From NCBI GenBank assembly GCA_009885205.1, contig VFLE01000055.1, forward strand, positions 11,236 through 75,235: a stretch of DNA of 64,000 nt, in the 5' to 3' direction. The notes below the pieces were generated by a model. That model was not told where the DNA came from. It saw nothing but the letters and a program-made list of their open reading frames with translations, and did not search any database. The stretch's first letter is position 1. The number at the start of each line of letters is the position of its first letter. This document shows positions 1 through 64,000 of the stretch, piece by piece. Made by a program: the position numbers and the translations under genes. Origin of the DNA: Candidatus Shapirobacteria bacterium. GTDB taxonomy: Bacteria > Patescibacteriota > Microgenomatia > UBA12405.

Positions 1-464
1 TGCTTGATTTGCATGGCTAATTCACGAGTCGGCGCCATAATTAAAACCTGTTGTCGAGGATTTTTTAAAATTGAATTAATTAGGGGAATAGCAAAAGCGG
101 CAGTTTTACCGGTACCGGTAGCAGCCAGACCTAAAACATCTTTACCTTCTATAATTGGAATAATGGCTTGGTCTTGGATTTGGGTGGGTTTGGTAAAACC
201 TTTGGCTTTGACATTGGACAAAAGAGTGGGATTTAAATTGAAATCGACAAAAGTGTGAACGGTATTTTGTTCTTCAATTTTAACCATAGCTTCGGCTTTT
301 TTGACAAAAAGAGCTGGGTTCATTTTAGTAGCCATAAAACGAGGTCGACCACCACTGCGCACAGGCGAGGCAAAGCGACGAGGATAACTGCCACCAGTCG
401 AAGGTCGACGAACGGCACTACTAAAGTTTTTAAAACCACCACGAGAAGAATTGTTGTTGTACAT
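1..464 (-). CDS. DEAD-box ATP-dependent RNA helicase, N-terminal part (gene continues beyond window start)
   Basis: Minus-strand translation from ATG at 464 gives an RG-rich N-terminus, Q-motif GFTKPTQIQ, motif I AATGTGKTAAF and motif Ia PTRELA. No stop occurs before position 1. The start could be an internal Met near 335. Confidence 0.85.
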   Translation of the reverse strand, partial: MYNNNSSRGGFKNFSSAVRRPSTGGSYPRRFASPVRSGGRPRFMATKMNPALFVKKAEAMVKIEEQNTVHTFVDFNLNPTLLSNVKAKGFTKPTQIQDQAIIPIIEGKDVLGLAATGTGKTAAFAIPLINSILKNPRQQVLIMAPTRELAMQIK

Positions 465-589
465 ACAAATAAATTAAATTTTAGGCAAATATCATCAAAT
501 TGATGACTTAGTTGCCCTTAATAATTATTTGTATACTTAGTACACGAGGGCAAAAATAGATTTCACAGCCTTAACTAAAATCAGATTGT

Positions 590-601
590 ATTGTAGCACA
601 A
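590..601 (-). promoter_or_regulatory. Extended -10 promoter-like motif TTGTGCTACAAT (minus strand), upstream of the helicase gene
   Basis: Reverse complement reads TGcTACAAT (TGn + TACAAT). The same 12-13-mer recurs at 58868 and 59181. Confidence 0.35.
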
Positions 602-692
602 TGCGGAAATAATGCAAGGAATGGTTAAACCCCTCAGTCCTGCGGACAGCTCCCCTTGACAGGGGAGCCAAAAAATATAGTAAAATAAGCAA

Positions 693-2210
693 GTGAATAG
701 AATTACAGTAAAAATTGCTGGGCCGGCGGGGATGGGAATAAAATCGGCGGGATTGTTGTTAGCTAAAATTGTAACTGAATGTGGTTATTATTTTGCCGAT
801 TATTCGGAATATCCGTCACTAGTCCGGGGAGGACACAATACTTATCAAATAACCTATTCAACAGAAGAAGTGTTTATGGTTGATAAAAAGGCCGATGTTT
901 TGGTGTCACTAGTAAAAGATCATGAAGAAGATAGGGTAAATTTGTGGGAGATTCCCCTACCTAACAATATATTTGCTAATACAGTGGCAATCGGGGCGTT
1001 AATGTATAGATTAAATCTGGATAAAAAAATTGCTTTAAAAATTATTAAAGAAAGATTTGGAGATGATGGTAAAAATTTAGAAGCATTTGAGGAAGGATAT
1101 GAGTGGGCAAAGACAAACTTCAAACTTAAAACTTCAAACTTAAAACTTAAAAACGAAGAAATTGATAATGGTGACAAAAAAATGATTATGGATGGAAGTG
1201 AGGCAGTAGCCTGGGGACTGGTAAAAGGGGGCTTAAATTTTTTTGCGGCCTACCCTATGACGCCAGTATCAGGAATTTTGCATTTTTTGGCCAAAAATCA
1301 GGATGAATTGGGGGTGAAAGTTTACCATCCTGAAGATGAAATTGCGGTAGCGTCAATGGCGACCGGGGCTTCAATTGCCGGTGGTCGGTCGGCGGTGGCC
1401 ACCTCGGGTGGTGGATTTGCCTTAATGACCGAGACGGTTTCACTAAATGGAGCTATGGGTGTCGGGGTGGTTTATATCATGGGACAGCGTCCAGGACCGG
1501 CAACTGGCATGCCGACATGGACATCACAAGGAGATTTGTTGTTTACAGTATTTTCGGGTCATGGTGAATTTGCCAAAATAGTACTGGCGCCCGGATCCAT
1601 CGAAGAATCTTTTGAAATGGGACAAATAGCCATAAATTTGGCTAATAAATATGATGTGCCAGTAATTGTGTTGATGGATAAAATGATATGTGAGGGAGCG
1701 ACAAATTTAAATGATTTATCAAAAGAAAAAATAGAAATAATAAAATCTAGTAAAATTGTCCCTGGTCAAGGCGAATATTTATATAATAGTTATGAACACG
1801 ACGAACAGGGTTTTTCGGTGGAAGACAGTGATGGGGCTAAGATGGGGATGGAGACAAGATTAAATAAACTAGAAGAAGCTAAAAAAGATTGCCCCAAAGT
1901 TTTATTGTTAGGGTCGAAAAAATCCAAAAAATTAATTGTGTCATGGGGGTCGACTAAAGGAACAATACTCGAGGCACTAAGGGGGCGAGATGATTATGCC
2001 TATTTACAGGTAAAAACACTATGGCCTATAAACAAGGAAATTGGCAAAATTATAAATGGATTTGAAACAAAAATATTGATTGAAAATAACGCCACCGGGC
2101 AATTGGGACAATTGTTAAAATCCCAAATGAATATTGAATTTGATAAAACAATTTTAAAATATGATGGTCGACCATTTTTTCCAAGTGAATTAAGGGAGGA
2201 ATTAAAATGA
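693..2210 (+). CDS. 2-oxoacid:ferredoxin oxidoreductase, fused gamma-alpha subunit (PFOR/KOR family)
   Basis: 505 aa with a GTG start. An N-terminal gamma-like domain is followed by the alpha-subunit signature GSEAVAWG...FAAYPMTP. It overlaps the downstream beta subunit by 4 nt. Confidence 0.8.
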   Translation: MNRITVKIAGPAGMGIKSAGLLLAKIVTECGYYFADYSEYPSLVRGGHNTYQITYSTEEVFMVDKKADVLVSLVKDHEEDRVNLWEIPLPNNIFANTVAIGALMYRLNLDKKIALKIIKERFGDDGKNLEAFEEGYEWAKTNFKLKTSNLKLKNEEIDNGDKKMIMDGSEAVAWGLVKGGLNFFAAYPMTPVSGILHFLAKNQDELGVKVYHPEDEIAVASMATGASIAGGRSAVATSGGGFALMTETVSLNGAMGVGVVYIMGQRPGPATGMPTWTSQGDLLFTVFSGHGEFAKIVLAPGSIEESFEMGQIAINLANKYDVPVIVLMDKMICEGATNLNDLSKEKIEIIKSSKIVPGQGEYLYNSYEHDEQGFSVEDSDGAKMGMETRLNKLEEAKKDCPKVLLLGSKKSKKLIVSWGSTKGTILEALRGRDDYAYLQVKTLWPINKEIGKIINGFETKILIENNATGQLGQLLKSQMNIEFDKTILKYDGRPFFPSELREELK

Positions 2211-2827
2211 TTAATATAAAATCACAAAATATTCCCACTTGGTGTCCGGGGTGCCATGATTTTATTATTTATGCTTGCATACTTCAGGCAGTAAACAAAA
2301 TAAATATTGATTTAAAAAAACTAGTGATTGTTTATGATATTGGTTGTAGTGGCAATATGGCAGATTTTTTAAAAGTTTTTGGGGTGCATTCATTACATGG
2401 GAGATCAATACCGACGGCGGTGGGGATAAAATTGGCTAGACCTGATTTGACAGTATTGGTAGTGGGTGGTGAAGGAGGAATTTATGGTGAGGGGATGTCT
2501 CATTTGATTGCTGGAGCTCGCCTTAATATTGACTTGACAGTATTGGTAGCCAATAACCAACTTTACTCCCTAACTACTGGTCAAACTAGCCCAACTACTC
2601 CCAAAGGGAGTAAAACAAAATCGACACCGAAAGGAGCTCCCAGTATCGAGGTTGAACCAGTGGGATTGATAAATACAATTAATATGGAAGCACAAGCAGT
2701 TCATGTAACTTGTCTAAAACCAATGGAGGTGACTGAGGCTATTGTAAATGGGATTGAAAATAAGGGATTTAATTTGGTGGATATTGATCAACTGTGCGTT
2801 ACTTATAGCAAACAACTACAGTCATGA
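2207..2827 (+). CDS. 2-oxoacid:ferredoxin oxidoreductase beta subunit (TPP-binding)
   Basis: 206 aa. N-terminal TWCPGCHDF and GxxGxxG TPP-binding region. It is translationally coupled to the alpha subunit. Confidence 0.8.
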   Translation: MINIKSQNIPTWCPGCHDFIIYACILQAVNKINIDLKKLVIVYDIGCSGNMADFLKVFGVHSLHGRSIPTAVGIKLARPDLTVLVVGGEGGIYGEGMSHLIAGARLNIDLTVLVANNQLYSLTTGQTSPTTPKGSKTKSTPKGAPSIEVEPVGLINTINMEAQAVHVTCLKPMEVTEAIVNGIENKGFNLVDIDQLCVTYSKQLQS

Positions 2828-2976
2828 AAAAGAAAAATAATGAAATTATGATTGTGTCGCAAGTTTATGAAGAGGCGTATATCTGGGGTGAAGATATGCA
2901 AAATCTAAAACAAACAATTAAAAGACTAAAGATGTTTGTGAAATCGAAAGTAGAAAAACAGAGTGCAGAGTGTTAA
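2824..2976 (+). CDS. Possible small ORF (50 aa) translationally coupled to the oxidoreductase beta subunit
   Basis: ATGA start/stop overlap with the preceding gene. The product MKKKNNEIMIVSQVYEEAYIWGEDMQNLKQTIKRLKMFVKSKVEKQSAEC has no recognisable domain and is below the ORF-track length cutoff. Confidence 0.2.
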   Translation: MKKKNNEIMIVSQVYEEAYIWGEDMQNLKQTIKRLKMFVKSKVEKQSAEC

Positions 2977-2998
2977 AACCCATTTCAATCTCCCCTAG

Positions 2999-3045
2999 CC
3001 CCTCTTTGACAAGAGGGGGATAAAACTTGTTTTTTATTTATTTTT
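2999..3045 (+). terminator. Putative intrinsic terminator of the oxidoreductase operon
   Basis: Hairpin CCCCTCTT-tgac-AAGAGGGG followed by a T-rich stretch (ttgttttttatttatttttt). Confidence 0.4.
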
Positions 3046-3097
3046 TCATTGGGTGAGTCACAGATTTTGCATATATAATTTCGTTTGAAATATCGTT

Positions 3098-3125
3098 GTA
3101 GAGACGCCCCGCGGGGCGTCTCTAC
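3098..3125. repeat. REP-like perfect palindrome, family A (GTAGAGACG-ccccgcgggg-CGTCTCTAC)
   Basis: 28-bp perfect inverted repeat, identical to the copy at 27732-27759. Confidence 0.9.
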
Positions 3126-3193
3126 AAAAAATCTCATTGGCAAATAATTATCAAGCTAAATTCTAGAACCTAAACAAAATACAAAATGTTAAA

Positions 3194-3272
3194 AGAGACG
3201 CCAAATTTGGTGTCTCTACAATGACACGAATATGCCGAATATTGGGGAATAAATGCATCGAAACAAACAATG
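3194..3272. repeat. Composite repeat: degenerate family-A palindrome + 21-nt linker + conserved 32-nt tail (copy 1 of 3)
   Basis: agagacgcc-aaattt-ggtgtctctac has one arm mismatch. It is followed by attggggaataaatgcatcgaaacaaacaatg. It abuts the uppP stop codon. Confidence 0.8.
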
Positions 3273-3275
3273 TTT

Positions 3276-4019
3276 TTATAAAACAAAGAATAGTATTCCA
3301 GATAAAATCAGTGTATAAACCCCAAAATACCAAAAGGAGTTTTTTTGGAGGATTTTGCGAAGATAGTAGAGGGCAATGATTCCAGTTATGGTGGTTAGAA
3401 TAAAAGTTGTGATAGAAACCGGATTAAAAAAAGAAGTAGTAAGCAACATTTTGTAATCGAGAACAATGGCGCCGAGGGAAGCGATAATAAAGAGGCAGAA
3501 AGAAAAATTAAAGGCTGCCAATGGGGCTAGACCGAGCAACAGGGCCGTGGCAATGGTGGCACCGGACCGGGAAACGGCGGGTAAGATGGCAACTGCTTGC
3601 ATTAATCCTATGATAAGGGCGGATTTGTAATTTAGTTTATTATTCTTAATTTTTATAAACTTGGTAGAGAACAATAAAATAGTTGTAATTAAAAATTCGT
3701 AAGGCATGAATTTGACACTGGAAAAGGTTGATTCGATAAAATCACGAAAAAATATTCCGGCAATAATAGCAGGGATAGTGCCAACGATTATATATTTTAA
3801 ATTGTCAAAAAAATATTTGATTTGATTCCTGAAGAAAAAAATGACCGAAAAAAGAGTGGCGGTGTTTAAAAATATATCGAGGGAAAGTGATGGAGTCAGG
3901 CCGAAAAAATGTTGAAGTAAGTTTAAATGGCCTGAAGACGAAATTGGCAAAAATTCAGTAATGCCTTGGGTGAGACCGAGGAGATAGGATTGAAGTGCAG
4001 ACATGGAAAATAATAGCAC
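3276..4019 (-). CDS. uppP: Undecaprenyl-diphosphatase (UppP/BacA)
   Basis: 247 aa polytopic membrane protein with the BacA signature LGLTQGITEFLPISSSGHL. Confidence 0.85.
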   Translation of the reverse strand: MLLFSMSALQSYLLGLTQGITEFLPISSSGHLNLLQHFFGLTPSLSLDIFLNTATLFSVIFFFRNQIKYFFDNLKYIIVGTIPAIIAGIFFRDFIESTFSSVKFMPYEFLITTILLFSTKFIKIKNNKLNYKSALIIGLMQAVAILPAVSRSGATIATALLLGLAPLAAFNFSFCLFIIASLGAIVLDYKMLLTTSFFNPVSITTFILTTITGIIALYYLRKILQKNSFWYFGVYTLILSGILFFVL

Positions 4020-4027
4020 AAAACAGA

Positions 4028-4441
4028 TTATCTCTTTGGAGATTGTTTCTTGTGTCTGGCTTTGCCACCAGTTCCAACCATACGGCGTTCACGGACGCGA
4101 GAGTCGACAGTTAGTAATCCGGCTTGTCGTAAGACCAAGGTAAAATCAACATCAATTTTTTGTAAAGCCCGGGCAATAGCCAGGGTTAAAGCTTCGCGTT
4201 GACCCTCTTTGCCACCACCAATGATTTTGGCCTCAAAATAATATTTGCCAGTGGTTTTGGTTTCAGTAAAAGGTTTATTTAAAAATGTGTGAGTGGTAGG
4301 GAAATAAAGATCAACTGTTTTTTTGTTGACAGTTGAAATTTCTTTGCCTGTAAAAAGCTTGATAGTAGCAACAGCCGATTTGCGTCGACCTAGAGCCGAG
4401 GTATATTTTTTATTTGATTTTGTCACCATATTGATGTTCAC
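4028..4441 (-). CDS. rpsI: 30S ribosomal protein S9
   Basis: GRRKSAVA motif and C-terminal ...KARHKKQSPKR. The start is probably an internal Met (4429). Confidence 0.9.
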   Translation of the reverse strand: MNINMVTKSNKKYTSALGRRKSAVATIKLFTGKEISTVNKKTVDLYFPTTHTFLNKPFTETKTTGKYYFEAKIIGGGKEGQREALTLAIARALQKIDVDFTLVLRQAGLLTVDSRVRERRMVGTGGKARHKKQSPKR

Positions 4442-4829
4442 TTCCAGTAAATAATTTTAAGCGAGCTAAACGACGATCACGTTGTTTATTTTTGGGGAGC
4501 ATGCCGTTGACACCATGCATAATGACTTGACGGGAGTCTTTGGCCATCATGTCTTTTAAGCTCATTTCTTTTAAATGGCCGGCAAAGGCGGTGTGATGAT
4601 AGTAAATTTTGTCGGTTAATTTTTTGCCAGTAACAACAACTTTGTCAGTATTTATGGCAATAACGAAATCACCATCATCGCGTTGAAAAGAAAAGGATGG
4701 TTTGTCCTTACCCATTAAAATATGGGCAATTTGGACACAAACACGACCCAGGGTTTGACCTTCGATATCGACTAAATGCCATTTGCGGACAACAGTATTT
4801 TCTTTGGTAATAGTTGATCTTAATTTCAT
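4410..4829 (-). CDS. rplM: 50S ribosomal protein L13
   Basis: 139 aa. WHLVDIEGQTLGRVCVQIAHILMGKDKP is typical of L13. Confidence 0.9.
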   Translation of the reverse strand: MKLRSTITKENTVVRKWHLVDIEGQTLGRVCVQIAHILMGKDKPSFSFQRDDGDFVIAINTDKVVVTGKKLTDKIYYHHTAFAGHLKEMSLKDMMAKDSRQVIMHGVNGMLPKNKQRDRRLARLKLFTGSEHQYGDKIK

Positions 4830-5248
4830 TTTATTTTTTTAACTTTAACTGTCTTTTTAATAATAATTTTTTCTTCAATTTTTGGAGTAACTAAATCTTT
4901 ATAAAAAGATAATTTTGATATTAGGGCGTTGTCACCTTGACGTAATTTTACCCTTTGAATTTTTAAAAAGTTGCTAGTACGACCAGAAAGTGAGGATTGG
5001 ATTTTGGCGACAATTTCGGTGACAAACTTATCATCATCAAAAGTTTTATTGATTTCTTTGATGTCATTAATACCACCCTTAATAGCCAAACCAGTAATTT
5101 TTTCGGCATTATTTAATATTGATTTTAATTTGGCTTCGGTGGAAGTAATAAAACCATAAGTAAATAAAGAACGAAGCATACTTCTAAACAAAGACCAACG
5201 TAACTTGGCGGTTCTGTTTAATTGTCGACCTAAAATCCGATGTCTCAT
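4826..5248 (-). CDS. rplQ: 50S ribosomal protein L17
   Basis: N-terminal MRHRILGRQLNRTAKLR is the L17 signature. Confidence 0.9.
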   Translation of the reverse strand: MRHRILGRQLNRTAKLRWSLFRSMLRSLFTYGFITSTEAKLKSILNNAEKITGLAIKGGINDIKEINKTFDDDKFVTEIVAKIQSSLSGRTSNFLKIQRVKLRQGDNALISKLSFYKDLVTPKIEEKIIIKKTVKVKKIK

Positions 5249-5251
5249 TTT

Positions 5252-6172
5252 TTATTTGCTCCAGGAATAGCCTTTGTCTTTGAGCCAGGCATCGATAACT
5301 TTTAATGATTTTTCGCCAACATTTTTTGATTTGGAAACTTCACCGCGTCCAGCTTTGGTGAGACTATCGATATTGCCGAAACCAGCTTTCTTTAAAGCAT
5401 TGGTAACACGAAGAGGTAATTCGATTTCTTCGACGGAAATGTCAGATAAAAGACTGCCGGGGTTACTAGCAATAGTAATGACTTCGTCGCTAAATTCTTG
5501 GGTGTCAAAAATTTGACCAAGAGAATTAATTAAATCTTTGGCGGCAGATTTTAAGGCAACTTCGGGAGTGACTGAACCATCAGTCCAAACATCCATAGTT
5601 AATTTGTCGTAATTTGATTTTTTACCAAGGCGAGTGGGCTCAACTGTATAATTGGCTTTTAAAACTGGAGTAAAAGTAGCATCAAGAATAATTTCGCCAA
5701 CAACATCGGTTTTTTGTTCTTTGGCCATGGTGTAACCAACACCGCGTTCAACTTGAAGCTCGATTTTTAGTTTGGCTTTGTCGTCAGTTAGAGTAGCAAT
5801 AATTTGGTCGGGGTTAGCAACTTTGCAAGAAGTTGAATCGGCAATATCACCGGCGGTAATCACACCTTTACCTTTTTTATCCAAAACTAAGATAGTTGGA
5901 TCTTCTTGATTATAAGTAAATTTTACTTTTTTAAGATTTAGGGAAACTTCAACTAGATCTTCTTTGACTCCTGGTAGAGTGGTAAAAAGATGGGTAGCCC
6001 CGGCTATTTTAATCCGAGTAATGGCGGCTCCAGGAACAGTGATAAGTAAAACTCGACGGAGCGAATTGCCCAAAGTATGGCCAAAACCACCAAATAATGG
6101 ACTCATTTCAAACTGACCAAAAGTGGCAGTTGATTTAAGTGTTTTGAGATGAAAATGGCTGGTGTCAATCAT
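5252..6172 (-). CDS. rpoA: DNA-directed RNA polymerase alpha subunit (short, 306 aa)
   Basis: N-terminal-domain motifs (GHTLGNSLRRVLL) and a C-terminal-domain helix-hairpin-helix. It lies between rplQ and rpsD as in the alpha operon. Confidence 0.9.
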   Translation of the reverse strand: MIDTSHFHLKTLKSTATFGQFEMSPLFGGFGHTLGNSLRRVLLITVPGAAITRIKIAGATHLFTTLPGVKEDLVEVSLNLKKVKFTYNQEDPTILVLDKKGKGVITAGDIADSTSCKVANPDQIIATLTDDKAKLKIELQVERGVGYTMAKEQKTDVVGEIILDATFTPVLKANYTVEPTRLGKKSNYDKLTMDVWTDGSVTPEVALKSAAKDLINSLGQIFDTQEFSDEVITIASNPGSLLSDISVEEIELPLRVTNALKKAGFGNIDSLTKAGRGEVSKSKNVGEKSLKVIDAWLKDKGYSWSK

Positions 6173-6181
6173 ATTTTTGTT

Positions 6182-6814
6182 TTACCTTGAATAATAATCA
6201 ATAATTAAATTGATGTTGACTCCAGAAATACTAGAATCAACAACAGGTAGAGAGGCTGTTTTAAAAGAGAACTTGGATTTGTTTACTTCAATCCAGTCTG
6301 GTGATTTATAATCTTTATCAGATATACGTAATAATTCGCCAGACTTGACAATTATTTTTGGATTTAATGAGATTGTGTCTCCAACTTTAACTGAGTATGA
6401 GGGAATATTGAGGATTTTATCATTAACTAAAATTTGTTTGTGAGAAACTAGTGATCGAGCATGGGAACGGGATAAAGCTAGACCAGACACAAAAACAGCG
6501 TTGTCGAGACGACGTTCGAGAAGTGAGAGTAAGTTTTCACCAACTAATCCTTTCATTAGTTTGGCTTTGTCGTAGTAATTTCGGAATTGGGTTTCAAGTA
6601 GTCCACCATAATAACGCTTGGCGAGTTGCTTGGCACGAAGCTGAATAGCAAAATCGGAAAGTTTTTTAGTTCGTTTGAGACCGTGCATACCAGGGCGAAC
6701 GGCACCTTTTTTATCTATGGGACATTTGGGAGACAAACAACGAGCGCCTTTCAAAAAGAGCTTTGTGCCTTCAGTTCGGCATAATCGACATTTAGTATCA
6801 AGTGTAGAACGCAT
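6182..6814 (-). CDS. rpsD: 30S ribosomal protein S4 (Zn-ribbon type)
   Basis: CRLCRTEGTKLFLKGARCLSPKC C4 knuckle plus an S4 domain. Confidence 0.9.
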   Translation of the reverse strand: MRSTLDTKCRLCRTEGTKLFLKGARCLSPKCPIDKKGAVRPGMHGLKRTKKLSDFAIQLRAKQLAKRYYGGLLETQFRNYYDKAKLMKGLVGENLLSLLERRLDNAVFVSGLALSRSHARSLVSHKQILVNDKILNIPSYSVKVGDTISLNPKIIVKSGELLRISDKDYKSPDWIEVNKSKFSFKTASLPVVDSSISGVNINLIIDYYSR

Positions 6815-6822
6815 AGTTTTGT

Positions 6823-7239
6823 TTAGGCACGTCGCTGTTTGGGCGGACGAGGACCATTGTGAGGGATGGGGGTAATGTCAGAAATTTGTTCAACTTCAAA
6901 ATCTCGTTTAGAACGAAGATATCGAAGAGCCGCATCACGACCAGTACCTGGACCCTTTAAATAAACAAATAACTTTTTGACTCCATGTTTTTTGACTTCT
7001 TCCAAAGCTCGTTCAATAGCGGTAGTGGCAGCAAATGGAGTAGATTTTCTTGACCCCTTAAAACCACAACGACCACTAGACGACCATGACAAGGTTGAAC
7101 CGGCCATGTCAGTAACCGTGACTAAAGTGTTGTTAAAAGTTGATTGAATAAAAAGTTTGGCATCAGAAATATTTTTAAGGACACCTTTCTTTTTGGTGGA
7201 AATTTTTGGTTTGTTTTTTGGTTCTTCTTTGGTGGTCAT
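6823..7239 (-). CDS. rpsK: 30S ribosomal protein S11
   Basis: 138 aa with S11 signature GSRKSTPFAA...GPGTGRDAALR. Confidence 0.9.
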   Translation of the reverse strand: MTTKEEPKNKPKISTKKKGVLKNISDAKLFIQSTFNNTLVTVTDMAGSTLSWSSSGRCGFKGSRKSTPFAATTAIERALEEVKKHGVKKLFVYLKGPGTGRDAALRYLRSKRDFEVEQISDITPIPHNGPRPPKQRRA

Positions 7240-7244
7240 ATTAT

Positions 7245-7664
7245 TTATTTTTTAGTAGGAGCGGCGGCGGCTTTTTGTTGAGTTTCAATTTTTGCCCAAG
7301 CTTCCTTAGTAAGTGAACCAACTGTTTTCTTTTTACCTTTACGAGTCCGAGCATTGCTTTTGGTGCGTTGGCCACGAACAGGCAGGGAAACAATGTGACG
7401 AATGCCTCGGTAGCAACGAATGGCTTTGAGTCGATCAATATTTTCGCGAATTTCGCGTTTTAAATCGCCTTCGGTTTGAAAACCTTCAAGAGCTTTCATT
7501 AAATCACTGATTTGGTCACGGGTTAGGTCTTTAATACGAGTGTTTAGGTCGATATTAGACTTTTTGGCCAAGTCAATAACATTTTTTGGACCAATACCAA
7601 AAAAACGAGTTAGGCCGACTTGGGCGCGCTCATTATCAGGGATATCAATACCGGAAATTCTCAT
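7245..7664 (-). CDS. rpsM: 30S ribosomal protein S13
   Basis: MRISGIDIPDNERAQVGLTRFFGIG and a basic C-terminal tail. Confidence 0.9.
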   Translation of the reverse strand: MRISGIDIPDNERAQVGLTRFFGIGPKNVIDLAKKSNIDLNTRIKDLTRDQISDLMKALEGFQTEGDLKREIRENIDRLKAIRCYRGIRHIVSLPVRGQRTKSNARTRKGKKKTVGSLTKEAWAKIETQQKAAAAPTKK

Positions 7665-7667
7665 AGT

Positions 7668-7781
7668 TTAGCCCTGCTTTTGGGTATGTCTCTTGGTGGA
7701 ACAAATAATTCGACGAAGGCCACGACGAATGACGACTTTACAATTTTTACAGCGGACTTTAATGCTAGATTTGACCTTCAT
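7668..7781 (-). CDS. rpmJ: 50S ribosomal protein L36 (Zn-binding)
   Basis: Hand translation gives the 37-aa product MKVKSSIKVRCKNCKVVIRRGLRRIICSTKRHTQKQG. It is not in the ORF track because it is below the length cutoff. Confidence 0.85.
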   Translation of the reverse strand: MKVKSSIKVRCKNCKVVIRRGLRRIICSTKRHTQKQG

Positions 7782-7843
7782 AGAGATTGACTTTGGTATT
7801 TTACCCTAAGTAAGTAAGAATATCAAAGAGTAAGTTTAACATA

Positions 7844-8053
7844 TTAACCACGATAAACAATACGACCTTTGTTGCCATCGGGGGATAAGACCAGAGAAAC
7901 AGTGTCACCTGCGAGACAACGAATGTGGTTTAGACGTAATCTGCCGGCAAGATAGGCAACAATTAACTTTCCATCTTCGAGCTTGACTCGAAATAATTGA
8001 TCAGGAAGAACTTCGGTGACCAAAGCTTTGACAGTAATATCTTGTTTCAGAAT
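7844..8053 (-). CDS. infA: Translation initiation factor IF-1 (apparently non-AUG start)
   Basis: Hand translation gives (I)LKQDITVKALVTEVLPDQLFRVKLEDGKLIVAYLAGRLRLNHIRCLAGDTVSLVLSPDGNKGRIVYRG, an S1-like IF-1 fold. An in-frame stop lies 3 codons upstream, so only ATT (8053), TTA or CTG can serve as the start. Confidence 0.75.
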   Translation of the reverse strand: MLKQDITVKALVTEVLPDQLFRVKLEDGKLIVAYLAGRLRLNHIRCLAGDTVSLVLSPDGNKGRIVYRG

Positions 8054-8130
8054 TAATTTTTAATTTATAAAAAAATTTATGTTTAATTTTACCTTAAATC
8101 GATGAGAAATGTGGAGGTTAATAGTAATTT

Positions 8131-8985
8131 TTATAGAAAAATAATAATTATTCCTATTAAGGCAATTATGGCTGCGATAGTTTTAGGTAACAGATTCGTT
8201 TCTCCATATTTCTTATTTGATATCCATAAAGAGAAAAAAGTTTTGAAAGAAATCAATGCAGAAACAATACCTACTGGAAGTAATTTATACCCAAAATTAA
8301 TTGAGACAAATGAGATTGCAGCCATTAAACCGACTAAAAGTAACAATTTGTTGGCTGATTTGTTTTCTAATCGATAGAGACTACCTTTTTTAAATAAAAT
8401 AATTATGTAATTAACAATTATTAAGCCCAAGGTAAGGTAGACAGCATAGGTAAATGGTGACGATAGTTTTATTGATTGTTTGTTAAATAAATTAATGGCG
8501 GTGACAAATAAATAATAAAAAATAATTTCTAAATAATTTATGCTTACTTTTTTACTTTTTAGTTCGAATAAGGTTAATAAAACGAAAGCAAAAATAATTA
8601 CACCGATACCAATAAGTTGTTTACCAACTAACAACTCATTAAAAAATATTGCTCCAGCAATAGTAGTAAATAAAATTTCTAGAAAAGCTAAGCCTTCGAC
8701 AGATGAAAAATCATGTTTTTGATATAGATATACTTGATATATTCCAAAAAAGACATTTACCAATAAAGTTGCAATAAACCAGGTAATAAATGCACCACTA
8801 ACTTCAAAAAGATTGGTATTAAAAATTAAGGCGATTAATAATATAAATGGAAACGAAGTAACCCGATAAAATAAATTAACCGATTCTTTGGAAACTTTAT
8901 ATTTACTTAAGTCTTTAACGAAAGAATATCTAAATGTATATCCAATTGAAGCTAGAACAGTAAGAAGTGCACCTAAAATGCTCAC
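8131..8985 (-). CDS. Polytopic membrane protein, EamA/DMT-like permease (occupies the usual map position)
   Basis: 284 aa with about 10 predicted TM helices in two halves. It overlaps adk by 4 nt. Confidence 0.45.
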   Translation of the reverse strand: MSILGALLTVLASIGYTFRYSFVKDLSKYKVSKESVNLFYRVTSFPFILLIALIFNTNLFEVSGAFITWFIATLLVNVFFGIYQVYLYQKHDFSSVEGLAFLEILFTTIAGAIFFNELLVGKQLIGIGVIIFAFVLLTLFELKSKKVSINYLEIIFYYLFVTAINLFNKQSIKLSSPFTYAVYLTLGLIIVNYIIILFKKGSLYRLENKSANKLLLLVGLMAAISFVSINFGYKLLPVGIVSALISFKTFFSLWISNKKYGETNLLPKTIAAIIALIGIIIIFL

Positions 8986-9566
8986 TTTATTTTTTCAATC
9001 TCTTTAACTATATCTTCAAAAATAGGTTCGATGGGGCGATTGCCGTTGATATCGATGAATTTTCCTTTACCTACAAAATAATCTTTGATACCTTCGATGT
9101 TGTCATCATAAAATTTTTGACGATTGGCAATATCCTGTGGGGTATTGTCAGTACGAGTTTTGTCTTGAAATTCTTCACCGGCTTTATCTCGGCGGTCTTT
9201 TATTTGTTGGAAAGATAGAGTTAAATGAATTAAAGTAGTCAGTGGGGCATTGTTTTTGCGTAAATAAAATTCAACAATACGGCCTTGATTTAAAACTCGG
9301 GGAAAACCATCGACGATAAAATTTTTATAGTCGAGTGATTTTAGGTGGGAAATTAAAACATCGAAAACTAAATCATCGGGGACGAGTTTTCCATTATCAA
9401 TATATGATTTGGCTTCGATACCAAAACCAGATTTTTTAGCAATTTCGTCACGAAGCAACTGCCCCATGGAAATATGGGTTAAATTATATTTTTCTGCCAC
9501 CATTTTGGCCTGAGTGGTTTTGCCACAACCTGATGGACCGATGATGAAAAGATTTAGAGGTGTCAT
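8982..9566 (-). CDS. adk: Adenylate kinase
   Basis: P-loop IIGPSGCGKTTQAKMVAEKY and the AMP/ATP-binding regions. Confidence 0.9.
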   Translation of the reverse strand: MTPLNLFIIGPSGCGKTTQAKMVAEKYNLTHISMGQLLRDEIAKKSGFGIEAKSYIDNGKLVPDDLVFDVLISHLKSLDYKNFIVDGFPRVLNQGRIVEFYLRKNNAPLTTLIHLTLSFQQIKDRRDKAGEEFQDKTRTDNTPQDIANRQKFYDDNIEGIKDYFVGKGKFIDINGNRPIEPIFEDIVKEIEKIK

Positions 9567-9619
9567 ATTGAGTTAGTATAACGAATTGTGGATTGATTTA
9601 CAGATGGTTGATTATATTC

Positions 9620-9700
9620 GTAGAGACGCCATATATGGCGTCTCTACATGGAATCGAAAAGGCCGATTATTGGGGAGTAAACGCATCGAAACAAACATTG
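9620..9700. repeat. Composite repeat: family-A palindrome (core ccatatatgg) + 21-nt linker + conserved 32-nt tail (copy 2 of 3)
   Basis: Perfect 28-bp palindrome at 9620-9647, then attggggagtaaacgcatcgaaacaaacattg. It lies between secY and adk inside the r-protein operon. Confidence 0.85.
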
Positions 9701-9712
9701 ATAGGGAATTTT

Positions 9713-10993
9713 TTAATACGATAATTTTTCGTAATGATGCATTTGGACGACGTTTTCGATCTTACGGGTTAATTCGAGAATTACTGAGACGACGATGAGA
9801 ACACTGGTTCCACCAACAGTTAGAGAGGTGACACCAGTCATATTTTGAATTATAGATGGAACAATAGCGATGAGACCTAAAAATACAGCACCAACTAAGA
9901 CAACTCGATTTAATAAAAATTTAAGTCGATTTTCGGTGGCAATACCAGGACGGATACCGGGCATAAATCCGCCAGATTTGCGAAGCTCGTCGGCGACGTC
10001 TTTTGGTTTAAAGACCACCGAGGCATAGAAAAAAGTAAAGGCCAAGACTAATATAAAATAGAAAATAATATAAACATAACTGGTTTGGGAAAAAGTTTTG
10101 GTCAATTGAGAGGCAAATGAGGCAATGGCTGAGTTACTATTATTAACCAAGGCCTGACCTAGTAATGAGGGCAATGAAGCGAGAGAGACGGCAAAAATAA
10201 TGGGCATGACGCCGGCAACATTGACCTTCATGGGTAAATAAGTTACTTGGGCTCGTTTGGCATAATTGATGGGAATACGCAAAATGGCCTCTTCAACCAT
10301 GACTACGGCTAAAATAATACCAAAGGCCAGAGCAGCAAATAATAATATATTAAATAATGTTTCGGGATTGGAAAAATCGGATAAGGCTAAAGTTTGGAAA
10401 AGACCGACAGGTAGACGAGAAATGATACCAGCAAAGATAATAATAGAGATACCATTACCCACTCCAAAATCATTAATTAGCTCACCTAAAAATATCATAA
10501 TCATGGTTCCGGCGACCATGGAGGTGATCAGTGAGGTCATGGCGAGTATATTTAAACTGCCGATGATATTTTGAGAGTGAAGAATGCCGTACATAGCAAA
10601 AGCCTGAAAAGCGGCCAATGGAATGGTAATTATTCGGGTATATTGGTTGATTTTGGCTCGACCATACTCCCCTTCTTTTTGTAAAGCTTTTAACTCAGGG
10701 ATAACAAAAGCCAACATTTGGAGCATAATTGAGGCGTTGATGTAAGGATTTAAACCCAAAGCGGCAATAGAAAAATTGGCTAGGGTTCCGCCGGAAAATA
10801 TATCTAGCAATGATAATAGTTGATTTTGAGCAAAAAAAGATCGAAGTAAGGTAAAATTTACCCCAGGGACAGGAATATGGGCAATAAAACGAAATAAAAC
10901 TAAAATACCCAGAGTAATTAAAATTTTCTTTTTGAGAATAGGGGTTTTGAAGCCCTCAAGGTAAAGAGATAAGGATTTGACCAAATAGTTCAT
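9713..10993 (-). CDS. secY: Preprotein translocase subunit SecY
   Basis: 426 aa with 10 TM helices and conserved SecY motifs. It lies between rplO and adk. Confidence 0.9.
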
Positions 10994-11424
10994 GCTTCTA
11001 TCTTAGCACGAGCAGCAGCTGACAATTTAACATCTGTAAATGTTAATTTTTTGGTTAATTTACCAGCTGACAAAATTTTGACACCGAATTTTTGACGACG
11101 AATGTCGAGTTTGGGAAATTTTTCAAAAATAGTTTTAACTGAGACTATCTCACCAGTTTTGTAGTTCTTTTCAATTTGGGCTAGGGTAATAATCTCGGGT
11201 TTTGGCAGAGCATTGGTACGATGTTTACCCCTAAGGAAAGGCAATCGCTTGATCCAACCCTTTTTGATTTTGGTGCCATCAAAGGTTAATTTGACTTTAC
11301 CTCTAACTTTGCGGCCTTTGGCACCACGACCAGTAGTATGACCACCAACGCCAGAACCAATGCCACGACCAACTCTTTTTTGGGCTTTGTCAGTTGTTTT
11401 GGTTAAATTACTTAGAGTATCCAT
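10990..11424 (-). CDS. rplO: 50S ribosomal protein L15
   Basis: [21 protein letters not shown] motif. The start is taken as the internal Met (11424), giving a 4-nt gap to rpsE. There is no rpmD (L30) between rpsE and rplO. Confidence 0.85.
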
Positions 11425-11428
11425 ATTT

Positions 11429-11905
11429 TTAGAGTGATTGTAAAGCTTTAAAAGTAGCCATGACGTTGACTGATTTATTTTTGGAGCCAATAATTTTGGA
11501 AACTATATCTTGGATACCGGCTAGTTCGACGACAGCCCGAACTGGTCCACCGGCAATGAGACCACTACCTTTTTTACCAGGACGAAGCATAATAATAGCA
11601 CCTTTGAATTTTAGGGTCATGTTCGTTGAAATAGTACCGTTGACGATGGGGATAGAAACTAAAGATTTTTGAGCTTTTTTGATAGCTTTGGCAATGGCAT
11701 CGGCCACTGATTTTGCCCTAGCATGGCCCAAACCTACACGTGACTTTTTGTCACCAGAGACGACTAAGGCAGTAAAAGAAACTTGATTGCCACCTTTGGT
11801 TTTTTTGGAAACACGTTTGATTTCCATAACCTTGTCAGTAAATTCGCTGACTGGTTTTTCAAATTTTTCAAAATGAGCTCGTTGATTGTTTTGTGATGTA
11901 TCCAT
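11429..11905 (-). CDS. rpsE: 30S ribosomal protein S5
   Basis: An S5 dsRBD plus C-terminal domain (GGPVRAVVELAGI). Confidence 0.9.
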   Translation of the reverse strand: MDTSQNNQRAHFEKFEKPVSEFTDKVMEIKRVSKKTKGGNQVSFTALVVSGDKKSRVGLGHARAKSVADAIAKAIKKAQKSLVSIPIVNGTISTNMTLKFKGAIIMLRPGKKGSGLIAGGPVRAVVELAGIQDIVSKIIGSKNKSVNVMATFKALQSL

Positions 11906-11910
11906 ATTTT

Positions 11911-12258
11911 TTAAAATTTTAGTCCACCCTGACGGGCAGCATCGGCTAACGCTTTGACACGACCATGATAACGATATGGTCCACGGTCAAATCTTAAATG
12001 GGAAAGTTTTTGGGTGAGAGCGAGTTTGGCAATGGCGGTACCGACGGCAGTAGCCTGTTCCATTTTGGTGCCTTTGATTAATTTTAAAGTTTTAGTAGAA
12101 GTGGAAGCTAAAGTTTTGCCATGTTTATCATCAATTATTTGAACCCAAATATGACAATTTGATCTAAAAACTGTCAAACGAGGGACACCTAAATTTTGAG
12201 CGATTTTAGATCTAACTCGATTTTGACGTCGTAATTTAGTGTTGTGAATAATTGACAT
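11911..12258 (-). CDS. rplR: 50S ribosomal protein L18
   Basis: 115 aa. RLTVFRSNCHIWVQIIDD...RFDRGPYRYHGRVKALADAARQGGLKF. Confidence 0.9.
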   Translation of the reverse strand: MSIIHNTKLRRQNRVRSKIAQNLGVPRLTVFRSNCHIWVQIIDDKHGKTLASTSTKTLKLIKGTKMEQATAVGTAIAKLALTQKLSHLRFDRGPYRYHGRVKALADAARQGGLKF

Positions 12259-12262
12259 AGGT

Positions 12263-12802
12263 TTAAGCTTTGGCGGTTTTACCGGCTTTTAATTTTATAA
12301 ATTCGTTTAAATAACGGATACCTTTGCCTTTATACGGTTCGGGTGGTCTAATTTTGCGAATATTGGAAGCGACTTGACCAACAACTGTTTTATCGATTCC
12401 GGCAACAGTAATTTTGGTATCATCGGTGACGGTAAAAACGACATCTTGAGGGGCGGTGACAAAAACAGGATGAATAAATCCAGCAATAACGGTTAACTTG
12501 TCGCCATTAACTGAAGCTTTGTAACCAGTACCGCGGACTTCGAGCTCTTTTTGCCAACCAGTAACGACACCAATAATCATGTTGTTAATGTGAGCCCGAA
12601 TAGCACCATGGTTAGAACGGGTTTTTTTGTCTTCTGATGATCGGCTAACAGTCAAAATATTTTTGGCAACTACAACTTCAATTCGAGCAGGTAAATTTTG
12701 GATCAAAGTACCTTTGGGACCAGTGACAGTGACAACAGATTTGTCAATGGTGATGGTGACATTTTCGGGAATAGTGATTAATTGACGGCCAATTCTTGAC
12801 AT
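12263..12802 (-). CDS. rplF: 50S ribosomal protein L6
   Basis: MSRIGRQLITIP start (internal Met of the track ORF) with two L6 alpha/beta repeats. Confidence 0.9.
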   Translation of the reverse strand: MSRIGRQLITIPENVTITIDKSVVTVTGPKGTLIQNLPARIEVVVAKNILTVSRSSEDKKTRSNHGAIRAHINNMIIGVVTGWQKELEVRGTGYKASVNGDKLTVIAGFIHPVFVTAPQDVVFTVTDDTKITVAGIDKTVVGQVASNIRKIRPPEPYKGKGIRYLNEFIKLKAGKTAKA

Positions 12803-12806
12803 ATAT

Positions 12807-13175
12807 TTACCAAATTTGGGCGATAAGTTCACCCCCAACTTTTTTGGCGACTGCTTCACGTTGAGACAGAAGACCAGATGAGGTGGAAATAATAATTAAA
12901 GATTTGCTAGATTTTCCCCAGGGAATATTGTGAGAATTAACATAAAGATGACGACCGGGTTTGGATAATATTTCGACATCATTGACAACTGGATTTGAAA
13001 TGGTGATTTTATGTGTCTTTGAATCGGCCGAAAAATCGGAAATAAATCCATGTTTTTTTAATTTGGCACAAATATCACGGGAAAAACTGGAGTCGATAGC
13101 CACAAAAGATTGGCGTTTGCTCAAAGAAGCATTTTTGACCCTAATTAATAAATCGCAGTATAAAGAGTTCATCAT
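12807..13175 (-). CDS. rpsH: 30S ribosomal protein S8
   Basis: 122 aa. N-terminal DLLIRVKNA and C-terminal SQREAVAKKVGGELIAQIW. Confidence 0.9.
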   Translation of the reverse strand: MMNSLYCDLLIRVKNASLSKRQSFVAIDSSFSRDICAKLKKHGFISDFSADSKTHKITISNPVVNDVEILSKPGRHLYVNSHNIPWGKSSKSLIIISTSSGLLSQREAVAKKVGGELIAQIW

Positions 13176-13180
13176 ATATT

Positions 13181-13366
13181 TTACCAGCTGGCTCGGCTGA
13201 CACCAGGCAACATGCCAGTGTTGGCTAATTTTCTAAAACATAAACGACATAAACCAAAGGCGCGGATAAAGGCGCGAGGACGACCACAAACATTGCAGCG
13301 ATTGTGATGACGGTTTGAGAAGCGTAGTTTTTTTGTTTCTCGATATATTTTTGCAGTTGTGGCCAT
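13181..13366 (-). CDS. rpsN: 30S ribosomal protein S14, Zn-binding type Z (61 aa)
   Basis: CNVCGRPRAF...CRLCFRKLA, the C4 short form. Confidence 0.9.
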   Translation of the reverse strand: MATTAKIYRETKKLRFSNRHHNRCNVCGRPRAFIRAFGLCRLCFRKLANTGMLPGVSRASW

Positions 13367-13373
13367 ATAATTT

Positions 13374-13907
13374 TTATTCTTTTACAAATGGAAAACCTAG
13401 GGTGGATAATAACATTTTTGAATCGTCTATTGAAGAGGCAGATATGTTTAGGGTAACTTCAACACCCCGAATAGTACCAACAGCGTCGAGGTCAACTTCG
13501 GGAAAGTAAGTTTGATCACGAATAGTGAGACTATAATTTCCCTGACCATCAAATGAGGTAAGAGGTAAGCCTTTAAAATCACGTAGCCGAGGTAAAACTA
13601 AATTAAAAAGTTTGTCAACAAAATTGTACATACGAACACCACGAAGAGTGACTTTTAAAGCTAATGGATCATTCTCACGTAATTTAAAAGTTGAAACAGA
13701 TTTTTTGGATAAACGTAATGATGGTTTTTGACCAGTAATAGCGATTATTTCTTTTTCGGCCTTGGCTAGAGCTTCTTTGCTTTCACGGGCCTCAGCTACG
13801 CGATAATTGATGACGACTTTATTTAATTTTGGCAAGGAAAAAATGTTGCGTTTTTTACCAAATTTTTCGATTAATAATTTATTAATTTCGGTGGGAGTGT
13901 AGATCAT
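13374..13907 (-). CDS. rplE: 50S ribosomal protein L5
   Basis: 177 aa. LNKVVINYRVAEA and an L5 C-terminal domain. Confidence 0.9.
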   Translation of the reverse strand: MIYTPTEINKLLIEKFGKKRNIFSLPKLNKVVINYRVAEARESKEALAKAEKEIIAITGQKPSLRLSKKSVSTFKLRENDPLALKVTLRGVRMYNFVDKLFNLVLPRLRDFKGLPLTSFDGQGNYSLTIRDQTYFPEVDLDAVGTIRGVEVTLNISASSIDDSKMLLSTLGFPFVKE

Positions 13908-13910
13908 ATA

Positions 13911-14228
13911 TTATTTTTTAGATATTAAGGGAGCTTGGCATTTTTTGCAAATGCGGGTTTTGACACCATTTTTATCAACATTGTAACCGACACGAACAGT
14001 TTTGGAACAAGAGGGACAAACGAGAGCAACTTTGGAAACTAAAAGCGATCTTTCTTTTTCAACAATTCCACCTTTTTGACCATTTTGAGGTTTAACATGT
14101 TTTTTGAAAATGTTTAAACCCTTGACAACTATTTTTAATGTTTTGGGGAATGACATGATAACTTCACCTGTACGCCCTTTGTCTTTGCCTAAGAGTATTT
14201 TGACTTGATCACCTTTTAAAATTTTCAT
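13911..14228 (-). CDS. rplX: 50S ribosomal protein L24 with a C-terminal C4 zinc knuckle
   Basis: A KOW motif (KGDQVKILLGKDKGRTGEV) and C-terminal CPSC...CKKC. The start is taken as the internal Met MKILKGD. Confidence 0.85.
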   Translation of the reverse strand: MKILKGDQVKILLGKDKGRTGEVIMSFPKTLKIVVKGLNIFKKHVKPQNGQKGGIVEKERSLLVSKVALVCPSCSKTVRVGYNVDKNGVKTRICKKCQAPLISKK

Positions 14229-14235
14229 ATTATTT

Positions 14236-14604
14236 TTAATAAACTTCCTTGGCCATGGAGGCAATTTTACTAAATCCTAAATCTTTGATTTCGCGGGCAA
14301 TAGGGCCAAAAATACGAGTTCCTCGTGGATTTTTTTGGGTATCAATAATAACCCCGGCGTTATCGGAAAATCGAATATAAGAACCGTCGGTCCGGCCAAT
14401 TTCTTTGCGAGTACGAACAATAACAACTTTGACTTTTTCTTTCTTTTTGACTAAACCGTTGGGAAGAGCTTCTTTGACGACACCCAAAACTATATCGCCA
14501 ATAGTGGCTGATTTGTGTTTTGAACCAGTGTAAATATGCATCACCATTAGAGACTTGGCCCCACAGTTGTCGGCTGGCTTGATGATGGAACGAAGTTGTA
14601 ACAT
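14236..14604 (-). CDS. rplN: 50S ribosomal protein L14
   Basis: 122 aa. MLQLRSIIKPADNCGAK... Confidence 0.9.
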   Translation of the reverse strand: MLQLRSIIKPADNCGAKSLMVMHIYTGSKHKSATIGDIVLGVVKEALPNGLVKKKEKVKVVIVRTRKEIGRTDGSYIRFSDNAGVIIDTQKNPRGTRIFGPIAREIKDLGFSKIASMAKEVY

Positions 14605-14605
14605 A

Positions 14606-14869
14606 TTATTTTTTAATTATTGATACGGTTGTAAATCTTTTTAAATGAGAAAGTGGTTTAACTTCTCGAGCTTTGATTGTATCACCAATTACGGCCTTTA
14701 GGTTATTATCAACGTAAATTTTTTTGGATCGTTTGACTGTTTTTTTGTAAAGTGGATGTTGAAATTTGTAATCCATTTTGACAACGATAGTCCCCTGCAT
14801 TTTGTCAGAAACAACTGTTCCGGTAAATATTTTGCCAGTAATGGTATTGGTTTTATTTTTTATAGTCAT
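14606..14869 (-). CDS. rpsQ: 30S ribosomal protein S17
   Basis: 87 aa OB-fold. GTVVSDKMQGTIVVKMDYKFQHPLYKK. Confidence 0.9.
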   Translation of the reverse strand: MTIKNKTNTITGKIFTGTVVSDKMQGTIVVKMDYKFQHPLYKKTVKRSKKIYVDNNLKAVIGDTIKAREVKPLSHLKRFTTVSIIKK

Positions 14870-15039
14870 TATTTTGTTTTTGCCAAACTAGTAGAGAGAG
14901 TAGCAATTTCGCGACGTAATTTTCTAAAAACAGAAGTGTCTTTAAGATTACCTAAGAATTGTTTGGATTTTGCTTCGACTATTTCCTTTCTTTTGGTTAA
15001 AATAAGCGATAGTGTGTCTATTTTATCATTTTTTTTCAT
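14869..15039 (-). CDS. rpmC: 50S ribosomal protein L29
   Basis: Hand translation gives the 56-aa product MKKNDKIDTLSLILTKRKEIVEAKSKQFLGNLKDTSVFRKLRREIATLSTSLAKTK. A TAATG stop/start overlap joins it to rpsQ. It is below the ORF-track cutoff. Confidence 0.8.
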   Translation of the reverse strand: MKKNDKIDTLSLILTKRKEIVEAKSKQFLGNLKDTSVFRKLRREIATLSTSLAKTK

Positions 15040-15042
15040 AAA

Positions 15043-15444
15043 TTAAAGTTTTTTGACGAACCTAGTAACACAAGGGAGTTTGGCACCAGCCAAGCGAAGG
15101 GCTTCACGAGCTTCTGGCTCAGTAATACCGGTAACTTCGAATAAAATACGACCTGGTTTGACAACCGCAACATAACCTTTGACATCACCCTTGCCAGCAC
15201 CCATGGTGCCTTCGCCTTTTTTGGTAAAGGGTTTGTCAGGAAAGATACGAATCCACATTCGACCGGCTCGTTTAGTGGAATGGGCAATGGAGCGCCGCGC
15301 CGATTCGATTTGATTGCTGGTTACCCAGCTACATTCCATGGCTTTGAGACCGTATTCACCAAATTCGACAAGATTGCCGGCAGATTTGCCGTGCATATTG
15401 CCACGAAAGGCTTTTCTAAATTTGGTACGACTTGGTTGTAACAT
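15043..15444 (-). CDS. rplP: 50S ribosomal protein L16
   Basis: 133 aa. MLQPSRTKFRKAFRGNMHG... Confidence 0.9.
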   Translation of the reverse strand: MLQPSRTKFRKAFRGNMHGKSAGNLVEFGEYGLKAMECSWVTSNQIESARRSIAHSTKRAGRMWIRIFPDKPFTKKGEGTMGAGKGDVKGYVAVVKPGRILFEVTGITEPEAREALRLAGAKLPCVTRFVKKL

Positions 15445-15520
15445 ATAATTTAATTTTTAATTTAAAATTTTTAATTTTTAATCAATTTATAATTTTTAAT
15501 TTATAAATTAATAAAAAAAA

Positions 15521-16162
15521 TTAAGCAAGGCATAAATAAACTTTAATACCGATATAGCCAGATCGGGTTAGACATGGGGTTTCAAAATAATCGATGTGTG
15601 ATTTTATGGTAGATAGGGGGACAGTTCCCTTGGAAAATTTTTCACGACGAGAAATTTCGGCACCGTTAATACGACCAGAAAGAACAACTTTAATGCCCTT
15701 GGCCCCAGCATTCATGGTTTTTTCGATAGCAGAAAGAACAGCCCGACGATAAGGCATACGCTTGGCCAATTGAAAAGAAATTTTTTCGGCGACTAATTTG
15801 GCGGAAAAATCGACATTACGAAATTCTTCGACCTGAATATCAATTGATATTTTGGCACTCGATTTGGTTAATAATTTTTGGATATCTTTTTTGAGAGTTT
15901 CTAGCTCTTTGCCCCCTCGACCGATGACTAGACCAGGACGGGAAACAACTAATATAATTTTAATTTTTTTGACTGATCGCTCGATACGAATAGTGACTAC
16001 CCCTGCCGAAGCTAATTTTGTTTGGACAAATTCGCGAATACGTTTGTCTTCCATTAAAAGAATGGGGTATTTCTTTTTGTCGGCATACCAGGATGAATTC
16101 CAGTCAGGAGCGTTGACCGAGGTTTTTAATCTAAAGGCTAGTGGATTAATTTTTTGACCCAT
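15521..16162 (-). CDS. rpsC: 30S ribosomal protein S3
   Basis: MGQKINPLAFRL N-terminus and a KH domain. Confidence 0.9.
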   Translation of the reverse strand: MGQKINPLAFRLKTSVNAPDWNSSWYADKKKYPILLMEDKRIREFVQTKLASAGVVTIRIERSVKKIKIILVVSRPGLVIGRGGKELETLKKDIQKLLTKSSAKISIDIQVEEFRNVDFSAKLVAEKISFQLAKRMPYRRAVLSAIEKTMNAGAKGIKVVLSGRINGAEISRREKFSKGTVPLSTIKSHIDYFETPCLTRSGYIGIKVYLCLA

Positions 16163-16165
16163 ATT

Positions 16166-16540
16166 TTATTGTTTAATTTGGCCTTTGACCACCATATTGA
16201 GGCGGCTGTGGCGACGGATAATAATACCACGAGCAAAGCGAGAACCATGAGATTTGTCGGTTCTTTTGGTTTTTGGACCTTCGTTGACTAAAAATGAGCC
16301 AAAGATTAAGGTTTCGGGAATTAAATTATAATTATTTTTGGCGGTAGCGATGGCGGTTTGAATGGCTTTGGTTAGAACGCGAGCTGATTTGGTGTTGGTA
16401 AACTTTAGCTTTGACAAAGCAGAGATAACGGGAAGTTTTTTGATGGTTTCAACCAAAAGGCGTAATTTGCGAGGAGAAATCTGGATGTTTTTATCGGTAT
16501 AGATAGATTGGCCGGTAGTGAGAGTTGGTGTGGTGGTCAT
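16166..16540 (-). CDS. rplV: 50S ribosomal protein L22
   Basis: ISPRKLRLLVETIKKLPV and an L22 beta-hairpin region. Confidence 0.9.
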   Translation of the reverse strand: MTTTPTLTTGQSIYTDKNIQISPRKLRLLVETIKKLPVISALSKLKFTNTKSARVLTKAIQTAIATAKNNYNLIPETLIFGSFLVNEGPKTKRTDKSHGSRFARGIIIRRHSRLNMVVKGQIKQ

Positions 16541-16545
16541 ATATT

Positions 16546-16815
16546 TTAGGTTTTTTCAATAACACGTTTAACAATACGACCATGACCTTTGAAGGTTCTA
16601 GTTAAAGAGAATTCCCCCAAACGGTGACCGACCATGTCTTCGGTAATAAAGACGTTAATAAACTTTTTGCCATTGTGAACACCAAAATTTTTGCCGACAA
16701 ACTCGGGAGGGATTTGACAGTTACGAGAATAGGTGTTGACGACACCAGTGGTTTTGGTAACTTTTTCAAGTAGTCGAGGATCGATATATGGACCTTTTTT
16801 GCTTGATCTTGACAT
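16546..16815 (-). CDS. rpsS: 30S ribosomal protein S19
   Basis: 89 aa. [16 protein letters not shown]...[16 protein letters not shown]. Confidence 0.9.
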
Positions 16816-16816
16816 A

Positions 16817-17560
16817 TTATTTGGTACGATGCTTAACGATTAAACGATTAGATTTGTTTTTGCGTTTACGAGTCTTTTTGCCCATAGCGGGTTTGCCCCA
16901 AGGAGTTTTGGGGTTCATACCAATACTAGATCGGCCTTCACCACCTCCATGAGGATGCGAGTGAGGATTTTGAGCCACACCCCGAACACTAGGACGAATA
17001 CCGCGATGACGGGAATCACCAGCTTTGGTTAATTTTTGATTAGAGTGATCGGCGTTACTTAACTGACCAATAGTGGCGGTACATAAGGCAGAAAATAATC
17101 GAAGTTCGCCGGAAGGGAGCTTGACCGTAACTTTTTGATCGTCAATACTTTGAATATAGGCCGCCGAACCGGCAGACTTGACAAGTTGGGCCTTGGAACC
17201 AGGGCGAAATTCAAGGTTGTGGATAGCCATACCAACGGGAATCTGACCTAAAGGTAATTTATTACCTTCTTTAATTGGGGCGGTAACGGAATAAACAACT
17301 TTGTCACCAATTTTCATGTTGACAGTGGCTAAAATGTAATTTTTAGTCCCATCGACATAGGTTAAGCAAGCAATATCGACAGTACGATTTGGATCGTATT
17401 GAATGTCGGTAACTTTGGCAACAATGTCAAGTTTTGATCTTTGGGAATCAATTAAACGAATAAATCGTTTATGTTCGCCGCCACGATGGCGAACAGAAAC
17501 ATGACCCTGAGAATCACGGCCTGATCGTTTCTTTTTGATTTTTAATAATTTACTTTTCAT
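16817..17560 (-). CDS. rplB: 50S ribosomal protein L2
   Basis: 247 aa with a C-terminal [10 protein letters not shown]...HPHGGGEG motif. Confidence 0.9.
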
Positions 17561-17837
17561 TTTTGAGAGTTAACATATCAATTTTTTGATCTTTGCCAAC
17601 AGTGATAATGGCTTTTTTGATATCGGGTTTATTGATTGGTCGACGATTTTTCCAATTGGTTTTGACTTTACCCTTAATAGTGACAGTATTGACAGCTAGA
17701 GGGGTAATACCAAAAACTTTTTTAAATTCGCTAGCAATTTGATCTTTATTGGTATTTTTATCAACAACAAAGGTATATTTCCCCAAAGATTGGGTATATA
17801 TGGCTTTTTCAGAAATAATGGGTTTTTTGAGTGACAT
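17550..17837 (-). CDS. rplW: 50S ribosomal protein L23
   Basis: 95 aa. IISEKAIYTQSLGKYTFVVDKNTNKDQI. Confidence 0.9.
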   Translation of the reverse strand: MSLKKPIISEKAIYTQSLGKYTFVVDKNTNKDQIASEFKKVFGITPLAVNTVTIKGKVKTNWKNRRPINKPDIKKAIITVGKDQKIDMLTLKNEK

Positions 17838-18473
17838 TTATTTGCTTAGTTTATTAATTGATTTTTTGGTAAATATCAAAAAATTTTGACAAGACAGATT
17901 ATAAGGGTTTAGGGATGATAAAGAAAGGAGGTTGATTCCGGGAATATTGCTAAAAGCACGTTTGATTGATGGAGTTGGTTTAGAAATTACTAAACCAATT
18001 TTTTTTGATTTAGATAATTGCTCGTTTTGTTTTTCTAGTTTATCGATCAAAGCAAAAGCCGATTTGGTTTTTGGAGTAATGGCACTTAATTTTTCGATAG
18101 CAATAATGGCCGAATTTTTGGCAAATTTTGAATAAATAGTTTTTAAAGCAGCAATTTTCATGCTCTTGGTTAATTTTAGTTTGTAGTTTTGGTTACCTCG
18201 GGGACCATGGGCACTACCACCACCAACAAACTGTGGAGCTTTGGCAGTTGAATGACGGGCATTACCTGTACCTTTTTGGGCATACATTTTTTTGGTAGTA
18301 CCAGCGACTTCACCGCGGTGCTTGGCTTTGGCATGGGCGGAGCGCAAATTACTTTGAGCGACACGAATAGCCTGGGCCAATAACTTGTCATTAATCTTGG
18401 CTTCAAATAAAGACTTGGGTAAATTAATAGTTCCAGTTTTTTTACCTTCAATATTGTAAAGATCGGCTGTCAT
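17838..18473 (-). CDS. rplD: 50S ribosomal protein L4
   Basis: 211 aa. L4 signature KKMYAQKGTGNARHSTAKAPQFVGGG. Confidence 0.9.
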   Translation of the reverse strand: MTADLYNIEGKKTGTINLPKSLFEAKINDKLLAQAIRVAQSNLRSAHAKAKHRGEVAGTTKKMYAQKGTGNARHSTAKAPQFVGGGSAHGPRGNQNYKLKLTKSMKIAALKTIYSKFAKNSAIIAIEKLSAITPKTKSAFALIDKLEKQNEQLSKSKKIGLVISKPTPSIKRAFSNIPGINLLSLSSLNPYNLSCQNFLIFTKKSINKLSK

Positions 18474-18474
18474 A

Positions 18475-19032
18475 TTATTTGGTAATGGTGACCCAAGAAT
18501 TAAGATGGCCGGGGACCGAGCCGCTAACGTAGATTAGATTTTTGACAGTGTCTAAAGATACAATTTTTAGGTGAGTTACGGTCATATTTTTGTTGCCGTA
18601 ATGACCTGGCATTTTTTTACCACGAATAACCTTGCCTGGGGTTTGAGCACCAATGGCACCGGGTGCTCGGACACGATCAGATTGACCACCAGAAACTGGT
18701 TGACGACGAAAACCGTGACGTTTGATAACTCCGGCAAAACCATGACCTTTGGTCTTAGCAGTGACAGAAACATCGTCATTTATGGCAAAAACTAATTCTG
18801 GAGTAATCTCGGAATTGACCTCGGGTAGAGATTCTAAATTTACAGGAGCAAACTCGACATGGCCTTTGACACCATAAGCGATTTGAACTGCATCATAACC
18901 ATCACGAAGTTTATTGCGAAGTAGAGAGACCTTAACTGGTTTGGCATAGAGAGCAGTGACGGCAATTCTTTGACCTTTATCGTTGTAGATATTAGACATT
19001 GATTTTTTTTGAGCAATATATCCAGAAATCAT
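18475..19032 (-). CDS. rplC: 50S ribosomal protein L3
   Basis: 185 aa. TKGHGFAGVIKRHGF... Confidence 0.9.
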   Translation of the reverse strand: MISGYIAQKKSMSNIYNDKGQRIAVTALYAKPVKVSLLRNKLRDGYDAVQIAYGVKGHVEFAPVNLESLPEVNSEITPELVFAINDDVSVTAKTKGHGFAGVIKRHGFRRQPVSGGQSDRVRAPGAIGAQTPGKVIRGKKMPGHYGNKNMTVTHLKIVSLDTVKNLIYVSGSVPGHLNSWVTITK

Positions 19033-19040
19033 AGGTAGGT

Positions 19041-19355
19041 TTACATTTTAACTTCGACATCAACTCCGGAGGGTAAATCCAAATGCTGAAGGCTATCAAC
19101 AGTGCGAAGAGAAGCACTAAAAACATCAATTAAGCGTTTGTGGGTCAAAATTTGATAATGATCACGAGCGTTCTTGTCACCATGAGGTGAGGTTAAAACA
19201 GTAATAATTTTACGATTAGTAGGTAGTGGAATTGGACCTTGAACCGAAGCACCAGCAGTAACCGCAGCTTGGACTATCTTGACCGCCGCCTCGTCAATGA
19301 GGCGGTGGTCAAAAGATTTGAGTCTGATTCTAATACGAGTACCTTTGGTGGCCAT
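19041..19355 (-). CDS. rpsJ: 30S ribosomal protein S10
   Basis: 104 aa. IRIRLKSFDHRLIDEAAVKIV... Confidence 0.9.
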   Translation of the reverse strand: MATKGTRIRIRLKSFDHRLIDEAAVKIVQAAVTAGASVQGPIPLPTNRKIITVLTSPHGDKNARDHYQILTHKRLIDVFSASLRTVDSLQHLDLPSGVDVEVKM

Positions 19356-19358
19356 TTT

Positions 19359-20531
19359 TTATTTGATGATTTCGGTAATGGCACCAGCACCAACAGTTAG
19401 ACCACCTTCGCGGATAGCGAAACGGAAGCCTTTCTCCATAGCAACAGGTTTTATTAACTTGATAATAACGTTAGCGTTGTCGCCGGGCATGACCATTTCC
19501 ACACCTTCGGGAAGGGTAACATCACCGGTAACATCGGTAGTTCTAATAAAGACTTGAGGTCGATAACCAGTAAAGATTGGAGTATGGCGACCACCTTCTT
19601 CTTTTTTAAGTAAAAGGACTTCGGCTTTAAACTCGGTATGAGGAGTAATTGATCCTGGTTTGGCTAAAACTTGACCACGTTCAATATCGTCTTTTTCGAC
19701 TCCACGAAGGAGCAATCCGACATTATCACCAGCTTGACCTTGGTCAAGTTGTTTGTGGAACATTTCAACTCCGGTAACAACGGCTTTTTTGGTAGGACGA
19801 AGACCAACTATTTCAATTTCGTCGTTAATTTTGATAATACCGCGTTCAATTCGGCCGGTAGCAACAGTTCCTCGACCCTTGATCGAGAAAACATCTTCCA
19901 TCGGCATCAAGAAAGGTAGATCAAGTTCACGCTTAGGTTCAGGAATAGAGGTGTCTAGAGCCTCCATTAACTTTCCGATTGATTCGACACCATCAGCATC
20001 TCCATTGAGAGCTTTAAGTGCAGATCCACGGATAATTGGGATAGAATCACCTGGGAAACCGTATTTGGTTAACAAATCGCGGATTTCCATTTCGACGAGA
20101 TCTAAAAATTCTGGATCAGTAACGAGATCAACTTTGTTTAAGAAAACAACGAGAGCAGGAACGTTAACCTGTTTGGCTAACAAAACGTGCTCACGAGTTT
20201 GTGGCATGGGACCGTCTGGAGCAGAAACAACAAGAATTGCACCGTCCATTTGAGCAGCACCAGTGATCATGTTTTTGACATAATCGGCGTGACCAGGACA
20301 GTCAATGTGAGCATAATGACGGTTAACAGTCTCGTATTCAACGTGGGAAATAGCAATAGTAACAATCTTTGACGCATCACGAACAGTACCGCCTTTGGCG
20401 ATATCGGCGTATGATTTTGGATTACCTTGAACTTTTAAAATGGCCGCAGTTAAGGTAGTTTTTCCATGGTCGACGTGACCGATGGTACCAACGTTAACAT
20501 GGGGCTTGTTTCTTTTATATGTGTCTGCCAT
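19359..20531 (-). CDS. tuf: Elongation factor Tu
   Basis: 390 aa with G1 [14 protein letters not shown] and NKVD motifs and full domains II and III. Confidence 0.95.
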
Positions 20532-20585
20532 ATTTTTTGAAGATTAAATTTATTAACAATTAATTATACGCGAAAAAGCTTTAAG

Positions 20586-20614
20586 ATTGTATCAGCTGAA
20601 TACAACGTTTGCAA
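20586..20614 (-). promoter_or_regulatory. Sigma-70-like promoter upstream of tuf (TTGCAA-N17-TGaTACAAT)
   Basis: The minus strand reads tcattcTTGCAAacgttgtattcagcTGaTACAAT, about 50 nt upstream of the tuf ATG, in the fusA-tuf spacer. Confidence 0.45.
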
Positions 20615-20627
20615 GAATGAGATTTGA

Positions 20628-22733
20628 CTATTTTGTACTAGTCTTAATAGTTAACTTTTCTTGTATATCACGAGGCACTGGATCGTAGTGTGATGGTTCC
20701 ATGTAGAATGAACCGCGACCTTGGGTGAGCGATCGGATGACAGTGGCGTAACCGCGGACGTTGTCGAGAGGGATAGTAGCAGTAATGGTAGTAAAACCAA
20801 AAGAGTCAGTAGTTCCGCCAATTTGACCACGACGAGAAGACAAATCGCCAATAACTGTGCCCATAAATTCGGAAGGAACGGCGACCTCCATTTTCATGAT
20901 TGGTTCGAGTACTAACGGATTGGCAAAACCAAAGGCATCTTTGATAGCATAGTTACCGGCTAATTTAAATGCTTGTTCGGATGAATCAACATCATGATAG
21001 GTACCGTCATAAACAGTGACTTTAATATCAGTACAGGGATAACCAGCGATAATACCCTTGGTTAGGGTTTCGCGAACACCTTTTTCGATGGCGGGAATAA
21101 AGTTGCTAGGAATGGCACCACCCTTGACGGCGTTAACAAACTCGATGCCTTCACCTCGGGCTTTGGGCTCGACATGAATTTTACAGTGTCCATATTGACC
21201 ATGACCACCAGATTGGTGGATATATTTACCCTCACCATCGGCATTAATCGAAATAGTTTCCCGATAAGCGACTTGAGGGGCACCTGTTTTGACATTGACG
21301 CCAAATTCACGACGGAGACGATCAACAATAATTTCGAGATAGAGTTCACCCATACCAGCGATGATGGTTTGACCAGTTTCATGATTGAAAGAGACTTGAA
21401 AAGTAGGATCTTCTTGAGATAACTTATTTAAGGCTTGACCCATTTTTTCCTGATCATCGGCAGTTTCTGGCTCAATAGAGAGGGAAATAACTGGTTCGGG
21501 AAACTGAATTGGGGATAAAGAAATAGGATGATTTTTATCGCAAAGAGTGTCGCCGGTGTAAGAATCTTTAAGGCCGATACAGGCAATTATTTCTCCAGCA
21601 TAACCCTCTTCTAGACCTTCGCGCTTGTCAGCGTGCATGAGCAGTAAACGGCCGATTCTTTCGGACTTTTGACGAGTTGAGTTATAAACTTCGGTACCAG
21701 TTTTGATGGTGCCCGAGTAAACACGAACATAGGAAAGAGTCCCAACGTGGGCATCGGTTTGAACTTTAAATAAAAGAGCCGAAAGAGGTTCATTATTCTC
21801 TGGTTTACGATAAAGTTTTTCACCAGTGCTTACGTCAAATCCCTCGATTGGAGGAAGGTCTAAAGGAGAAGGTAAGTAGTCGATAATAGCTTCTAAAATA
21901 GGATGAATACCTTTGTTGCGCCAGGCGGCTCCACAGTAAACTGGAAATAATTTTAATTTGATAGTGGCGGCACGGAGGGCAGATTTTAGTTCTGGTATAG
22001 AAATTTCCTCGTCATTTAAAAATTTTTCCATTAATTGTTCGTCTTCGCCAGCAATTTTTTCAACCATGACCGCTCGGGCTTTTTTGGCGGCTTCTAAATA
22101 CTCGGGAGTGACGTCTTTGACCGTAAATTCCATACCTTCTGGATCTTTGTCGTAGACAATCATTTTCATTTCCATTAAATCGATGACCCCAACATGGGCG
22201 TGTTCTTCACCAATTGGTAGAACAACAGGAACAATAGGACAGCGAAGTTTTTGGGTTATAGAATCGAGAGTGTTTTGAAACGAGGCCCCAACTTTGTCCA
22301 TTTTATTGACAAAAGCAATCCGAGGCACGCCATATTTGTCAGCTTGACGCCAGACAGTTTCAGATTGGGCCTGAACCCCAGCATTGCCGTCAAAAATCAT
22401 GATAGCGCCATCGAGAACGCGAAGTGAGCGTTCGACTTCGGCGGTAAAGTCAACGTGGCCGGGAGTGTCGATAATGTTGATACGATGATCTTTAAAAAAG
22501 GTGGTAATACAGGCAGATTGGATGGTGATTCCCCTTTCCCTTTCTTGGACCATGGAATCGGTAGTGGTAGTTCCTTCATCAACAGAACCAATTTTGTGAA
22601 TTTTACCAGTATAAAAGAGTAAACGTTCGGTAGTAGTAGTTTTACCGCCATCGATATGAGCAATAATACCGATGTTTCGGACTTTGTTCATGGGAACTGA
22701 ACGTTTTTTGGTGACAACAATTGCATCTGGCAT
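20628..22733 (-). CDS. fusA: Elongation factor G
   Basis: 701 aa with the G domain (AHIDGGKTT, DTPGH) and domains II-V. The true start may be the internal Met at 22691 (MNKVRNIGIIAH). Confidence 0.95.
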   Translation of the reverse strand: MPDAIVVTKKRSVPMNKVRNIGIIAHIDGGKTTTTERLLFYTGKIHKIGSVDEGTTTTDSMVQERERGITIQSACITTFFKDHRINIIDTPGHVDFTAEVERSLRVLDGAIMIFDGNAGVQAQSETVWRQADKYGVPRIAFVNKMDKVGASFQNTLDSITQKLRCPIVPVVLPIGEEHAHVGVIDLMEMKMIVYDKDPEGMEFTVKDVTPEYLEAAKKARAVMVEKIAGEDEQLMEKFLNDEEISIPELKSALRAATIKLKLFPVYCGAAWRNKGIHPILEAIIDYLPSPLDLPPIEGFDVSTGEKLYRKPENNEPLSALLFKVQTDAHVGTLSYVRVYSGTIKTGTEVYNSTRQKSERIGRLLLMHADKREGLEEGYAGEIIACIGLKDSYTGDTLCDKNHPISLSPIQFPEPVISLSIEPETADDQEKMGQALNKLSQEDPTFQVSFNHETGQTIIAGMGELYLEIIVDRLRREFGVNVKTGAPQVAYRETISINADGEGKYIHQSGGHGQYGHCKIHVEPKARGEGIEFVNAVKGGAIPSNFIPAIEKGVRETLTKGIIAGYPCTDIKVTVYDGTYHDVDSSEQAFKLAGNYAIKDAFGFANPLVLEPIMKMEVAVPSEFMGTVIGDLSSRRGQIGGTTDSFGFTTITATIPLDNVRGYATVIRSLTQGRGSFYMEPSHYDPVPRDIQEKLTIKTSTK

Positions 22734-22849
22734 AGGTTAAATAAATTTAAAATTTAGAATTTAAAAAACTAATAAAATAAAAAAATGAGCACTAAAAAGC
22801 CACATTTAAGTGAAATATGATAACACGAAAATATAAAAATTAATTGGTT

Positions 22850-23143
22850 TTAAATCTTTTTTTGTAAAATTCGATAAAAAGTTATGATTGAATATGGAAT
22901 AATTAAAAAAAATAAATATTCTTCAATGGGTAAATAGCCAATTGTTAAACCAATTAAACCAGTACCATTAAAACTCCAATGGCCACGATAAACAGCAAAA
23001 CTGTCCCACAGGGTACCAATAACAAAAAAAATTAAAGGAATTTGCAAACTTTCTTTCCGAGACTGATATAGATGAACGTGTAATTTCCAGTCAAAATATA
23101 GGGTAAATAAAAAAACTAACAATAAAATTGATATATATTCCAT
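22850..23143 (-). CDS. Small membrane protein with lycopene-cyclase-domain-like features
   Basis: 97 aa with 3 TM helices and a PIEEYLFFLIIPY motif, resembling the PxEE(x)xFF motif of CrtYc/CrtYd-type lycopene cyclase domain proteins. This is recalled from memory and no HMM search was run. Confidence 0.45.
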   Translation of the reverse strand: MEYISILLLVFLFTLYFDWKLHVHLYQSRKESLQIPLIFFVIGTLWDSFAVYRGHWSFNGTGLIGLTIGYLPIEEYLFFLIIPYSIITFYRILQKKI

Positions 23144-23161
23144 AGCTTTATTTTAAAGTAT

Positions 23162-24376
23162 ATGATTTATAATTGTTCAATGAATATTGCCATTGTTGGA
23201 GCGGGGATGACGGGATTGGTGGCAGGGTACAGGCTGAGTCAGAAGGGCCATGGGGTAACTATTTTTGAAAAAAGTAATGATATTGGGGGATTGATGGGGG
23301 GATTTAAAATTGGAAAAACTTCACTCGAAAAAGCCTATCATCATATTTTTTCGACAGACAATTATATTATTGATTTGGCAAAAGAGTTAAATTTATTTAA
23401 CAAAATATCGTGGCATGAGGAAAAGACGGCTTTGTTTTATGAGGGTGTGGTTTACCCATTTATGGGGATAATTGACCTATTAAAGTTCAAACCGTTGGAT
23501 TTTATCTCTAAAGTTAGACTGGGTTTAGTTAAAATATGGTTACAAAAAGATAATAATTGGCAAAAGTATGAGAACGAATTGGCCTATTTATGGATGAAAA
23601 AGTGGTGTGGTGAAAAGGCTTATAAAGTAATTTGGGAGCCGTTATTGCGAGGCAAGTTTCATGAAAAATATAAAGAAGTGTCCATGGCCTGGCTCTGGGC
23701 GCGGATTCACACTCGAGGAAATTCATCTAAACTAGGCTATTTTGAAGGAGGATTTAGAATTATGGCGGATGCACTTGCGAAACGGATAAAAGATAAAAGA
23801 GGAGAGATTAAACTAAACTTCAATGTTCAAACTTCAAACTTCAAAACAGAAGAATTTGACAAAGTTTTATATACAGGGGCAAGCAAAGAAATAGATTATT
23901 TGGGGGCGATTTGTGTAATATTTACCAGCAAACAAAGTTTAAGTAAATTTTATTGGCATAATATTAATGACAATAAATCCCCTTTCTTGGCTTTTATTCA
24001 ACATACTAATTTGATTGATAAAAAACAGTACGGGGGAAAACATGTTTATTACATGGGGACTTATATTCCAAATGAAGGTGGATTGATGGACAAATCAGAT
24101 GATCAAATTAAAAAACAGTTTTTTGATTATTTAAAAAATATATTTCCAAAATTTGATGAAAAAAAGATTGAGGAAAATTGGGTATTTAAGTTTAAAAATG
24201 CACAACATATAGTGACAAAAAACTACAAAACACCAATCCGCCAGATGGCGGACAAACTTCAAAAAAATATTTATCAATCTAATTTTGCGCAGATTTATCC
24301 GGAGGACCGTGGCACAAACTTTGCCGTCCGCGAGGGAAATAAAATTGCTAAAGTGATATTATCTAGCCATGAATAA
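23162..24376 (+). CDS. FAD/NAD(P)-binding oxidoreductase of the amine-oxidase / UDP-galactopyranose-mutase / CrtI superfamily
   Basis: 404 aa. N-terminal Rossmann IAIVGAGMTGLVAGYRL, ...EKSNDIGGL, an HHIF motif (Glf-like) and a C-terminal YPEDRGTNFAVREG. It is divergent from the 22850 ORF with an 18-bp spacer. Confidence 0.6.
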   Translation: MIYNCSMNIAIVGAGMTGLVAGYRLSQKGHGVTIFEKSNDIGGLMGGFKIGKTSLEKAYHHIFSTDNYIIDLAKELNLFNKISWHEEKTALFYEGVVYPFMGIIDLLKFKPLDFISKVRLGLVKIWLQKDNNWQKYENELAYLWMKKWCGEKAYKVIWEPLLRGKFHEKYKEVSMAWLWARIHTRGNSSKLGYFEGGFRIMADALAKRIKDKRGEIKLNFNVQTSNFKTEEFDKVLYTGASKEIDYLGAICVIFTSKQSLSKFYWHNINDNKSPFLAFIQHTNLIDKKQYGGKHVYYMGTYIPNEGGLMDKSDDQIKKQFFDYLKNIFPKFDEKKIEENWVFKFKNAQHIVTKNYKTPIRQMADKLQKNIYQSNFAQIYPEDRGTNFAVREGNKIAKVILSSHE

Positions 24377-24878
24377 AATTGATTTGATAATTGGTGATTG
24401 GAATTTATTTTTAAATAAAATTTTTTCTAATTTAAAATCAGTAAATATTGATGTTAAAGAATTTGACCTCGACCACATAGCTTATCGGGCAACAACAAAT
24501 GAGATGTTTGAATCAATGTCGTTAAAACTTGCGGAAATCGGAAATAAAATCCATCGAATAATAATTCGAAATCGTTTTATAGACATATATCAATTGAATG
24601 ATGAAATAGAATACAAAAATAGAAAAATTAAATTTATTGAGTTAATGGCACCAGCAGAAGGTGATCAATTTAGGCCAGGACTGGAACATGTCGAATTTGT
24701 AATTCAAGATAATCTCTATGGATTTGTGAAAAAACACAATAATATTAACTGGAATGTAAAATCAATTGACCGAGAAATTGGGGCTGAAGTCGGAATACTA
24801 TTTGGAAATGGAGCTAGTGTGAAATTCAAAAACCAAAATTTACTCAAAATCTTTCGGTTGGAAGACCAAAAGAATTAA
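24369..24878 (+). CDS. Hypothetical protein, possible VOC (glyoxalase-like) fold
   Basis: 169 aa. LDHIAYRAT and GLEHVEFVIQD are paired beta-alpha-beta-beta-beta-like metal-site motifs. This is a weak call. Confidence 0.35.
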   Translation: MNKIDLIIGDWNLFLNKIFSNLKSVNIDVKEFDLDHIAYRATTNEMFESMSLKLAEIGNKIHRIIIRNRFIDIYQLNDEIEYKNRKIKFIELMAPAEGDQFRPGLEHVEFVIQDNLYGFVKKHNNINWNVKSIDREIGAEVGILFGNGASVKFKNQNLLKIFRLEDQKN

Positions 24879-25738
24879 ATTAATTGCTTCTTTAATTCTA
24901 AAAGACCTTCGATAAGGGTTTTTGGAGAATAGCCAAAGTCGGTGATAAATTTTTGATTGGATAAAGATAAATTTGGGGCGTAGGGGCGGGCGTTGGGAGT
25001 CTTTAAATAATCGGCTAACGACGACGGTTGAACTAAGTTTTGGTCAAAATTAAAAGTTTGAGCGATTAATTTACCCATTTCATAAACTGATTGAGAAGAA
25101 GAACCGACTAGATGATAAATACCTGATTTGGTGTCATTAATTATTTTTCGTAGACCTAGGGCAATATCGTCGATAAAAGTAGGAGTGGTGATTTGATCGG
25201 TAAATAATTTACAGGTTTCGTTATTTTTTAATTTACTTATTATTTTTCTAACTAAATCTATTTTTAAATCGAACTTGGCGCGGTAGGGTGAGGCGATGCG
25301 AATAATAGTAAAATTGTTGGGAATTAATTTTTCGGCCAAATCTTTGGTTTGGGCATACCAGTCTAAAGGCTTTGGAATATCAGTTTCGATGTAGGGAGTG
25401 TCTTTTGAACCATCAAAAACATAGTCGGTGGAAATATGGATTAAATGTTTGCCGTACTTTTGACATAAATTAACAATATTTTGAGTGCCGACAACGTTGA
25501 GTTGATAGCAGAGACCGTTTTTATCCCCTTTTTGATCCCAGGCGGCATTGGTGTCAGTAAAGGCGGCTAAATGTAAAACAACATTGCCAGTAAAATGGGC
25601 AAAGACTGATTCTAAAGTCTCTGGTTTTAAAATATCAAAACCAGTATCGATGGATAAATCGGTAAAATTTATGTCAGGATTTAGCTCGACTATACGAGAA
25701 CCAACTAGACCAGATAAACCTGTACCAATTATTTCCAT
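24875..25738 (-). CDS. rfbD: dTDP-4-dehydrorhamnose reductase
   Basis: GTGLSGLVGSRI Rossmann fold, STDYVFDG and YAQTK. The start is set at the internal Met (25738), giving an ATGGAAATAA overlap with the rfbC stop. The track ORF extends to 25828. Confidence 0.8.
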   Translation of the reverse strand: MEIIGTGLSGLVGSRIVELNPDINFTDLSIDTGFDILKPETLESVFAHFTGNVVLHLAAFTDTNAAWDQKGDKNGLCYQLNVVGTQNIVNLCQKYGKHLIHISTDYVFDGSKDTPYIETDIPKPLDWYAQTKDLAEKLIPNNFTIIRIASPYRAKFDLKIDLVRKIISKLKNNETCKLFTDQITTPTFIDDIALGLRKIINDTKSGIYHLVGSSSQSVYEMGKLIAQTFNFDQNLVQPSSLADYLKTPNARPYAPNLSLSNQKFITDFGYSPKTLIEGLLELKKQLI

Positions 25739-26271
25739 GAATCGAAAGTGGGTAATAATTTGTCTTTGTCGGATAAGACGGGAACAACATCCAGAGGCCA
25801 AGTGACATTTAAGGTTAGGTCGTTCCAAATAATTCCCCGTTCGGATGGTTTATCATAATAATTATCGCATTTATAGGAAAAAATTACGTCTGGAGTGAGA
25901 GTTATAAAACCGTGAAGAAAATCACGGGGGATAAAAAGCATATGATTGTTTTCACCTGATAATTCAAACCCCTCCCAAACACCAAAAGTAGGCGAGTTGG
26001 GTCGCATATCAACGGCGACATCAAAAATTTTACCTTGAATTACTCTAACTAATTTGGCTTGGGATGATTCCCCCGCTTGTAAATGTAAACCTCGGAGAGT
26101 ACCAATTTCTGCTGAAAAAGATTGATTATCTTGGACAAATTTGGCAGTAATACCAGCTTGGTTAAAAACTTTCTCACTATATGATTCAAAAAAGTTGCCA
26201 CGATTGTCACCAAAAACTTGGGGTTTGATCAAAAATAAATCTTTGATTTTTGATGACTCAATAAATTCCAT
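25729..26271 (-). CDS. rfbC: dTDP-4-dehydrorhamnose 3,5-epimerase
   Basis: 180 aa cupin. RGLHLQ...QAKLVRVIQGKIFDVAVDMRPNSPTFG. Confidence 0.85.
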   Translation of the reverse strand: MEFIESSKIKDLFLIKPQVFGDNRGNFFESYSEKVFNQAGITAKFVQDNQSFSAEIGTLRGLHLQAGESSQAKLVRVIQGKIFDVAVDMRPNSPTFGVWEGFELSGENNHMLFIPRDFLHGFITLTPDVIFSYKCDNYYDKPSERGIIWNDLTLNVTWPLDVVPVLSDKDKLLPTFDSWK

Positions 26272-26273
26272 TT

Positions 26274-27641
26274 TTATATAGTTGGAGTTGGAGTGGGCTT
26301 AGGAGTACTAGTAGCAACCTTGGTTGGGGTGACGGTTGTTTTTGGAGTTGGAGTGGTAGCAGTAGTGGGGGCGGCAGCACCGGTTTTGAGGTCGGTACCA
26401 ATGACAAAGACGACATCATAAGTGGAATTTGCCTTAAGATCGGTAATAGTAGCACCAGTGAAATCAGAAATCTTGCTGGTAAAATAGGCCGAAGAAGTAG
26501 AAAGTGATGGTTTTATTTGAATAGTATTGGCAGTAACTTTTTCGGTGGCATTGCCAATGTTGACACTAGTAAAACCTAATTTAGTTAATTTTTCCTTAAT
26601 CACGGCGGCTTGACCACTAATATCAGTGGCATTTAAGACCTGTAATTTTAGAGATTTTGATGGTTCAGTAACAATAATAGATGGGGTAGGAGTAACATCG
26701 ATGACATCAGTGGGAATGGGGGTAATCATGGCAACTTTAGGATCGGTGATATCACTGGGGTTATTATTTTGATTAAGAGCAAACCAGACGATAACGGCGG
26801 CAATAATAGCGGTAAATAAAGCAACTGCGATGATGGGGAGAATATTTTTTTTGTTTTCCATAGGTGCCCCTATTATACCAGCAACCGGAAGGGGAAGGTT
26901 GCCCTGAAATTTTAAATCAACAACTACCTGTGAATCGGTATAAATTGATTTTTCGATGTCGGGAACGTCAAAAATTGGTTCGAGAGAGGTAGGGAGAAAA
27001 ACCTTGGTAGCTGGGGTACCAAAATAGGCTTGAGAGTAATTGATAATCTTTTTGATATCGGGAAGTGATTTTTTGACGATTGAGGTGAGGTAGACCTTGC
27101 CTTGAAAACCCAAGGTGACGAGATATTCTGATTCGAGTGGGTAAAAAACAAAATAAGGTTTATCATAAAAGTTGTCAAAAAGTTTTATTAATCCCTCAGA
27201 CAAGGCAAAATATGATAGTTTTAAGTTTAGAGCGGTTAGATTTTTTAGGAGAGGGGCCAGTTTGACTTGATCAAAAATACGAGCTTGGATTAAGGTTTTG
27301 TCGCCTTGGGGGACAATTTCGTAAGTAACTTGGGAGGGAATAATTTCAAAGGGAGCAGTACCCTTAGCCAAGGTAACGACTTCGTCGAGGCTGACAGAGG
27401 TGACTTTTTCATCATAAACAAAAGATCGGGTAAAAACAACACTATCATCAATTAAGACCGAAGCTCCCAATATTTTTTTACTTTTTAAATAGACGGATAA
27501 ACGGGCTAATTCGGATTCTGTTTGCTCTGCCCATAAATTTATTTCAAAAGAAATTGAATTGTCATTATTTTTGGCAAAATAAATTGATAGATTTTCGGCC
27601 TTGGGCCAAAAGACAATTTTGGAGAGATTGGTTGATGACAT
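26274..27641 (-). CDS. Membrane protein with a C-terminal LytR_C-like extracellular domain and a Pro/Thr-rich tail
   Basis: 455 aa. A cytoplasmic N-domain, one central TM helix (ILPIIAVALFTAIIAAVIVWF), then VLNATDISGQAAVIKEKLTKLGFTSVNIGNA (LytR_C-like) and a ...TPTPKPTPTPTI tail. It is co-directional with rfbCD. Confidence 0.5.
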   Translation of the reverse strand: MSSTNLSKIVFWPKAENLSIYFAKNNDNSISFEINLWAEQTESELARLSVYLKSKKILGASVLIDDSVVFTRSFVYDEKVTSVSLDEVVTLAKGTAPFEIIPSQVTYEIVPQGDKTLIQARIFDQVKLAPLLKNLTALNLKLSYFALSEGLIKLFDNFYDKPYFVFYPLESEYLVTLGFQGKVYLTSIVKKSLPDIKKIINYSQAYFGTPATKVFLPTSLEPIFDVPDIEKSIYTDSQVVVDLKFQGNLPLPVAGIIGAPMENKKNILPIIAVALFTAIIAAVIVWFALNQNNNPSDITDPKVAMITPIPTDVIDVTPTPSIIVTEPSKSLKLQVLNATDISGQAAVIKEKLTKLGFTSVNIGNATEKVTANTIQIKPSLSTSSAYFTSKISDFTGATITDLKANSTYDVVFVIGTDLKTGAAAPTTATTPTPKTTVTPTKVATSTPKPTPTPTI

Positions 27642-27731
27642 AAATTAATGATAGCAGAAAAAAATAAAAATATTTTGTGATTGGGTGATAAGTTTTTGAT
27701 TTTGTTTACTAATTTTGCTTGGGATATAGTG

Positions 27732-27759
27732 GTAGAGACGCCCCGCGGGGCGTCTCTAC
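27732..27759. repeat. REP-like perfect palindrome, family A (core ccccgcgggg), identical to 3098-3125
   Basis: 28-bp perfect inverted repeat, upstream of the 26274..27641 gene. Confidence 0.9.
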
Positions 27760-27826
27760 ATGAAAATTCCAAACAACAATAATTTACGAAAGTCAAAAGA
27801 CCACCCAAACAAAAATTGCTAAAGAA

Positions 27827-28105
27827 CTATTTACAATCAGTGATATCAAGTTTTACGGCCTCAGAGTTTCGAAGAATACAGCCAGTTGAACTAAGTTGCG
27901 TTATACCCCGACAACCGTCTAATATACCTGCACCAATAATTTGTTCTACTGGAATAACACATTTAGCTTTACCAACGGTATCTTCTTGATATGGTTCTCG
28001 ACTAACAATGGGAACTAATTTTGCAATTTCTTCGTCTGAAAGACCTCGTAAAACTGGGCAAAAATTGCGAACGTCAGCTAATTTATGCATAGCATATATT
28101 AACAT
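27827..28105 (-). CDS. Small cysteine-containing hypothetical protein (about 90 aa)
   Basis: The track ORF runs 27827..28144, but its first 13 codons are the rpsG terminator hairpin. The start is therefore taken as an internal Met (MLIYAMHKLADV...). The product has 5 Cys and no recognised domain. Confidence 0.3.
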   Translation of the reverse strand: MLIYAMHKLADVRNFCPVLRGLSDEEIAKLVPIVSREPYQEDTVGKAKCVIPVEQIIGAGILDGCRGITQLSSTGCILRNSEAVKLDITDCK

Positions 28106-28135
28106 AACCAAAAATCCCCCATTTCTGGGGGATTT
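28104..28135 (-). terminator. Intrinsic terminator downstream of rpsG
   Basis: Minus strand: AAATCCCCCA-gaaa-TGGGGGATTT followed by TTTTGGTT. This separates rpsL-rpsG from the inserted island and fusA-tuf. Confidence 0.6.
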
Positions 28136-28153
28136 AAAAATCAATTGATTTAT

Positions 28154-28636
28154 TTACCATCGCATGTGGGCGAAGGCTTTGTTGGCTTCAGCCATACGTT
28201 CGACTTCGGTGCGTTTGCTGATTGAAGCACCTTCGTTGTTGAGAGCTGATTGGAGCTCGGCGGCGAGCTTGAGACCAAAAGAGTGATATTGTTTATTGGC
28301 CTTAGCGCGGGCAGAATTAATTAACCAGCGAATAGCCAGGGAATATTGACGACTACCTCGAACTGGAGTGGGAACTTGGTAGACAGCACCACCAATGCGA
28401 CGAGGACGGACCTCGACTTTTGGTTTAATATTGTCCAAAGCTTGTTCGAGAGTGACCAGAATATCTTCACTTTTAGTTTCTTTTTTAAGAATTTCTAGGG
28501 CTTGATAAACTTGTTTTTGGGCAGCTGACTTTTTGCCGTCCATAATTGAGCGGTTAATAAGCTTGGCGACTATTTCACTGTGATAAAGAACATCGGGTTC
28601 TAAAATTCGTGGAGTTATTTGACCTTTTCTGGACAT
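28154..28636 (-). CDS. rpsG: 30S ribosomal protein S7
   Basis: MSRKGQITPRILEPDVLYHSEIVAKLINRSIMDGKKSAAQK. The start is set at the internal Met. Confidence 0.9.
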   Translation of the reverse strand: MSRKGQITPRILEPDVLYHSEIVAKLINRSIMDGKKSAAQKQVYQALEILKKETKSEDILVTLEQALDNIKPKVEVRPRRIGGAVYQVPTPVRGSRQYSLAIRWLINSARAKANKQYHSFGLKLAAELQSALNNEGASISKRTEVERMAEANKAFAHMRW

Positions 28637-28663
28637 AAATTTAAATTTCAAATATCAAATTTA

Positions 28664-28757
28664 CAAGTTCCAATCAAGTTCCAAATTTTCAAATTCCAAA
28701 TTGGAAATTGTTATTTGTTGATTGTGATTTGTTTGGAAATTGTTTTTTTGGAAATTG
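28664..28757. promoter_or_regulatory. Array of a 10-mer (TTGGAA[A/C]TTG) in the rpsL-rpsG spacer: three inverted copies followed by three direct copies
   Basis: caagttccaa at 28664 and 28675, caaattccaa at 28690, and ttggaaattg at 28701, 28733 and 28748. These include the 17-bp palindrome aattccaa-a-ttggaatt. The position corresponds to the S7 autoregulatory site of E. coli. Confidence 0.4.
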
Positions 28758-28774
28758 TTTTTTAATGAATAATT

Positions 28775-29197
28775 TTAAGCAGTTGTTTTTACGGGACGTT
28801 TAGTACCGTATTTACTGCGAGATTGTAAGCGACCAGCGACGGGGGCAGCGTCGTATTTTCCCCGTAAAATGTGATAACGGACACCTGGTAAGTCCCTGAC
28901 GCGACCGGCGCGAATGGAAACGATACCGTGTTCGGCCAAGTTGTGGCCAATACCGGGAATGTAGGCCGTAATGGTGGCTTTGTTGCTAAGTCGAACCCTG
29001 GCGACCTTACGCAAAGCCGAATGAGGCTTTTTGGGGGTCATAGTCTTGACCACTGTGACAACACCCTTTTTAAAAGGATTAAAAGACGAGACAAGGCGAT
29101 TTTTAATACTATTAAAGTTGTTACGCAGGGCACCTGATTTTAATTTTGAGCGCCTGACGACTCGACCTTTTCTGATTAATTGATTGACGGTTGGCAT
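28775..29197 (-). CDS. rpsL: 30S ribosomal protein S12
   Basis: [12 protein letters not shown]...PKKPNSALRK-type sequence, 140 aa. Confidence 0.95.
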
Positions 29198-29203
29198 ATA
29201 TTT

Positions 29204-32200
29204 TTATATTTGTCGAATTTTCCCGACGGGAATTAGACGTCCGATAATAACATTTTCCTTGAGACCTATCAAGTTATCGACTTCACCCAAGAGTGAGGCC
29301 TCGGTCAATACCGAAGTAGTTTGTTGGAATGAAGCAGCCGAAAGCCATGATCCAGTGGAGAGAGCCGACTGAATTAGACCCAATAAAACTTTTTTGCCTC
29401 GGGCTGGTTTACCACCATTGGCTTTGGCTTTGTCATTTTGATCTTGATAAACAGCTTTGGTGACAATTTGACCATAAAGGAAATTGGTATCTTCGGGGTC
29501 ATTAATTTTGATTTTGTCACTCATCTCTTTGACCATAACTTCGATGTGTTTATCATGAATACCAACACCTTGTGATTCGTAAACACCCTGAATACTGTTG
29601 ATCAAATATTTTTGGGCCTCTTCCAAACCTGAGACTTCGAGAATATTGCGAACATCAAGAGGACCAGAGCAGAGTTGGGTTCCGATTGAAACTAGATCAT
29701 CATCGGCAACTAACAATGAAACATTGCTGGGAAGTTGATAAGAAACTGTTTTAGCAATATTTTCCTCATTTTTACCGGTAATTTTGATATCAAAACCGTC
29801 AATAGTCTCTTTGATCTTTATTTTGCCCGATAATTCGGAAATAGGTGAAGGGAATTTGGGCATACGAACTTCAAAAAGCTCCTGAATCCGGGGCAAACCT
29901 TGAGTCACGTCGACACCTAGAACACCTCCAGTATGCTTGGTTCGAAGAGTTAGTTGAGTCCCTGGTTCACCAATAGATTGAGCGGCGACGACTCCAACTG
30001 GAACACCTAAACTGACTAATTTACGAGTGGAAAGATCCCAACCATAGCATTGACGACATAAACCTTGCATCGATTTGCAAGTTAAAGGGGAGCGAACAGC
30101 AACCGAACTTACAGTTGAATTTTCGATAATAACTTGCAAGTGACTATCGATTAAAGTACCAGCGGAAACTAATACTTTTTTGGTGGTAGGATCGACAATA
30201 TCTTCGCCCACTACCCGACCTAATAAACGACGACCAAAGAATTTTTCCCGATTTTTTTCAGTACGAGAAATGATCCAATATTTAGTGGAGCCACAGTCAT
30301 CTTCGCGGGTGATGGCTACATGAGCACTGTCAACCAGACGACGGGTTAAGTAACCAGCGTCAGCAGTACGCAAAGCTGTGTCAGCCAAACCTTTGCGGGT
30401 ACCCCGAGCTCCGGTGATATATTCAAAAACGGACAAACCTTCGCGGAAATTTGATTTGGTAGGTAATTGAACGATTTTACCGGTAGGATCAACCATTAGT
30501 CCTCTCATACCGGAAAGTTGTTTGATTTGGTCCTTGGAAGCCCGCTTGATACCGGCAGCAGCAATAATACGAATAGGAGAATCAATGTCTAGAGTTGCCC
30601 AAGTTTTCTCCGCAATATCTTCGGTAATTTCCATCCAAATGCTTTGAGATAGACGTTTGCGTTCTTCGTTGGTGACTAGACCGGTTTTATAAGATTCTTC
30701 GATTTGAGCCACTCGATCGTTGGCGGCGGCGACGATTTTATTTTTTTCGGGTAAATAACCACAATCAGCCATAGATAGGGACAAACCAGATAAGGTAAAA
30801 CCAGCAAAACCAAGATCTTTGAGAGAGTCAATTAAATGCACAGTCTTAATTCGACCGGCAACTTCAATTGATTTGACAATCAAATCATTAAGAGCTTTTG
30901 ACCCAGCCATTGGAGTGTTGATAAACTCAAATTCTTTGGGTAAAACAGAGTTAAACCAAATTCGGCCATAAGTGGTTTTGACTAATTTGCCATTAATACG
31001 AACAACCACTAGTTCACGGAGTCCAATTTTTTTGGATTGATAGGCAAGGGTAGCTTCGTTGGTGTCGGCCAAAATTGATAAGTTACCAAATCCCTCATCT
31101 GTTTCGGTTTTAAGATCCGAACTTTGAACTGAGGTAATGTAATAACAACCGACTGCCATTTCCTGAGAAGGAATGGAAACTGGAGCCCCATCGGAGGGCT
31201 TGAGTAGATTTCGAGAAGGTAACATTAATAATTTAGCTTCGCGCTGTGAAGCGACTGATAGAGGTAAATGAACCCCCATTTGGTCACCATCAAAATCGGC
31301 ATTAAAACCTTTACAGACACAAGGATGGATGCGAATTGCCAATCCATCGGTTAAAATTGGTCTAAAAGCTTGAATTGATAGTTTGTGTAAAGTTGGAGCC
31401 CGATTTAATAAAACATAAGTATCTTTGGTGACTCTTTCTAAAATGTCGTAGACTTCGTCAACTCGATGATCGATTAAGTTTTTGGCACTTTTGATGTTAG
31501 CCGCCAGACCGGTGTTCATTAATTCACGTAAAACAAATGGTCGATAAATTTCTAGAGCAATTTCTTTGGGAAGACCAACTTGATTTAGTTTTAACTCGGG
31601 ACCAACTACAATCACTGATCGACCCGAATAATCAACCCGCTTACCAAGTAAGTTGCGACGGAAACGACCTTTTTTGCTTCGCAAAAGATCGGATAGAGAT
31701 CGGGGTAAACGTTTGGAATTACTTTTGCTTTTATTTTTGGTTGATTTTTGAGAATCAATGAGCATGTCAACTGATTCTTGCAACATTCTTTTTTCATTAC
31801 GTAAAATAATCTCGGGAGCTCCTAATTTGATAAGTTTTTTGAGACGATTATTGCGATTAATTAGTCGGCGATAGAGATCATTTAAATCAGAGGTAGCAAA
31901 ACGACCACCAGTGAGTTGAACCATGGGACGCAAATCTGGCGGAATAACTGGGACATGTTTGAGAATGGTCCAGCTAGGATCGATGGACTCGGAAATCATG
32001 CCATTTAGAATCCGAATCTTGTACATGATTTTCTTTTTCTTGAGCTTGGAACTAGTTTTTTCTAGTTCTATCTTGAGATTTTTGACGGTCGAGGGCAAAT
32101 CGAGACCTTGCATAACTTCAAGTAAAGCTTGGGCCCCCATTTGGGCTTCATAAAAAATGTTGGCCTTGAATTGGTCTAAATAAAACTCTTCTTCGTCGGT

Positions 32201-32938
32201 TAAAACTGAAAGGACTGATAAATTTTTGACTTTGTCTTCGAGGAAATTCATGAGTGACTCGATTCTATTTTTTTCGGCCGAAGCTTTGTTTTCGATTTTT
32301 TGCAAATCTTGTTTTAATTTGACAGCTCGTTCCTTTTGGGCAATTAAAAGCTGCTCGGGATTTTTGATTTTATTTTTGAGGGCCGTAGTTTCGGCCTCGG
32401 ATTCGGATTTTAATTTATCTGAGGTAATTTTGGAGTCAACATCAATTTGGGCTTGGCGTTTTTGAGAGTTGACCGAGAGATTGGTCATGGCCTCTTTACG
32501 TTTGTCATTATTGATGGAAGTTACCAGGTATTTAGTAAAATAAACTACAGATTCCAAATCTTTTTGAGAAACATCAAGAACAACACCAATGGGTGAAGGA
32601 GTATTTTTAAGGTACCAAAGATGAACGATAGGAGCAGCTAGGGAAATATGTCCCATACGCTCGCGACGGACTTTACTTGTCGTAACTTCAACACCGCATT
32701 TATCACAAATAACACCTTTAAATCGGATTTTTTTGTATTTTCCACAGTAACATTCGTAGTCATGACTGGGTCCAAAGATTTTTTCACAAAAAAGACCATC
32801 TTTTTCGGGACGCCAAGAACGATAATTAATTGTTTCCGGTTTTAAAACTTCACCTTGGGACCAAGCAAGGACTTCGTCGGGAGAAGCCAACTTAATCTTG
32901 ATACCTGTAAAGTTGAGCATATTTTTAAATTTAAACAT
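29204..32938 (-). CDS. rpoC: DNA-directed RNA polymerase beta' subunit
   Basis: 1244 aa. Zn-binding CxxC...C, NADFDGD catalytic motif, trigger loop and bridge helix. Confidence 0.95.
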   Translation of the reverse strand: MFKFKNMLNFTGIKIKLASPDEVLAWSQGEVLKPETINYRSWRPEKDGLFCEKIFGPSHDYECYCGKYKKIRFKGVICDKCGVEVTTSKVRRERMGHISLAAPIVHLWYLKNTPSPIGVVLDVSQKDLESVVYFTKYLVTSINNDKRKEAMTNLSVNSQKRQAQIDVDSKITSDKLKSESEAETTALKNKIKNPEQLLIAQKERAVKLKQDLQKIENKASAEKNRIESLMNFLEDKVKNLSVLSVLTDEEEFYLDQFKANIFYEAQMGAQALLEVMQGLDLPSTVKNLKIELEKTSSKLKKKKIMYKIRILNGMISESIDPSWTILKHVPVIPPDLRPMVQLTGGRFATSDLNDLYRRLINRNNRLKKLIKLGAPEIILRNEKRMLQESVDMLIDSQKSTKNKSKSNSKRLPRSLSDLLRSKKGRFRRNLLGKRVDYSGRSVIVVGPELKLNQVGLPKEIALEIYRPFVLRELMNTGLAANIKSAKNLIDHRVDEVYDILERVTKDTYVLLNRAPTLHKLSIQAFRPILTDGLAIRIHPCVCKGFNADFDGDQMGVHLPLSVASQREAKLLMLPSRNLLKPSDGAPVSIPSQEMAVGCYYITSVQSSDLKTETDEGFGNLSILADTNEATLAYQSKKIGLRELVVVRINGKLVKTTYGRIWFNSVLPKEFEFINTPMAGSKALNDLIVKSIEVAGRIKTVHLIDSLKDLGFAGFTLSGLSLSMADCGYLPEKNKIVAAANDRVAQIEESYKTGLVTNEERKRLSQSIWMEITEDIAEKTWATLDIDSPIRIIAAAGIKRASKDQIKQLSGMRGLMVDPTGKIVQLPTKSNFREGLSVFEYITGARGTRKGLADTALRTADAGYLTRRLVDSAHVAITREDDCGSTKYWIISRTEKNREKFFGRRLLGRVVGEDIVDPTTKKVLVSAGTLIDSHLQVIIENSTVSSVAVRSPLTCKSMQGLCRQCYGWDLSTRKLVSLGVPVGVVAAQSIGEPGTQLTLRTKHTGGVLGVDVTQGLPRIQELFEVRMPKFPSPISELSGKIKIKETIDGFDIKITGKNEENIAKTVSYQLPSNVSLLVADDDLVSIGTQLCSGPLDVRNILEVSGLEEAQKYLINSIQGVYESQGVGIHDKHIEVMVKEMSDKIKINDPEDTNFLYGQIVTKAVYQDQNDKAKANGGKPARGKKVLLGLIQSALSTGSWLSAASFQQTTSVLTEASLLGEVDNLIGLKENVIIGRLIPVGKIRQI

Positions 32939-32940
32939 AT

Positions 32941-35900
32941 TTAGTTTTCCTCCTTGACTTCAACTTCTTCTAACACAGGTTCTGGTTCTATTTCACCATC
33001 GGGAGAAATATCGATAACCAGTCCTGCTAATTCTTTGGTAAGAACTTTAAATGATTCGGGGATATCAGGCTCGGGAATAGGAGTGCCTTTAATAATAGCT
33101 TGAAAAGCCCGAGTTCGACCTTCAATATCGTCAGACTTGATAGTCAACATTTCTTGGAGAATGTGGGCAGCTTGATGGGCTTCAAGAGACCAAACTTCCA
33201 TTTCTCCTAACCGTTGACCACCCATTCTGGCCTTACCACCTAAAGGTTGTTGAGTGACCAGGGAATATGGCCCGGTAGATCGAGCATGAACTTTGTCATC
33301 AACCATGTGAACCAGCTTAAGAATATAACCAACACCAACAACTGTTTCTTGTTCGTAGGCATCACCAGTGCGACCATCATAAAGCTGAGTTTTTCCGGTG
33401 ACTGACAAACCAGCGGCTTTTAGCTCGGAACCAATTTGATCTTCGGTGTATTTTTCAAAAACAGGGACGGCATAATGTTTGTTTAATTTTAGTCCGGCAG
33501 CGGCCAAGGTGACTTCAAGGATTTGACCAAGGTTCATACGAGCCACGACCGAGAGAGGTGACATAACCAAATCAATGGGAGTACCATCGGCCAAACGGGG
33601 CATGTCATACTCGGGCATGATGCGACAAATAACACCTTTATTCCCGTGTCTTCCGGCAATTTTGTCACCTTCTTGGATACGACGAATTTGGGCAACATAA
33701 ACCTTGACCATTTTGTTGACACCAGGATCGAGTTCGTCTTCTTGTTCTTTGGACAATATTTCAACCTTGATGACGACTCCCCCTTCTCCATTGGGAACGC
33801 GAAGTGAGGTATCTTTGACTTCACGGGCTTTTTCTCCAAAAATGGCACGAAGTAATCTTTCTTCGGCACTAAGTTCTTTTTCACCACGAGGTTCAACTTT
33901 ACCAACTAAAATGTCATTAGGACCGACGGTAGCGCCAATCATGACAATACCATCTTCGGTCAATTTAGCCAACTCATTTTCGGAAACATTGGGAATATCT
34001 TTGGTCAATTCTTCGGAACCTAATTTAGTTTCAACCACATTAGCTTGATATTCATAAATTTGAATATTGGTTAAAACATCTTCTTTAACCAGTCTGTCAG
34101 AAATTAAAAATGAATCTTCGTAACCAAGACCATCAATAGAGGCGTAGGCAACTAGTAAATTAGTACCAATGGATAATTCACCATTATCAGTAGAAGGACC
34201 ATCAATAATAACTTCACCTTTTTTGACAACATCGCCAACATTGACTAAAACTTTTTGATTATAACAAGTACCATAGGGTGAAGTACGTTCAAATTTTGCG
34301 GTAAAATAGGTAATATCATCGACGATTACTTTGTCGGCGTCAACATAAGAAACGACACCGGCTTTGGTGGCTTGAACTGAACGGTGCATAGCAGTAGCAA
34401 TTTCTCGCTCCATACCAGTTCCAACAATGGGGGCTTGGGGTTTGACCAATGGTACGGCTTGAGTCTGCATGTGAGAACCCATTAGGGCCCGAGTAGCATC
34501 GTCATGATCGACAAAAGGAATTAGAGAAGCCGAGGAACCAATGATTTCGTTGGGAACCATGTCGACATATTCAACATCATCAATGTAACCTTCGGCAAAT
34601 TCGCCTTGAAAACGAACTGGTACCCAATTTTGAGTAATATTATTTTTGTCATCAACACTAATACTTAAATTAGTAGTCTTGTGATTAAACTCATCTTCGG
34701 CGTCCAAAAAGACGATATCGTCACTAATCGCTAGTTTTTTACCATTTTTAATAATTTTTCTAAAAGGGGCAAGCAAAAATCCATATTTATCGACCTTGGC
34801 GTACAGGGCTAGATAAGTAACCAAACCGATGTTGGGACCTTCGGGAGATCGAACGGTACAAATACGACCGTACTGGGAGGCATGAACGTCACGAATCGAA
34901 AAGGCGGCTCGCTCACGAGTTAAACCACCAACACCAACGACAGTCACCCGACGGAGTAAATCAATTTCGGCTAAAGGATTAGTTTGGTCTAAAATAGCGG
35001 ATAATTGATTGCTTCTAAAAAAAGTATTGAGAGAGGAAATCATGGGTTGTGGGTTGATCATTTGACTGGGACTGGGTTTTTCTTTGGTAGAAAGAAGAGA
35101 CATTCTCTCCTTAACCATTCGCTCGAACCGAGCCATAGCGGGTCTGAGGGCAATTTGGGCGACGATTTCACCAGCACGACGTAAACGACGATTGGCGAGT
35201 GAATCGATATCATCAAATTGTTTGGTTTCACCTTTTTGTAATTTGATCAAATGTTTGAGAGTGGCGATTAAATCTTCGGATCGAAGTACCCAATTTTCTC
35301 GATTGGTATCATCAAAATTAAAACCAAATTTTTTATTGACTTTGTGACGACCAACAAAACCTAATTCATAGGTTCGCAAATCAAAAAAACGATCGTTAAA
35401 AAATTTCTCTGAATTCTCCAAAACTACTGGTTCGCCGGGACGCATTTTGCGATAAAATTCGAGCAAAGCTTCTTCCTTGGTTTTGGTCGGATCGGCAGAA
35501 ATAGTACTATTAATATATTCACCAAGTTCGTTTTGAATTTGTTTGTCGGTATACCCGGTTAAGGCCCGAAGTAAAACAGTAGCCGGAACTTTCTTTTTTC
35601 GGTCAATACGGGCAAAAATAACTTCTTTTTTGCCAACAAAAAATTCTAACCAAGAGCCGCGGACAGGGCGAATTTCGGCATTACAAAGATTTTTACCAGT
35701 ACTGTGATCAATTTGAGCGGTAAAATAAACGCCAGGGGAACGAACTAATTGATTGATGATACCCCGTTCAATACCGTTGACAATAAAAGTTGCTTCGGGG
35801 GTCATGGTGGGCAAGTTTAGGAGGAAAACTGATTCTTCTTTGACTAAACCAGTCCGTTTGTTGGTTAGTTTGGCTTTGACAACAATGGGAACAGTATAAT

Positions 35901-36138
35901 TTAAGCCTTTGATTTTGGCGGTGGCAGGGGAAATGGTGATTTCGTCAAAAGTAATTTCACCTAATTCGAGAAGCCAGTTATTGCCTGTGTAGTCGGAAAT
36001 TGGAGAAATGGAGCGGATGGTTTCAATTAAATCTTTTTTGAGGAATTCGGCCCAGGATTCTTTTTGAACAGCTAAAAGGTCAATGGTCGGGAGGGAGGAG
36101 TAATTTTTACCCCAGTTGGTTCTTTTGGCGGAAGACAT
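32941..36138 (-). CDS. rpoB: DNA-directed RNA polymerase beta subunit
   Basis: 1065 aa (compact). Rif cluster, fork loop and GDKxxxRHGNKG-type motifs. Confidence 0.95.
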   Translation of the reverse strand: MSSAKRTNWGKNYSSLPTIDLLAVQKESWAEFLKKDLIETIRSISPISDYTGNNWLLELGEITFDEITISPATAKIKGLNYTVPIVVKAKLTNKRTGLVKEESVFLLNLPTMTPEATFIVNGIERGIINQLVRSPGVYFTAQIDHSTGKNLCNAEIRPVRGSWLEFFVGKKEVIFARIDRKKKVPATVLLRALTGYTDKQIQNELGEYINSTISADPTKTKEEALLEFYRKMRPGEPVVLENSEKFFNDRFFDLRTYELGFVGRHKVNKKFGFNFDDTNRENWVLRSEDLIATLKHLIKLQKGETKQFDDIDSLANRRLRRAGEIVAQIALRPAMARFERMVKERMSLLSTKEKPSPSQMINPQPMISSLNTFFRSNQLSAILDQTNPLAEIDLLRRVTVVGVGGLTRERAAFSIRDVHASQYGRICTVRSPEGPNIGLVTYLALYAKVDKYGFLLAPFRKIIKNGKKLAISDDIVFLDAEDEFNHKTTNLSISVDDKNNITQNWVPVRFQGEFAEGYIDDVEYVDMVPNEIIGSSASLIPFVDHDDATRALMGSHMQTQAVPLVKPQAPIVGTGMEREIATAMHRSVQATKAGVVSYVDADKVIVDDITYFTAKFERTSPYGTCYNQKVLVNVGDVVKKGEVIIDGPSTDNGELSIGTNLLVAYASIDGLGYEDSFLISDRLVKEDVLTNIQIYEYQANVVETKLGSEELTKDIPNVSENELAKLTEDGIVMIGATVGPNDILVGKVEPRGEKELSAEERLLRAIFGEKAREVKDTSLRVPNGEGGVVIKVEILSKEQEDELDPGVNKMVKVYVAQIRRIQEGDKIAGRHGNKGVICRIMPEYDMPRLADGTPIDLVMSPLSVVARMNLGQILEVTLAAAGLKLNKHYAVPVFEKYTEDQIGSELKAAGLSVTGKTQLYDGRTGDAYEQETVVGVGYILKLVHMVDDKVHARSTGPYSLVTQQPLGGKARMGGQRLGEMEVWSLEAHQAAHILQEMLTIKSDDIEGRTRAFQAIIKGTPIPEPDIPESFKVLTKELAGLVIDISPDGEIEPEPVLEEVEVKEEN

Positions 36139-36202
36139 CGCTAAATTTTAATTAATAAAAAATAGACGAGTTATGTTCCAACTGCTCGCCAAATGTAGAG
36201 CA

Positions 36203-36230
36203 TTATATCCCTTATTATTTATGAGTACAA
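36203..36230 (-). promoter_or_regulatory. Candidate promoter for rpoB (TTGTAC-N16-TATAAT)
   Basis: The minus strand reads TTGTACtcataaataataagggaTATAATg, about 60 nt upstream of the rpoB ATG. Confidence 0.35.
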
Positions 36231-36250
36231 TAGGTCAAATTTTATTTCTA

Positions 36251-37147
36251 TTAAAAATCGAATTCTTTAGTAATTTTTTGGGTCTTTTTATCAACATCAA
36301 ACCAATTAAAAGTGGCGGTATGGTCATCTTTAATTTCATAAACATGAATCACCCATGCAGATTTGTCGTCTGTATCGTGGTCATACTCAATAATAGTATT
36401 TGGAACTGTTTTTCGATAATTTATGACTTCAGGAAGTTGAGAAACTAAATACATTGCTGTTTGTTGATATGCAAGTTCAGCCATGTCAATGAATTTAAAG
36501 GTGGAGAGGATTTGGTTAAAATCAGACTGAAGTAAAGTTTCTGCAGGATATTTGGCAATCGTAATAATATTATTTTTATAAAACAAATAATAGGTGATGC
36601 CTGTACCATTCCCCTGCCATTCTAAATATTTTGCTGGATAACCTCCAATAGTTAGACCATTTGTTGAGATAACTTTCCCTCCAATTCCTGAAGGATCGTC
36701 TTCTATACTCTTTAGTTGTTTGGCAAAATATTCTTCTAAAGTCTGATTGGCTGTATTTGGACTAACCCATATTTCAACTTTTAATTCATTGCCTTGCATT
36801 GAATAGCCTTTACGATTAGTTAAATCAACTGGACTCATAAGTGAAAGATATAATGTTTCACTGTTATTTGTAGGAGAATTTTCAGTTAGAGAATAATTTT
36901 TAGGATAATCAAAATTAAATCCAAAATCTGTATTTATATATTTGCCGTTATAATTTACGATTGGTAATGGAGTTGTAATTGCGGTTGTTTGGGATAAATC
37001 TACAACTGGATTGGTTATTGGGGTAATAGTTGAAATTTCAGTAGTTTTTACTGATTGGCGGCCGAGGAGAAAAACTCCGGTGAGAAATAAGACAAAAGCG
37101 AGGGAGATTATAATTAAATTTAAATAATTTGTTTTTGGTTTGTCCAT
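36251..37147 (-). CDS. Membrane-anchored hypothetical protein, paralog 1 (signal-anchor + extracytoplasmic domains)
   Basis: The start is taken as MDKPKTNYLN (37147), which aligns with paralog 2 MDKPKPNYLN. The track ORF begins at an upstream TTG. One N-terminal TM helix is followed by an ILSTFKF motif. Confidence 0.6.
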   Translation of the reverse strand: MDKPKTNYLNLIIISLAFVLFLTGVFLLGRQSVKTTEISTITPITNPVVDLSQTTAITTPLPIVNYNGKYINTDFGFNFDYPKNYSLTENSPTNNSETLYLSLMSPVDLTNRKGYSMQGNELKVEIWVSPNTANQTLEEYFAKQLKSIEDDPSGIGGKVISTNGLTIGGYPAKYLEWQGNGTGITYYLFYKNNIITIAKYPAETLLQSDFNQILSTFKFIDMAELAYQQTAMYLVSQLPEVINYRKTVPNTIIEYDHDTDDKSAWVIHVYEIKDDHTATFNWFDVDKKTQKITKEFDF

Positions 37148-37188
37148 ATTAAAAGAGTAACATTTTTTGAAGGACAATAGGTCAAATT

Positions 37189-38181
37189 TTAGGGATTGAC
37201 CACTGTTTTTTGAAGAGTCTCAGGATTGATTGAATACAGATTTGTAATATTTTGGTCGTAAGGAATTTCTTTAACATTAAGTTGATTTGTTTTTGACCAA
37301 TTTAAACAATATGAAGATTGAATTCCAGAAAGTAATGTTTTACGTTGCTGTAGGTCAAAAATGGTGTAACCCCAGTAACCGGAAGTGCCGTATTCTATAC
37401 ACGCAAATTTTTTATTTGGTGAAAATATCAATTGACCTGGATAATCAACTGGCTTTTTGTCAAAGATATATTTTTTGTTGTTAAAAATAAAATATGCAGA
37501 GTAATCTTTGACGTCAATTTGGAGTTCCTTGCTATTTGGTAAATTAATTAAATTTACTATATTTTCGGTGAATTTAAAGGTAGAGAGGATTTCCTGATAT
37601 ATATTAATATCATTAGAATTTATGACACCTTCTTTTGGTTGAAGTGTTAAAACGTAGATATTGTTACCGTTCTTAAAATATGTAGAAAATACCGAAAAAC
37701 CAGCAGCATTATAGTTTTCTTGACGTTGAATACAATTTAATCCAGCTATGACAGTTTTTTTGGTTGAAATAACAGCAATTGAGGATGTACCTTCATATTC
37801 AGTTGAGTTTTGTTTATCTTTTTTTGACAAATACTCCGAAATTGTTTTTGAATTGTCTTCTGTAATATCGATAAGAAAGATCGATTGATTTGGTGAAGAA
37901 ATATACACATAATTTCCAGTTTCTAAAAGAGCTTCTTTGTTTGCATTCCAACTTGATGGATAATCAAAGGAAAAAATATTTTTACTGTCAGTATATGTTT
38001 TCCAATTTTGGATTGGATCAGTGACACTGGTTGGTATTGCCGTTGTTTGGGGTAAAACGGTGATGGGGTTGGGAATGGTTTTTACTGACTGACGGCCGAG
38101 GTAGAAGACACTGACAATAAATAAAACAAAAGCAAGGGAGATTAAAATTATATTTAGATAATTTGGTTTGGGTTTGTCCAT
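37189..38181 (-). CDS. Membrane-anchored hypothetical protein, paralog 2
   Basis: 330 aa. N-terminus MDKPKPNYLNIILISLAFVLFIVSVFYLGRQSVKT is about 80% nt-identical to paralog 1. It shares the EILSTFKF motif. Confidence 0.6.
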   Translation of the reverse strand: MDKPKPNYLNIILISLAFVLFIVSVFYLGRQSVKTIPNPITVLPQTTAIPTSVTDPIQNWKTYTDSKNIFSFDYPSSWNANKEALLETGNYVYISSPNQSIFLIDITEDNSKTISEYLSKKDKQNSTEYEGTSSIAVISTKKTVIAGLNCIQRQENYNAAGFSVFSTYFKNGNNIYVLTLQPKEGVINSNDINIYQEILSTFKFTENIVNLINLPNSKELQIDVKDYSAYFIFNNKKYIFDKKPVDYPGQLIFSPNKKFACIEYGTSGYWGYTIFDLQQRKTLLSGIQSSYCLNWSKTNQLNVKEIPYDQNITNLYSINPETLQKTVVNP

Positions 38182-38196
38182 ATAAAAAGAATAGCA

Positions 38197-38993
38197 CTAA
38201 TTTATTGATCTTTTGGTTTTAATATTTAAATAATTTTTTGAGGAAATGACGGATTTTGGGGATTTGGATTCGATTTCGGTGCGGGCGACTTTGGCAACAT
38301 GACCGCCATCATTGGCGTCTGTTTTTAAGTTTGAAAATGTTTTAGAGTCTCTATCCTTGGTAAATTTGGTGGTGGAAGCTTCACCAAGCATGGTTAAAAT
38401 TAATTCGATATCATCCATGTGGTCACGTAAATTTTCGCGTTTTAGACGGGGACAAAACCGCTTTTCATTATTTCATTGGTTAATATGGCAAAATCAATAT
38501 TGCGTTTGACTCCCCTATTTTTCCATTCATCAGTTAAGGTATGACGAACAGCAATACCCCGAGCCTGTTTGTCAATCCAATCTTGAGGATAACCTTTCTT
38601 TTCGTAAATAGCTTTCATCCTGTCCATGGCCAATTCGGGATTTTCGATTTCTTGAATTCGCTCATGTCCAACTAAAGCTAGCCATTGTTTGAATGGTTCG
38701 GCTTTGGGTGAAGGAATTGTTTGAATTATACGGAGTAAAGTTTTAGTATCGGCACAATCGGATAATCGTTTTCTACCATCAGATGCGATTAATTTTAATC
38801 GTACGATATTCTCGTACACTTGGCTGAACCCTTCTTTGTTTAGTTTTATTTTTAAGTCACTCCAATATCGTTTTGGGATGTTGCTGTCGGATAATATTGA
38901 GATCACATCAATAACAGAAAACCACCAGTCATTTTTGAAATAAATTTTTCGAACTTGTTTTCCTTCAAACAAAGCGATTTTGTTTGATTCCAT
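38197..38993 (-). pseudogene. BRO-N / DinD (RhuM-like) family gene interrupted by a frameshift
   Basis: The 183-aa ORF (38442..38993: FEGKQVRKIYFKNDWWFSVIDVISIL ...) stops at TNEIMKSGFVPV*. The downstream frame reads ...KRENLRDHMDDIELILTMLGEASTTKF... (38197..38418+). The frame switches in an A-run near 38461-38470. Confidence 0.55.
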
Positions 38994-39050
38994 AGCTAAT
39001 ATTACCGAAGTAATACCGAAGTGTCAATAGAACAAAATAGGTCAGACTTA

Positions 39051-39971
39051 TTACAGAAATTTGAACGAGGAAATTACAAAGTCATCGTCGCCTTCCAGGG
39101 TAACGATATATTTTTTGTCGGGAGAAATCGTTGTTTTAATATCACCAAAAGAATGAACGACAGTGTTGTCGTAAACGGAAATGGTGGTGACTGATTCACC
39201 ACTGGTACAGGATTCTTGTTTAAAGGGAATCTTGTTACCGTTGACCGAGGTCGCTTCGACGACATATTTGGCAGTAGTAGGACATTCAAATTGGTAGCCA
39301 TATTTGATATCCTTGTATGTTTTGCCAACAGTTTTTACCGTAGGTTCGGGAGTAACACAGGCTTTTTCGGTACAGGCAATTGTTAAGTTAGGGGTGCACG
39401 AACAAGTGTTGCAAGAATCGGTTGAGGGGAATGACTCACCAACAATATATTTTTTGTCATTGAGTTCACAAAACTGGGAAATTATTTTGGTGGGGGTGGG
39501 CCCCGCCGTTGCGGGATTGACAGAAGTGGGTGCTGGCTCTGATTGATTTGAAAAAAGATTATAAATTATGGCAGAGACGACAACCATAAATAAGGTCAGA
39601 GAAAAATAAAAAAGGTATTTGAAAAAATTTGAGGGTTTATCTTGAATTGGTTCTGATGGAAAATAAATTGGGGGGACTACTGGTTCTTCTTTAACAATGG
39701 GTTCTGAGACAATGGCTTTTTCAATGACCTTTGGAGGGATAATTTTGGGTGAATCTGTTGATATTAATGACTCAGGTTTTGAGACTTCAAATATAGGGTT
39801 TGGTTCTGATGCGACAGGAACAATTTCTGGTTCTAAATTAACTTTGGTTATAACGGGATTTACAACAAGGGGAACAACTTCTTTGTTTTCGACTGGTGGA
39901 GTGAGTGAGGAGGCATATTTGTTTAAAATTTCTTGATATTGTTGTTGCAGTTGATCATCATTATTGGGCAT
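39051..39971 (-). CDS. Membrane protein with a Pro-rich cytoplasmic N-region, one TM helix and a Cys-rich extracytoplasmic domain ending ISSFKFL
   Basis: 306 aa with at least 10 Cys in the C-terminal domain. The C-terminal S[ST]FKF motif is shared with paralogs 1 and 2. Confidence 0.5.
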   Translation of the reverse strand: MPNNDDQLQQQYQEILNKYASSLTPPVENKEVVPLVVNPVITKVNLEPEIVPVASEPNPIFEVSKPESLISTDSPKIIPPKVIEKAIVSEPIVKEEPVVPPIYFPSEPIQDKPSNFFKYLFYFSLTLFMVVVSAIIYNLFSNQSEPAPTSVNPATAGPTPTKIISQFCELNDKKYIVGESFPSTDSCNTCSCTPNLTIACTEKACVTPEPTVKTVGKTYKDIKYGYQFECPTTAKYVVEATSVNGNKIPFKQESCTSGESVTTISVYDNTVVHSFGDIKTTISPDKKYIVTLEGDDDFVISSFKFL

Positions 39972-40024
39972 ATAAATACTATGACATCTTTACAAAAGAT
40001 ATGCAATAAACTATTATTTTTATA

Positions 40025-40495
40025 ATGAAGAAGATATTAATTTTGTTTGGATTAATAATGGTTTTTAGTGTCAATAATGTTTTGGCGGGTGGCTTTAATA
40101 TGACTTCAATTGGGCAAGTAGACACCTCGGGTCTACAAATTTCCCAGTGGTGGTATACCTCGGGAAACCCAACCTTTCGGGGCGAGGCAACATCAGGGGC
40201 AGAAGTAATTTACGAAATTGATGGGGTGGCATTACAAATTAATGCCGATAGCTCGGGTGATTGGGTGTTTACACCCCAATCTGCTTTGTCGAGTGGTGAT
40301 CACAACATTGTAATTAAAAGTGGCGAGAGTGAAATAAAGTTTGTATTAACAATTGGAAATGAAAATGTAAATTGGTCGACAGTGGAAAAAGGTAGTGGTG
40401 GAGTTTTGCCGGCAGCTGGGACAGCTTGGCCAACAATAATAACATTGGTTGCGGGAGCTGTGATGTTGGTTTTGGCGAAAAGAATGATAATATAA
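40025..40495 (+). CDS. Secreted Ig-like protein with a sortase-type C-terminal sorting signal (LPAAG + hydrophobic segment + KRMII)
   Basis: 156 aa. N-terminal signal peptide MKKILILFGLIMVFSVNNVLA. C-terminal VLPAAG-TAWPTIITLVAGAVMLVLA-KRMII. Confidence 0.55.
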   Translation: MKKILILFGLIMVFSVNNVLAGGFNMTSIGQVDTSGLQISQWWYTSGNPTFRGEATSGAEVIYEIDGVALQINADSSGDWVFTPQSALSSGDHNIVIKSGESEIKFVLTIGNENVNWSTVEKGSGGVLPAAGTAWPTIITLVAGAVMLVLAKRMII

Positions 40496-40498
40496 GCG

Positions 40499-41572
40499 AT
40501 GAAAAAAGTTTTTATAAAGACTTTTGGTTGTGCTCAAAATATGGCTGATTCGGAGCGAATTAAGGCGTATTATTGGGAAAAGGGATTTGCAGAAGTTGAT
40601 ACTTGGCAAAAGGCTGACGAAGTAGTCATCAATACTTGTATTGTACGAGAATCAGCCGAAAATCGTGCTTACGGATTGATTAAAAATATCCAAAACTTCA
40701 AACTTCCTGCCTCGCCGGCAGGCAGGCAAGCTTCAAACATTAGGGTGGTGGTGACGGGTTGTGCGGTGGGGGCTTATGGTAAAAAAGATATTAAAGGAGT
40801 AGACGAGTGGGCCAAGATTGATAAATTTTTGGTGTGGGAACCGATAAGGTCTAACAAAAAGGCAGCCTTAATTTCTATTTCGACTGGCTGTAATAATCAC
40901 TGTACTTTTTGTATTGTGCCTCGCGCTCGCGGCAAAGAAGTGTCAAAAACATTGGCGACGGTTTTGGCCGAAGTTGACAGGGCAATTGAAAGTGGTTTTA
41001 AAGAAGTGGTATTAATTGGACAAAATGTAAATAGTTATGGTTCTGATTTTAATACTGATTCGTGGGTACATATGGGTAAAAAGCGGATTAAAAGTCGGTT
41101 TCCGGAGCTTTTGGAAAATGTGGCCAAACGTAATTTGGACAAAATTTCGTTTATATCGAGTAATCCCTGGGATTTTTCGGACGAATTGATTGAGACAATA
41201 GCTAAACATAAAAATATTGATAGATTAATTCACCTCCCCTTTCAATCGGGCAACGATGAAATTTTAAAGAGAATGAACAGGGCCTATACTAAACAAGAAT
41301 ATTTAGAGTTAGTACAAAAAATAAAGTCGAAGGTAAAGGATGTCAGATTTAGTACAGATATAATAGTAGGATTTCCGGGAGAAACTGATGAACAGTTTTT
41401 GGATACGGTCGATGTCTGTAAAAAGGTGGGTTTTGAAATTGCTTATATTAATAAATACTCGCCACGCTTGGGCACCGTCTCGGCAAAAATTTTTGAAAAT
41501 GATATTCCGATGAAGATAAAGAAGGAAAGATGGGTGATATTGGATCAGTTGGTGAATAAGAAATTACCTTAA
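40499..41572 (+). CDS. Radical-SAM methylthiotransferase (MiaB/RimO-like), lacking the C-terminal TRAM domain
   Basis: 357 aa. An MTTase N-domain with Cys in FGCAQN, NTCIVRE and TGCAV. Radical-SAM CNNHCTFC. It ends right after the radical-SAM core. Confidence 0.7.
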   Translation: MKKVFIKTFGCAQNMADSERIKAYYWEKGFAEVDTWQKADEVVINTCIVRESAENRAYGLIKNIQNFKLPASPAGRQASNIRVVVTGCAVGAYGKKDIKGVDEWAKIDKFLVWEPIRSNKKAALISISTGCNNHCTFCIVPRARGKEVSKTLATVLAEVDRAIESGFKEVVLIGQNVNSYGSDFNTDSWVHMGKKRIKSRFPELLENVAKRNLDKISFISSNPWDFSDELIETIAKHKNIDRLIHLPFQSGNDEILKRMNRAYTKQEYLELVQKIKSKVKDVRFSTDIIVGFPGETDEQFLDTVDVCKKVGFEIAYINKYSPRLGTVSAKIFENDIPMKIKKERWVILDQLVNKKLP

Positions 41573-42466
41573 ATATTTAGCGATATTGGCATTGTGTTCG
41601 GAGAGGGTTTTGGCGTAACGCATGGTGCCGTCGGTGCCGTGGATATAATAGAGATAATCTGAAGGGATGGGGTTATTTGCCGCAAAAAGAGAGTCAAGGC
41701 CAGGATTGCAAATTGGACTGGGGGGTAGACCAGTACTTAAATAAGTATTGAAGGGAGAAACAATTTTTAAGTCAGTTTTAGTTAGTTTTAGCCAATATTT
41801 AGCTGGTTTATTTTTGGTATCGCGAGCATATTGAACAGTAGCATCAATTTGTAACGCCATGTTAATTTTGAGACGATTGTTAATAATCCCAGCCACCATT
41901 TGTTTATCCGTTTTAGTCTTGGCCTCGCGTTCTAAAATTGAGGCTAGGGTAATAATTTGGGATAAATTATTTTGGTTAATGTTTAAAGAAGTTATTTTTT
42001 TGTCGAAATTTGTTTTGATTAAAGAGGTGACATCGTCGGTAGTAAAATAATCGGGAATTAAATAACTGTCAGGATAAATATATCCTTCAAGGTCGGGGGT
42101 AAATATAAATTTGGAAGAAATTTCTTGCACCCGTGTCCCGGGAATAATTTTTAACCAAAAGTCGTAACTACCGCCAGTAGTAAGTTTGGCCAATATTTGG
42201 GATAAATTATTAGATGAAGTTAATTGAAAACCACCAGCTTTAATATTTTTACTACTATCGGTTAAAAGAGCATAAATTAAAAAAGCATATTTGTTTTTAG
42301 TAAATTTATTTTTGGATAAACGAAAACTAATGGTTTGGAGACTATCACCCTGATTGATGACAAATTGACGAGAAGTGGTGTCGGTGGAAACAGGTGAAAA
42401 TGACCAATAACAAACTAAAATCGATAAAAACAAAAAGATAAACGAGAAAAGTAAAACTTTTTTCAT
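41564..42466 (-). CDS. mltG: Endolytic murein transglycosylase MltG (YceG-like)
   Basis: 300 aa. N-terminal TM, LASILEREA and GLPPSPICNPG motifs. It is near ruvX as in many bacteria. Confidence 0.8.
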   Translation of the reverse strand: MKKVLLFSFIFLFLSILVCYWSFSPVSTDTTSRQFVINQGDSLQTISFRLSKNKFTKNKYAFLIYALLTDSSKNIKAGGFQLTSSNNLSQILAKLTTGGSYDFWLKIIPGTRVQEISSKFIFTPDLEGYIYPDSYLIPDYFTTDDVTSLIKTNFDKKITSLNINQNNLSQIITLASILEREAKTKTDKQMVAGIINNRLKINMALQIDATVQYARDTKNKPAKYWLKLTKTDLKIVSPFNTYLSTGLPPSPICNPGLDSLFAANNPIPSDYLYYIHGTDGTMRYAKTLSEHNANIAKYLR

Positions 42467-42469
42467 GAA

Positions 42470-42667
42470 CTAAACTTCACTAAATAGAGCGCGGCGATAG
42501 GTTGACTTTTTGCTGTCAAAAATAAAAATACGACCACACTTGCAAGTGGCAGTAGTCTGACCTCGAACCTGAGCTTTGACAGCCTTGGCTAAAGGTTCAC
42601 TGCAACCAACACAACGACCCTGGGATAACAACCATGCTTGGATAGGAGAGATAAGATTTTTAAACAT
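42470..42667 (-). CDS. Small zinc-ribbon protein
   Basis: 65 aa with CVGC...CKCG. It lies between ruvX and mltG. Confidence 0.4.
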   Translation of the reverse strand: MFKNLISPIQAWLLSQGRCVGCSEPLAKAVKAQVRGQTTATCKCGRIFIFDSKKSTYRRALFSEV

Positions 42668-42674
42668 TGACTAA

Positions 42675-43043
42675 TTATAAACTAATTGCCCGATTTAAGA
42701 TAATAGCAGCTGAAACTGAATCTAATTTTTTACTATTTTTGGGACGAATTTTACTAGCTTCGATGGTGGAAACGGCTTCTTCGACGGTTTCAATTGGAAT
42801 ATTGGTTGCTGTTTTTAATTTGTTGACAAAGGATTTTGTAACAAGAGCAAATTTGCCTTGAGACATGCCAACAAAAATTTTATTGATTTTATAATCGGTA
42901 ATTATTTTTTTTATTTGAATTATTAATTTATCATTGTTGTCGATTTGAGGGAGGGTAAAAATAATATTGTTGATAGTGTAGGCTAGACCGACTCGTTTGG
43001 TACCATAATCTAAGCTTAAGTAGTTCATATTAAAAATCGACAA
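42675..43043 (-). CDS. ruvX: Putative pre-16S rRNA nuclease / Holliday-junction resolvase-like YqgF (RuvX)
   Basis: 122 aa. LSLDYGTKRVGLAYT is the YqgF signature. Confidence 0.75.
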   Translation of the reverse strand: MSIFNMNYLSLDYGTKRVGLAYTINNIIFTLPQIDNNDKLIIQIKKIITDYKINKIFVGMSQGKFALVTKSFVNKLKTATNIPIETVEEAVSTIEASKIRPKNSKKLDSVSAAIILNRAISL

Positions 43044-43761
43044 TGCGGGCTTTAATAACTAAACGACGTAAATAGGTACCGGGCGGGGTACAAGTAATAA
43101 GGGTCAAATATCGACCATCAAAACGTTGTTCGAGGACAGATAGATCGGTAGGGGGGACTTCGTACATTTCTTCGACTAAATATTTATATTCAACGCTGTC
43201 GAAATTAATCAAGATTTCGTCACCTTGTTTTAATTTATATAAAGTAGAAAAAATAGTTAAATATGACTTGGGGTTAAAAAACTGAGGCAAAACGGAATGA
43301 CCAAAAATAACTGGCGAACCAAATTGACCAGGGAGGGCGGTTTGAGGATATTGGATGAGACTTTTTTTGAGATCTAAACTACCAACTTGGACCACGGCCG
43401 AGTCAATTTTTAGTTTGGGGACGGAAATTAAATATTCCGTTTTTGAGACAGTGGGATTTTGGGAAGAATTTTGTAAATTGTTTTGATCGTCAACAAACCA
43501 GTTTGACAATTGAGTAAAGTCGGTACCACTTTCACCTAAAATACTACCAGAATTGGCATATCGAGTAGAAAGAGGACTTAAGACTTGATTAAATTTGATT
43601 GAATATTCGATTTGATATTGTAAGATTGGTACAATGGCTGACAAAAAAAATAAAACACCAATAATTAAAAACGAAGAGGCAATTATTTTTTTGTGCTGAG
43701 GGGATAGCTTGGGTCGAGGTCGAGGAATTTTTACTTCCTTTTTGACATAAATATAGCCCAT
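43030..43761 (-). CDS. Sortase family transpeptidase
   Basis: 243 aa. N-terminal TM anchor, His in VIFGHSV, the catalytic TLITC motif and a downstream Arg (RRLVIKARI). Confidence 0.7.
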   Translation of the reverse strand: MGYIYVKKEVKIPRPRPKLSPQHKKIIASSFLIIGVLFFLSAIVPILQYQIEYSIKFNQVLSPLSTRYANSGSILGESGTDFTQLSNWFVDDQNNLQNSSQNPTVSKTEYLISVPKLKIDSAVVQVGSLDLKKSLIQYPQTALPGQFGSPVIFGHSVLPQFFNPKSYLTIFSTLYKLKQGDEILINFDSVEYKYLVEEMYEVPPTDLSVLEQRFDGRYLTLITCTPPGTYLRRLVIKARIVDF

Positions 43762-43762
43762 T

Positions 43763-45727
43763 TTAGTTTTTAATGATGATATTGATTAAGTTAGATTTGA
43801 CAGGTAATCGGTGAAGTAAATTAAAAAACCAAAGAGAATTGTTTAAATCATGTTGATAATATTTGGGTAAGGTATTTAAAATTGATTTTAGATCTGATTC
43901 TTTTTTACCGACTAACTTTAATTTGAGTTGATCAATATTTATCAAAGGATTAGCAACACCAGTTAAAGTTAGTTGACCAGAATTATAATTTAAAGTTACT
44001 TTAGCCGAATTTTTGTCTAAAAGAGTCAGACTCTCCCGCTTGGGGAAAAAAGTGGAAATTATATTTTGTTTTTGAAGTAAATCAAAATATAAAAAACTGA
44101 CCTTGGAAGAAAGTTGTAAAGATAAAACGTCGGCTTCTTCCCCAACTTCACGATTAAAAGTCGTTTTTTGATTTTCATAGACCATGGTTGAATCAAGAAT
44201 TGAATTTTCAGTTGATTTTTGGGAATTTATATCATTTTTGGCCTGTTGTTTTAACAATTCTTTGGCTGATTCTAAAACCTTGGTTTTGTCAGCTTGAGTG
44301 ACAACCGCGATTTGATCGCGAGTACCACCAGTAAAGGCTTTGGTTGACTTGGCCAATAAATTGGGGTCACTTTTGATGGTAAAAGCAATATTTTCTGATA
44401 AATTATATTCTGGCCCAATGATTTTAGCAGTCACGGCTGCCTTGACCTGACCCATAGTGATGATGCCAGTATCTAAATTAGAAGTACTGGCAGGGAGCAA
44501 AATGTTGTTGGTGGTTTCAAATTCTTTGCCAGAAGTATCGGTAATAACGAGGCCTTTGTTAACGGTAATTGATCGATCGAGTTTATTAAAAACGATGACT
44601 TCACCTTTGGCTTTTTCCCCGACTTCTTTTTTGCCAGTAGTAGAGGAAGAAGTACCGACACTTAAATCAAAAGTTTTGGTGGTGACATTGGAGGCAGGAT
44701 CTGGAGTAAAAGCAAAGATTTCGCTAAACTCGGTCGGGTTTTGATAGATGGTTAAATCGACCCTAGAAAAATAAAGCGGTAAAACCGGTAAAAATGGCAA
44801 TAAAACTAGGGGTAAAAGATAAATGTAGTTAAATTTTAATTTTGGAAAAGAAAAATTATGTAGGAACGCATCATGATGCGTTCCTACGTTTGAATTTTGA
44901 GGTGGCTCTTCGAGAACAGGATTGACTTCAACTGGTGAATCTTCTGCTGTAAATCCGAGAGAAGTGGCATCTATCTCTTCTGTGGTATCGGAAACAGGAA
45001 TAACATCGATGATGTTATTAGTAATTGAGGTGGCGGCGGGAGTAATTTGTTTTTTGACAGTATCGACAAAAATTTGGGCCAAAGATGAAGGATCAAGAGA
45101 AATAACATTGGGTAAGTGTAAAAATGTTTCTAAGTCTTGGCGAGCTAACCAGTTATAATTTTTTAAATCGTCAATAATTTCGGGGGAATAACTACCAATA
45201 ACAATTATTTTGGGTGGTAGGGCCGAGGTAAATTCAAGAGCTGATAATTGTTCTTCAAATTTGGAAACGGAAAAATCGGCCGAAAAATCGGCTGTAAATC
45301 GTTTTTTAATTTGACCTAAATAGACTAGAGAAAGATGATAATGTTTGGGACTAAAATAAACTAAAAGATAAGAACCGGGAAAAGAGTCATCATGATCATA
45401 AGATTCAATAAAAGCATCGTCATAACTAACAAAACCAAGGGGGTGGAATTTTAATTTTTGACAAATAGATTTGAGATTGGTTAGTATTTGGGGGGAAATA
45501 CTACCATCTGGTCCCACCCAATTTGGTGGAACAATAAAAGCACAATTTGAAGTTTCGTCATTATTTTGGGTAGAAATAGAGGTATCGATGGCTTTTAAAA
45601 GTGAGTCGGGGTTGTCAGAACTCCATTCTATTTCTTGACCAAGACTGATGATTTTATTGGAAACCAGAGAAACCTGAGCGGTATCAGATGTGATGGAAAT
45701 TAACCAATAAGCATTGTCGTGCATCAC
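43763..45727 (-). CDS. Hypothetical 654-aa ORF. An actin-like (PilM/FtsA-like?) N-region and a TM + extracytoplasmic C-region are joined through an in-frame REP-like palindrome, so it may be two genes.
   Basis: Residues around 280-290 (GTHHDAFLHNF) are the translation of palindrome 44860-44887. Immediately after comes a hydrophobic segment LKFNYIYLLPLVLLPFLPVLPLYF. There is no ATG between the palindrome and the TM. Confidence 0.4.
   Translation of the reverse strand: MMHDNAYWLISITSDTAQVSLVSNKIISLGQEIEWSSDNPDSLLKAIDTSISTQNNDETSNCAFIVPPNWVGPDGSISPQILTNLKSICQKLKFHPLGFVSYDDAFIESYDHDDSFPGSYLLVYFSPKHYHLSLVYLGQIKKRFTADFSADFSVSKFEEQLSALEFTSALPPKIIVIGSYSPEIIDDLKNYNWLARQDLETFLHLPNVISLDPSSLAQIFVDTVKKQITPAATSITNNIIDVIPVSDTTEEIDATSLGFTAEDSPVEVNPVLEEPPQNSNVGTHHDAFLHNFSFPKLKFNYIYLLPLVLLPFLPVLPLYFSRVDLTIYQNPTEFSEIFAFTPDPASNVTTKTFDLSVGTSSSTTGKKEVGEKAKGEVIVFNKLDRSITVNKGLVITDTSGKEFETTNNILLPASTSNLDTGIITMGQVKAAVTAKIIGPEYNLSENIAFTIKSDPNLLAKSTKAFTGGTRDQIAVVTQADKTKVLESAKELLKQQAKNDINSQKSTENSILDSTMVYENQKTTFNREVGEEADVLSLQLSSKVSFLYFDLLQKQNIISTFFPKRESLTLLDKNSAKVTLNYNSGQLTLTGVANPLINIDQLKLKLVGKKESDLKSILNTLPKYYQHDLNNSLWFFNLLHRLPVKSNLINIIIKN
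44860..44887. repeat. REP-like perfect palindrome, family B (GTAGGAAC-gcatcatgatgc-GTTCCTAC), inside an ORF
   Basis: 28-bp perfect inverted repeat. Confidence 0.9.
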
Positions 45728-47484
45728 TCTAGAATAGCATAAATTCGACGTTTTCCACTGCCTGCAGATTCTTGTTTTTGGATAGTGAATTTACCTAGTT
45801 CTTGCGTATTTTTAACGTGGGGACCAGTACAGACTTCGGCAGAGAAATCCCCCATTTGATAGACGGTGACAATTTCGGGGTATTTATTGCCAAAAAAAGC
45901 TAGAGCCCCTGATTTTTGGGCGTCGGTAAAAGGCATGGATTTTACTGTTACCTCCATTTTTTTGTTGATTTGTTGATTAACCAAATCGTTTACTTGTTTG
46001 ATTTGATCATCTGTCAATTTATCAGTATGGGTAAAATCAAAACGCATTCTATCACCAGTGATATTTGAACCGGACTGTTGGACATGGTTACCTAAAACTT
46101 GACGCAAACTTTGATGTAAAAGATGGGTAGCAGTATGATAACGAGTGATTACTTCGCTATGGTCAGCTAAACCGGATTTAAATTTCCCAGCGGATAATGT
46201 TCTTGATTCTTCTTGATGTTCAAGTCTTGCTTCCTCAAAAGATTTTTTAATTGCGTCGGGATCTAATAAAAGTTTTCCATTAATTTCTTCTAAAAACATC
46301 TCTAATGGAAAACCAAAACTTTCGTAGAAATAAAAGGCTTGTTTGCCAATATCACTATACTTGATATATTTTGGCTTACCTTCGATAATTTTACCTAATT
46401 CATTTTTGTATTTTTCAATTTCCTTTAAACCATTATTTAGAGTTTTTCTAAATTTATTTTCTTCAACTTCTAGAGTTTGTAATATTTTTTCTTTATTTTG
46501 ATTTAATTCAGAATAAATACCAGCATAGTTGTCTTGATTATCTAAAACTGATTGAGCAATAATTGAACAAAAATTAGTTTCAATGCCAATTAATTTACCT
46601 TGACGAATGGCGCGGCGAATAAGACGGCGCAAAACATAGCCACGTTCTTTATTGCTTGGCTCAATCCCATCAGCAATGATAAAAACAGCTGAACGAACAT
46701 GATCAGCTATTATTCTCATTGCTCGAGTTATTTGCTCGTCAGTACCATAACTTTTTCCTGATAAAAATTCAATTTTTTTGATAATTAGTTGCCAGATGGT
46801 GGACAAATAATTATCAGAGTGACCTTCAAGAAAAGCAGTGGTGCGTTCGACACCCATACCAGTATCGACATTAGGCTTGGCCAAAGGCTGATATTTACCA
46901 ACAGAATCTTTGTTAAATTGCATAAAAACATCGTTCCAAATTTCAACACCATCGATAAACATCTCCGAATCAGGACCACATGGACCGGTAACACCAGCTG
47001 GTCCCCACCAATTGTCATCCTTGGGCAAAAATTTTATTTTATCTTTAGGGATACCTATTTTTTCCCAGATTTTGGCACTATCAGTATCTTTTGGAGAATT
47101 GTTGTCACCCTCAAAACAGGTGACAACTAGACGGCTTTTATCTAAATTTAAATGTTTGGTAATAAATTCAAAACTCCAATTTAGTGCTTCATTTTTAAAA
47201 TAATCGCCAAGCGACCAGTTACCCAACATTTCAAAAAAAGTGTGGTGATAAGTGTCACCAACTGAATCGATGTCACCAGTACGAATACATTTTTGGACGT
47301 TGACCAAACGCTTGCCTAATGGGTGGGGTTGGCCCAATAGATAGGGAACTAAGGGATGCATACCAGCGGAAATAAAAAGAGTGGTGGGGTCGTTTTCGGG
47401 AACTAGAGAGGCCGAGGGAATTTCGGCATGACTTTTCCCCACAAAAAATTCAATATATTTGCTTTTTAATTCACGAGCGTTCAT
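45724..47484 (-). CDS. alaS: Alanyl-tRNA synthetase, short form (catalytic + editing domains, no C-Ala domain)
   Basis: 586 aa. A class-II core (FFVGKSHAEIPSASLVP..., WGPAGVTGPCGPDSE) and an editing-domain HxxxH (HTATHLLHQSL). Confidence 0.85.
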   Translation of the reverse strand: MNARELKSKYIEFFVGKSHAEIPSASLVPENDPTTLFISAGMHPLVPYLLGQPHPLGKRLVNVQKCIRTGDIDSVGDTYHHTFFEMLGNWSLGDYFKNEALNWSFEFITKHLNLDKSRLVVTCFEGDNNSPKDTDSAKIWEKIGIPKDKIKFLPKDDNWWGPAGVTGPCGPDSEMFIDGVEIWNDVFMQFNKDSVGKYQPLAKPNVDTGMGVERTTAFLEGHSDNYLSTIWQLIIKKIEFLSGKSYGTDEQITRAMRIIADHVRSAVFIIADGIEPSNKERGYVLRRLIRRAIRQGKLIGIETNFCSIIAQSVLDNQDNYAGIYSELNQNKEKILQTLEVEENKFRKTLNNGLKEIEKYKNELGKIIEGKPKYIKYSDIGKQAFYFYESFGFPLEMFLEEINGKLLLDPDAIKKSFEEARLEHQEESRTLSAGKFKSGLADHSEVITRYHTATHLLHQSLRQVLGNHVQQSGSNITGDRMRFDFTHTDKLTDDQIKQVNDLVNQQINKKMEVTVKSMPFTDAQKSGALAFFGNKYPEIVTVYQMGDFSAEVCTGPHVKNTQELGKFTIQKQESAGSGKRRIYAILE

Positions 47485-47511
47485 GGGAGAATTATAGCAA
47501 ATGATTTAATT

Positions 47512-47539
47512 GTAGAGACGTGATTAATCACGTCTCTAC
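47512..47539. repeat. REP-like palindrome, family A (core tgattaatca), identical to 63657-63684
   Basis: 28-bp perfect inverted repeat. Confidence 0.9.
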
Positions 47540-47565
47540 GAAAAAATAAAACAATTTTATGTATA

Positions 47566-47591
47566 AGGAACAGACACACAGGTCTGTTCCT
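47566..47591. repeat. REP-like palindrome, family B variant (AGGAACAGAC-acacag-GTCTGTTCCT)
   Basis: A 10-bp stem with a 6-nt loop. It is closely related to 62757-62782. Confidence 0.8.
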
Positions 47592-47710
47592 ACGTTTTTA
47601 ATCGTTTAAAAACTTTTTTAGATTTGATTACTTTTTTGGGTGTTAGATTTAGAGTTTCGACATCAGAGGGGATGGTGACGGATATTTTTTTGATTGGCTC
47701 AACAATGTTA

Positions 47711-47750
47711 GTAGAGACGTAGCGCGCTACGTCTCTACGCTTTTTTTTTA
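47711..47750 (+). terminator. Family-A palindrome (core tagcgcgcta) followed by T9: intrinsic-terminator architecture on the plus strand
   Basis: gtagagacgtagcgcgctacgtctctac + gcttttttttta. Confidence 0.5.
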
Positions 47751-47767
47751 TTATTTTTTTCGATTTT

Positions 47768-47795
47768 GTAGAGACGCCCCTAGGGGCGTCTCTAC
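47768..47795. repeat. REP-like palindrome, family A (core cccctagggg)
   Basis: 28-bp perfect inverted repeat. Confidence 0.9.
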
Positions 47796-48047
47796 TATTG
47801 TCTATTAATTTATCTGTTTCACCAAAAAAATCGTTAAATTTATTTTTTATTTTTTTGATAATTTTGGCTTTGTCCTCAGCCGATATTAAAACAACTGCAG
47901 AAGCGATGATGGCGCCAATTATTAATCCCATTATAAAAAGTGAATTGTTATTATTTTTACTATCATTACACATTTTTTGTATTTTATTTTAATTTAATTT
48001 CGATTTAACTTTCGCCTCGCCGGCGGGGCTATGATCATCGCACATAT

Positions 48048-48305
48048 TTAGTTGTCTTTTTTGGACTTGGAGAACGAATTAAATAGCTTAAAACCATTTT
48101 TGAAACCCATTAAAAAGTCGGAGGCGGAGGAGACGGGACGGGCGATGGAGGAGGAAATTAAATTAGCATCGTCAACTATAGGCGAAACTTGTTTTAACAA
48201 TTTGCGAAGATCTTGGATAAATTTGATTAAATAAACAAAACAAAAAACAATAGCAATAGTAATGATCGATAAACTAACAGCAATGATGGTTGAAGTAACA
48301 TCCAT
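48048..48305 (-). CDS. Small membrane protein (DUF948-like?)
   Basis: 85 aa with an N-terminal TM helix and a coiled C-terminus. This is a weak family call. Confidence 0.35.
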   Translation of the reverse strand: MDVTSTIIAVSLSIITIAIVFCFVYLIKFIQDLRKLLKQVSPIVDDANLISSSIARPVSSASDFLMGFKNGFKLFNSFSKSKKDN

Positions 48306-48335
48306 ATAAAATAGTTTACACTATATTTTAAATTT

Positions 48336-48926
48336 TTATCTAAGAATTTTTTCTTCAACAGTACTTTTACCAGCCGGAGAAGTGGACTGAACTACAATTT
48401 TGGCTTCAGAGGTAGATAATTCCATTTTTTTGGCAAAATTACCGTCTTGGTCGACGACAACTTGATCTTGATTTATGGTGACAGTTGATTCGATATTGGT
48501 AGTACCTTTGATTTCGACAATTTGACTATATTGAGGCCAATTGACAATTAGTTTTGGGGGGTGGTTAAATTTAACGTATTCAAAGATTAAATATGAGGCA
48601 AATAAAACAATAAGTAAGGCAATAACGACAGTATAGGTAAATTGAGGAGTAAAAGAAAAAAATGATGATTTATTGTTTTTATCACAAATTTTTTTGGCAT
48701 AATCTCGACGAAAAATTGAAATAATTTCGTTGGGGTTTAAACCTAAGAATGTAGCATATTCGCGAAGCATGAGGGAACAATAAGGCTCATCGGGAAAGTC
48801 ATTACTTTTCTCTAACTCAAAAGCCTGGAGATATTTGAATGGGATTTTGGTTTTTTTACTAATTTCATCGAGAGTATATTCGCGATCAAGACGAGTTGTC
48901 TCTAGTAAAAAAGAAGTGCGCTTCAT
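48336..48926 (-). CDS. RodZ-like protein (HTH + single TM + extracytoplasmic domain)
   Basis: 196 aa. An N-terminal XRE-type HTH (LDEISKKTKIPFKYLQAFE) and the TM helix VVIALLIVLFASYLIF. Confidence 0.55.
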   Translation of the reverse strand: MKRTSFLLETTRLDREYTLDEISKKTKIPFKYLQAFELEKSNDFPDEPYCSLMLREYATFLGLNPNEIISIFRRDYAKKICDKNNKSSFFSFTPQFTYTVVIALLIVLFASYLIFEYVKFNHPPKLIVNWPQYSQIVEIKGTTNIESTVTINQDQVVVDQDGNFAKKMELSTSEAKIVVQSTSPAGKSTVEEKILR

Positions 48927-48999
48927 GTTTATTTGGTATCGCTAAATAAAAATATTTTTTTATTTTTAATTTTTACAACATTTGTTTTCATTTATTTAG

Positions 49000-51102
49000 T
49001 TATTCAGTATCGTTGGGAGTAGCATGAGGGATTAAAATTTCGCGGGCCTTGGCACCATTAACCGGACCGATAATCCCGGCCTTTTCCATTTCATCTAAAA
49101 TACTTGCGGCTCGCGCATAACCAACTCGGAGATGGCGTTGAAAAAAAGAAGCTGAAGCTTTGCCTGAGTTTCGGGTTAATTCGACTGCCTGAGTAAATAA
49201 GGCGTCATGATTTTCACCATCAACAACATTCATATTGGGTGATAGAGCATTTGGACTTTTGACTGGTTGTTTTAATATTTCGTCATTATATTCGCCAACA
49301 CGCTGAGTTTTTAGGAAATCGACAAGTCTGGTTATTTCTTTGTCAGAAACAAAACAACCTTGAACCCGTGATGGTTTGGCCTGTTCGGGGGGGATGTAAA
49401 GCATATCGCCTCGACCCAATAACTTTTCAGCCCCGGGAGTGTCCAAAATTACTCGGGAGTCCATCATCGAGGCCACGGCAAAAGCCATCCGGGCCGGAAT
49501 ATTGGCTTTGATTAAACCGGTAATAATGTTGACTGAGGGACGTTGAGTCGCCAAGACAAGATGAATGCCAGTGGCCCGAGCCATTTGGGCAATCCGACAA
49601 ATATTATCCTCGACTTCGGCGGGGGAAAAAAGCATAATATCGGCCAATTCGTCAATAAAAATTACAATATAAGGCAACGATTGAATACCAGAAATATTAT
49701 TAAAGCCTTCGATATTTTTGGCCCCAACTTGGGTAAATATTTTATAACGACGTTCCATTTCGGCGACGGCCCATTTGAGAGCAGAGACAACTTTTTCTGG
49801 CTCGACAATAACCGGGGTAAGCAAATGAGGAATGCCGTTGTAGGGGGTCAACTCGACTCGTTTGGGGTCAACCATAATTAAACGAAGTTCGTCGGGTGAG
49901 GCGCGAAAAAGAAGAGTGGCAATCCACGAATTGATACAGACTGATTTACCAGAACCAGTTTGACCAGCAATCAGCACGTGAGGCATTTTGGTAATATCGG
50001 CAACCTTGGGAAGTCCGGCGACATCAAGACCCAAGGGGACAAAAATTTTGTTGCGGGCATTTTTCATGACTTCAGACTCAAGAATGCGACGGATGGGAAC
50101 GACTTCAAGGGAATGATTTGGGACTTCGATACCGACTAGGGAACGACCAGGAATGGGGGCTTCGACTCGGATTTGACCACCGGGGGCAGCTAGAGCCATG
50201 GCTAAATCGTTACTAAGTGACACAACCTTGGTTAACTTGGTGCCCAAAGCAACTTCGATGGCGTATTGAGTCACCGAGGGGCTTTCGTTGACATCGGCCA
50301 CCCGAGCCGTAATACCAAATGACTCTAAAGTTTGCTCAATGATACCGGCATTTTTGGTAACATTGCCCCGATCAGCTTTGGTACCAGGAGTATTGTCAAA
50401 AATAGTAATGGGAGGATAGTTCCAAACTTGATTACTAGAAGAACTTAAAACGGGGGAGGCAAAGATAGAATTATTATCTGATTTCATAACCGGAGCAATA
50501 TCTAGAAATTTGGTTTCATCTTTTTTGCTGTAATGGGACTCATCTTTGGCAAAAATTGGTTCATTATTTTTTTGTAATATCTTTTTCTCTTTTGATTTTA
50601 TTGATAGACCAACAGTATATTTTTTGATAGCCAAAAATATATTTTGAAAAAATTTGAAAAGTTGGACAATATTAGTATCAAAAAGAACGACGATACCAAC
50701 AATAAAAGCAAAGAAAAAAATGATAAAGCTGATAATTTCAGAAAATATGGCTAGAGTTTGTTGCCATAAAAATAAACCAACAATCCCCTGTTTAAAAAGG
50801 GCCAAGGAAGCGACAAACATGATGAGAAATCCAAAAAAGATATTGGCTTCTTTCAAAAATATTTTTATTTTGGTAAATAAAAAGGAAATCAATAGCAACA
50901 AAAAAGGAATCATGACCGAGGCAAAACCAAAATAGTCGGATAACATTATGTTAAAGTTTGAGGCAAAATTACCCTGACGTAAAAATGATATGACCGAAAT
51001 TACCGATAAAATTAAGAAAAAGATAAAGAAAATTGATTTGACAGTATCAGGTTTTAGTTTAAGGCTGGGTAATATTTTACTTTTTTTACGTCCTCTGGGC
51101 AT
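49000..51102 (-). CDS. ftsK: DNA translocase FtsK/SpoIIIE
   Basis: 700 aa. N-terminal TM helices, a Walker A LIAGQTGSGKSV, a RecA-like motor and a C-terminal gamma-like winged helix. Confidence 0.9.
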   Translation of the reverse strand: MPRGRKKSKILPSLKLKPDTVKSIFFIFFLILSVISVISFLRQGNFASNFNIMLSDYFGFASVMIPFLLLLISFLFTKIKIFLKEANIFFGFLIMFVASLALFKQGIVGLFLWQQTLAIFSEIISFIIFFFAFIVGIVVLFDTNIVQLFKFFQNIFLAIKKYTVGLSIKSKEKKILQKNNEPIFAKDESHYSKKDETKFLDIAPVMKSDNNSIFASPVLSSSSNQVWNYPPITIFDNTPGTKADRGNVTKNAGIIEQTLESFGITARVADVNESPSVTQYAIEVALGTKLTKVVSLSNDLAMALAAPGGQIRVEAPIPGRSLVGIEVPNHSLEVVPIRRILESEVMKNARNKIFVPLGLDVAGLPKVADITKMPHVLIAGQTGSGKSVCINSWIATLLFRASPDELRLIMVDPKRVELTPYNGIPHLLTPVIVEPEKVVSALKWAVAEMERRYKIFTQVGAKNIEGFNNISGIQSLPYIVIFIDELADIMLFSPAEVEDNICRIAQMARATGIHLVLATQRPSVNIITGLIKANIPARMAFAVASMMDSRVILDTPGAEKLLGRGDMLYIPPEQAKPSRVQGCFVSDKEITRLVDFLKTQRVGEYNDEILKQPVKSPNALSPNMNVVDGENHDALFTQAVELTRNSGKASASFFQRHLRVGYARAASILDEMEKAGIIGPVNGAKAREILIPHATPNDTE

Positions 51103-51134
51103 AAAAATAGTATATAGTAGTCAGTGGTTAGTGG

Positions 51135-52553
51135 CTAGTATGAAAGACCAAACAACCATCGGTGGGAGGAAGGTTTGCCACAGCGGACGCACTTGCCGTT
51201 TTCTTCAGGAGCGTCGAGAGGGAGACAGCGAGTAGTGGCCTTGGTGTCGGTTTTAATTTGGGCCTCACAATCAGCATTTTCACACCAGTGGGCGGAAATA
51301 AAACCACGACTAGTTTCCATTATTTTTTTAAATTCGTCGTAAGTGTCGGCTTTAAAAGTATGGTCTTGGGTAAACTTTTTGTGTTTGTCAAAAAGTTTTT
51401 GCTGAATATCTTTTAATAGCGCATCAACGGTTGTTGATATGTCAGCTATAGGAACAGTAATTTTTTCACTAGTATCACGACGAGAAATAATGACGGTGCC
51501 CGAGGCAACATCACGATCACCAATTTCTATTCGTAGAGGAATTCCTTTTAGTTCCCATTTATTGAATTTGACACCTGCAGTCTCCCCTTCTTTGTCGTCA
51601 AGTTTAATGCGATAACTTTCTAAATTTTTTAGTAGTTCTTTTGATTTTTCTAATGCAGTAGTGTGCCCAGGAATAGGAACAATTACTATTTGGATTGGGG
51701 CTATATTTGGAGGAATAACTAACCCCTTTTCGTCACCATGAGACATAATTAAGCCGCCAATTGAGCGAGTAGAAAATCCCCAAGAGTTTTGCCATGGCAT
51801 ACTCTTTTCTCCTATTTGGTCTTGGACCGTCCAGTCAATCGATTTGGAAAAATTTTGACCAAGATCGTGGCTAGTACAGGCTTGGAGCGACTTGCCATTG
51901 GGCATTAAAGCCTCAAAAGTGTAGGATTTAAAACCACCGGCAAATTTCTCGGAATCACTCTTGGCACCAATAATGCCATAAACACCCATTAATTCATTGT
52001 ATGTTTGCTCATACATTTTGATGGCCCACATAACTTCTTGCATACTTTCTTCGTGGGTCAGGTGTGCACAATGCCCCTCTTGCCACAAAAATTCTGAGGT
52101 ACGTAAAAACAAATAGGTGCGTTTTTCCCAGCGAACGACATTGCACCATTGATTCATACGAACTGGTAAGTCGCGCCACGATCCAAACCATTTTTTGTAC
52201 ATTTCGTACATCATCATTTCTGATGTAGGACGGACGGCTAATTTATCGACCAACTCTTTGCCACCACCAACGGTGACCACGGCGAGCTCTGGAGCAAAAC
52301 CTTCGACATGTTCTTTTTCTTTTTCAAAATAGGACATAGGGATAAATAAAGGAAAATAGGCATTTTCCACATCATGCTTCTTGATCAAAACATCCATGAA
52401 TTTTTGGATATTTTCCCAAAGAGCATAACCATAGGGTCGGATGACCATACAACCTTTGACAGGGGCATAGTCGGCCAGCTCGGCTTTTAACACCACCTCA
52501 TTAAACCATTCGGATAAGTTTGTTTTGAAATCAGGAAGTTGATTTTGAGCCAT
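51135..52553 (-). CDS. proS: Prolyl-tRNA synthetase, archaeal/eukaryotic-type
   Basis: Class-II motifs (FLRTSEFLWQEGH) and a C-terminal Zn-binding tail CVRCGKPSSHRWLFGLSY. The start is set at the internal ATG (MAQNQ). The track ORF starts at an upstream TTG. Confidence 0.85.
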   Translation of the reverse strand: MAQNQLPDFKTNLSEWFNEVVLKAELADYAPVKGCMVIRPYGYALWENIQKFMDVLIKKHDVENAYFPLFIPMSYFEKEKEHVEGFAPELAVVTVGGGKELVDKLAVRPTSEMMMYEMYKKWFGSWRDLPVRMNQWCNVVRWEKRTYLFLRTSEFLWQEGHCAHLTHEESMQEVMWAIKMYEQTYNELMGVYGIIGAKSDSEKFAGGFKSYTFEALMPNGKSLQACTSHDLGQNFSKSIDWTVQDQIGEKSMPWQNSWGFSTRSIGGLIMSHGDEKGLVIPPNIAPIQIVIVPIPGHTTALEKSKELLKNLESYRIKLDDKEGETAGVKFNKWELKGIPLRIEIGDRDVASGTVIISRRDTSEKITVPIADISTTVDALLKDIQQKLFDKHKKFTQDHTFKADTYDEFKKIMETSRGFISAHWCENADCEAQIKTDTKATTRCLPLDAPEENGKCVRCGKPSSHRWLFGLSY

Positions 52554-52727
52554 ACAAAATAATAGCAAATTTACAGGGACGAATGCATCGTGGTACCACC
52601 CTTTTTTAATCTCTTTTGAATTTACAGTTCAGTTCTGGAGCTACTTTCGTAGTCACCTCCACGGCGGGACACCGTTTCATAGGTTTTGAGAATTATATCA
52701 GATTTTTTATCGTGGTATAAATAATAA

Positions 52728-53033
52728 ATGACTAAGACAAAATCATATTTAACTTTACTTGCTTTAAACTTTGTATTTTTGTTTTTATTTTTGAATTTTT
52801 ATTCAGGTACTATTTATGGAAAGAATAATCTTGGTGGTGGTGAGCCTGGTCTGGCGGAATTCAGTGTATTTGTGTGGGGATTGGTGTATTACCCAGTTGG
52901 TATTTTGTTATCAATTAGTTTTTTTAATAATATCGTTAATAAATTTTCAATGGTTAAAATTAAATTTATACATAAGCTCTTGATTTCCTCAATAATTTTA
53001 TCTTTTTGTTGGACTTGGTTTTTATTTAGATAA
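52728..53033 (+). CDS. Hypothetical small membrane protein (3 TM)
   Basis: 101 aa, hydrophobic, with no recognisable domain. Confidence 0.35.
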   Translation: MTKTKSYLTLLALNFVFLFLFLNFYSGTIYGKNNLGGGEPGLAEFSVFVWGLVYYPVGILLSISFFNNIVNKFSMVKIKFIHKLLISSIILSFCWTWFLFR

Positions 53034-53101
53034 TACAAAAAGCCCGCGGTGCACGAAATAAATTTCATACACAACGCGAGCTTGAATCAATAATAACAGA
53101 C

Positions 53102-54871
53102 TTAAACTTCCATCACCAATGGCAAGACCATAGGTTGGCGGCCGGTCTTTTCGAGAATTATTCCTTCAATATGAGCCTGTAATTCTTGTCTAATAAATTC
53201 AAAATTAGCAGGTTTAGAAGTTGCCTCGGTAAATTTGCGATTTATTTCGGCCATTAAAAAGTCCATAAGATCGGCATTTTCTTTTTCAAAAACAAAGCCC
53301 CTCGATAAAATTACTGGAGGTTTGGCTAAGATACCAGTTTCTTTAGTTACCAACAAAACAAAGGAGAACATCCCTTCTTCGGCCAATAATTTGCGATCGC
53401 GCAAAACAGTAGTACCAACATCACCAATTCCCAAACCATCAATTAATACTTTGCGAAGCTGATTGTGCTGTTTGGTATCGACCTTACCATCGGCAAAAAA
53501 AGTGATAATAGCATCGGTATCGGGTGAAATTAATTGTTCGTCTTTGTACCCCATAGTTTTGGCCATGGTGTGGTAACTTTTGACGTGACGGAAATTACCT
53601 CCAATTGGGACTAAATATTTGGGACGGACTAAATCCATCAAAATAGCGTGTTCTTTTTGAAAACCGTGACCAGAGACGTGAATTTCTTGACTGTCACCAT
53701 AAATTACTTCGGCACCCATACGAGCCAGAGTGTCAATCAAATCATAAATATGGGAAGTAGTGCCAGGAATATAATCGGGGGCAGAAAAAATAACTTTGTC
53801 ACCTGATTTTATTTTAATCCTATGTTTTCCCATAACCATTTTACTTAAAGCAGAATTAGGTTGAGCGGAAAAACCAGCAACTAAAAATATTAGCTTATTA
53901 TCGGCAAAATTTTTGGTTCGTTCAACGGGCACTAAATCATCATCAGTTAAGTTAACATAGCCAAGTTCTTTGGCAATGGCAATAGCTTTGTCAACCGAAT
54001 AACCGACGGGGACAATTTTTCGACCAGCGCGTTTGGCATAATCGATGGCTTGACCCCAACGAACGACGTTACTGGAAATTGAAGTCACAAAAACCCGACC
54101 CTTTGATGTAATAATATCGCGGTTGAATTTTTCGGCAATAGAACTCTCGGAAGGTGAAAAACCTTCGTGATCAGCACCAAGACAATCAGACATTAGAGCC
54201 ACAACTTTCTTTTCACCAACGCGGGCGATGTGAGCCAAATCGGAAGGTTTGCCGTCTAAGGGAAATAAATCAAATTTAAAATCAGAACCATGGTAAAAAA
54301 TACCGATGGGAGTGGTAATAGCAAAATGATTGGTGTCAGGAACAGAATGGTTGACCTTAATGGTATCAATAGTAAATGGACCGGCGGTCATAACATCACC
54401 ACTTTCGTAGATTTTCATGTTGCTACGAATTGAGGCTTCGACTAAACGATTATCAATAAAGGCAGCGGCCATTCGAGGGGCAAAAAGTGGGATATTTGGA
54501 CCAAGAACAGGGAGAATAAAACGAAGAGCACCGATATGGTCTTCGTGACCGTGGGTGATAAAAATACCCAAAATTCGGTCTTTTTTGTCTTCCAAATATT
54601 TAGTATCAGGAATTTGGAGATCAACTCCAAACTCGTCTTCTTCGGGGAAACCAACACCGCAGTCGACAATGATTATCTGACTTTTGGCCAGGTCGCCATT
54701 GGGGACATATTCATAGACGAACATGTTTTGGGTAACATCACCAAAGCCACCAAGGGCAATGAGACGAACCGAATCACGGCTACCGCCAAGATTTTGGACA
54801 GGGAGAGTTTTGGAAAAATTAACAGGAGGACGGTTTACCGGACGAGCCGGTGAGAAATTTTTATTTATCAT
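53102..54871 (-). CDS. rnj: Ribonuclease J (metallo-beta-lactamase / beta-CASP)
   Basis: 589 aa. ITHGHEDHIGAL motif plus beta-CASP and C-terminal domains. Confidence 0.85.
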   Translation of the reverse strand: MINKNFSPARPVNRPPVNFSKTLPVQNLGGSRDSVRLIALGGFGDVTQNMFVYEYVPNGDLAKSQIIIVDCGVGFPEEDEFGVDLQIPDTKYLEDKKDRILGIFITHGHEDHIGALRFILPVLGPNIPLFAPRMAAAFIDNRLVEASIRSNMKIYESGDVMTAGPFTIDTIKVNHSVPDTNHFAITTPIGIFYHGSDFKFDLFPLDGKPSDLAHIARVGEKKVVALMSDCLGADHEGFSPSESSIAEKFNRDIITSKGRVFVTSISSNVVRWGQAIDYAKRAGRKIVPVGYSVDKAIAIAKELGYVNLTDDDLVPVERTKNFADNKLIFLVAGFSAQPNSALSKMVMGKHRIKIKSGDKVIFSAPDYIPGTTSHIYDLIDTLARMGAEVIYGDSQEIHVSGHGFQKEHAILMDLVRPKYLVPIGGNFRHVKSYHTMAKTMGYKDEQLISPDTDAIITFFADGKVDTKQHNQLRKVLIDGLGIGDVGTTVLRDRKLLAEEGMFSFVLLVTKETGILAKPPVILSRGFVFEKENADLMDFLMAEINRKFTEATSKPANFEFIRQELQAHIEGIILEKTGRQPMVLPLVMEV

Positions 54872-54994
54872 AAGTAAAGTATAAGAATGAAGAGAATTGT
54901 TTTAATTAAATAATGGTAACATTTTCGCGACTAACATTTCGTTTCGGAGAATGATTCTGTTCAAGCTGTTGGGATAGTATAACATGAAAATTGT

Positions 54995-56068
54995 TTACCA
55001 CTGTGGCATATATTTTTTGACGTTACTATCGTCAATAACAATTTTGGGTGTGCCGGATAAAATTAGGGCGGCGGTTTTGCGACAGAGGCCTTCGATGTTG
55101 CGCTTTAGAGTACGGACACCGGCGTCAAAACCAAGAGGACGAACAATGTTTGGCCAAATGTCATCGTTAATTATTAATTCGTCCTTAGTTATGGCTGAAT
55201 CTTTTAGTGCCCGGGGTAATAAATATTTTTTACCAATCATCATTTTTTCTTCGTCATTGTAACTAGGCATTTGGATAACTTCGAGACGATCCATAACGGC
55301 AGTAGCGATACGGGCAGTGTTGTTGCAAGTGGCGACAAAAAAAGCTTGGGACAAATTAAAAGGATAATCTAAATAATGATCGGAAAAGCGGTCGTTTTGC
55401 TCGGGGTCGAGTAGCTCGACTAGCACACCCATAATGGTATTGAGGGCATCGTCGGCGACACGGTCGATTTCATCTAAAAGTATGACGGGATTATTGGTTT
55501 TGGCAGTGGCCAGACCACGGATAATGGCGCCGGGTTCGGCTTCGGGGTGGAGACGACTTTGACCACGAAGATAAAGTGGGTCACCTAAACCGCCAAAAGG
55601 AATACGAATAAGTTGGCGACCAAGGACATCGGCAATGGACTTGGCCATGGTAGTTTTGCCAGTACCTACGAGCCCCACAAACAACAAAATTGGAGCCCGA
55701 AAAGGCTCGTCGGGGTGACGAGTTTTTTGCAAAGCCAGAATGGAAACGTATTCTTCGATTCTTTGTTTAACTTCGTCGAGGCCATAATGATTTTCGTCGA
55801 GTTTTTGGCGAGTGTGGGAAATGTCAAGAATGTCGTCACTTTTGGTAAACCAAGGCAATTTAATAACCCAATCGAGATATTTATTGGCTGATTGATAAAA
55901 AGCCCAAAAAGTATCTTCGGATTTTGAGTTTACTTCTAACTGGGCAAATAACTCGTTTAAAGATTCGACCAGACCATCGGGTAATTTGACACTCTTGGAT
56001 TTGGTCCGCAATTTTTCAATGGCACTAACGATGGTCAAATTTTCTTCGGGCATATAAAAAGTATACAC
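54995..56068 (-). CDS. Lon-like AAA+ ATPase without the S16 protease domain and with a truncated N-domain
   Basis: 357 aa. It aligns with the Lon AAA+ module from ...YLDWVIKLPW...HYGLDEVKQRIEEY through Walker A GLVGTGKTT, Walker B ILLDEID, sensor-2 and AGVRTLKRNIEGLCRK. It then stops, with no Ser-Lys protease domain. Confidence 0.7.
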   Translation of the reverse strand: MYTFYMPEENLTIVSAIEKLRTKSKSVKLPDGLVESLNELFAQLEVNSKSEDTFWAFYQSANKYLDWVIKLPWFTKSDDILDISHTRQKLDENHYGLDEVKQRIEEYVSILALQKTRHPDEPFRAPILLFVGLVGTGKTTMAKSIADVLGRQLIRIPFGGLGDPLYLRGQSRLHPEAEPGAIIRGLATAKTNNPVILLDEIDRVADDALNTIMGVLVELLDPEQNDRFSDHYLDYPFNLSQAFFVATCNNTARIATAVMDRLEVIQMPSYNDEEKMMIGKKYLLPRALKDSAITKDELIINDDIWPNIVRPLGFDAGVRTLKRNIEGLCRKTAALILSGTPKIVIDDSNVKKYMPQW

Positions 56069-56145
56069 GAAAAAACACTATTATTTATGAGACCAATGTG
56101 TGGTGGAATTCTTGTTTTACTACAACGTGATTTGTCGATTATTGT

Positions 56146-56226
56146 GTAGAGACGCACCATGGTGCGTCTCTACAGGGATGCGAATATGCCTAATATTGGG
56201 GAATAAACGCAGCGAAACAATCATTG
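56146..56226. repeat. Composite repeat: family-A palindrome (core caccatggtg) + 21-nt linker + conserved 32-nt tail (copy 3 of 3)
   Basis: Perfect palindrome at 56146-56173, then attggggaataaacgcagcgaaacaatcattg. It lies between pnp and the lon-like gene. Confidence 0.85.
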
Positions 56227-56232
56227 AATATT

Positions 56233-56260
56233 GTAGGAACATGCCGCGGCATGTTCCTAC
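56233..56260. repeat. REP-like palindrome, family B (GTAGGAAC-atgccgcggcat-GTTCCTAC)
   Basis: 28-bp perfect inverted repeat, 7 nt after the composite repeat and 17 nt before the pnp stop. Confidence 0.9.
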
Positions 56261-56276
56261 GTAAAGAAATTACGAA

Positions 56277-58496
56277 TTATCTTCGAGGTCTCGAGTCGTT
56301 TTGGGCGAAGTTACGGAAACCGCCGGAACGAGGTCGGTCACTACCACGATTATCAAACTGAGGACGGGGTGGCCCCGCCTTCGCAAAGCCTTCGTCGGGC
56401 GAAGCAGGATGAGCGGTTTTAAACTCGGGGGCTGATAATTTTATTTGATGATTATCATTGTAACCACTGATTTGGACTTTAATTTTGTCACCAACTTTGA
56501 TAATAGCTGAGGGGTCAGATAGGAAGCCTTGGGTCATTTCCGAGACGTGAAGTAGAGCTTCACGACCGGGTAAAAATTCGACAAAGGCACCAAAATTTTC
56601 AACACGAGTTACTTCTCCTTCAAACTCTTCGCCCATTTGGACTTCGCGAACCATGGATTCAATTTGAAAAGCACAAGCGTCAATTTGAACCTGATCTAGG
56701 GAAGAAATTGAAGCACGACCAAAATCATCAATATCAATTTGGGTGCCAAATTTTTCCATTAAGGCTTTAATGGTTTTGCCACCAGAGCCAATCACTTCTC
56801 CGATTTTGTCTTCGGGTAAGGTAATCATTTTTATTTTAGGGGCATAAGCTGACAATTCTTTGCGTGGTGCGATTAATACCGATTCCATTTTGGTAATAAT
56901 TTGGAGACGAGCGGCTAAACTTTGGGCAAAAGTATCCTTAATCATGGCAAAAGATAGACCCATGCGTTTGATATCAAGTTGAATGGCGGTAATACCCGTT
57001 TTGGTACCAGTAATTTTGAAATCCATGTCACCACAGTGATCTTCGATTCCGGCAATATCGGTTAATAAAATATATTTACCTGCATCATCGGAAACCATAC
57101 CGACAGAAATACCGGCCACATGAGCCTTGAGGGGAACACCAGCGGCCATTAAAGACATGGTTGAACCACAGGTCGAGGCCATAGAAGATGATCCATTTTG
57201 AGATAGCACTTCGGAAGTTAAGATAATAGTATAAGGAAATTCCTCGACAGTAGGAATGACGGCAACTAAGGCTTTTTCGGCTAGGGCTCCGTGACCAATT
57301 TCACGGCGACCAGGACGACCAGTGCGTCCAGTTTGACCGGTGGAAAAAGGTGCGGCGGAATAATAATGAATATAACGTTTGGTAGTTTCACCACTGCTAT
57401 CTTGTAAATGTTGTTCTTCAGATAAAGGACCTAAAGTAGTAATAGTTAAGGCTTGGGTTAATCCCCTTTCAAATAAGGCGGAACCATGGGTACAAGGTAA
57501 GACATCAAGCTCTATATTTAGGGGACGAATTTCGGTCGTGGCTCGTTTGTCATAACGTTTGCCGGCCAGAGTTGTGGCACGAATATATTTACGAACAACA
57601 TTGTCGACGGCTTCCATTAATTTGGCCTTGTCTACTTCACCCGATTCTAATTGTGTCGCAAATTTTTCGATAGCAGTTTCTTTTATTTTTTCTTCACCGG
57701 CCATATGGGCACCATCAACACCGGCAGAAATAAAATCCTCAAGTTCTTTTTTAACGGCTGCTTCGACTTTATCTTGCAATTCAATTGAAGGCGAAAGATC
57801 GGTGTATTCCATTTTTGGTTTGCCAAATTCTGTGGCAAATTCCATAAGTTTTGCATTTATTTCATCACCAGTTTTAATACCTAATTCGATAGCTTTGAGA
57901 ACAATATCATTATCAACAATTTTGACATCGGCCTCAATCATGTTGACACCCTCAGAATCTTTACAAATTAAAAGATCCATATCGGAAGTTAATTGGTCGG
58001 TAATGGTGGGAAATAATGAAATTTCACCTGATTTTAGGCCTAAACGAACGGCCGAAACGGGACCTGAAAACGGTAAACCTGAAATCATGAGGGCAGCAGA
58101 AACGGCAGTAAAGGCAGTGACAACCACATCATTGTCGCGGTCATTACTTAAAACCGTGGCCATAACTTGGACTTCGTTTTTGAAACCCATAGGAAATAGA
58201 GGGCGGATAGATCGGTCGATAATTCGGCCAAATAAAACAGCGGTGTCACTGGGACCACCATCGCGTTTCATCCATTTGCCACCTTTGATAACACCACCAG
58301 CATAAAATTTGTCAACAAATTCGACAGAAAGTGGAAAATAATCTTTGGATAAATCCAAATTGCCTTTGACAACGGTGGCCAAAACCACAGTTTTGCCCAT
58401 TTGAGCCAGCACGGCACCACTGGCCTGTGGGGCTAATTTGCCGGTTGATAGGGTTATAACTTTACCACCGAGTGAGATATCCATAGATTTTTGCAT
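56277..58496 (-). CDS. pnp: Polyribonucleotide nucleotidyltransferase (PNPase)
   Basis: 739 aa. Two RNase PH domains, KH and S1 domains, and a basic C-terminal tail. Confidence 0.95.
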   Translation of the reverse strand: MQKSMDISLGGKVITLSTGKLAPQASGAVLAQMGKTVVLATVVKGNLDLSKDYFPLSVEFVDKFYAGGVIKGGKWMKRDGGPSDTAVLFGRIIDRSIRPLFPMGFKNEVQVMATVLSNDRDNDVVVTAFTAVSAALMISGLPFSGPVSAVRLGLKSGEISLFPTITDQLTSDMDLLICKDSEGVNMIEADVKIVDNDIVLKAIELGIKTGDEINAKLMEFATEFGKPKMEYTDLSPSIELQDKVEAAVKKELEDFISAGVDGAHMAGEEKIKETAIEKFATQLESGEVDKAKLMEAVDNVVRKYIRATTLAGKRYDKRATTEIRPLNIELDVLPCTHGSALFERGLTQALTITTLGPLSEEQHLQDSSGETTKRYIHYYSAAPFSTGQTGRTGRPGRREIGHGALAEKALVAVIPTVEEFPYTIILTSEVLSQNGSSSMASTCGSTMSLMAAGVPLKAHVAGISVGMVSDDAGKYILLTDIAGIEDHCGDMDFKITGTKTGITAIQLDIKRMGLSFAMIKDTFAQSLAARLQIITKMESVLIAPRKELSAYAPKIKMITLPEDKIGEVIGSGGKTIKALMEKFGTQIDIDDFGRASISSLDQVQIDACAFQIESMVREVQMGEEFEGEVTRVENFGAFVEFLPGREALLHVSEMTQGFLSDPSAIIKVGDKIKVQISGYNDNHQIKLSAPEFKTAHPASPDEGFAKAGPPRPQFDNRGSDRPRSGGFRNFAQNDSRPRR

Positions 58497-58520
58497 AAAT
58501 AATTATATATAAAAACGCGG

Positions 58521-58790
58521 TTACTTTTTGAGGTTAAGAGATTTGATCAATTTACCATAGCGTTCTTCATTGTTGAGGGAGAGATAGCGAAGCAAACGAC
58601 GACGTTTGGCAATTTTGGACAATAGTCCACGTTTTGCCGGAGAATCGTGTTTGTTGTCACCGAGGTGACCTTGGAGTTTGTCGATTTCTTTGGATAAAAT
58701 AGCAACTTGAATTTCAGGAGATCCAGTATCACCCTTGGCTTGGGCGAATTTGGTAACGACTGATGTTTTTTCGTCTTTGGTTAATGCCAT
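58521..58790 (-). CDS. rpsO: 30S ribosomal protein S15
   Basis: 89 aa. GDTGSPEIQVAILSKEIDKLQGHL... Confidence 0.9.
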   Translation of the reverse strand: MALTKDEKTSVVTKFAQAKGDTGSPEIQVAILSKEIDKLQGHLGDNKHDSPAKRGLLSKIAKRRRLLRYLSLNNEERYGKLIKSLNLKK

Positions 58791-58867
58791 GTGTTTAATG
58801 GTGCTAATTTTAGTAAAAATTAAAATTCCAGAATGGCTACTGAAAAACTAAAATAAGTACAGTTGAT

Positions 58868-58879
58868 ATTGTAGCACAA
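58868..58879 (-). promoter_or_regulatory. Extended -10 promoter-like motif TTGTGCTACAAT about 80 nt upstream of rpsO
   Basis: The same 12-mer is found at 590-601 and 59181-59192. Confidence 0.4.
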
Positions 58880-58883
58880 ACAC

Positions 58884-59231
58884 CTAGACTGTTCGAGTGA
58901 TGTTGATGAATTGTGTTGGGTCAACCATACTACCAATTATTGGCATGGAGTGAATAATCCTTGATTTTCCAACAGGCAATTTTCTGTCTGACCAAAGAAT
59001 ATTACCAAGCCAGACTTTTACGTGACCATCGTATGTTTCCAAATCAACACGAAAAAACCCTATGGGATACTCGGCTTTTGATCGCTCCGTATGTATAATT
59101 GGTCTGATTTCTGCTGAGTTAATGCCTTCTGATATATATAAGGAAAATTCGGCTTCCTGGGGTAATTGGTTCACAAAGACATTGTAGCACAAAAAATTAA
59201 GAACGAGGGAAAAATTCTTCTGAGACGACAC
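58884..59231 (-). CDS. Hypothetical protein (115 aa) in the slot normally holding rbfA/truB
   Basis: No confident family assignment. A copy of the TTGTGCTACAAT promoter motif lies inside its 5' part (59181-59192), so the true start may be downstream or the 5' part may be non-coding. Confidence 0.3.
   Translation of the reverse strand: MSSQKNFSLVLNFLCYNVFVNQLPQEAEFSLYISEGINSAEIRPIIHTERSKAEYPIGFFRVDLETYDGHVKVWLGNILWSDRKLPVGKSRIIHSMPIIGSMVDPTQFINITRTV
59181..59192 (-). promoter_or_regulatory. Extended -10 promoter-like motif TTGTGCTACAAT (third copy)
   Basis: A 16-mer GA[TC]ATTGTAGCACAAA is shared with the copy at 58865-58880. Confidence 0.3.
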
Positions 59232-59424
59232 AACTTTCTGTTCCGGTAGCTAATTTATTTTTTGCAGAACAAGTTCTGGCTCCAGTTAACGAATTAGTAT
59301 TATTTTTTTTTAAAACACTTAACATTATTTTTTTTGACGGTTCTACCTCATTAATACTAGTCGGGAACCATTTTTGGCAACGAAGACAAATTGGATAGCT
59401 TTCTGATTGTGCTTGATTTGGCAT
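59197..59424 (-). CDS. Hypothetical small Cys-containing protein (75 aa; CxxC...C...C)
   Basis: It overlaps the 115-aa ORF by 35 nt and has no recognised family. Confidence 0.25.
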   Translation of the reverse strand: MPNQAQSESYPICLRCQKWFPTSINEVEPSKKIMLSVLKKNNTNSLTGARTCSAKNKLATGTESCVVSEEFFPRS

Positions 59425-59438
59425 ACTCTTTTTAACTT

Positions 59439-60251
59439 TTAGACAGTGGGATTAAAGGTTGGATTTGGTGTGAACTGAGGGGTGGTGGTAGGTGTTGAAG
59501 CTGGGATGTCAGCAATGGGGTTAACCTCTGGAGTTACGGGAGTAGTAGTTGGAGTTTCGGGCTGGGTGGCACGGAGACAGAGGGCACCGGCTTCAAAAGA
59601 TTCGGGGGAAACATTAACAGAGAATGATTGGGTAGCAACCCGAAGACCAATTAAAATGTCTTTGCCGGAGTCTTGGTCTAAGGTTAATCCTAACATAGGC
59701 AATAAGAAGGTAAATATTTCAGAAAAGGGAGCATCGGGGTCGATTAAACTAGCTTTAGCCCAAGATTTGGGAGTATTGGTGGGTGAAATATAAATCCAAT
59801 TGCCCGAGTTAACCATAGAGGCTTTGTCACCTAAAGGCATTTCATCACCTAACATAAAACAAATATCGGCAGAACCAGAGCTATTGTTAATTGAAATTTG
59901 ATTTTGATCAATTTTAGTCGCTCCTGTTTTGGTTTTGACAACCAAATTTAGTTTGCCACCATCATCGTTGTAGGAAACCTGATCAATTTGATCCAAAGGA
60001 TAGGAGACAGTAATAACCAAATCGGCAGGATTATAGGAATCAGTAATCAATTCAAGTCCACTTAATTTGGAATAATTTTGATCGGGTTTTTGGAGTGACA
60101 AAACTTGGGCGGTTTTACCAGCTTTTTTTAAAGCTAGGGCTAAACCTAAAGCTGAACCAATTGAATCAACTGACATGGTAGGAACCACGATTAGGGCAGA
60201 TTTGGCGGTATCTAAAAGAGATTTAATTTCGGTGACGTTGTAGTTTTTCAT
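59439..60251 (-). CDS. DHH-family (NrnA-like) protein with degenerate DHH motifs and a Pro/Thr-rich C-terminal tail
   Basis: 270 aa. IVVPTMSVDSIGSALGLALAL aligns to the DHH motif I/II region but lacks Asp and His. It sits downstream of infB, where rbfA-nrnA or rbfA-truB usually lie. Confidence 0.45.
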   Translation of the reverse strand: MKNYNVTEIKSLLDTAKSALIVVPTMSVDSIGSALGLALALKKAGKTAQVLSLQKPDQNYSKLSGLELITDSYNPADLVITVSYPLDQIDQVSYNDDGGKLNLVVKTKTGATKIDQNQISINNSSGSADICFMLGDEMPLGDKASMVNSGNWIYISPTNTPKSWAKASLIDPDAPFSEIFTFLLPMLGLTLDQDSGKDILIGLRVATQSFSVNVSPESFEAGALCLRATQPETPTTTPVTPEVNPIADIPASTPTTTPQFTPNPTFNPTV

Positions 60252-60266
60252 AATGGTTATGATAGT

Positions 60267-61679
60267 CTATTTTTCAACTTTATAGGCTATTATAACATCA
60301 TTTATTTTAAAATCAACATATGGTCGAAAAGTGATGCCATATTGATGGCCAGCTTTGGCGGTATCAACAATGTCTTTGGCCTGACGAATTCCTTCGATTT
60401 TAGTATTTTTGATAATAATATCGTCACGTTTTAAGTGAATGTTGTCGCCTTTAGTCAACAAACCTTTGGTGACTTCGATACCAGCGATGCGGACTTTGTC
60501 AATTTTAAACTCGGCAATAATTTTGGCCTCACCGATGGTAGTTTCTTCAATGGTGGGGTCAAGCATTAATAAAACTTGTTTTTGAATATTTTCTAAAATT
60601 TCGTAAATGATTTTTGATTCAAAGATAGGTACTTTTTCGTTGTCAGCTAAATTTTTGATAAACCTGGGTACTGGTACATTGTAGGCAAAAACTTGGCCAT
60701 GAGCGGAAGCGGCCATGTTGACATCATTGTCGGTGATAGTGCCAACGCCAGAGGCGAGCAAGAAAACGTCGTCGGAAAGAGAACTAAGGAGAGCTTCAAG
60801 AGTGCCCTGAACATCGGCTTTAATGACGATAGGTAGTCGAGGAGAGCCATCGGTTTTAGTTTGAGACAAACGAGTAGGATCGATAGTGGAAGTAGATTCG
60901 GTTTTAAGGCTAGAAACTGGAGTACCAACTAAAGGGACTGATTCAAAACCGAGAATTTCGACAGCAGATGAGGGTAAGGCGATGGGAATAGACATGGCTT
61001 TGACCTTGCAGGGGATGTTTTGGGCAAAAATAATATCACCTAATTTAATTTGACCTTTTTTAACGATAAGGGTAGCGACGGGACCGCGACTTTTGTCGAG
61101 TAGTGACTCGATAACCACGGCCTCGAGTGGTTCGTCCTTACTATCGGTTAATTCCATAATTTCGGCGTGTAAAAATATACTATCTAGGAGGGCGTCAATC
61201 CCCTGACCGGTTTTACCAGAAACGGGGAATAGAGCCACCTGACCACCATATTCTTCGGGGGTTAATTCGAGTTCAACCAATTGACCTTTGACTTTTTCTG
61301 GGGAACTATCGGCCATATCGACCTTGGTCATGGCGATAATGACAGGGGCATTGGTTTTTTTAATTTCTTTGATACATTCCTTGGTTTGGGCCATAACTCC
61401 ATCAACAGCAGAAATGACGAGAACAATAATGTCGGTAATTTGAGCACCACGAGAGCGCATTTGACAAAAAGCAGCGTGACCAGGAGTATCGATAAAGGTG
61501 ATTTTGCCTGATTTTCCGGATTTAGACGAGACATCGACAGTATAGGCAGAAATGTGTTGAGTGATTCCACCCGCTTCGCGAGCAGCGACACTACTACCAC
61601 GGATTTTATCCAAAAGAGTAGTCTTGCCATGGTCAACATGGCCCATTATTGTGACAATGGGTGGGCGGAAATTTTGCAT
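60267..61679 (-). CDS. infB: Translation initiation factor IF-2 (short form starting at the G domain)
   Basis: 470 aa. [19 protein letters not shown] and NKVD motifs plus the C-terminal beta-barrels. Confidence 0.9.
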
Positions 61680-61682
61680 AAT

Positions 61683-62672
61683 TTAGAGTTTTGATCCCTG
61701 AACTTTTATTTCTAAACCCGTCAAAATACCTGCTAAACGAACATTTTCACCGCCAGAACCAATGGCCAGGGCCAAATCAGATTCAGGAACTTCGACTAGA
61801 GCCAGACCGTTGGTGATAGAAATAACTTTGACATTGGAGGCTGGAGAAAGGGCATTGGCAATAAACTGTTTTTTGTCCTTAGAATAGGATATAACGTCAA
61901 CTTTTTCCGATTGAGGCAACTCGTTTAAAATAGCCTGAATACGAATACCTTTTTGACCAATACAGGAACCGACAGGGTCGACACCCGCTTGGGATGATGA
62001 GACAGCAACCTTGGCCCTGGCACCAGCATCGCGAGCAATAGTTTCAATAGTGACAGCTCGGTTGCCAACCTCGGGAACTTCACGAACAAAAAGTTGTTTG
62101 ATAAATTCGGCGTCAGCTCGGGATAAAATTATATCTTTGCGACCAGTTTCTGCATCTTGATGAATAGATTTAATTAAAAACTGTTTTTTACTGCCAAGTT
62201 GCAGGCTTTCGCCACGAATTTGCTCGTCTTTGGGACAAATACCTTCGGTCTTGCCAATACCAACGGTAAGACGATAGGAATCGTTGCGTAAAATATAACC
62301 CTGGACGAGAGTGCCTATTTTATGAGCATACTCGGCCATGATGGTATCTTTTTCGGCTTCATGAATACGTTGATCGATAACGTTTTTGGCGGTAACAGCG
62401 GCAATTCGACCAAATCCAGGAGGGGTAACATTGAGACGTTTTTTGTCGGTTATTTCAAAGATGGCAAAGGAGCCTGATTCTGGGGCCAACTCAACTTCAA
62501 AAACAGTGTCATCGGCAACAATGTTGCCATGTTCTTTTTGATCACGTTTGTAGGCAGAAATTAGACCAGCTTCAATTGAGTCAAGAATTTCTTGGACGGG
62601 AATATTTTTTTCACCGGCAATTTGGGCCACAGCTGAGGCGAATTCTGTTTTTGGTAGTTTTTTGATATCCAT
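61683..62672 (-). CDS. nusA: Transcription termination/antitermination factor NusA
   Basis: Contains N-terminal, S1 and KH domains. The start is set at the internal Met ([11 protein letters not shown]), because the upstream part of the track ORF overlaps a terminator hairpin. Confidence 0.85.
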
Positions 62673-62687
62673 ATATTTATTTTTACT

Positions 62688-62710
62688 AAAAAAAAGGGCG
62701 TAAAACGCCC
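62688..62710 (-). terminator. Intrinsic terminator/attenuator between dnaJ and nusA
   Basis: Minus strand: GGGCG-uuuua-CGCCC followed by U8. It lies 16 nt upstream of the nusA ATG. Confidence 0.45.
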
Positions 62711-62756
62711 GTTTCACTAGCAAATATGTAACTTGGTTATTATAACACTAAATTTA

Positions 62757-62782
62757 AGGAACAGATACACGGATCTGTTCCT
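62757..62782. repeat. REP-like palindrome, family B variant (AGGAACAGAT-acacgg-ATCTGTTCCT), overlapping the dnaJ stop codon
   Basis: 10-bp stem with a 6-nt loop. It is closely related to 47566-47591. Confidence 0.8.
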
Positions 62783-63638
62783 ACAAACCCAATTCTTTGA
62801 TCAATTCTTTTTGATGTGTGGTTAATTTGGTGGGAATAAAAAGATTAAGGCGGATGTAAAGGTCACCTTTGCCAAAACCTTGGACATCGGTAATGCCGTG
62901 TCCACGAAGACGAATGAGGGTTCCGGGTTGAGTACCTGGTTTAATACGAATTTTAAGAGGTTTGTCTAAAGTAGGGACAGAAAGTTCGTCACCTAAAATA
63001 GCCTGAACTAGGGTAATATCTTGATTTATAAATAAATTATTTCCCTCACGGGTAAAAATTTTGTCAGGGAGAACATCGATATACAAAATAAAATCACCAA
63101 ATTTTATCCTCTGCCCATCATCAACCCCGGCAGGGATAGTAACTTTACGACGACTGCCATCTAAAACAATTTCTTTCTTACAGCCGTTGGCGGCATCAAT
63201 AAAAGACAATTGGATTTTGTAAGTAGGGACTTGTCGAGAACGAGATTGACCCATACCCCCGTTGCCGAAGAATTGTTCGAAAATATCAAAAGGATTACTA
63301 AAACCGCCAAAGTCAAAATCGTCTTGTCCCCCACCTTGACTACTTTGCCAAGTAAAGTTGAATGGTCCATTTTGTTGGGTGTGAGTGTGACCACCAAAAT
63401 TGCTACCGGCCGAGGATGGGTCAAAAGCGGCGTGGCCAAATTGGTCGTAGGCGGACTTTTTTTGAGGATTACTTAAAACCTCGTAGGCACCATTGATTTC
63501 TTTAAATTTTTCCTCGGCATCGGGGGCTTTATTGCGATCGGGGTGAAACTCCATGGCTTTTTTGCGATAAGCTGACTTAATATCCGCCGCCGATGCGCCT
63601 TTTGCTAATCCTAATGTATCGTAAAAATCTGGTTTCAT
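62781..63638 (-). CDS. dnaJ: DnaJ-family chaperone (J domain + G/F region + C-terminal substrate-binding domains, no Zn-finger; CbpA-like)
   Basis: 285 aa. J-domain HPD motif (MEFHPDRNK) and a Gly/Phe-rich linker. Confidence 0.85.
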   Translation of the reverse strand: MKPDFYDTLGLAKGASAADIKSAYRKKAMEFHPDRNKAPDAEEKFKEINGAYEVLSNPQKKSAYDQFGHAAFDPSSAGSNFGGHTHTQQNGPFNFTWQSSQGGGQDDFDFGGFSNPFDIFEQFFGNGGMGQSRSRQVPTYKIQLSFIDAANGCKKEIVLDGSRRKVTIPAGVDDGQRIKFGDFILYIDVLPDKIFTREGNNLFINQDITLVQAILGDELSVPTLDKPLKIRIKPGTQPGTLIRLRGHGITDVQGFGKGDLYIRLNLFIPTKLTTHQKELIKELGL

Positions 63639-63656
63639 TGATTATATATTTTACAG

Positions 63657-63684
63657 GTAGAGACGTGATTAATCACGTCTCTAC
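63657..63684. repeat. REP-like palindrome, family A (core tgattaatca), identical to 47512-47539
   Basis: 28-bp perfect inverted repeat between dnaK and dnaJ. Confidence 0.9.
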
Positions 63685-63703
63685 GATGTGTGGCGAATAA
63701 ATT

Positions 63704-64000
63704 TTATTTAACAATCTCCCCTTCTTCTGCATCTTTTGGTGCTTCGGATTTTTTGGCGTTGGCTTCGGCTTGGGCGGCGTCGGCTTGTTCTTGGCCGGGG
63801 ATACCACCTTCACCTTGTGGAGGTTGTTGATTAGCGTAAACGGTTTGGCCAACGACTTGGAGAATTTGATTTAATTCCTCGGTGAATTTGTCCATTTCGT
63901 CTTTGTTAACTTCGGTTTTTGTCAAAATTTCTTTACCTTCTTTGATTTTGATCTCAATTTTTTCCTTATCTTCGGGCTTTACTTTGTCAGCAAAGTCTTT
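63704..64000 (-). CDS. dnaK: Chaperone DnaK, C-terminal end (gene continues beyond window end)
   Basis: The minus-strand frame is open from the window end to the stop at 63704. It encodes the DnaK lid/tail (...KEILTKTEVNKDEMDKFTEELNQILQVVGQTVYANQQPPQGEGG...). It lies upstream of dnaJ. Confidence 0.8.
   Translation of the reverse strand, partial: KDFADKVKPEDKEKIEIKIKEGKEILTKTEVNKDEMDKFTEELNQILQVVGQTVYANQQPPQGEGGIPGQEQADAAQAEANAKKSEAPKDAEEGEIVK

Follow-up and report, generated by a model that had tools for sequence, protein, structure and literature searches.

What does a Lon protein do when it ends at the point where its protease domain should begin? The question is raised by a gene lying between pnp and rnj in the window, by which we mean the whole stretch of DNA that was analysed, 64,000 nucleotides from a Candidatus Shapirobacteria bacterium. 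The initial annotation had described an open reading frame at 54995..56068 on the reverse strand, encoding 357 residues from a GTG, and had placed it 123 nt before rnj, which starts at 54871. Both the reading frame and the spacing are as described, with the start site since amended. The ATG at 56053 is almost certainly the true start, predicting a protein of 352 residues, since most homologues, an orthologue of 94% identity (L002, in which the first codon is the equivalent Met) and independent gene calls, which give exactly 352 residues for the window protein, all begin there. The GTG at 56068 given in the list of open reading frames, which would add five residues, is probably not used. The features of the locus are collected in Table 1.

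Table 1. Features of the locus, in window positions; residues follow the 352-residue protein.
Feature	Position	Strand	Residues	Basis or remark
pnp (polynucleotide phosphorylase)	56277..58496	(-)		Upstream neighbour; Pfam RNase_PH x2, KH, S1
Spacer between pnp and the gene, with two perfect palindromic hairpins	56145..56260	(-)		Sequence and inverted-repeat search
CDS of protease-less Lon AAA+ protein	54995..56053	(-)	352 aa	Probable start ATG 56053; stop codon 54995-54997
Three-helix bundle (Lon NTD3H)	55859..56035	(-)	7-65	AF2 helices 8-19, 26-44, 46-65
AAA+ large alpha/beta nucleotide-binding subdomain	55262..55822	(-)	~78-264	PF00004, AF2, Foldseek
Walker A GLVGTGKT	55652..55675	(-)	127-134	
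Pore loop 1 RGQSRLHPEAEPG	55529..55567	(-)	163-175	Lon equivalent RGHRRTYIGSMPG; alignments
Walker B LDEID	55463..55477	(-)	193-197	
Pore-loop-2 region RVADDALNTIMG	55427..55462	(-)	198-209	Alignments
Sensor-1 Asn244 (Lon N473)	55322..55324	(-)	244	Asn in 263/264 short forms
Trans-acting arginine finger Arg256 (Lon R484)	55286..55288	(-)	256	All 264 short forms
AAA+ small alpha-helical (lid) subdomain	55019..55261	(-)	265-345	Pfam Lon_lid
Sensor-2 Arg314 (Lon R542)	55112-55114	(-)	314	Within lid subdomain
C-terminal tail Y-M-P-Q-W-COOH	54998..55012	(-)		P-Q-W in 121/121 close homologues
rnj (RNase J)	53102..54871	(-)		Downstream neighbour, 123 nt past the stop; Pfam Lactamase_B, RNase_J beta-CASP, RNase_J_C

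Domain architecture

Two Pfam families match the protein (numbered here as in the 357-residue reading frame), AAA (PF00004) at residues 128-266 with an E of 9e-17 and Lon_lid (PF22667) at residues 290-340 with an E of 7e-9, while LON_substr_bdg (PF02190) and Lon_C (PF05362) gave no match in the protein even at E <= 0.1. The NCBIfam model for endopeptidase La, TIGR00763, matched residues 16-339 with its profile positions 254-567 of 795. Its score of 305.4 bits is about half of the cut-off of 608 and thus below equivalog level, and the NF008053 score of 225.5 bits did not reach the cut-off of 891. A sequence search of the PDB returned B. subtilis Lon (3M6A, E 1e-69), Meiothermus Lon (residues 244-577) and E. 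coli Lon (residues 288-578), and the C-terminus of the window protein falls at about Lon position 584. In tblastn, the AAA part of E. coli Lon (residues 248-579) aligned with 55007-56050 of the window at 36% identity (E 6e-66). The N-domain (1-245) and P-domain (585-784) of the same protein found nothing in the whole 64 kb (best E > 1), two further P-domains were also negative, and there was no S16 similarity in any frame. The TIGR00763 and PDB alignments uphold the colinearity with the Lon ATPase core that had been claimed and, together with the Pfam results and the negative P-domain searches, bear out an end at the expected start of the S16 domain.

The AF2 monomer model of the protein has a pLDDT of 91.8, and over its full length Foldseek gave TM values of 0.84-0.87 to the NTD3H and AAA+ parts of LONP1, Yersinia Lon and Meiothermus Lon. 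The segment before the AAA+ module aligns with Lon ~247-305 and is the sole remnant of the Lon N-terminal region. The earlier description of "almost no N-domain" is accurate, although the part left over forms a discrete unit, the three-helix bundle of Lon, in which Y294 and W297 are kept. At the position of the pore Met of this bundle in Lon (M284), the short forms have a conserved Phe or Tyr, an equivalence that is tentative because the alignment contains a six-residue indel there. The protein is thus confirmed to consist of the LonA three-helix bundle and a complete AAA+ module, with neither the Lon N-domain nor the S16 domain.

Family and selection

More than 250 homologues of 348-545 aa have the same architecture, so that the truncated form is conserved in relatives. 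The 120 closest are 348-374 aa long and 69-93% identical, and a profile search added 120 more of 348-545 aa, none of which has Lon_C. The named homologues come from Shapirobacteria, Woesebacteria, Gottesmanbacteria, Dojkabacteria, Microgenomates and other Patescibacteria. When 76 sampled short forms were placed alongside 100 full-length Lons in a neighbour-joining tree, 73 formed one pure clade within Lon. We define this clade here by a length of ~350 aa or more, an end at the AAA-protease linker, the lack of Lon_C and LON_N and monophyly within Lon, its signatures lying in Walker A (GL[VQP]GxGKT), pore loop 1 (x-A-E-P-G) and the lid (W..RPxGxDxGxR). The window protein shows every one of these features, and in an independent metagenome sample with 12 short and 68 canonical loci, signatures and architecture agreed without exception. 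Both the S16 peptidase and the N-terminal domain for substrate recognition have been lost from the clade, which has kept the three-helix bundle and an AAA+ module that is probably catalytically competent. A literature survey that covered subscription journals only in part turned up no account of a Lon without its protease in CPR.

Comparison with the orthologue L002 gave a dN/dS of 0.038, a single comparison in which dS was 1.7 and synonymous sites were near saturation. In the same comparison the values were 0.058 for pnp, 0.032 for rnj, 0.055 for infB and 0.082 for nusA. The protein is also more conserved than its neighbours: at a more distant locus (L057) its homologue shares 50% identity with it, compared with 42% for pnp and 36% for rnj. 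Since selection on the gene is similar to that on nusA, infB, pnp and rnj in these reduced genomes, it is likely to be important for the cell. These data support the claim of a real, selectively maintained Lon-derived gene, and we take it to be a functional member of a Patescibacteria (CPR) clade that descended from LonA.

We attach next to no credence to the possibility that the gene is a decaying fragment, a frameshifted lon or an artefact of assembly or gene calling. It is true that JGI and UniProt name such proteins "Lon protease", and that a weak protein search with the S16 domain of a CPR-labelled Lon, which returned 677 candidates, mostly fragments, included a genuinely split canonical lon in the Microgenomates-labelled MAG OLB22 (L091, 6421-8831). 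That gene differs from the clade, however, in having the canonical YTREAGVR motif and a LON_substr_bdg domain. The initial annotation had named a raised dN/dS and motifs broken in relatives as the marks of decay, and neither was found: dN/dS is low, the catalytic residues are conserved across 264 short forms, and more than 250 independent homologues have the same ends. It had also argued that there is no room for a split or frameshifted protease domain, and this holds, since 123 nt after the stop codon rnj begins and no S16 similarity exists in the 64-kb window. A frameshifted, split or decaying lon was ruled out on these grounds.

ATPase motifs, pore loops and tail

The full set of nucleotide-binding and hydrolysis residues of an active HCLR-clade AAA+ ATPase is present in the window protein. 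In an alignment of 264 protease-less short forms (121 of the close family and 143 others), the Walker A Lys and Thr, the Walker B Asp, the arginine finger and the sensor-2 Arg are invariant wherever they can be aligned, and the Walker B Glu is found in all but one (263/264). The bridging inter-subunit Glu (E447 in Lon) is present throughout the close family (121/121) and in 133 of the 143 others, and the position of the pre-sensor-1 hairpin residue Y456 is always Tyr or Phe. The roles of these and other ATPase residues in Lon have been described, the arginine finger, bridging Glu and hairpin Tyr serving to couple hydrolysis to pore-loop movement (PMC7239648). Walker A itself reads GPPGVGKT in canonical Lon, and the replacement of its Pro-Pro by Leu-Val or Leu-Gln is a clade signature. 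A second clade-specific motif lies in the lid, W300..R305-P-L-G-F-D-A-G-V-R314, for which the Lon counterpart is I..YYTREAGVR. The earlier statement that all ATPase motifs are intact is correct for the residues that bind and hydrolyse nucleotide, but it does not extend to the substrate-contacting pore loops, which the alignments show to be remodelled.

Pore loop 1 of the window protein reads His-Pro-Glu-Ala-Glu-Pro-Gly against Tyr-[Ile/Val]-Gly-x-Met-Pro-Gly in Lon, such that Tyr398-Ile399 is replaced by His-Pro and both Gly400 and Met402 by Glu. In Lon, Y398 and I399 grip the substrate (PMC7239648), and a like role is known for Tyr397 (PMC8503904). In the close family the aromatic position is His in 86 and Tyr in 35 of 121 sequences, compared with Tyr in 88 of 100 full-length Lons. 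Across the wider clade, where the loop follows [H/Y/F]-[P/L]-[D/E]-A-E-P-G, the aromatic is kept as Phe or Tyr in ~55%, with the aromatic-hydrophobic pair retained, compared with ~95% of full-length Lon. We rejected the view that the aromatic was lost clade-wide, since in the larger alignment it is relaxed rather than absent. At R395, one of the tandem arginines, 94% of the short forms have Ser instead. Pore loop 2 is two residues shorter than the KMSSD[MFW]RGDPAS of Lon and has lost the aromatic or hydrophobic residue, a position for which the role of Trp431 is known in Meiothermus Lon (PMC8503904), together with Gly-Asp-Pro; the segment is nearly invariant inside the close family. The pore-facing loops as a whole rank among the most constrained segments of that family, which fits a function at the axial channel. 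With the grip residues replaced by His-Pro and the aromatic relaxed across the clade, processive polypeptide threading is doubtful, and the loss of the canonical Tyr-Ile/Val-Gly from the window protein tells against a threading unfoldase of the ordinary Lon type.

The C-terminal tail occupies the position of the Lon AAA-protease linker (DYLGxxRF), and the protein stops after it. Its form, ...[FY][ILM]PQW, is invariant in the close homologues (121/121). Most short-form loci in the metagenomes end in [FY]-[LIMV]-P-x-[WY], the Dojkabacteria-type members have a separately conserved tail (FVLPDQGPLS), and in some members the tail is replaced by low-complexity extensions.

Gene order, possible functions and known systems

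The initial annotation had suggested two candidate roles, that of a stand-alone unfoldase or chaperone and that of a partner for a protease encoded elsewhere. In the reading that we favour, and to which we give about an even chance, the protein forms a ring and works on its own as an ATP-driven remodeller of other proteins. We infer assembly into a Lon-like ring from the conservation of the trans-acting arginine finger and of the inter-subunit Glu, residues that function only between subunits. In Lon the protease ring helps to stabilise the hexamer, a point against a ring made by the AAA+ part alone. With its motifs intact, the ring would bind and hydrolyse ATP, and client proteins would enter an axial channel with a re-tooled lining and a shortened pore loop 2. 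Since no peptidase is attached, the protein alone cannot degrade protein, and it would probably act as a stand-alone remodeller or unfoldase on a restricted set of clients rather than as a general quality-control protease. Three features do not sit easily with such a remodeller: the Lon grip residues are His-Pro in the window protein, the invariant C-terminal tail resembles a partner-binding element, and the strong conservation of the gene's place between pnp and rnj suggests that it may belong to another functional setting.

The tail gives a reason to consider a two-component protease, in which the short form would be the ATPase half and would dock, perhaps via this tail, on a separately encoded peptidase, as in ClpX/ClpP and HslU/HslV. 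The peptidase might consist of S16 only or be a ring peptidase of another kind. HslU and the proteasomal ATPases dock through their C-terminal tails, nothing has been lost from the ATPase machinery or from the three-helix bundle at the entrance to the pore, and other subclades have conserved tails of their own. The tail nevertheless varies by subclade and gives way to low-complexity extensions in some members, and the pore-loop Tyr required for translocation is not conserved. Furthermore, no S16 domain was found in the window or within 6-10 kb of ~77 related short-form loci, and a scan of 40 window ORFs returned no ClpP, HslV, FtsH or Lon_C. Just one kind of peptidase was seen next to a short form, an M23 protein in Dojkabacteria, both copies of which have an N-terminal hydrophobic membrane anchor and are therefore extracytoplasmic; for this reason, and since the window holds no homologue, it was rejected as the missing protease. 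We consider a two-component protease unlikely. The changes in the pore could instead mean that ATP is hydrolysed with no polypeptide translocation at all, the protein being a nucleotide switch that uses ATP to clamp a specific partner, to regulate it or to act as its adaptor. The His-Pro of pore loop 1 with its relaxed aromatic, the loss of the pore-loop-2 aromatic and Gly-Asp-Pro, and the Ser in place of R395 are all consistent with this idea. The pore loops remain highly conserved, however, about half of the wider clade keeps the aromatic-hydrophobic pair, and the arginine finger, bridging Glu and pre-sensor-1 hairpin Tyr are kept, so that we regard such a switch as unlikely.

Gene order points in another direction, towards an ATPase that works with PNPase and/or RNase J in remodelling ribonucleoproteins or in assembling or regulating a degradosome-like complex, which would explain the place of the gene. 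The placement between pnp and rnj is found in ~87% of short-form loci: of the 62 with enough flank, 54 have pnp immediately upstream in the same orientation, at a median gap of 72 nt, and rnj is downstream in 52 of 59, whereas the metagenome sample, with 68 canonical lon loci, had neither gene near any of them. The same order is still seen in members with only 41-54% identity to the window protein, in which RNase J identity has fallen to 36-39%, and the intergenic gaps are as short as 2-11 nt in some loci. The alpha-subdomain of the Lon AAA+ module is, moreover, known to bind nucleic acid. Against this, these genomes share synteny over the entire block nusA-infB-X-rpsO-pnp-[this gene]-rnj-(proS)-ftsK, and the linkage may therefore be inherited gene order rather than functional coupling; the loci are also phylogenetically non-independent. 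In various genomes an unrelated gene, for a UDG, a NUDIX protein, an HTH protein or a 216-aa ORF, is inserted on either side, and the linkage is missing in the Dojkabacteria-type and other members. In the window, pnp is followed by the two hairpins, at 56145-56174 (15-bp arms) and 56233-56260 (14-bp arms), which match no family at E <= 1 in an Rfam scan of the flanks. Their probable role is to terminate the transcript of pnp or to stabilise it, and the gene may consequently have its own promoter in this genome. The new pore-loop residues are acidic and thus unfavourable to RNA binding, and on balance we find a role in RNA decay improbable. A defence-system ATPase was also considered and was rejected, as the PADLOC matches (DolB, E 7e-9; IetA, 4e-6; TRIP13, 3e-5) are weak and of a generic AAA kind and the context consists of housekeeping genes.

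Whichever function applies, the protein remodeller that we favour or one of the others, evolution has here run an experiment of its own, since the clade has long kept the Lon motor without a protease or substrate-recognition domain, and changes have come about together in the pore loops, in the Pro-Pro of Walker A and in the lid motif. The function of the protein, once worked out, would reveal the capacities of a Lon ATPase ring by itself and which residues suit it to a non-degradative job. A larger claim, for which we see only a slim prospect, is that in Microgenomatia, Dojkabacteria and related CPR the Lon motor has become a protease-less AAA+ ring with an acidic pore that serves either a non-Lon partner or a PNPase/RNase J complex. 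In the former case, docking by the C-terminal tail would make this a previously unknown two-component ATP-dependent protease; in the latter, the protein would be the ATP-driven part of an RNA-decay complex in which a Lon-derived ATPase is undescribed. Its persistent site between the two main RNA-decay nucleases offers a testable lead. Since JGI/IMG and some UniProt and NCBI records label these peptidase-less proteins "ATP-dependent Lon protease", reconstructions of CPR proteostasis and metabolism may wrongly score Lon proteolysis as present.

Among known systems, the protein is closest to LonA, as represented by the enzymes of E. coli, B. subtilis, Meiothermus taiwanensis and Yersinia pestis and by human LONP1. 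The NTD3H and AAA+ parts are alike, with Walker A and B, sensor-1, the arginine finger, sensor-2, the hairpin Tyr, the bridging Glu and the Tyr and Trp of the bundle in common, and the Lon-type pairing of PF00004 with PF22667 is present. It differs from LonA in that the N-terminal substrate-binding domain, the long coiled-coil helix and the S16 peptidase with its Ser-Lys dyad are all missing, and its whole-protein score is below the LonA level. Further differences are GLVG rather than GPPG in Walker A, H-P-E-A-E-P-G for Y-[IV]-G-[AS]-[ML]-P-G in pore loop 1, where H-P-E stands in place of the aromatic-hydrophobic-Gly of Y398-I399-G400, a shorter pore loop 2 with no aromatic, and W..RPLGFDAGVR for I..YYTREAGVR in the lid. 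Nearly identical boundaries are found in residues 235-584 of E. coli Lon, obtained by limited proteolysis (PDB 6N2I; match E 7e-63), which crystallised as an open helical hexamer with ADP bound (PMC6722904) and likewise comprises a three-helix bundle and a full AAA+ module up to the protease linker. That is a laboratory fragment of a full-length protease with canonical pore loops, whereas the window protein comes from a natural gene that evolves independently, its pore loops remodelled and its C-terminal tail conserved.

ClpX and HslU, which belong to the same HCLR AAA+ clade as Lon (PMC7239648), provide the precedent for an ATPase ring with no covalently attached peptidase. The window protein is nevertheless Lon-like, with an E of 1e-90 for Lon compared with 5e-9 or worse for ClpA/ClpB-type models. 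Unlike ClpX it has no large insertion in the Lon alignment that could serve as an IGF-type docking loop, and unlike either system it has no ClpP or HslV gene among the scanned window ORFs. Natural Lon variants in which one module was lost or has degenerated are also represented by LonB and LonC. Both retain the protease domain, LonB having a membrane anchor inside its AAA+ module and LonC lacking ATPase activity. The window protein is the reverse case, its ATPase motifs being intact and the protease gone.

Extent and domain content of the Lon-AAA protein

In the protein encoded by the Lon-AAA gene (the window protein), Pfam matched only AAA (residues 128-266) and the Lon-specific lid PF22667 (residues 290-340), with no match to the Lon N-domain or to Lon_C, the protease domain, even at E <= 0.1. 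Positions 254-567 of the 795 in the NCBIfam endopeptidase La model aligned with residues 16-339, scoring 305 bits against a cut-off of 608, and in solved Lon structures (E down to 1e-69) the matched segment always ran from ~245 to ~580. When the six frames of the 64-kb window were searched by tblastn, the E. coli Lon N-domain and protease domain and two further Lon protease domains gave no match, while the E. coli AAA part had a single match, the Lon-AAA gene itself (36% identity, E 6e-66). On these results, and with a gap to rnj of 123 nt as first reported, the Lon homologue without a protease domain described in the initial annotation stands, with three amendments. The ORF from GTG is present, but translation almost certainly begins at the ATG at 56053 (352 aa), the start shared by most homologues, by the orthologue in L002 (94% identity) and by independent gene calls. 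Almost no N-domain is left, as claimed, but what remains is a defined unit, the Lon three-helix bundle, with helices at 8-19, 26-44 and 46-65 in the AlphaFold2 model (82-sequence input alignment, mean pLDDT 91.8, pTM 0.86). Thirdly, the ATPase motifs said to be intact are so where they are catalytic, whereas the pore loops that contact substrate depart from the Lon pattern.

Coordinates of features in the window and in related loci (L numbers)
Feature	Coordinates	Strand	Description
Lon-AAA ORF	54995-56068	-	357 aa from GTG
pnp	56277-58496	-	one flank of Lon-AAA, same strand
rnj	53102-54871	-	other flank of Lon-AAA, same strand
Two hairpins, pnp/Lon-AAA spacer	56145-56174, 56233-56260		perfect palindromes, arms 15 bp and 14 bp, no loop spacer
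Protein between infB and rpsO	59439-60251	-	270 aa, no Pfam match
T-box-leader-like element upstream of proS	52572-52689	-	Rfam RF00230, 45 bits, E 1e-7 (gathering score 93 not reached)
S15-leader match upstream of rpsO	58734-58850		weak, E 0.06
Region between rpoB and MiaB-like radical-SAM gene	36251-39971	-	308- and 330-aa ORFs without Pfam match; 306-aa ORF with weak pacifastin-like match; Bro-N protein
Bro-N domain protein	38442-38993	-	within the preceding region
Prolyl-tRNA synthetase	51135-52568	-	C-terminal ProRS-C_1 domain
L002 (Shapirobacteria MAG)	8895-9989		216-aa ORF and 92-aa HTH (XRE-like) gene between pnp and Lon-AAA
L082 (Dojkabacteria)	8001-10230		short Lon-AAA with ~150-aa low-complexity N-terminal extension; M23 peptidase gene follows
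L084 (Dojkabacteria)	8001-10191		as L082
L091 (Microgenomates bacterium OLB22, LLEV01000005.1)	6421-8831		split lon: 501-aa LON_N+AAA gene and 276-aa lid+Lon_C gene, 74 nt apart

A conserved family of protease-less Lon homologues

The best 120 database relatives were without exception 348-374 aa long and 69-93% identical, the named members belonging to Shapirobacteria, Woesebacteria, Microgenomates and Patescibacteria. Cluster representatives, searched exhaustively, added remoter protease-less forms (348-669 aa, 38-55% identity), many with low-complexity N-terminal extensions and every one stopping just past the lid. A profile built from the protease-less forms recovered 120 further proteins (348-545 aa), many named Dojkabacteria or Gottesmanbacteria, none of which had Lon_C. 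From an alignment of 264 protease-less forms and 100 full-length Lons, a neighbour-joining tree of the AAA+ region placed 73 of 76 sampled short forms in one pure clade. An independent metagenome sample split cleanly by length and motif signature, with GL[VP]GxGKT and x-A-E-P-G (or a close variant) in 12 loci of 349-382 aa versus G[PA]PGxGKT, nearly always with HRRTY[IV]G, in 68 of canonical length.

Retention of the truncated form in relatives, a check proposed initially, is borne out by more than 250 homologues of the same architecture. The decay envisaged as its refutation was not seen: dN/dS against the closest orthologue (L002) was 0.038, an approximate value because dS is near saturation (1.7), and lay within the range of neighbouring genes (pnp 0.058, rnj 0.032, infB 0.055, nusA 0.082). 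In divergent genomes the window protein is better conserved than its neighbours (in related locus L057, 50% identity versus 42% for PNPase and 36% for RNase J). The Lon-AAA proteins are a conserved family and not a remnant, and a pseudogene or artefact is excluded by the dN/dS, the family conservation and the ATPase residues.

In several clade members (P0142, of 669 aa, P0131, P0138 and P0150) the lost N-domain is replaced by Gln/Pro/Thr-rich extensions of up to ~320 aa, presumably disordered, and P0159 and P0161 carry a low-complexity extension at the C-terminus instead. Canonical Lon does exist in CPR-labelled bins, full-length in L081 (876 aa) and in two pieces in the OLB22 MAG, the latter being either a frameshift, an assembly error or a genuinely split Lon. 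Many MAG records with the typical Microgenomates locus and synteny (L008, L011, L015, L016, L018, L020 and others) are titled "uncultured Gammaproteobacteria bacterium" or "Candidatus Methanoperedens sp." and look like mislabelled or contaminated bins.

Residues retained and residues changed

With roles assigned from Yersinia/E. coli Lon (PMC7239648) and Meiothermus Lon (PMC8503904), the Walker A Lys, Walker B Asp, trans Arg finger (R484) and sensor-2 (R542) were invariant across the 264 short forms, and the Walker B Glu and sensor-1 Asn (N473) were each present in 263. The inter-subunit bridging Glu (E447) was found in 121/121 of the close family and 133/143 of the others, the pre-sensor-1 hairpin residue (Y456) was always Tyr or Phe, and Y294 and W297 of the three-helix bundle were conserved. 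Since a trans-acting Arg finger is sensible only in an oligomer, it is a natural inference from the sequence that the window protein assembles into a ring.

Pore loop 1 of full-length Lon, R-R-T-Y-[IV]-G-[AS]-[ML]-P-G (Tyr in 88/100), reads S-R-L-H-P-E-A-E-P-G in the window protein. At the Tyr position the close family has His (86) or Tyr (35), then Pro. In the wider clade ~55% have Phe/Tyr there and the rest Glu, Arg, Gln or Asn, with Leu/Pro/Val next. Two substitutions mark the clade as a whole, Gly400 to Asp/Glu and Met402 to Glu. Pore loop 2 of the short forms has lost its aromatic/hydrophobic residue and Gly-Asp-Pro, and in the close family is two residues shorter, nonetheless almost invariant. 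The GPPG of Walker A is GL[VQ]G in the short forms, the lid ahead of sensor-2 reads W..RPLG[FY]DAGVR (Trp, Pro, Gly and Asp 98-100% conserved) in place of I..YYTREAGVR, and linker Gly580 is Pro. All 121 close-family members end in [FY][ILM]PQW, and other subclades have conserved tails of their own, such as FVLPDQGPLS in the Dojkabacteria type.

Genomic neighbourhood and possible function

The window is a core housekeeping block (dnaJ, nusA, infB, a conserved unknown gene, rpsO, pnp, Lon-AAA, rnj, proS, ftsK, an HTH gene, alaS, sortase, mltG, a MiaB-like gene, rpoB, rpoC, fusA, tuf, ribosomal-protein operons, secY, adk, rpsD, rpoA, uppP, pyruvate:ferredoxin oxidoreductase), and its nearest relative is a Shapirobacteria MAG with neighbouring proteins 86-96% identical. 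The protein between infB and rpsO, a slot held by rbfA/truB in many bacteria, is conserved, at 26-90% identity, across almost all related loci, with a Pro/Thr-rich C-terminus and an N-terminus loosely DHH-family phosphoesterase-like, without the Asp-His-His motif. The region beside rpoB may represent a small insertion of mobile or phage origin among genes that are otherwise core. The ProRS-C_1 domain is typical of the archaeal/eukaryote-like ProRS type.

The best-supported reading, which we hold at about even odds, is that of a LonA-derived remodeller that works alone, forms a ring and hydrolyses ATP. On its own the window protein is incapable of protein degradation, and the re-tooled pore suggests a clientele narrower than, or different from, that of Lon. 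The same pore loops could belong to a nucleotide switch that does not thread substrates, which appears quite improbable. The conserved tail might instead dock the protein, as the ATPase half of a two-component protease, onto its partner; this we consider unlikely, and no ClpP, HslV, FtsH or S16 gene was among the 40 window ORFs scanned.

A role as an accessory to RNA decay by PNPase/RNase J is likewise doubtful. Of 62 short-form loci whose upstream flank covers 2.5 kb or more, 54 have pnp as the immediate upstream gene on the same strand (median gap 72 nt), and rnj is downstream in 52/59, an arrangement still present where the short form is only 41-54% identical to the window protein, and neither gene was within 6 kb of canonical lon in 68 metagenome loci. 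This gene order is suggestive of a functional tie but not decisive. The genomes concerned share synteny across the whole block and the loci are not independent of one another, some genomes have UDG, NUDIX, HTH or other genes interposed on one side or the other, and in the window pnp is followed by two perfect hairpins. Dojkabacteria-type and some other members sit elsewhere, for example near type-IV-secretion-like genes and a membrane-anchored M23 peptidase, or following yidC-jag-rplY. In L082 and L084 the peptidase gene follows 5-47 nt after Lon-AAA, and VirB4/TraG-like and PrgI-like genes adjoin. The hairpins, in a spacer of 223 nt from the pnp stop, had no Rfam match at E <= 1 and may serve to stabilise or terminate the pnp transcript at its 3' end, or represent a small repeat element. 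Since L002 has extra genes where the window has only this spacer, the junction is a recurrent insertion site.

Our literature search found no account of a protease-less Lon family in CPR bacteria, and no curated NCBIfam or Pfam model is specific to it; the sequences are already public under generic or wrong names ("AAA family ATPase" or, erroneously, "ATP-dependent Lon protease"). This has a practical bearing on annotation. The top Foldseek matches of the model in the PDB were exclusively Lon chains (LONP1, Yersinia, Meiothermus, Thermus, E. coli), with query-normalised TM-scores of 0.84-0.87 over the whole length. Among artificial proteins, the nearest counterpart of the window protein is E. 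coli Lon(235-584), a fragment made by proteolysis (PDB 6N2I), which packs in crystals as an open helical hexamer (PMC6722904).
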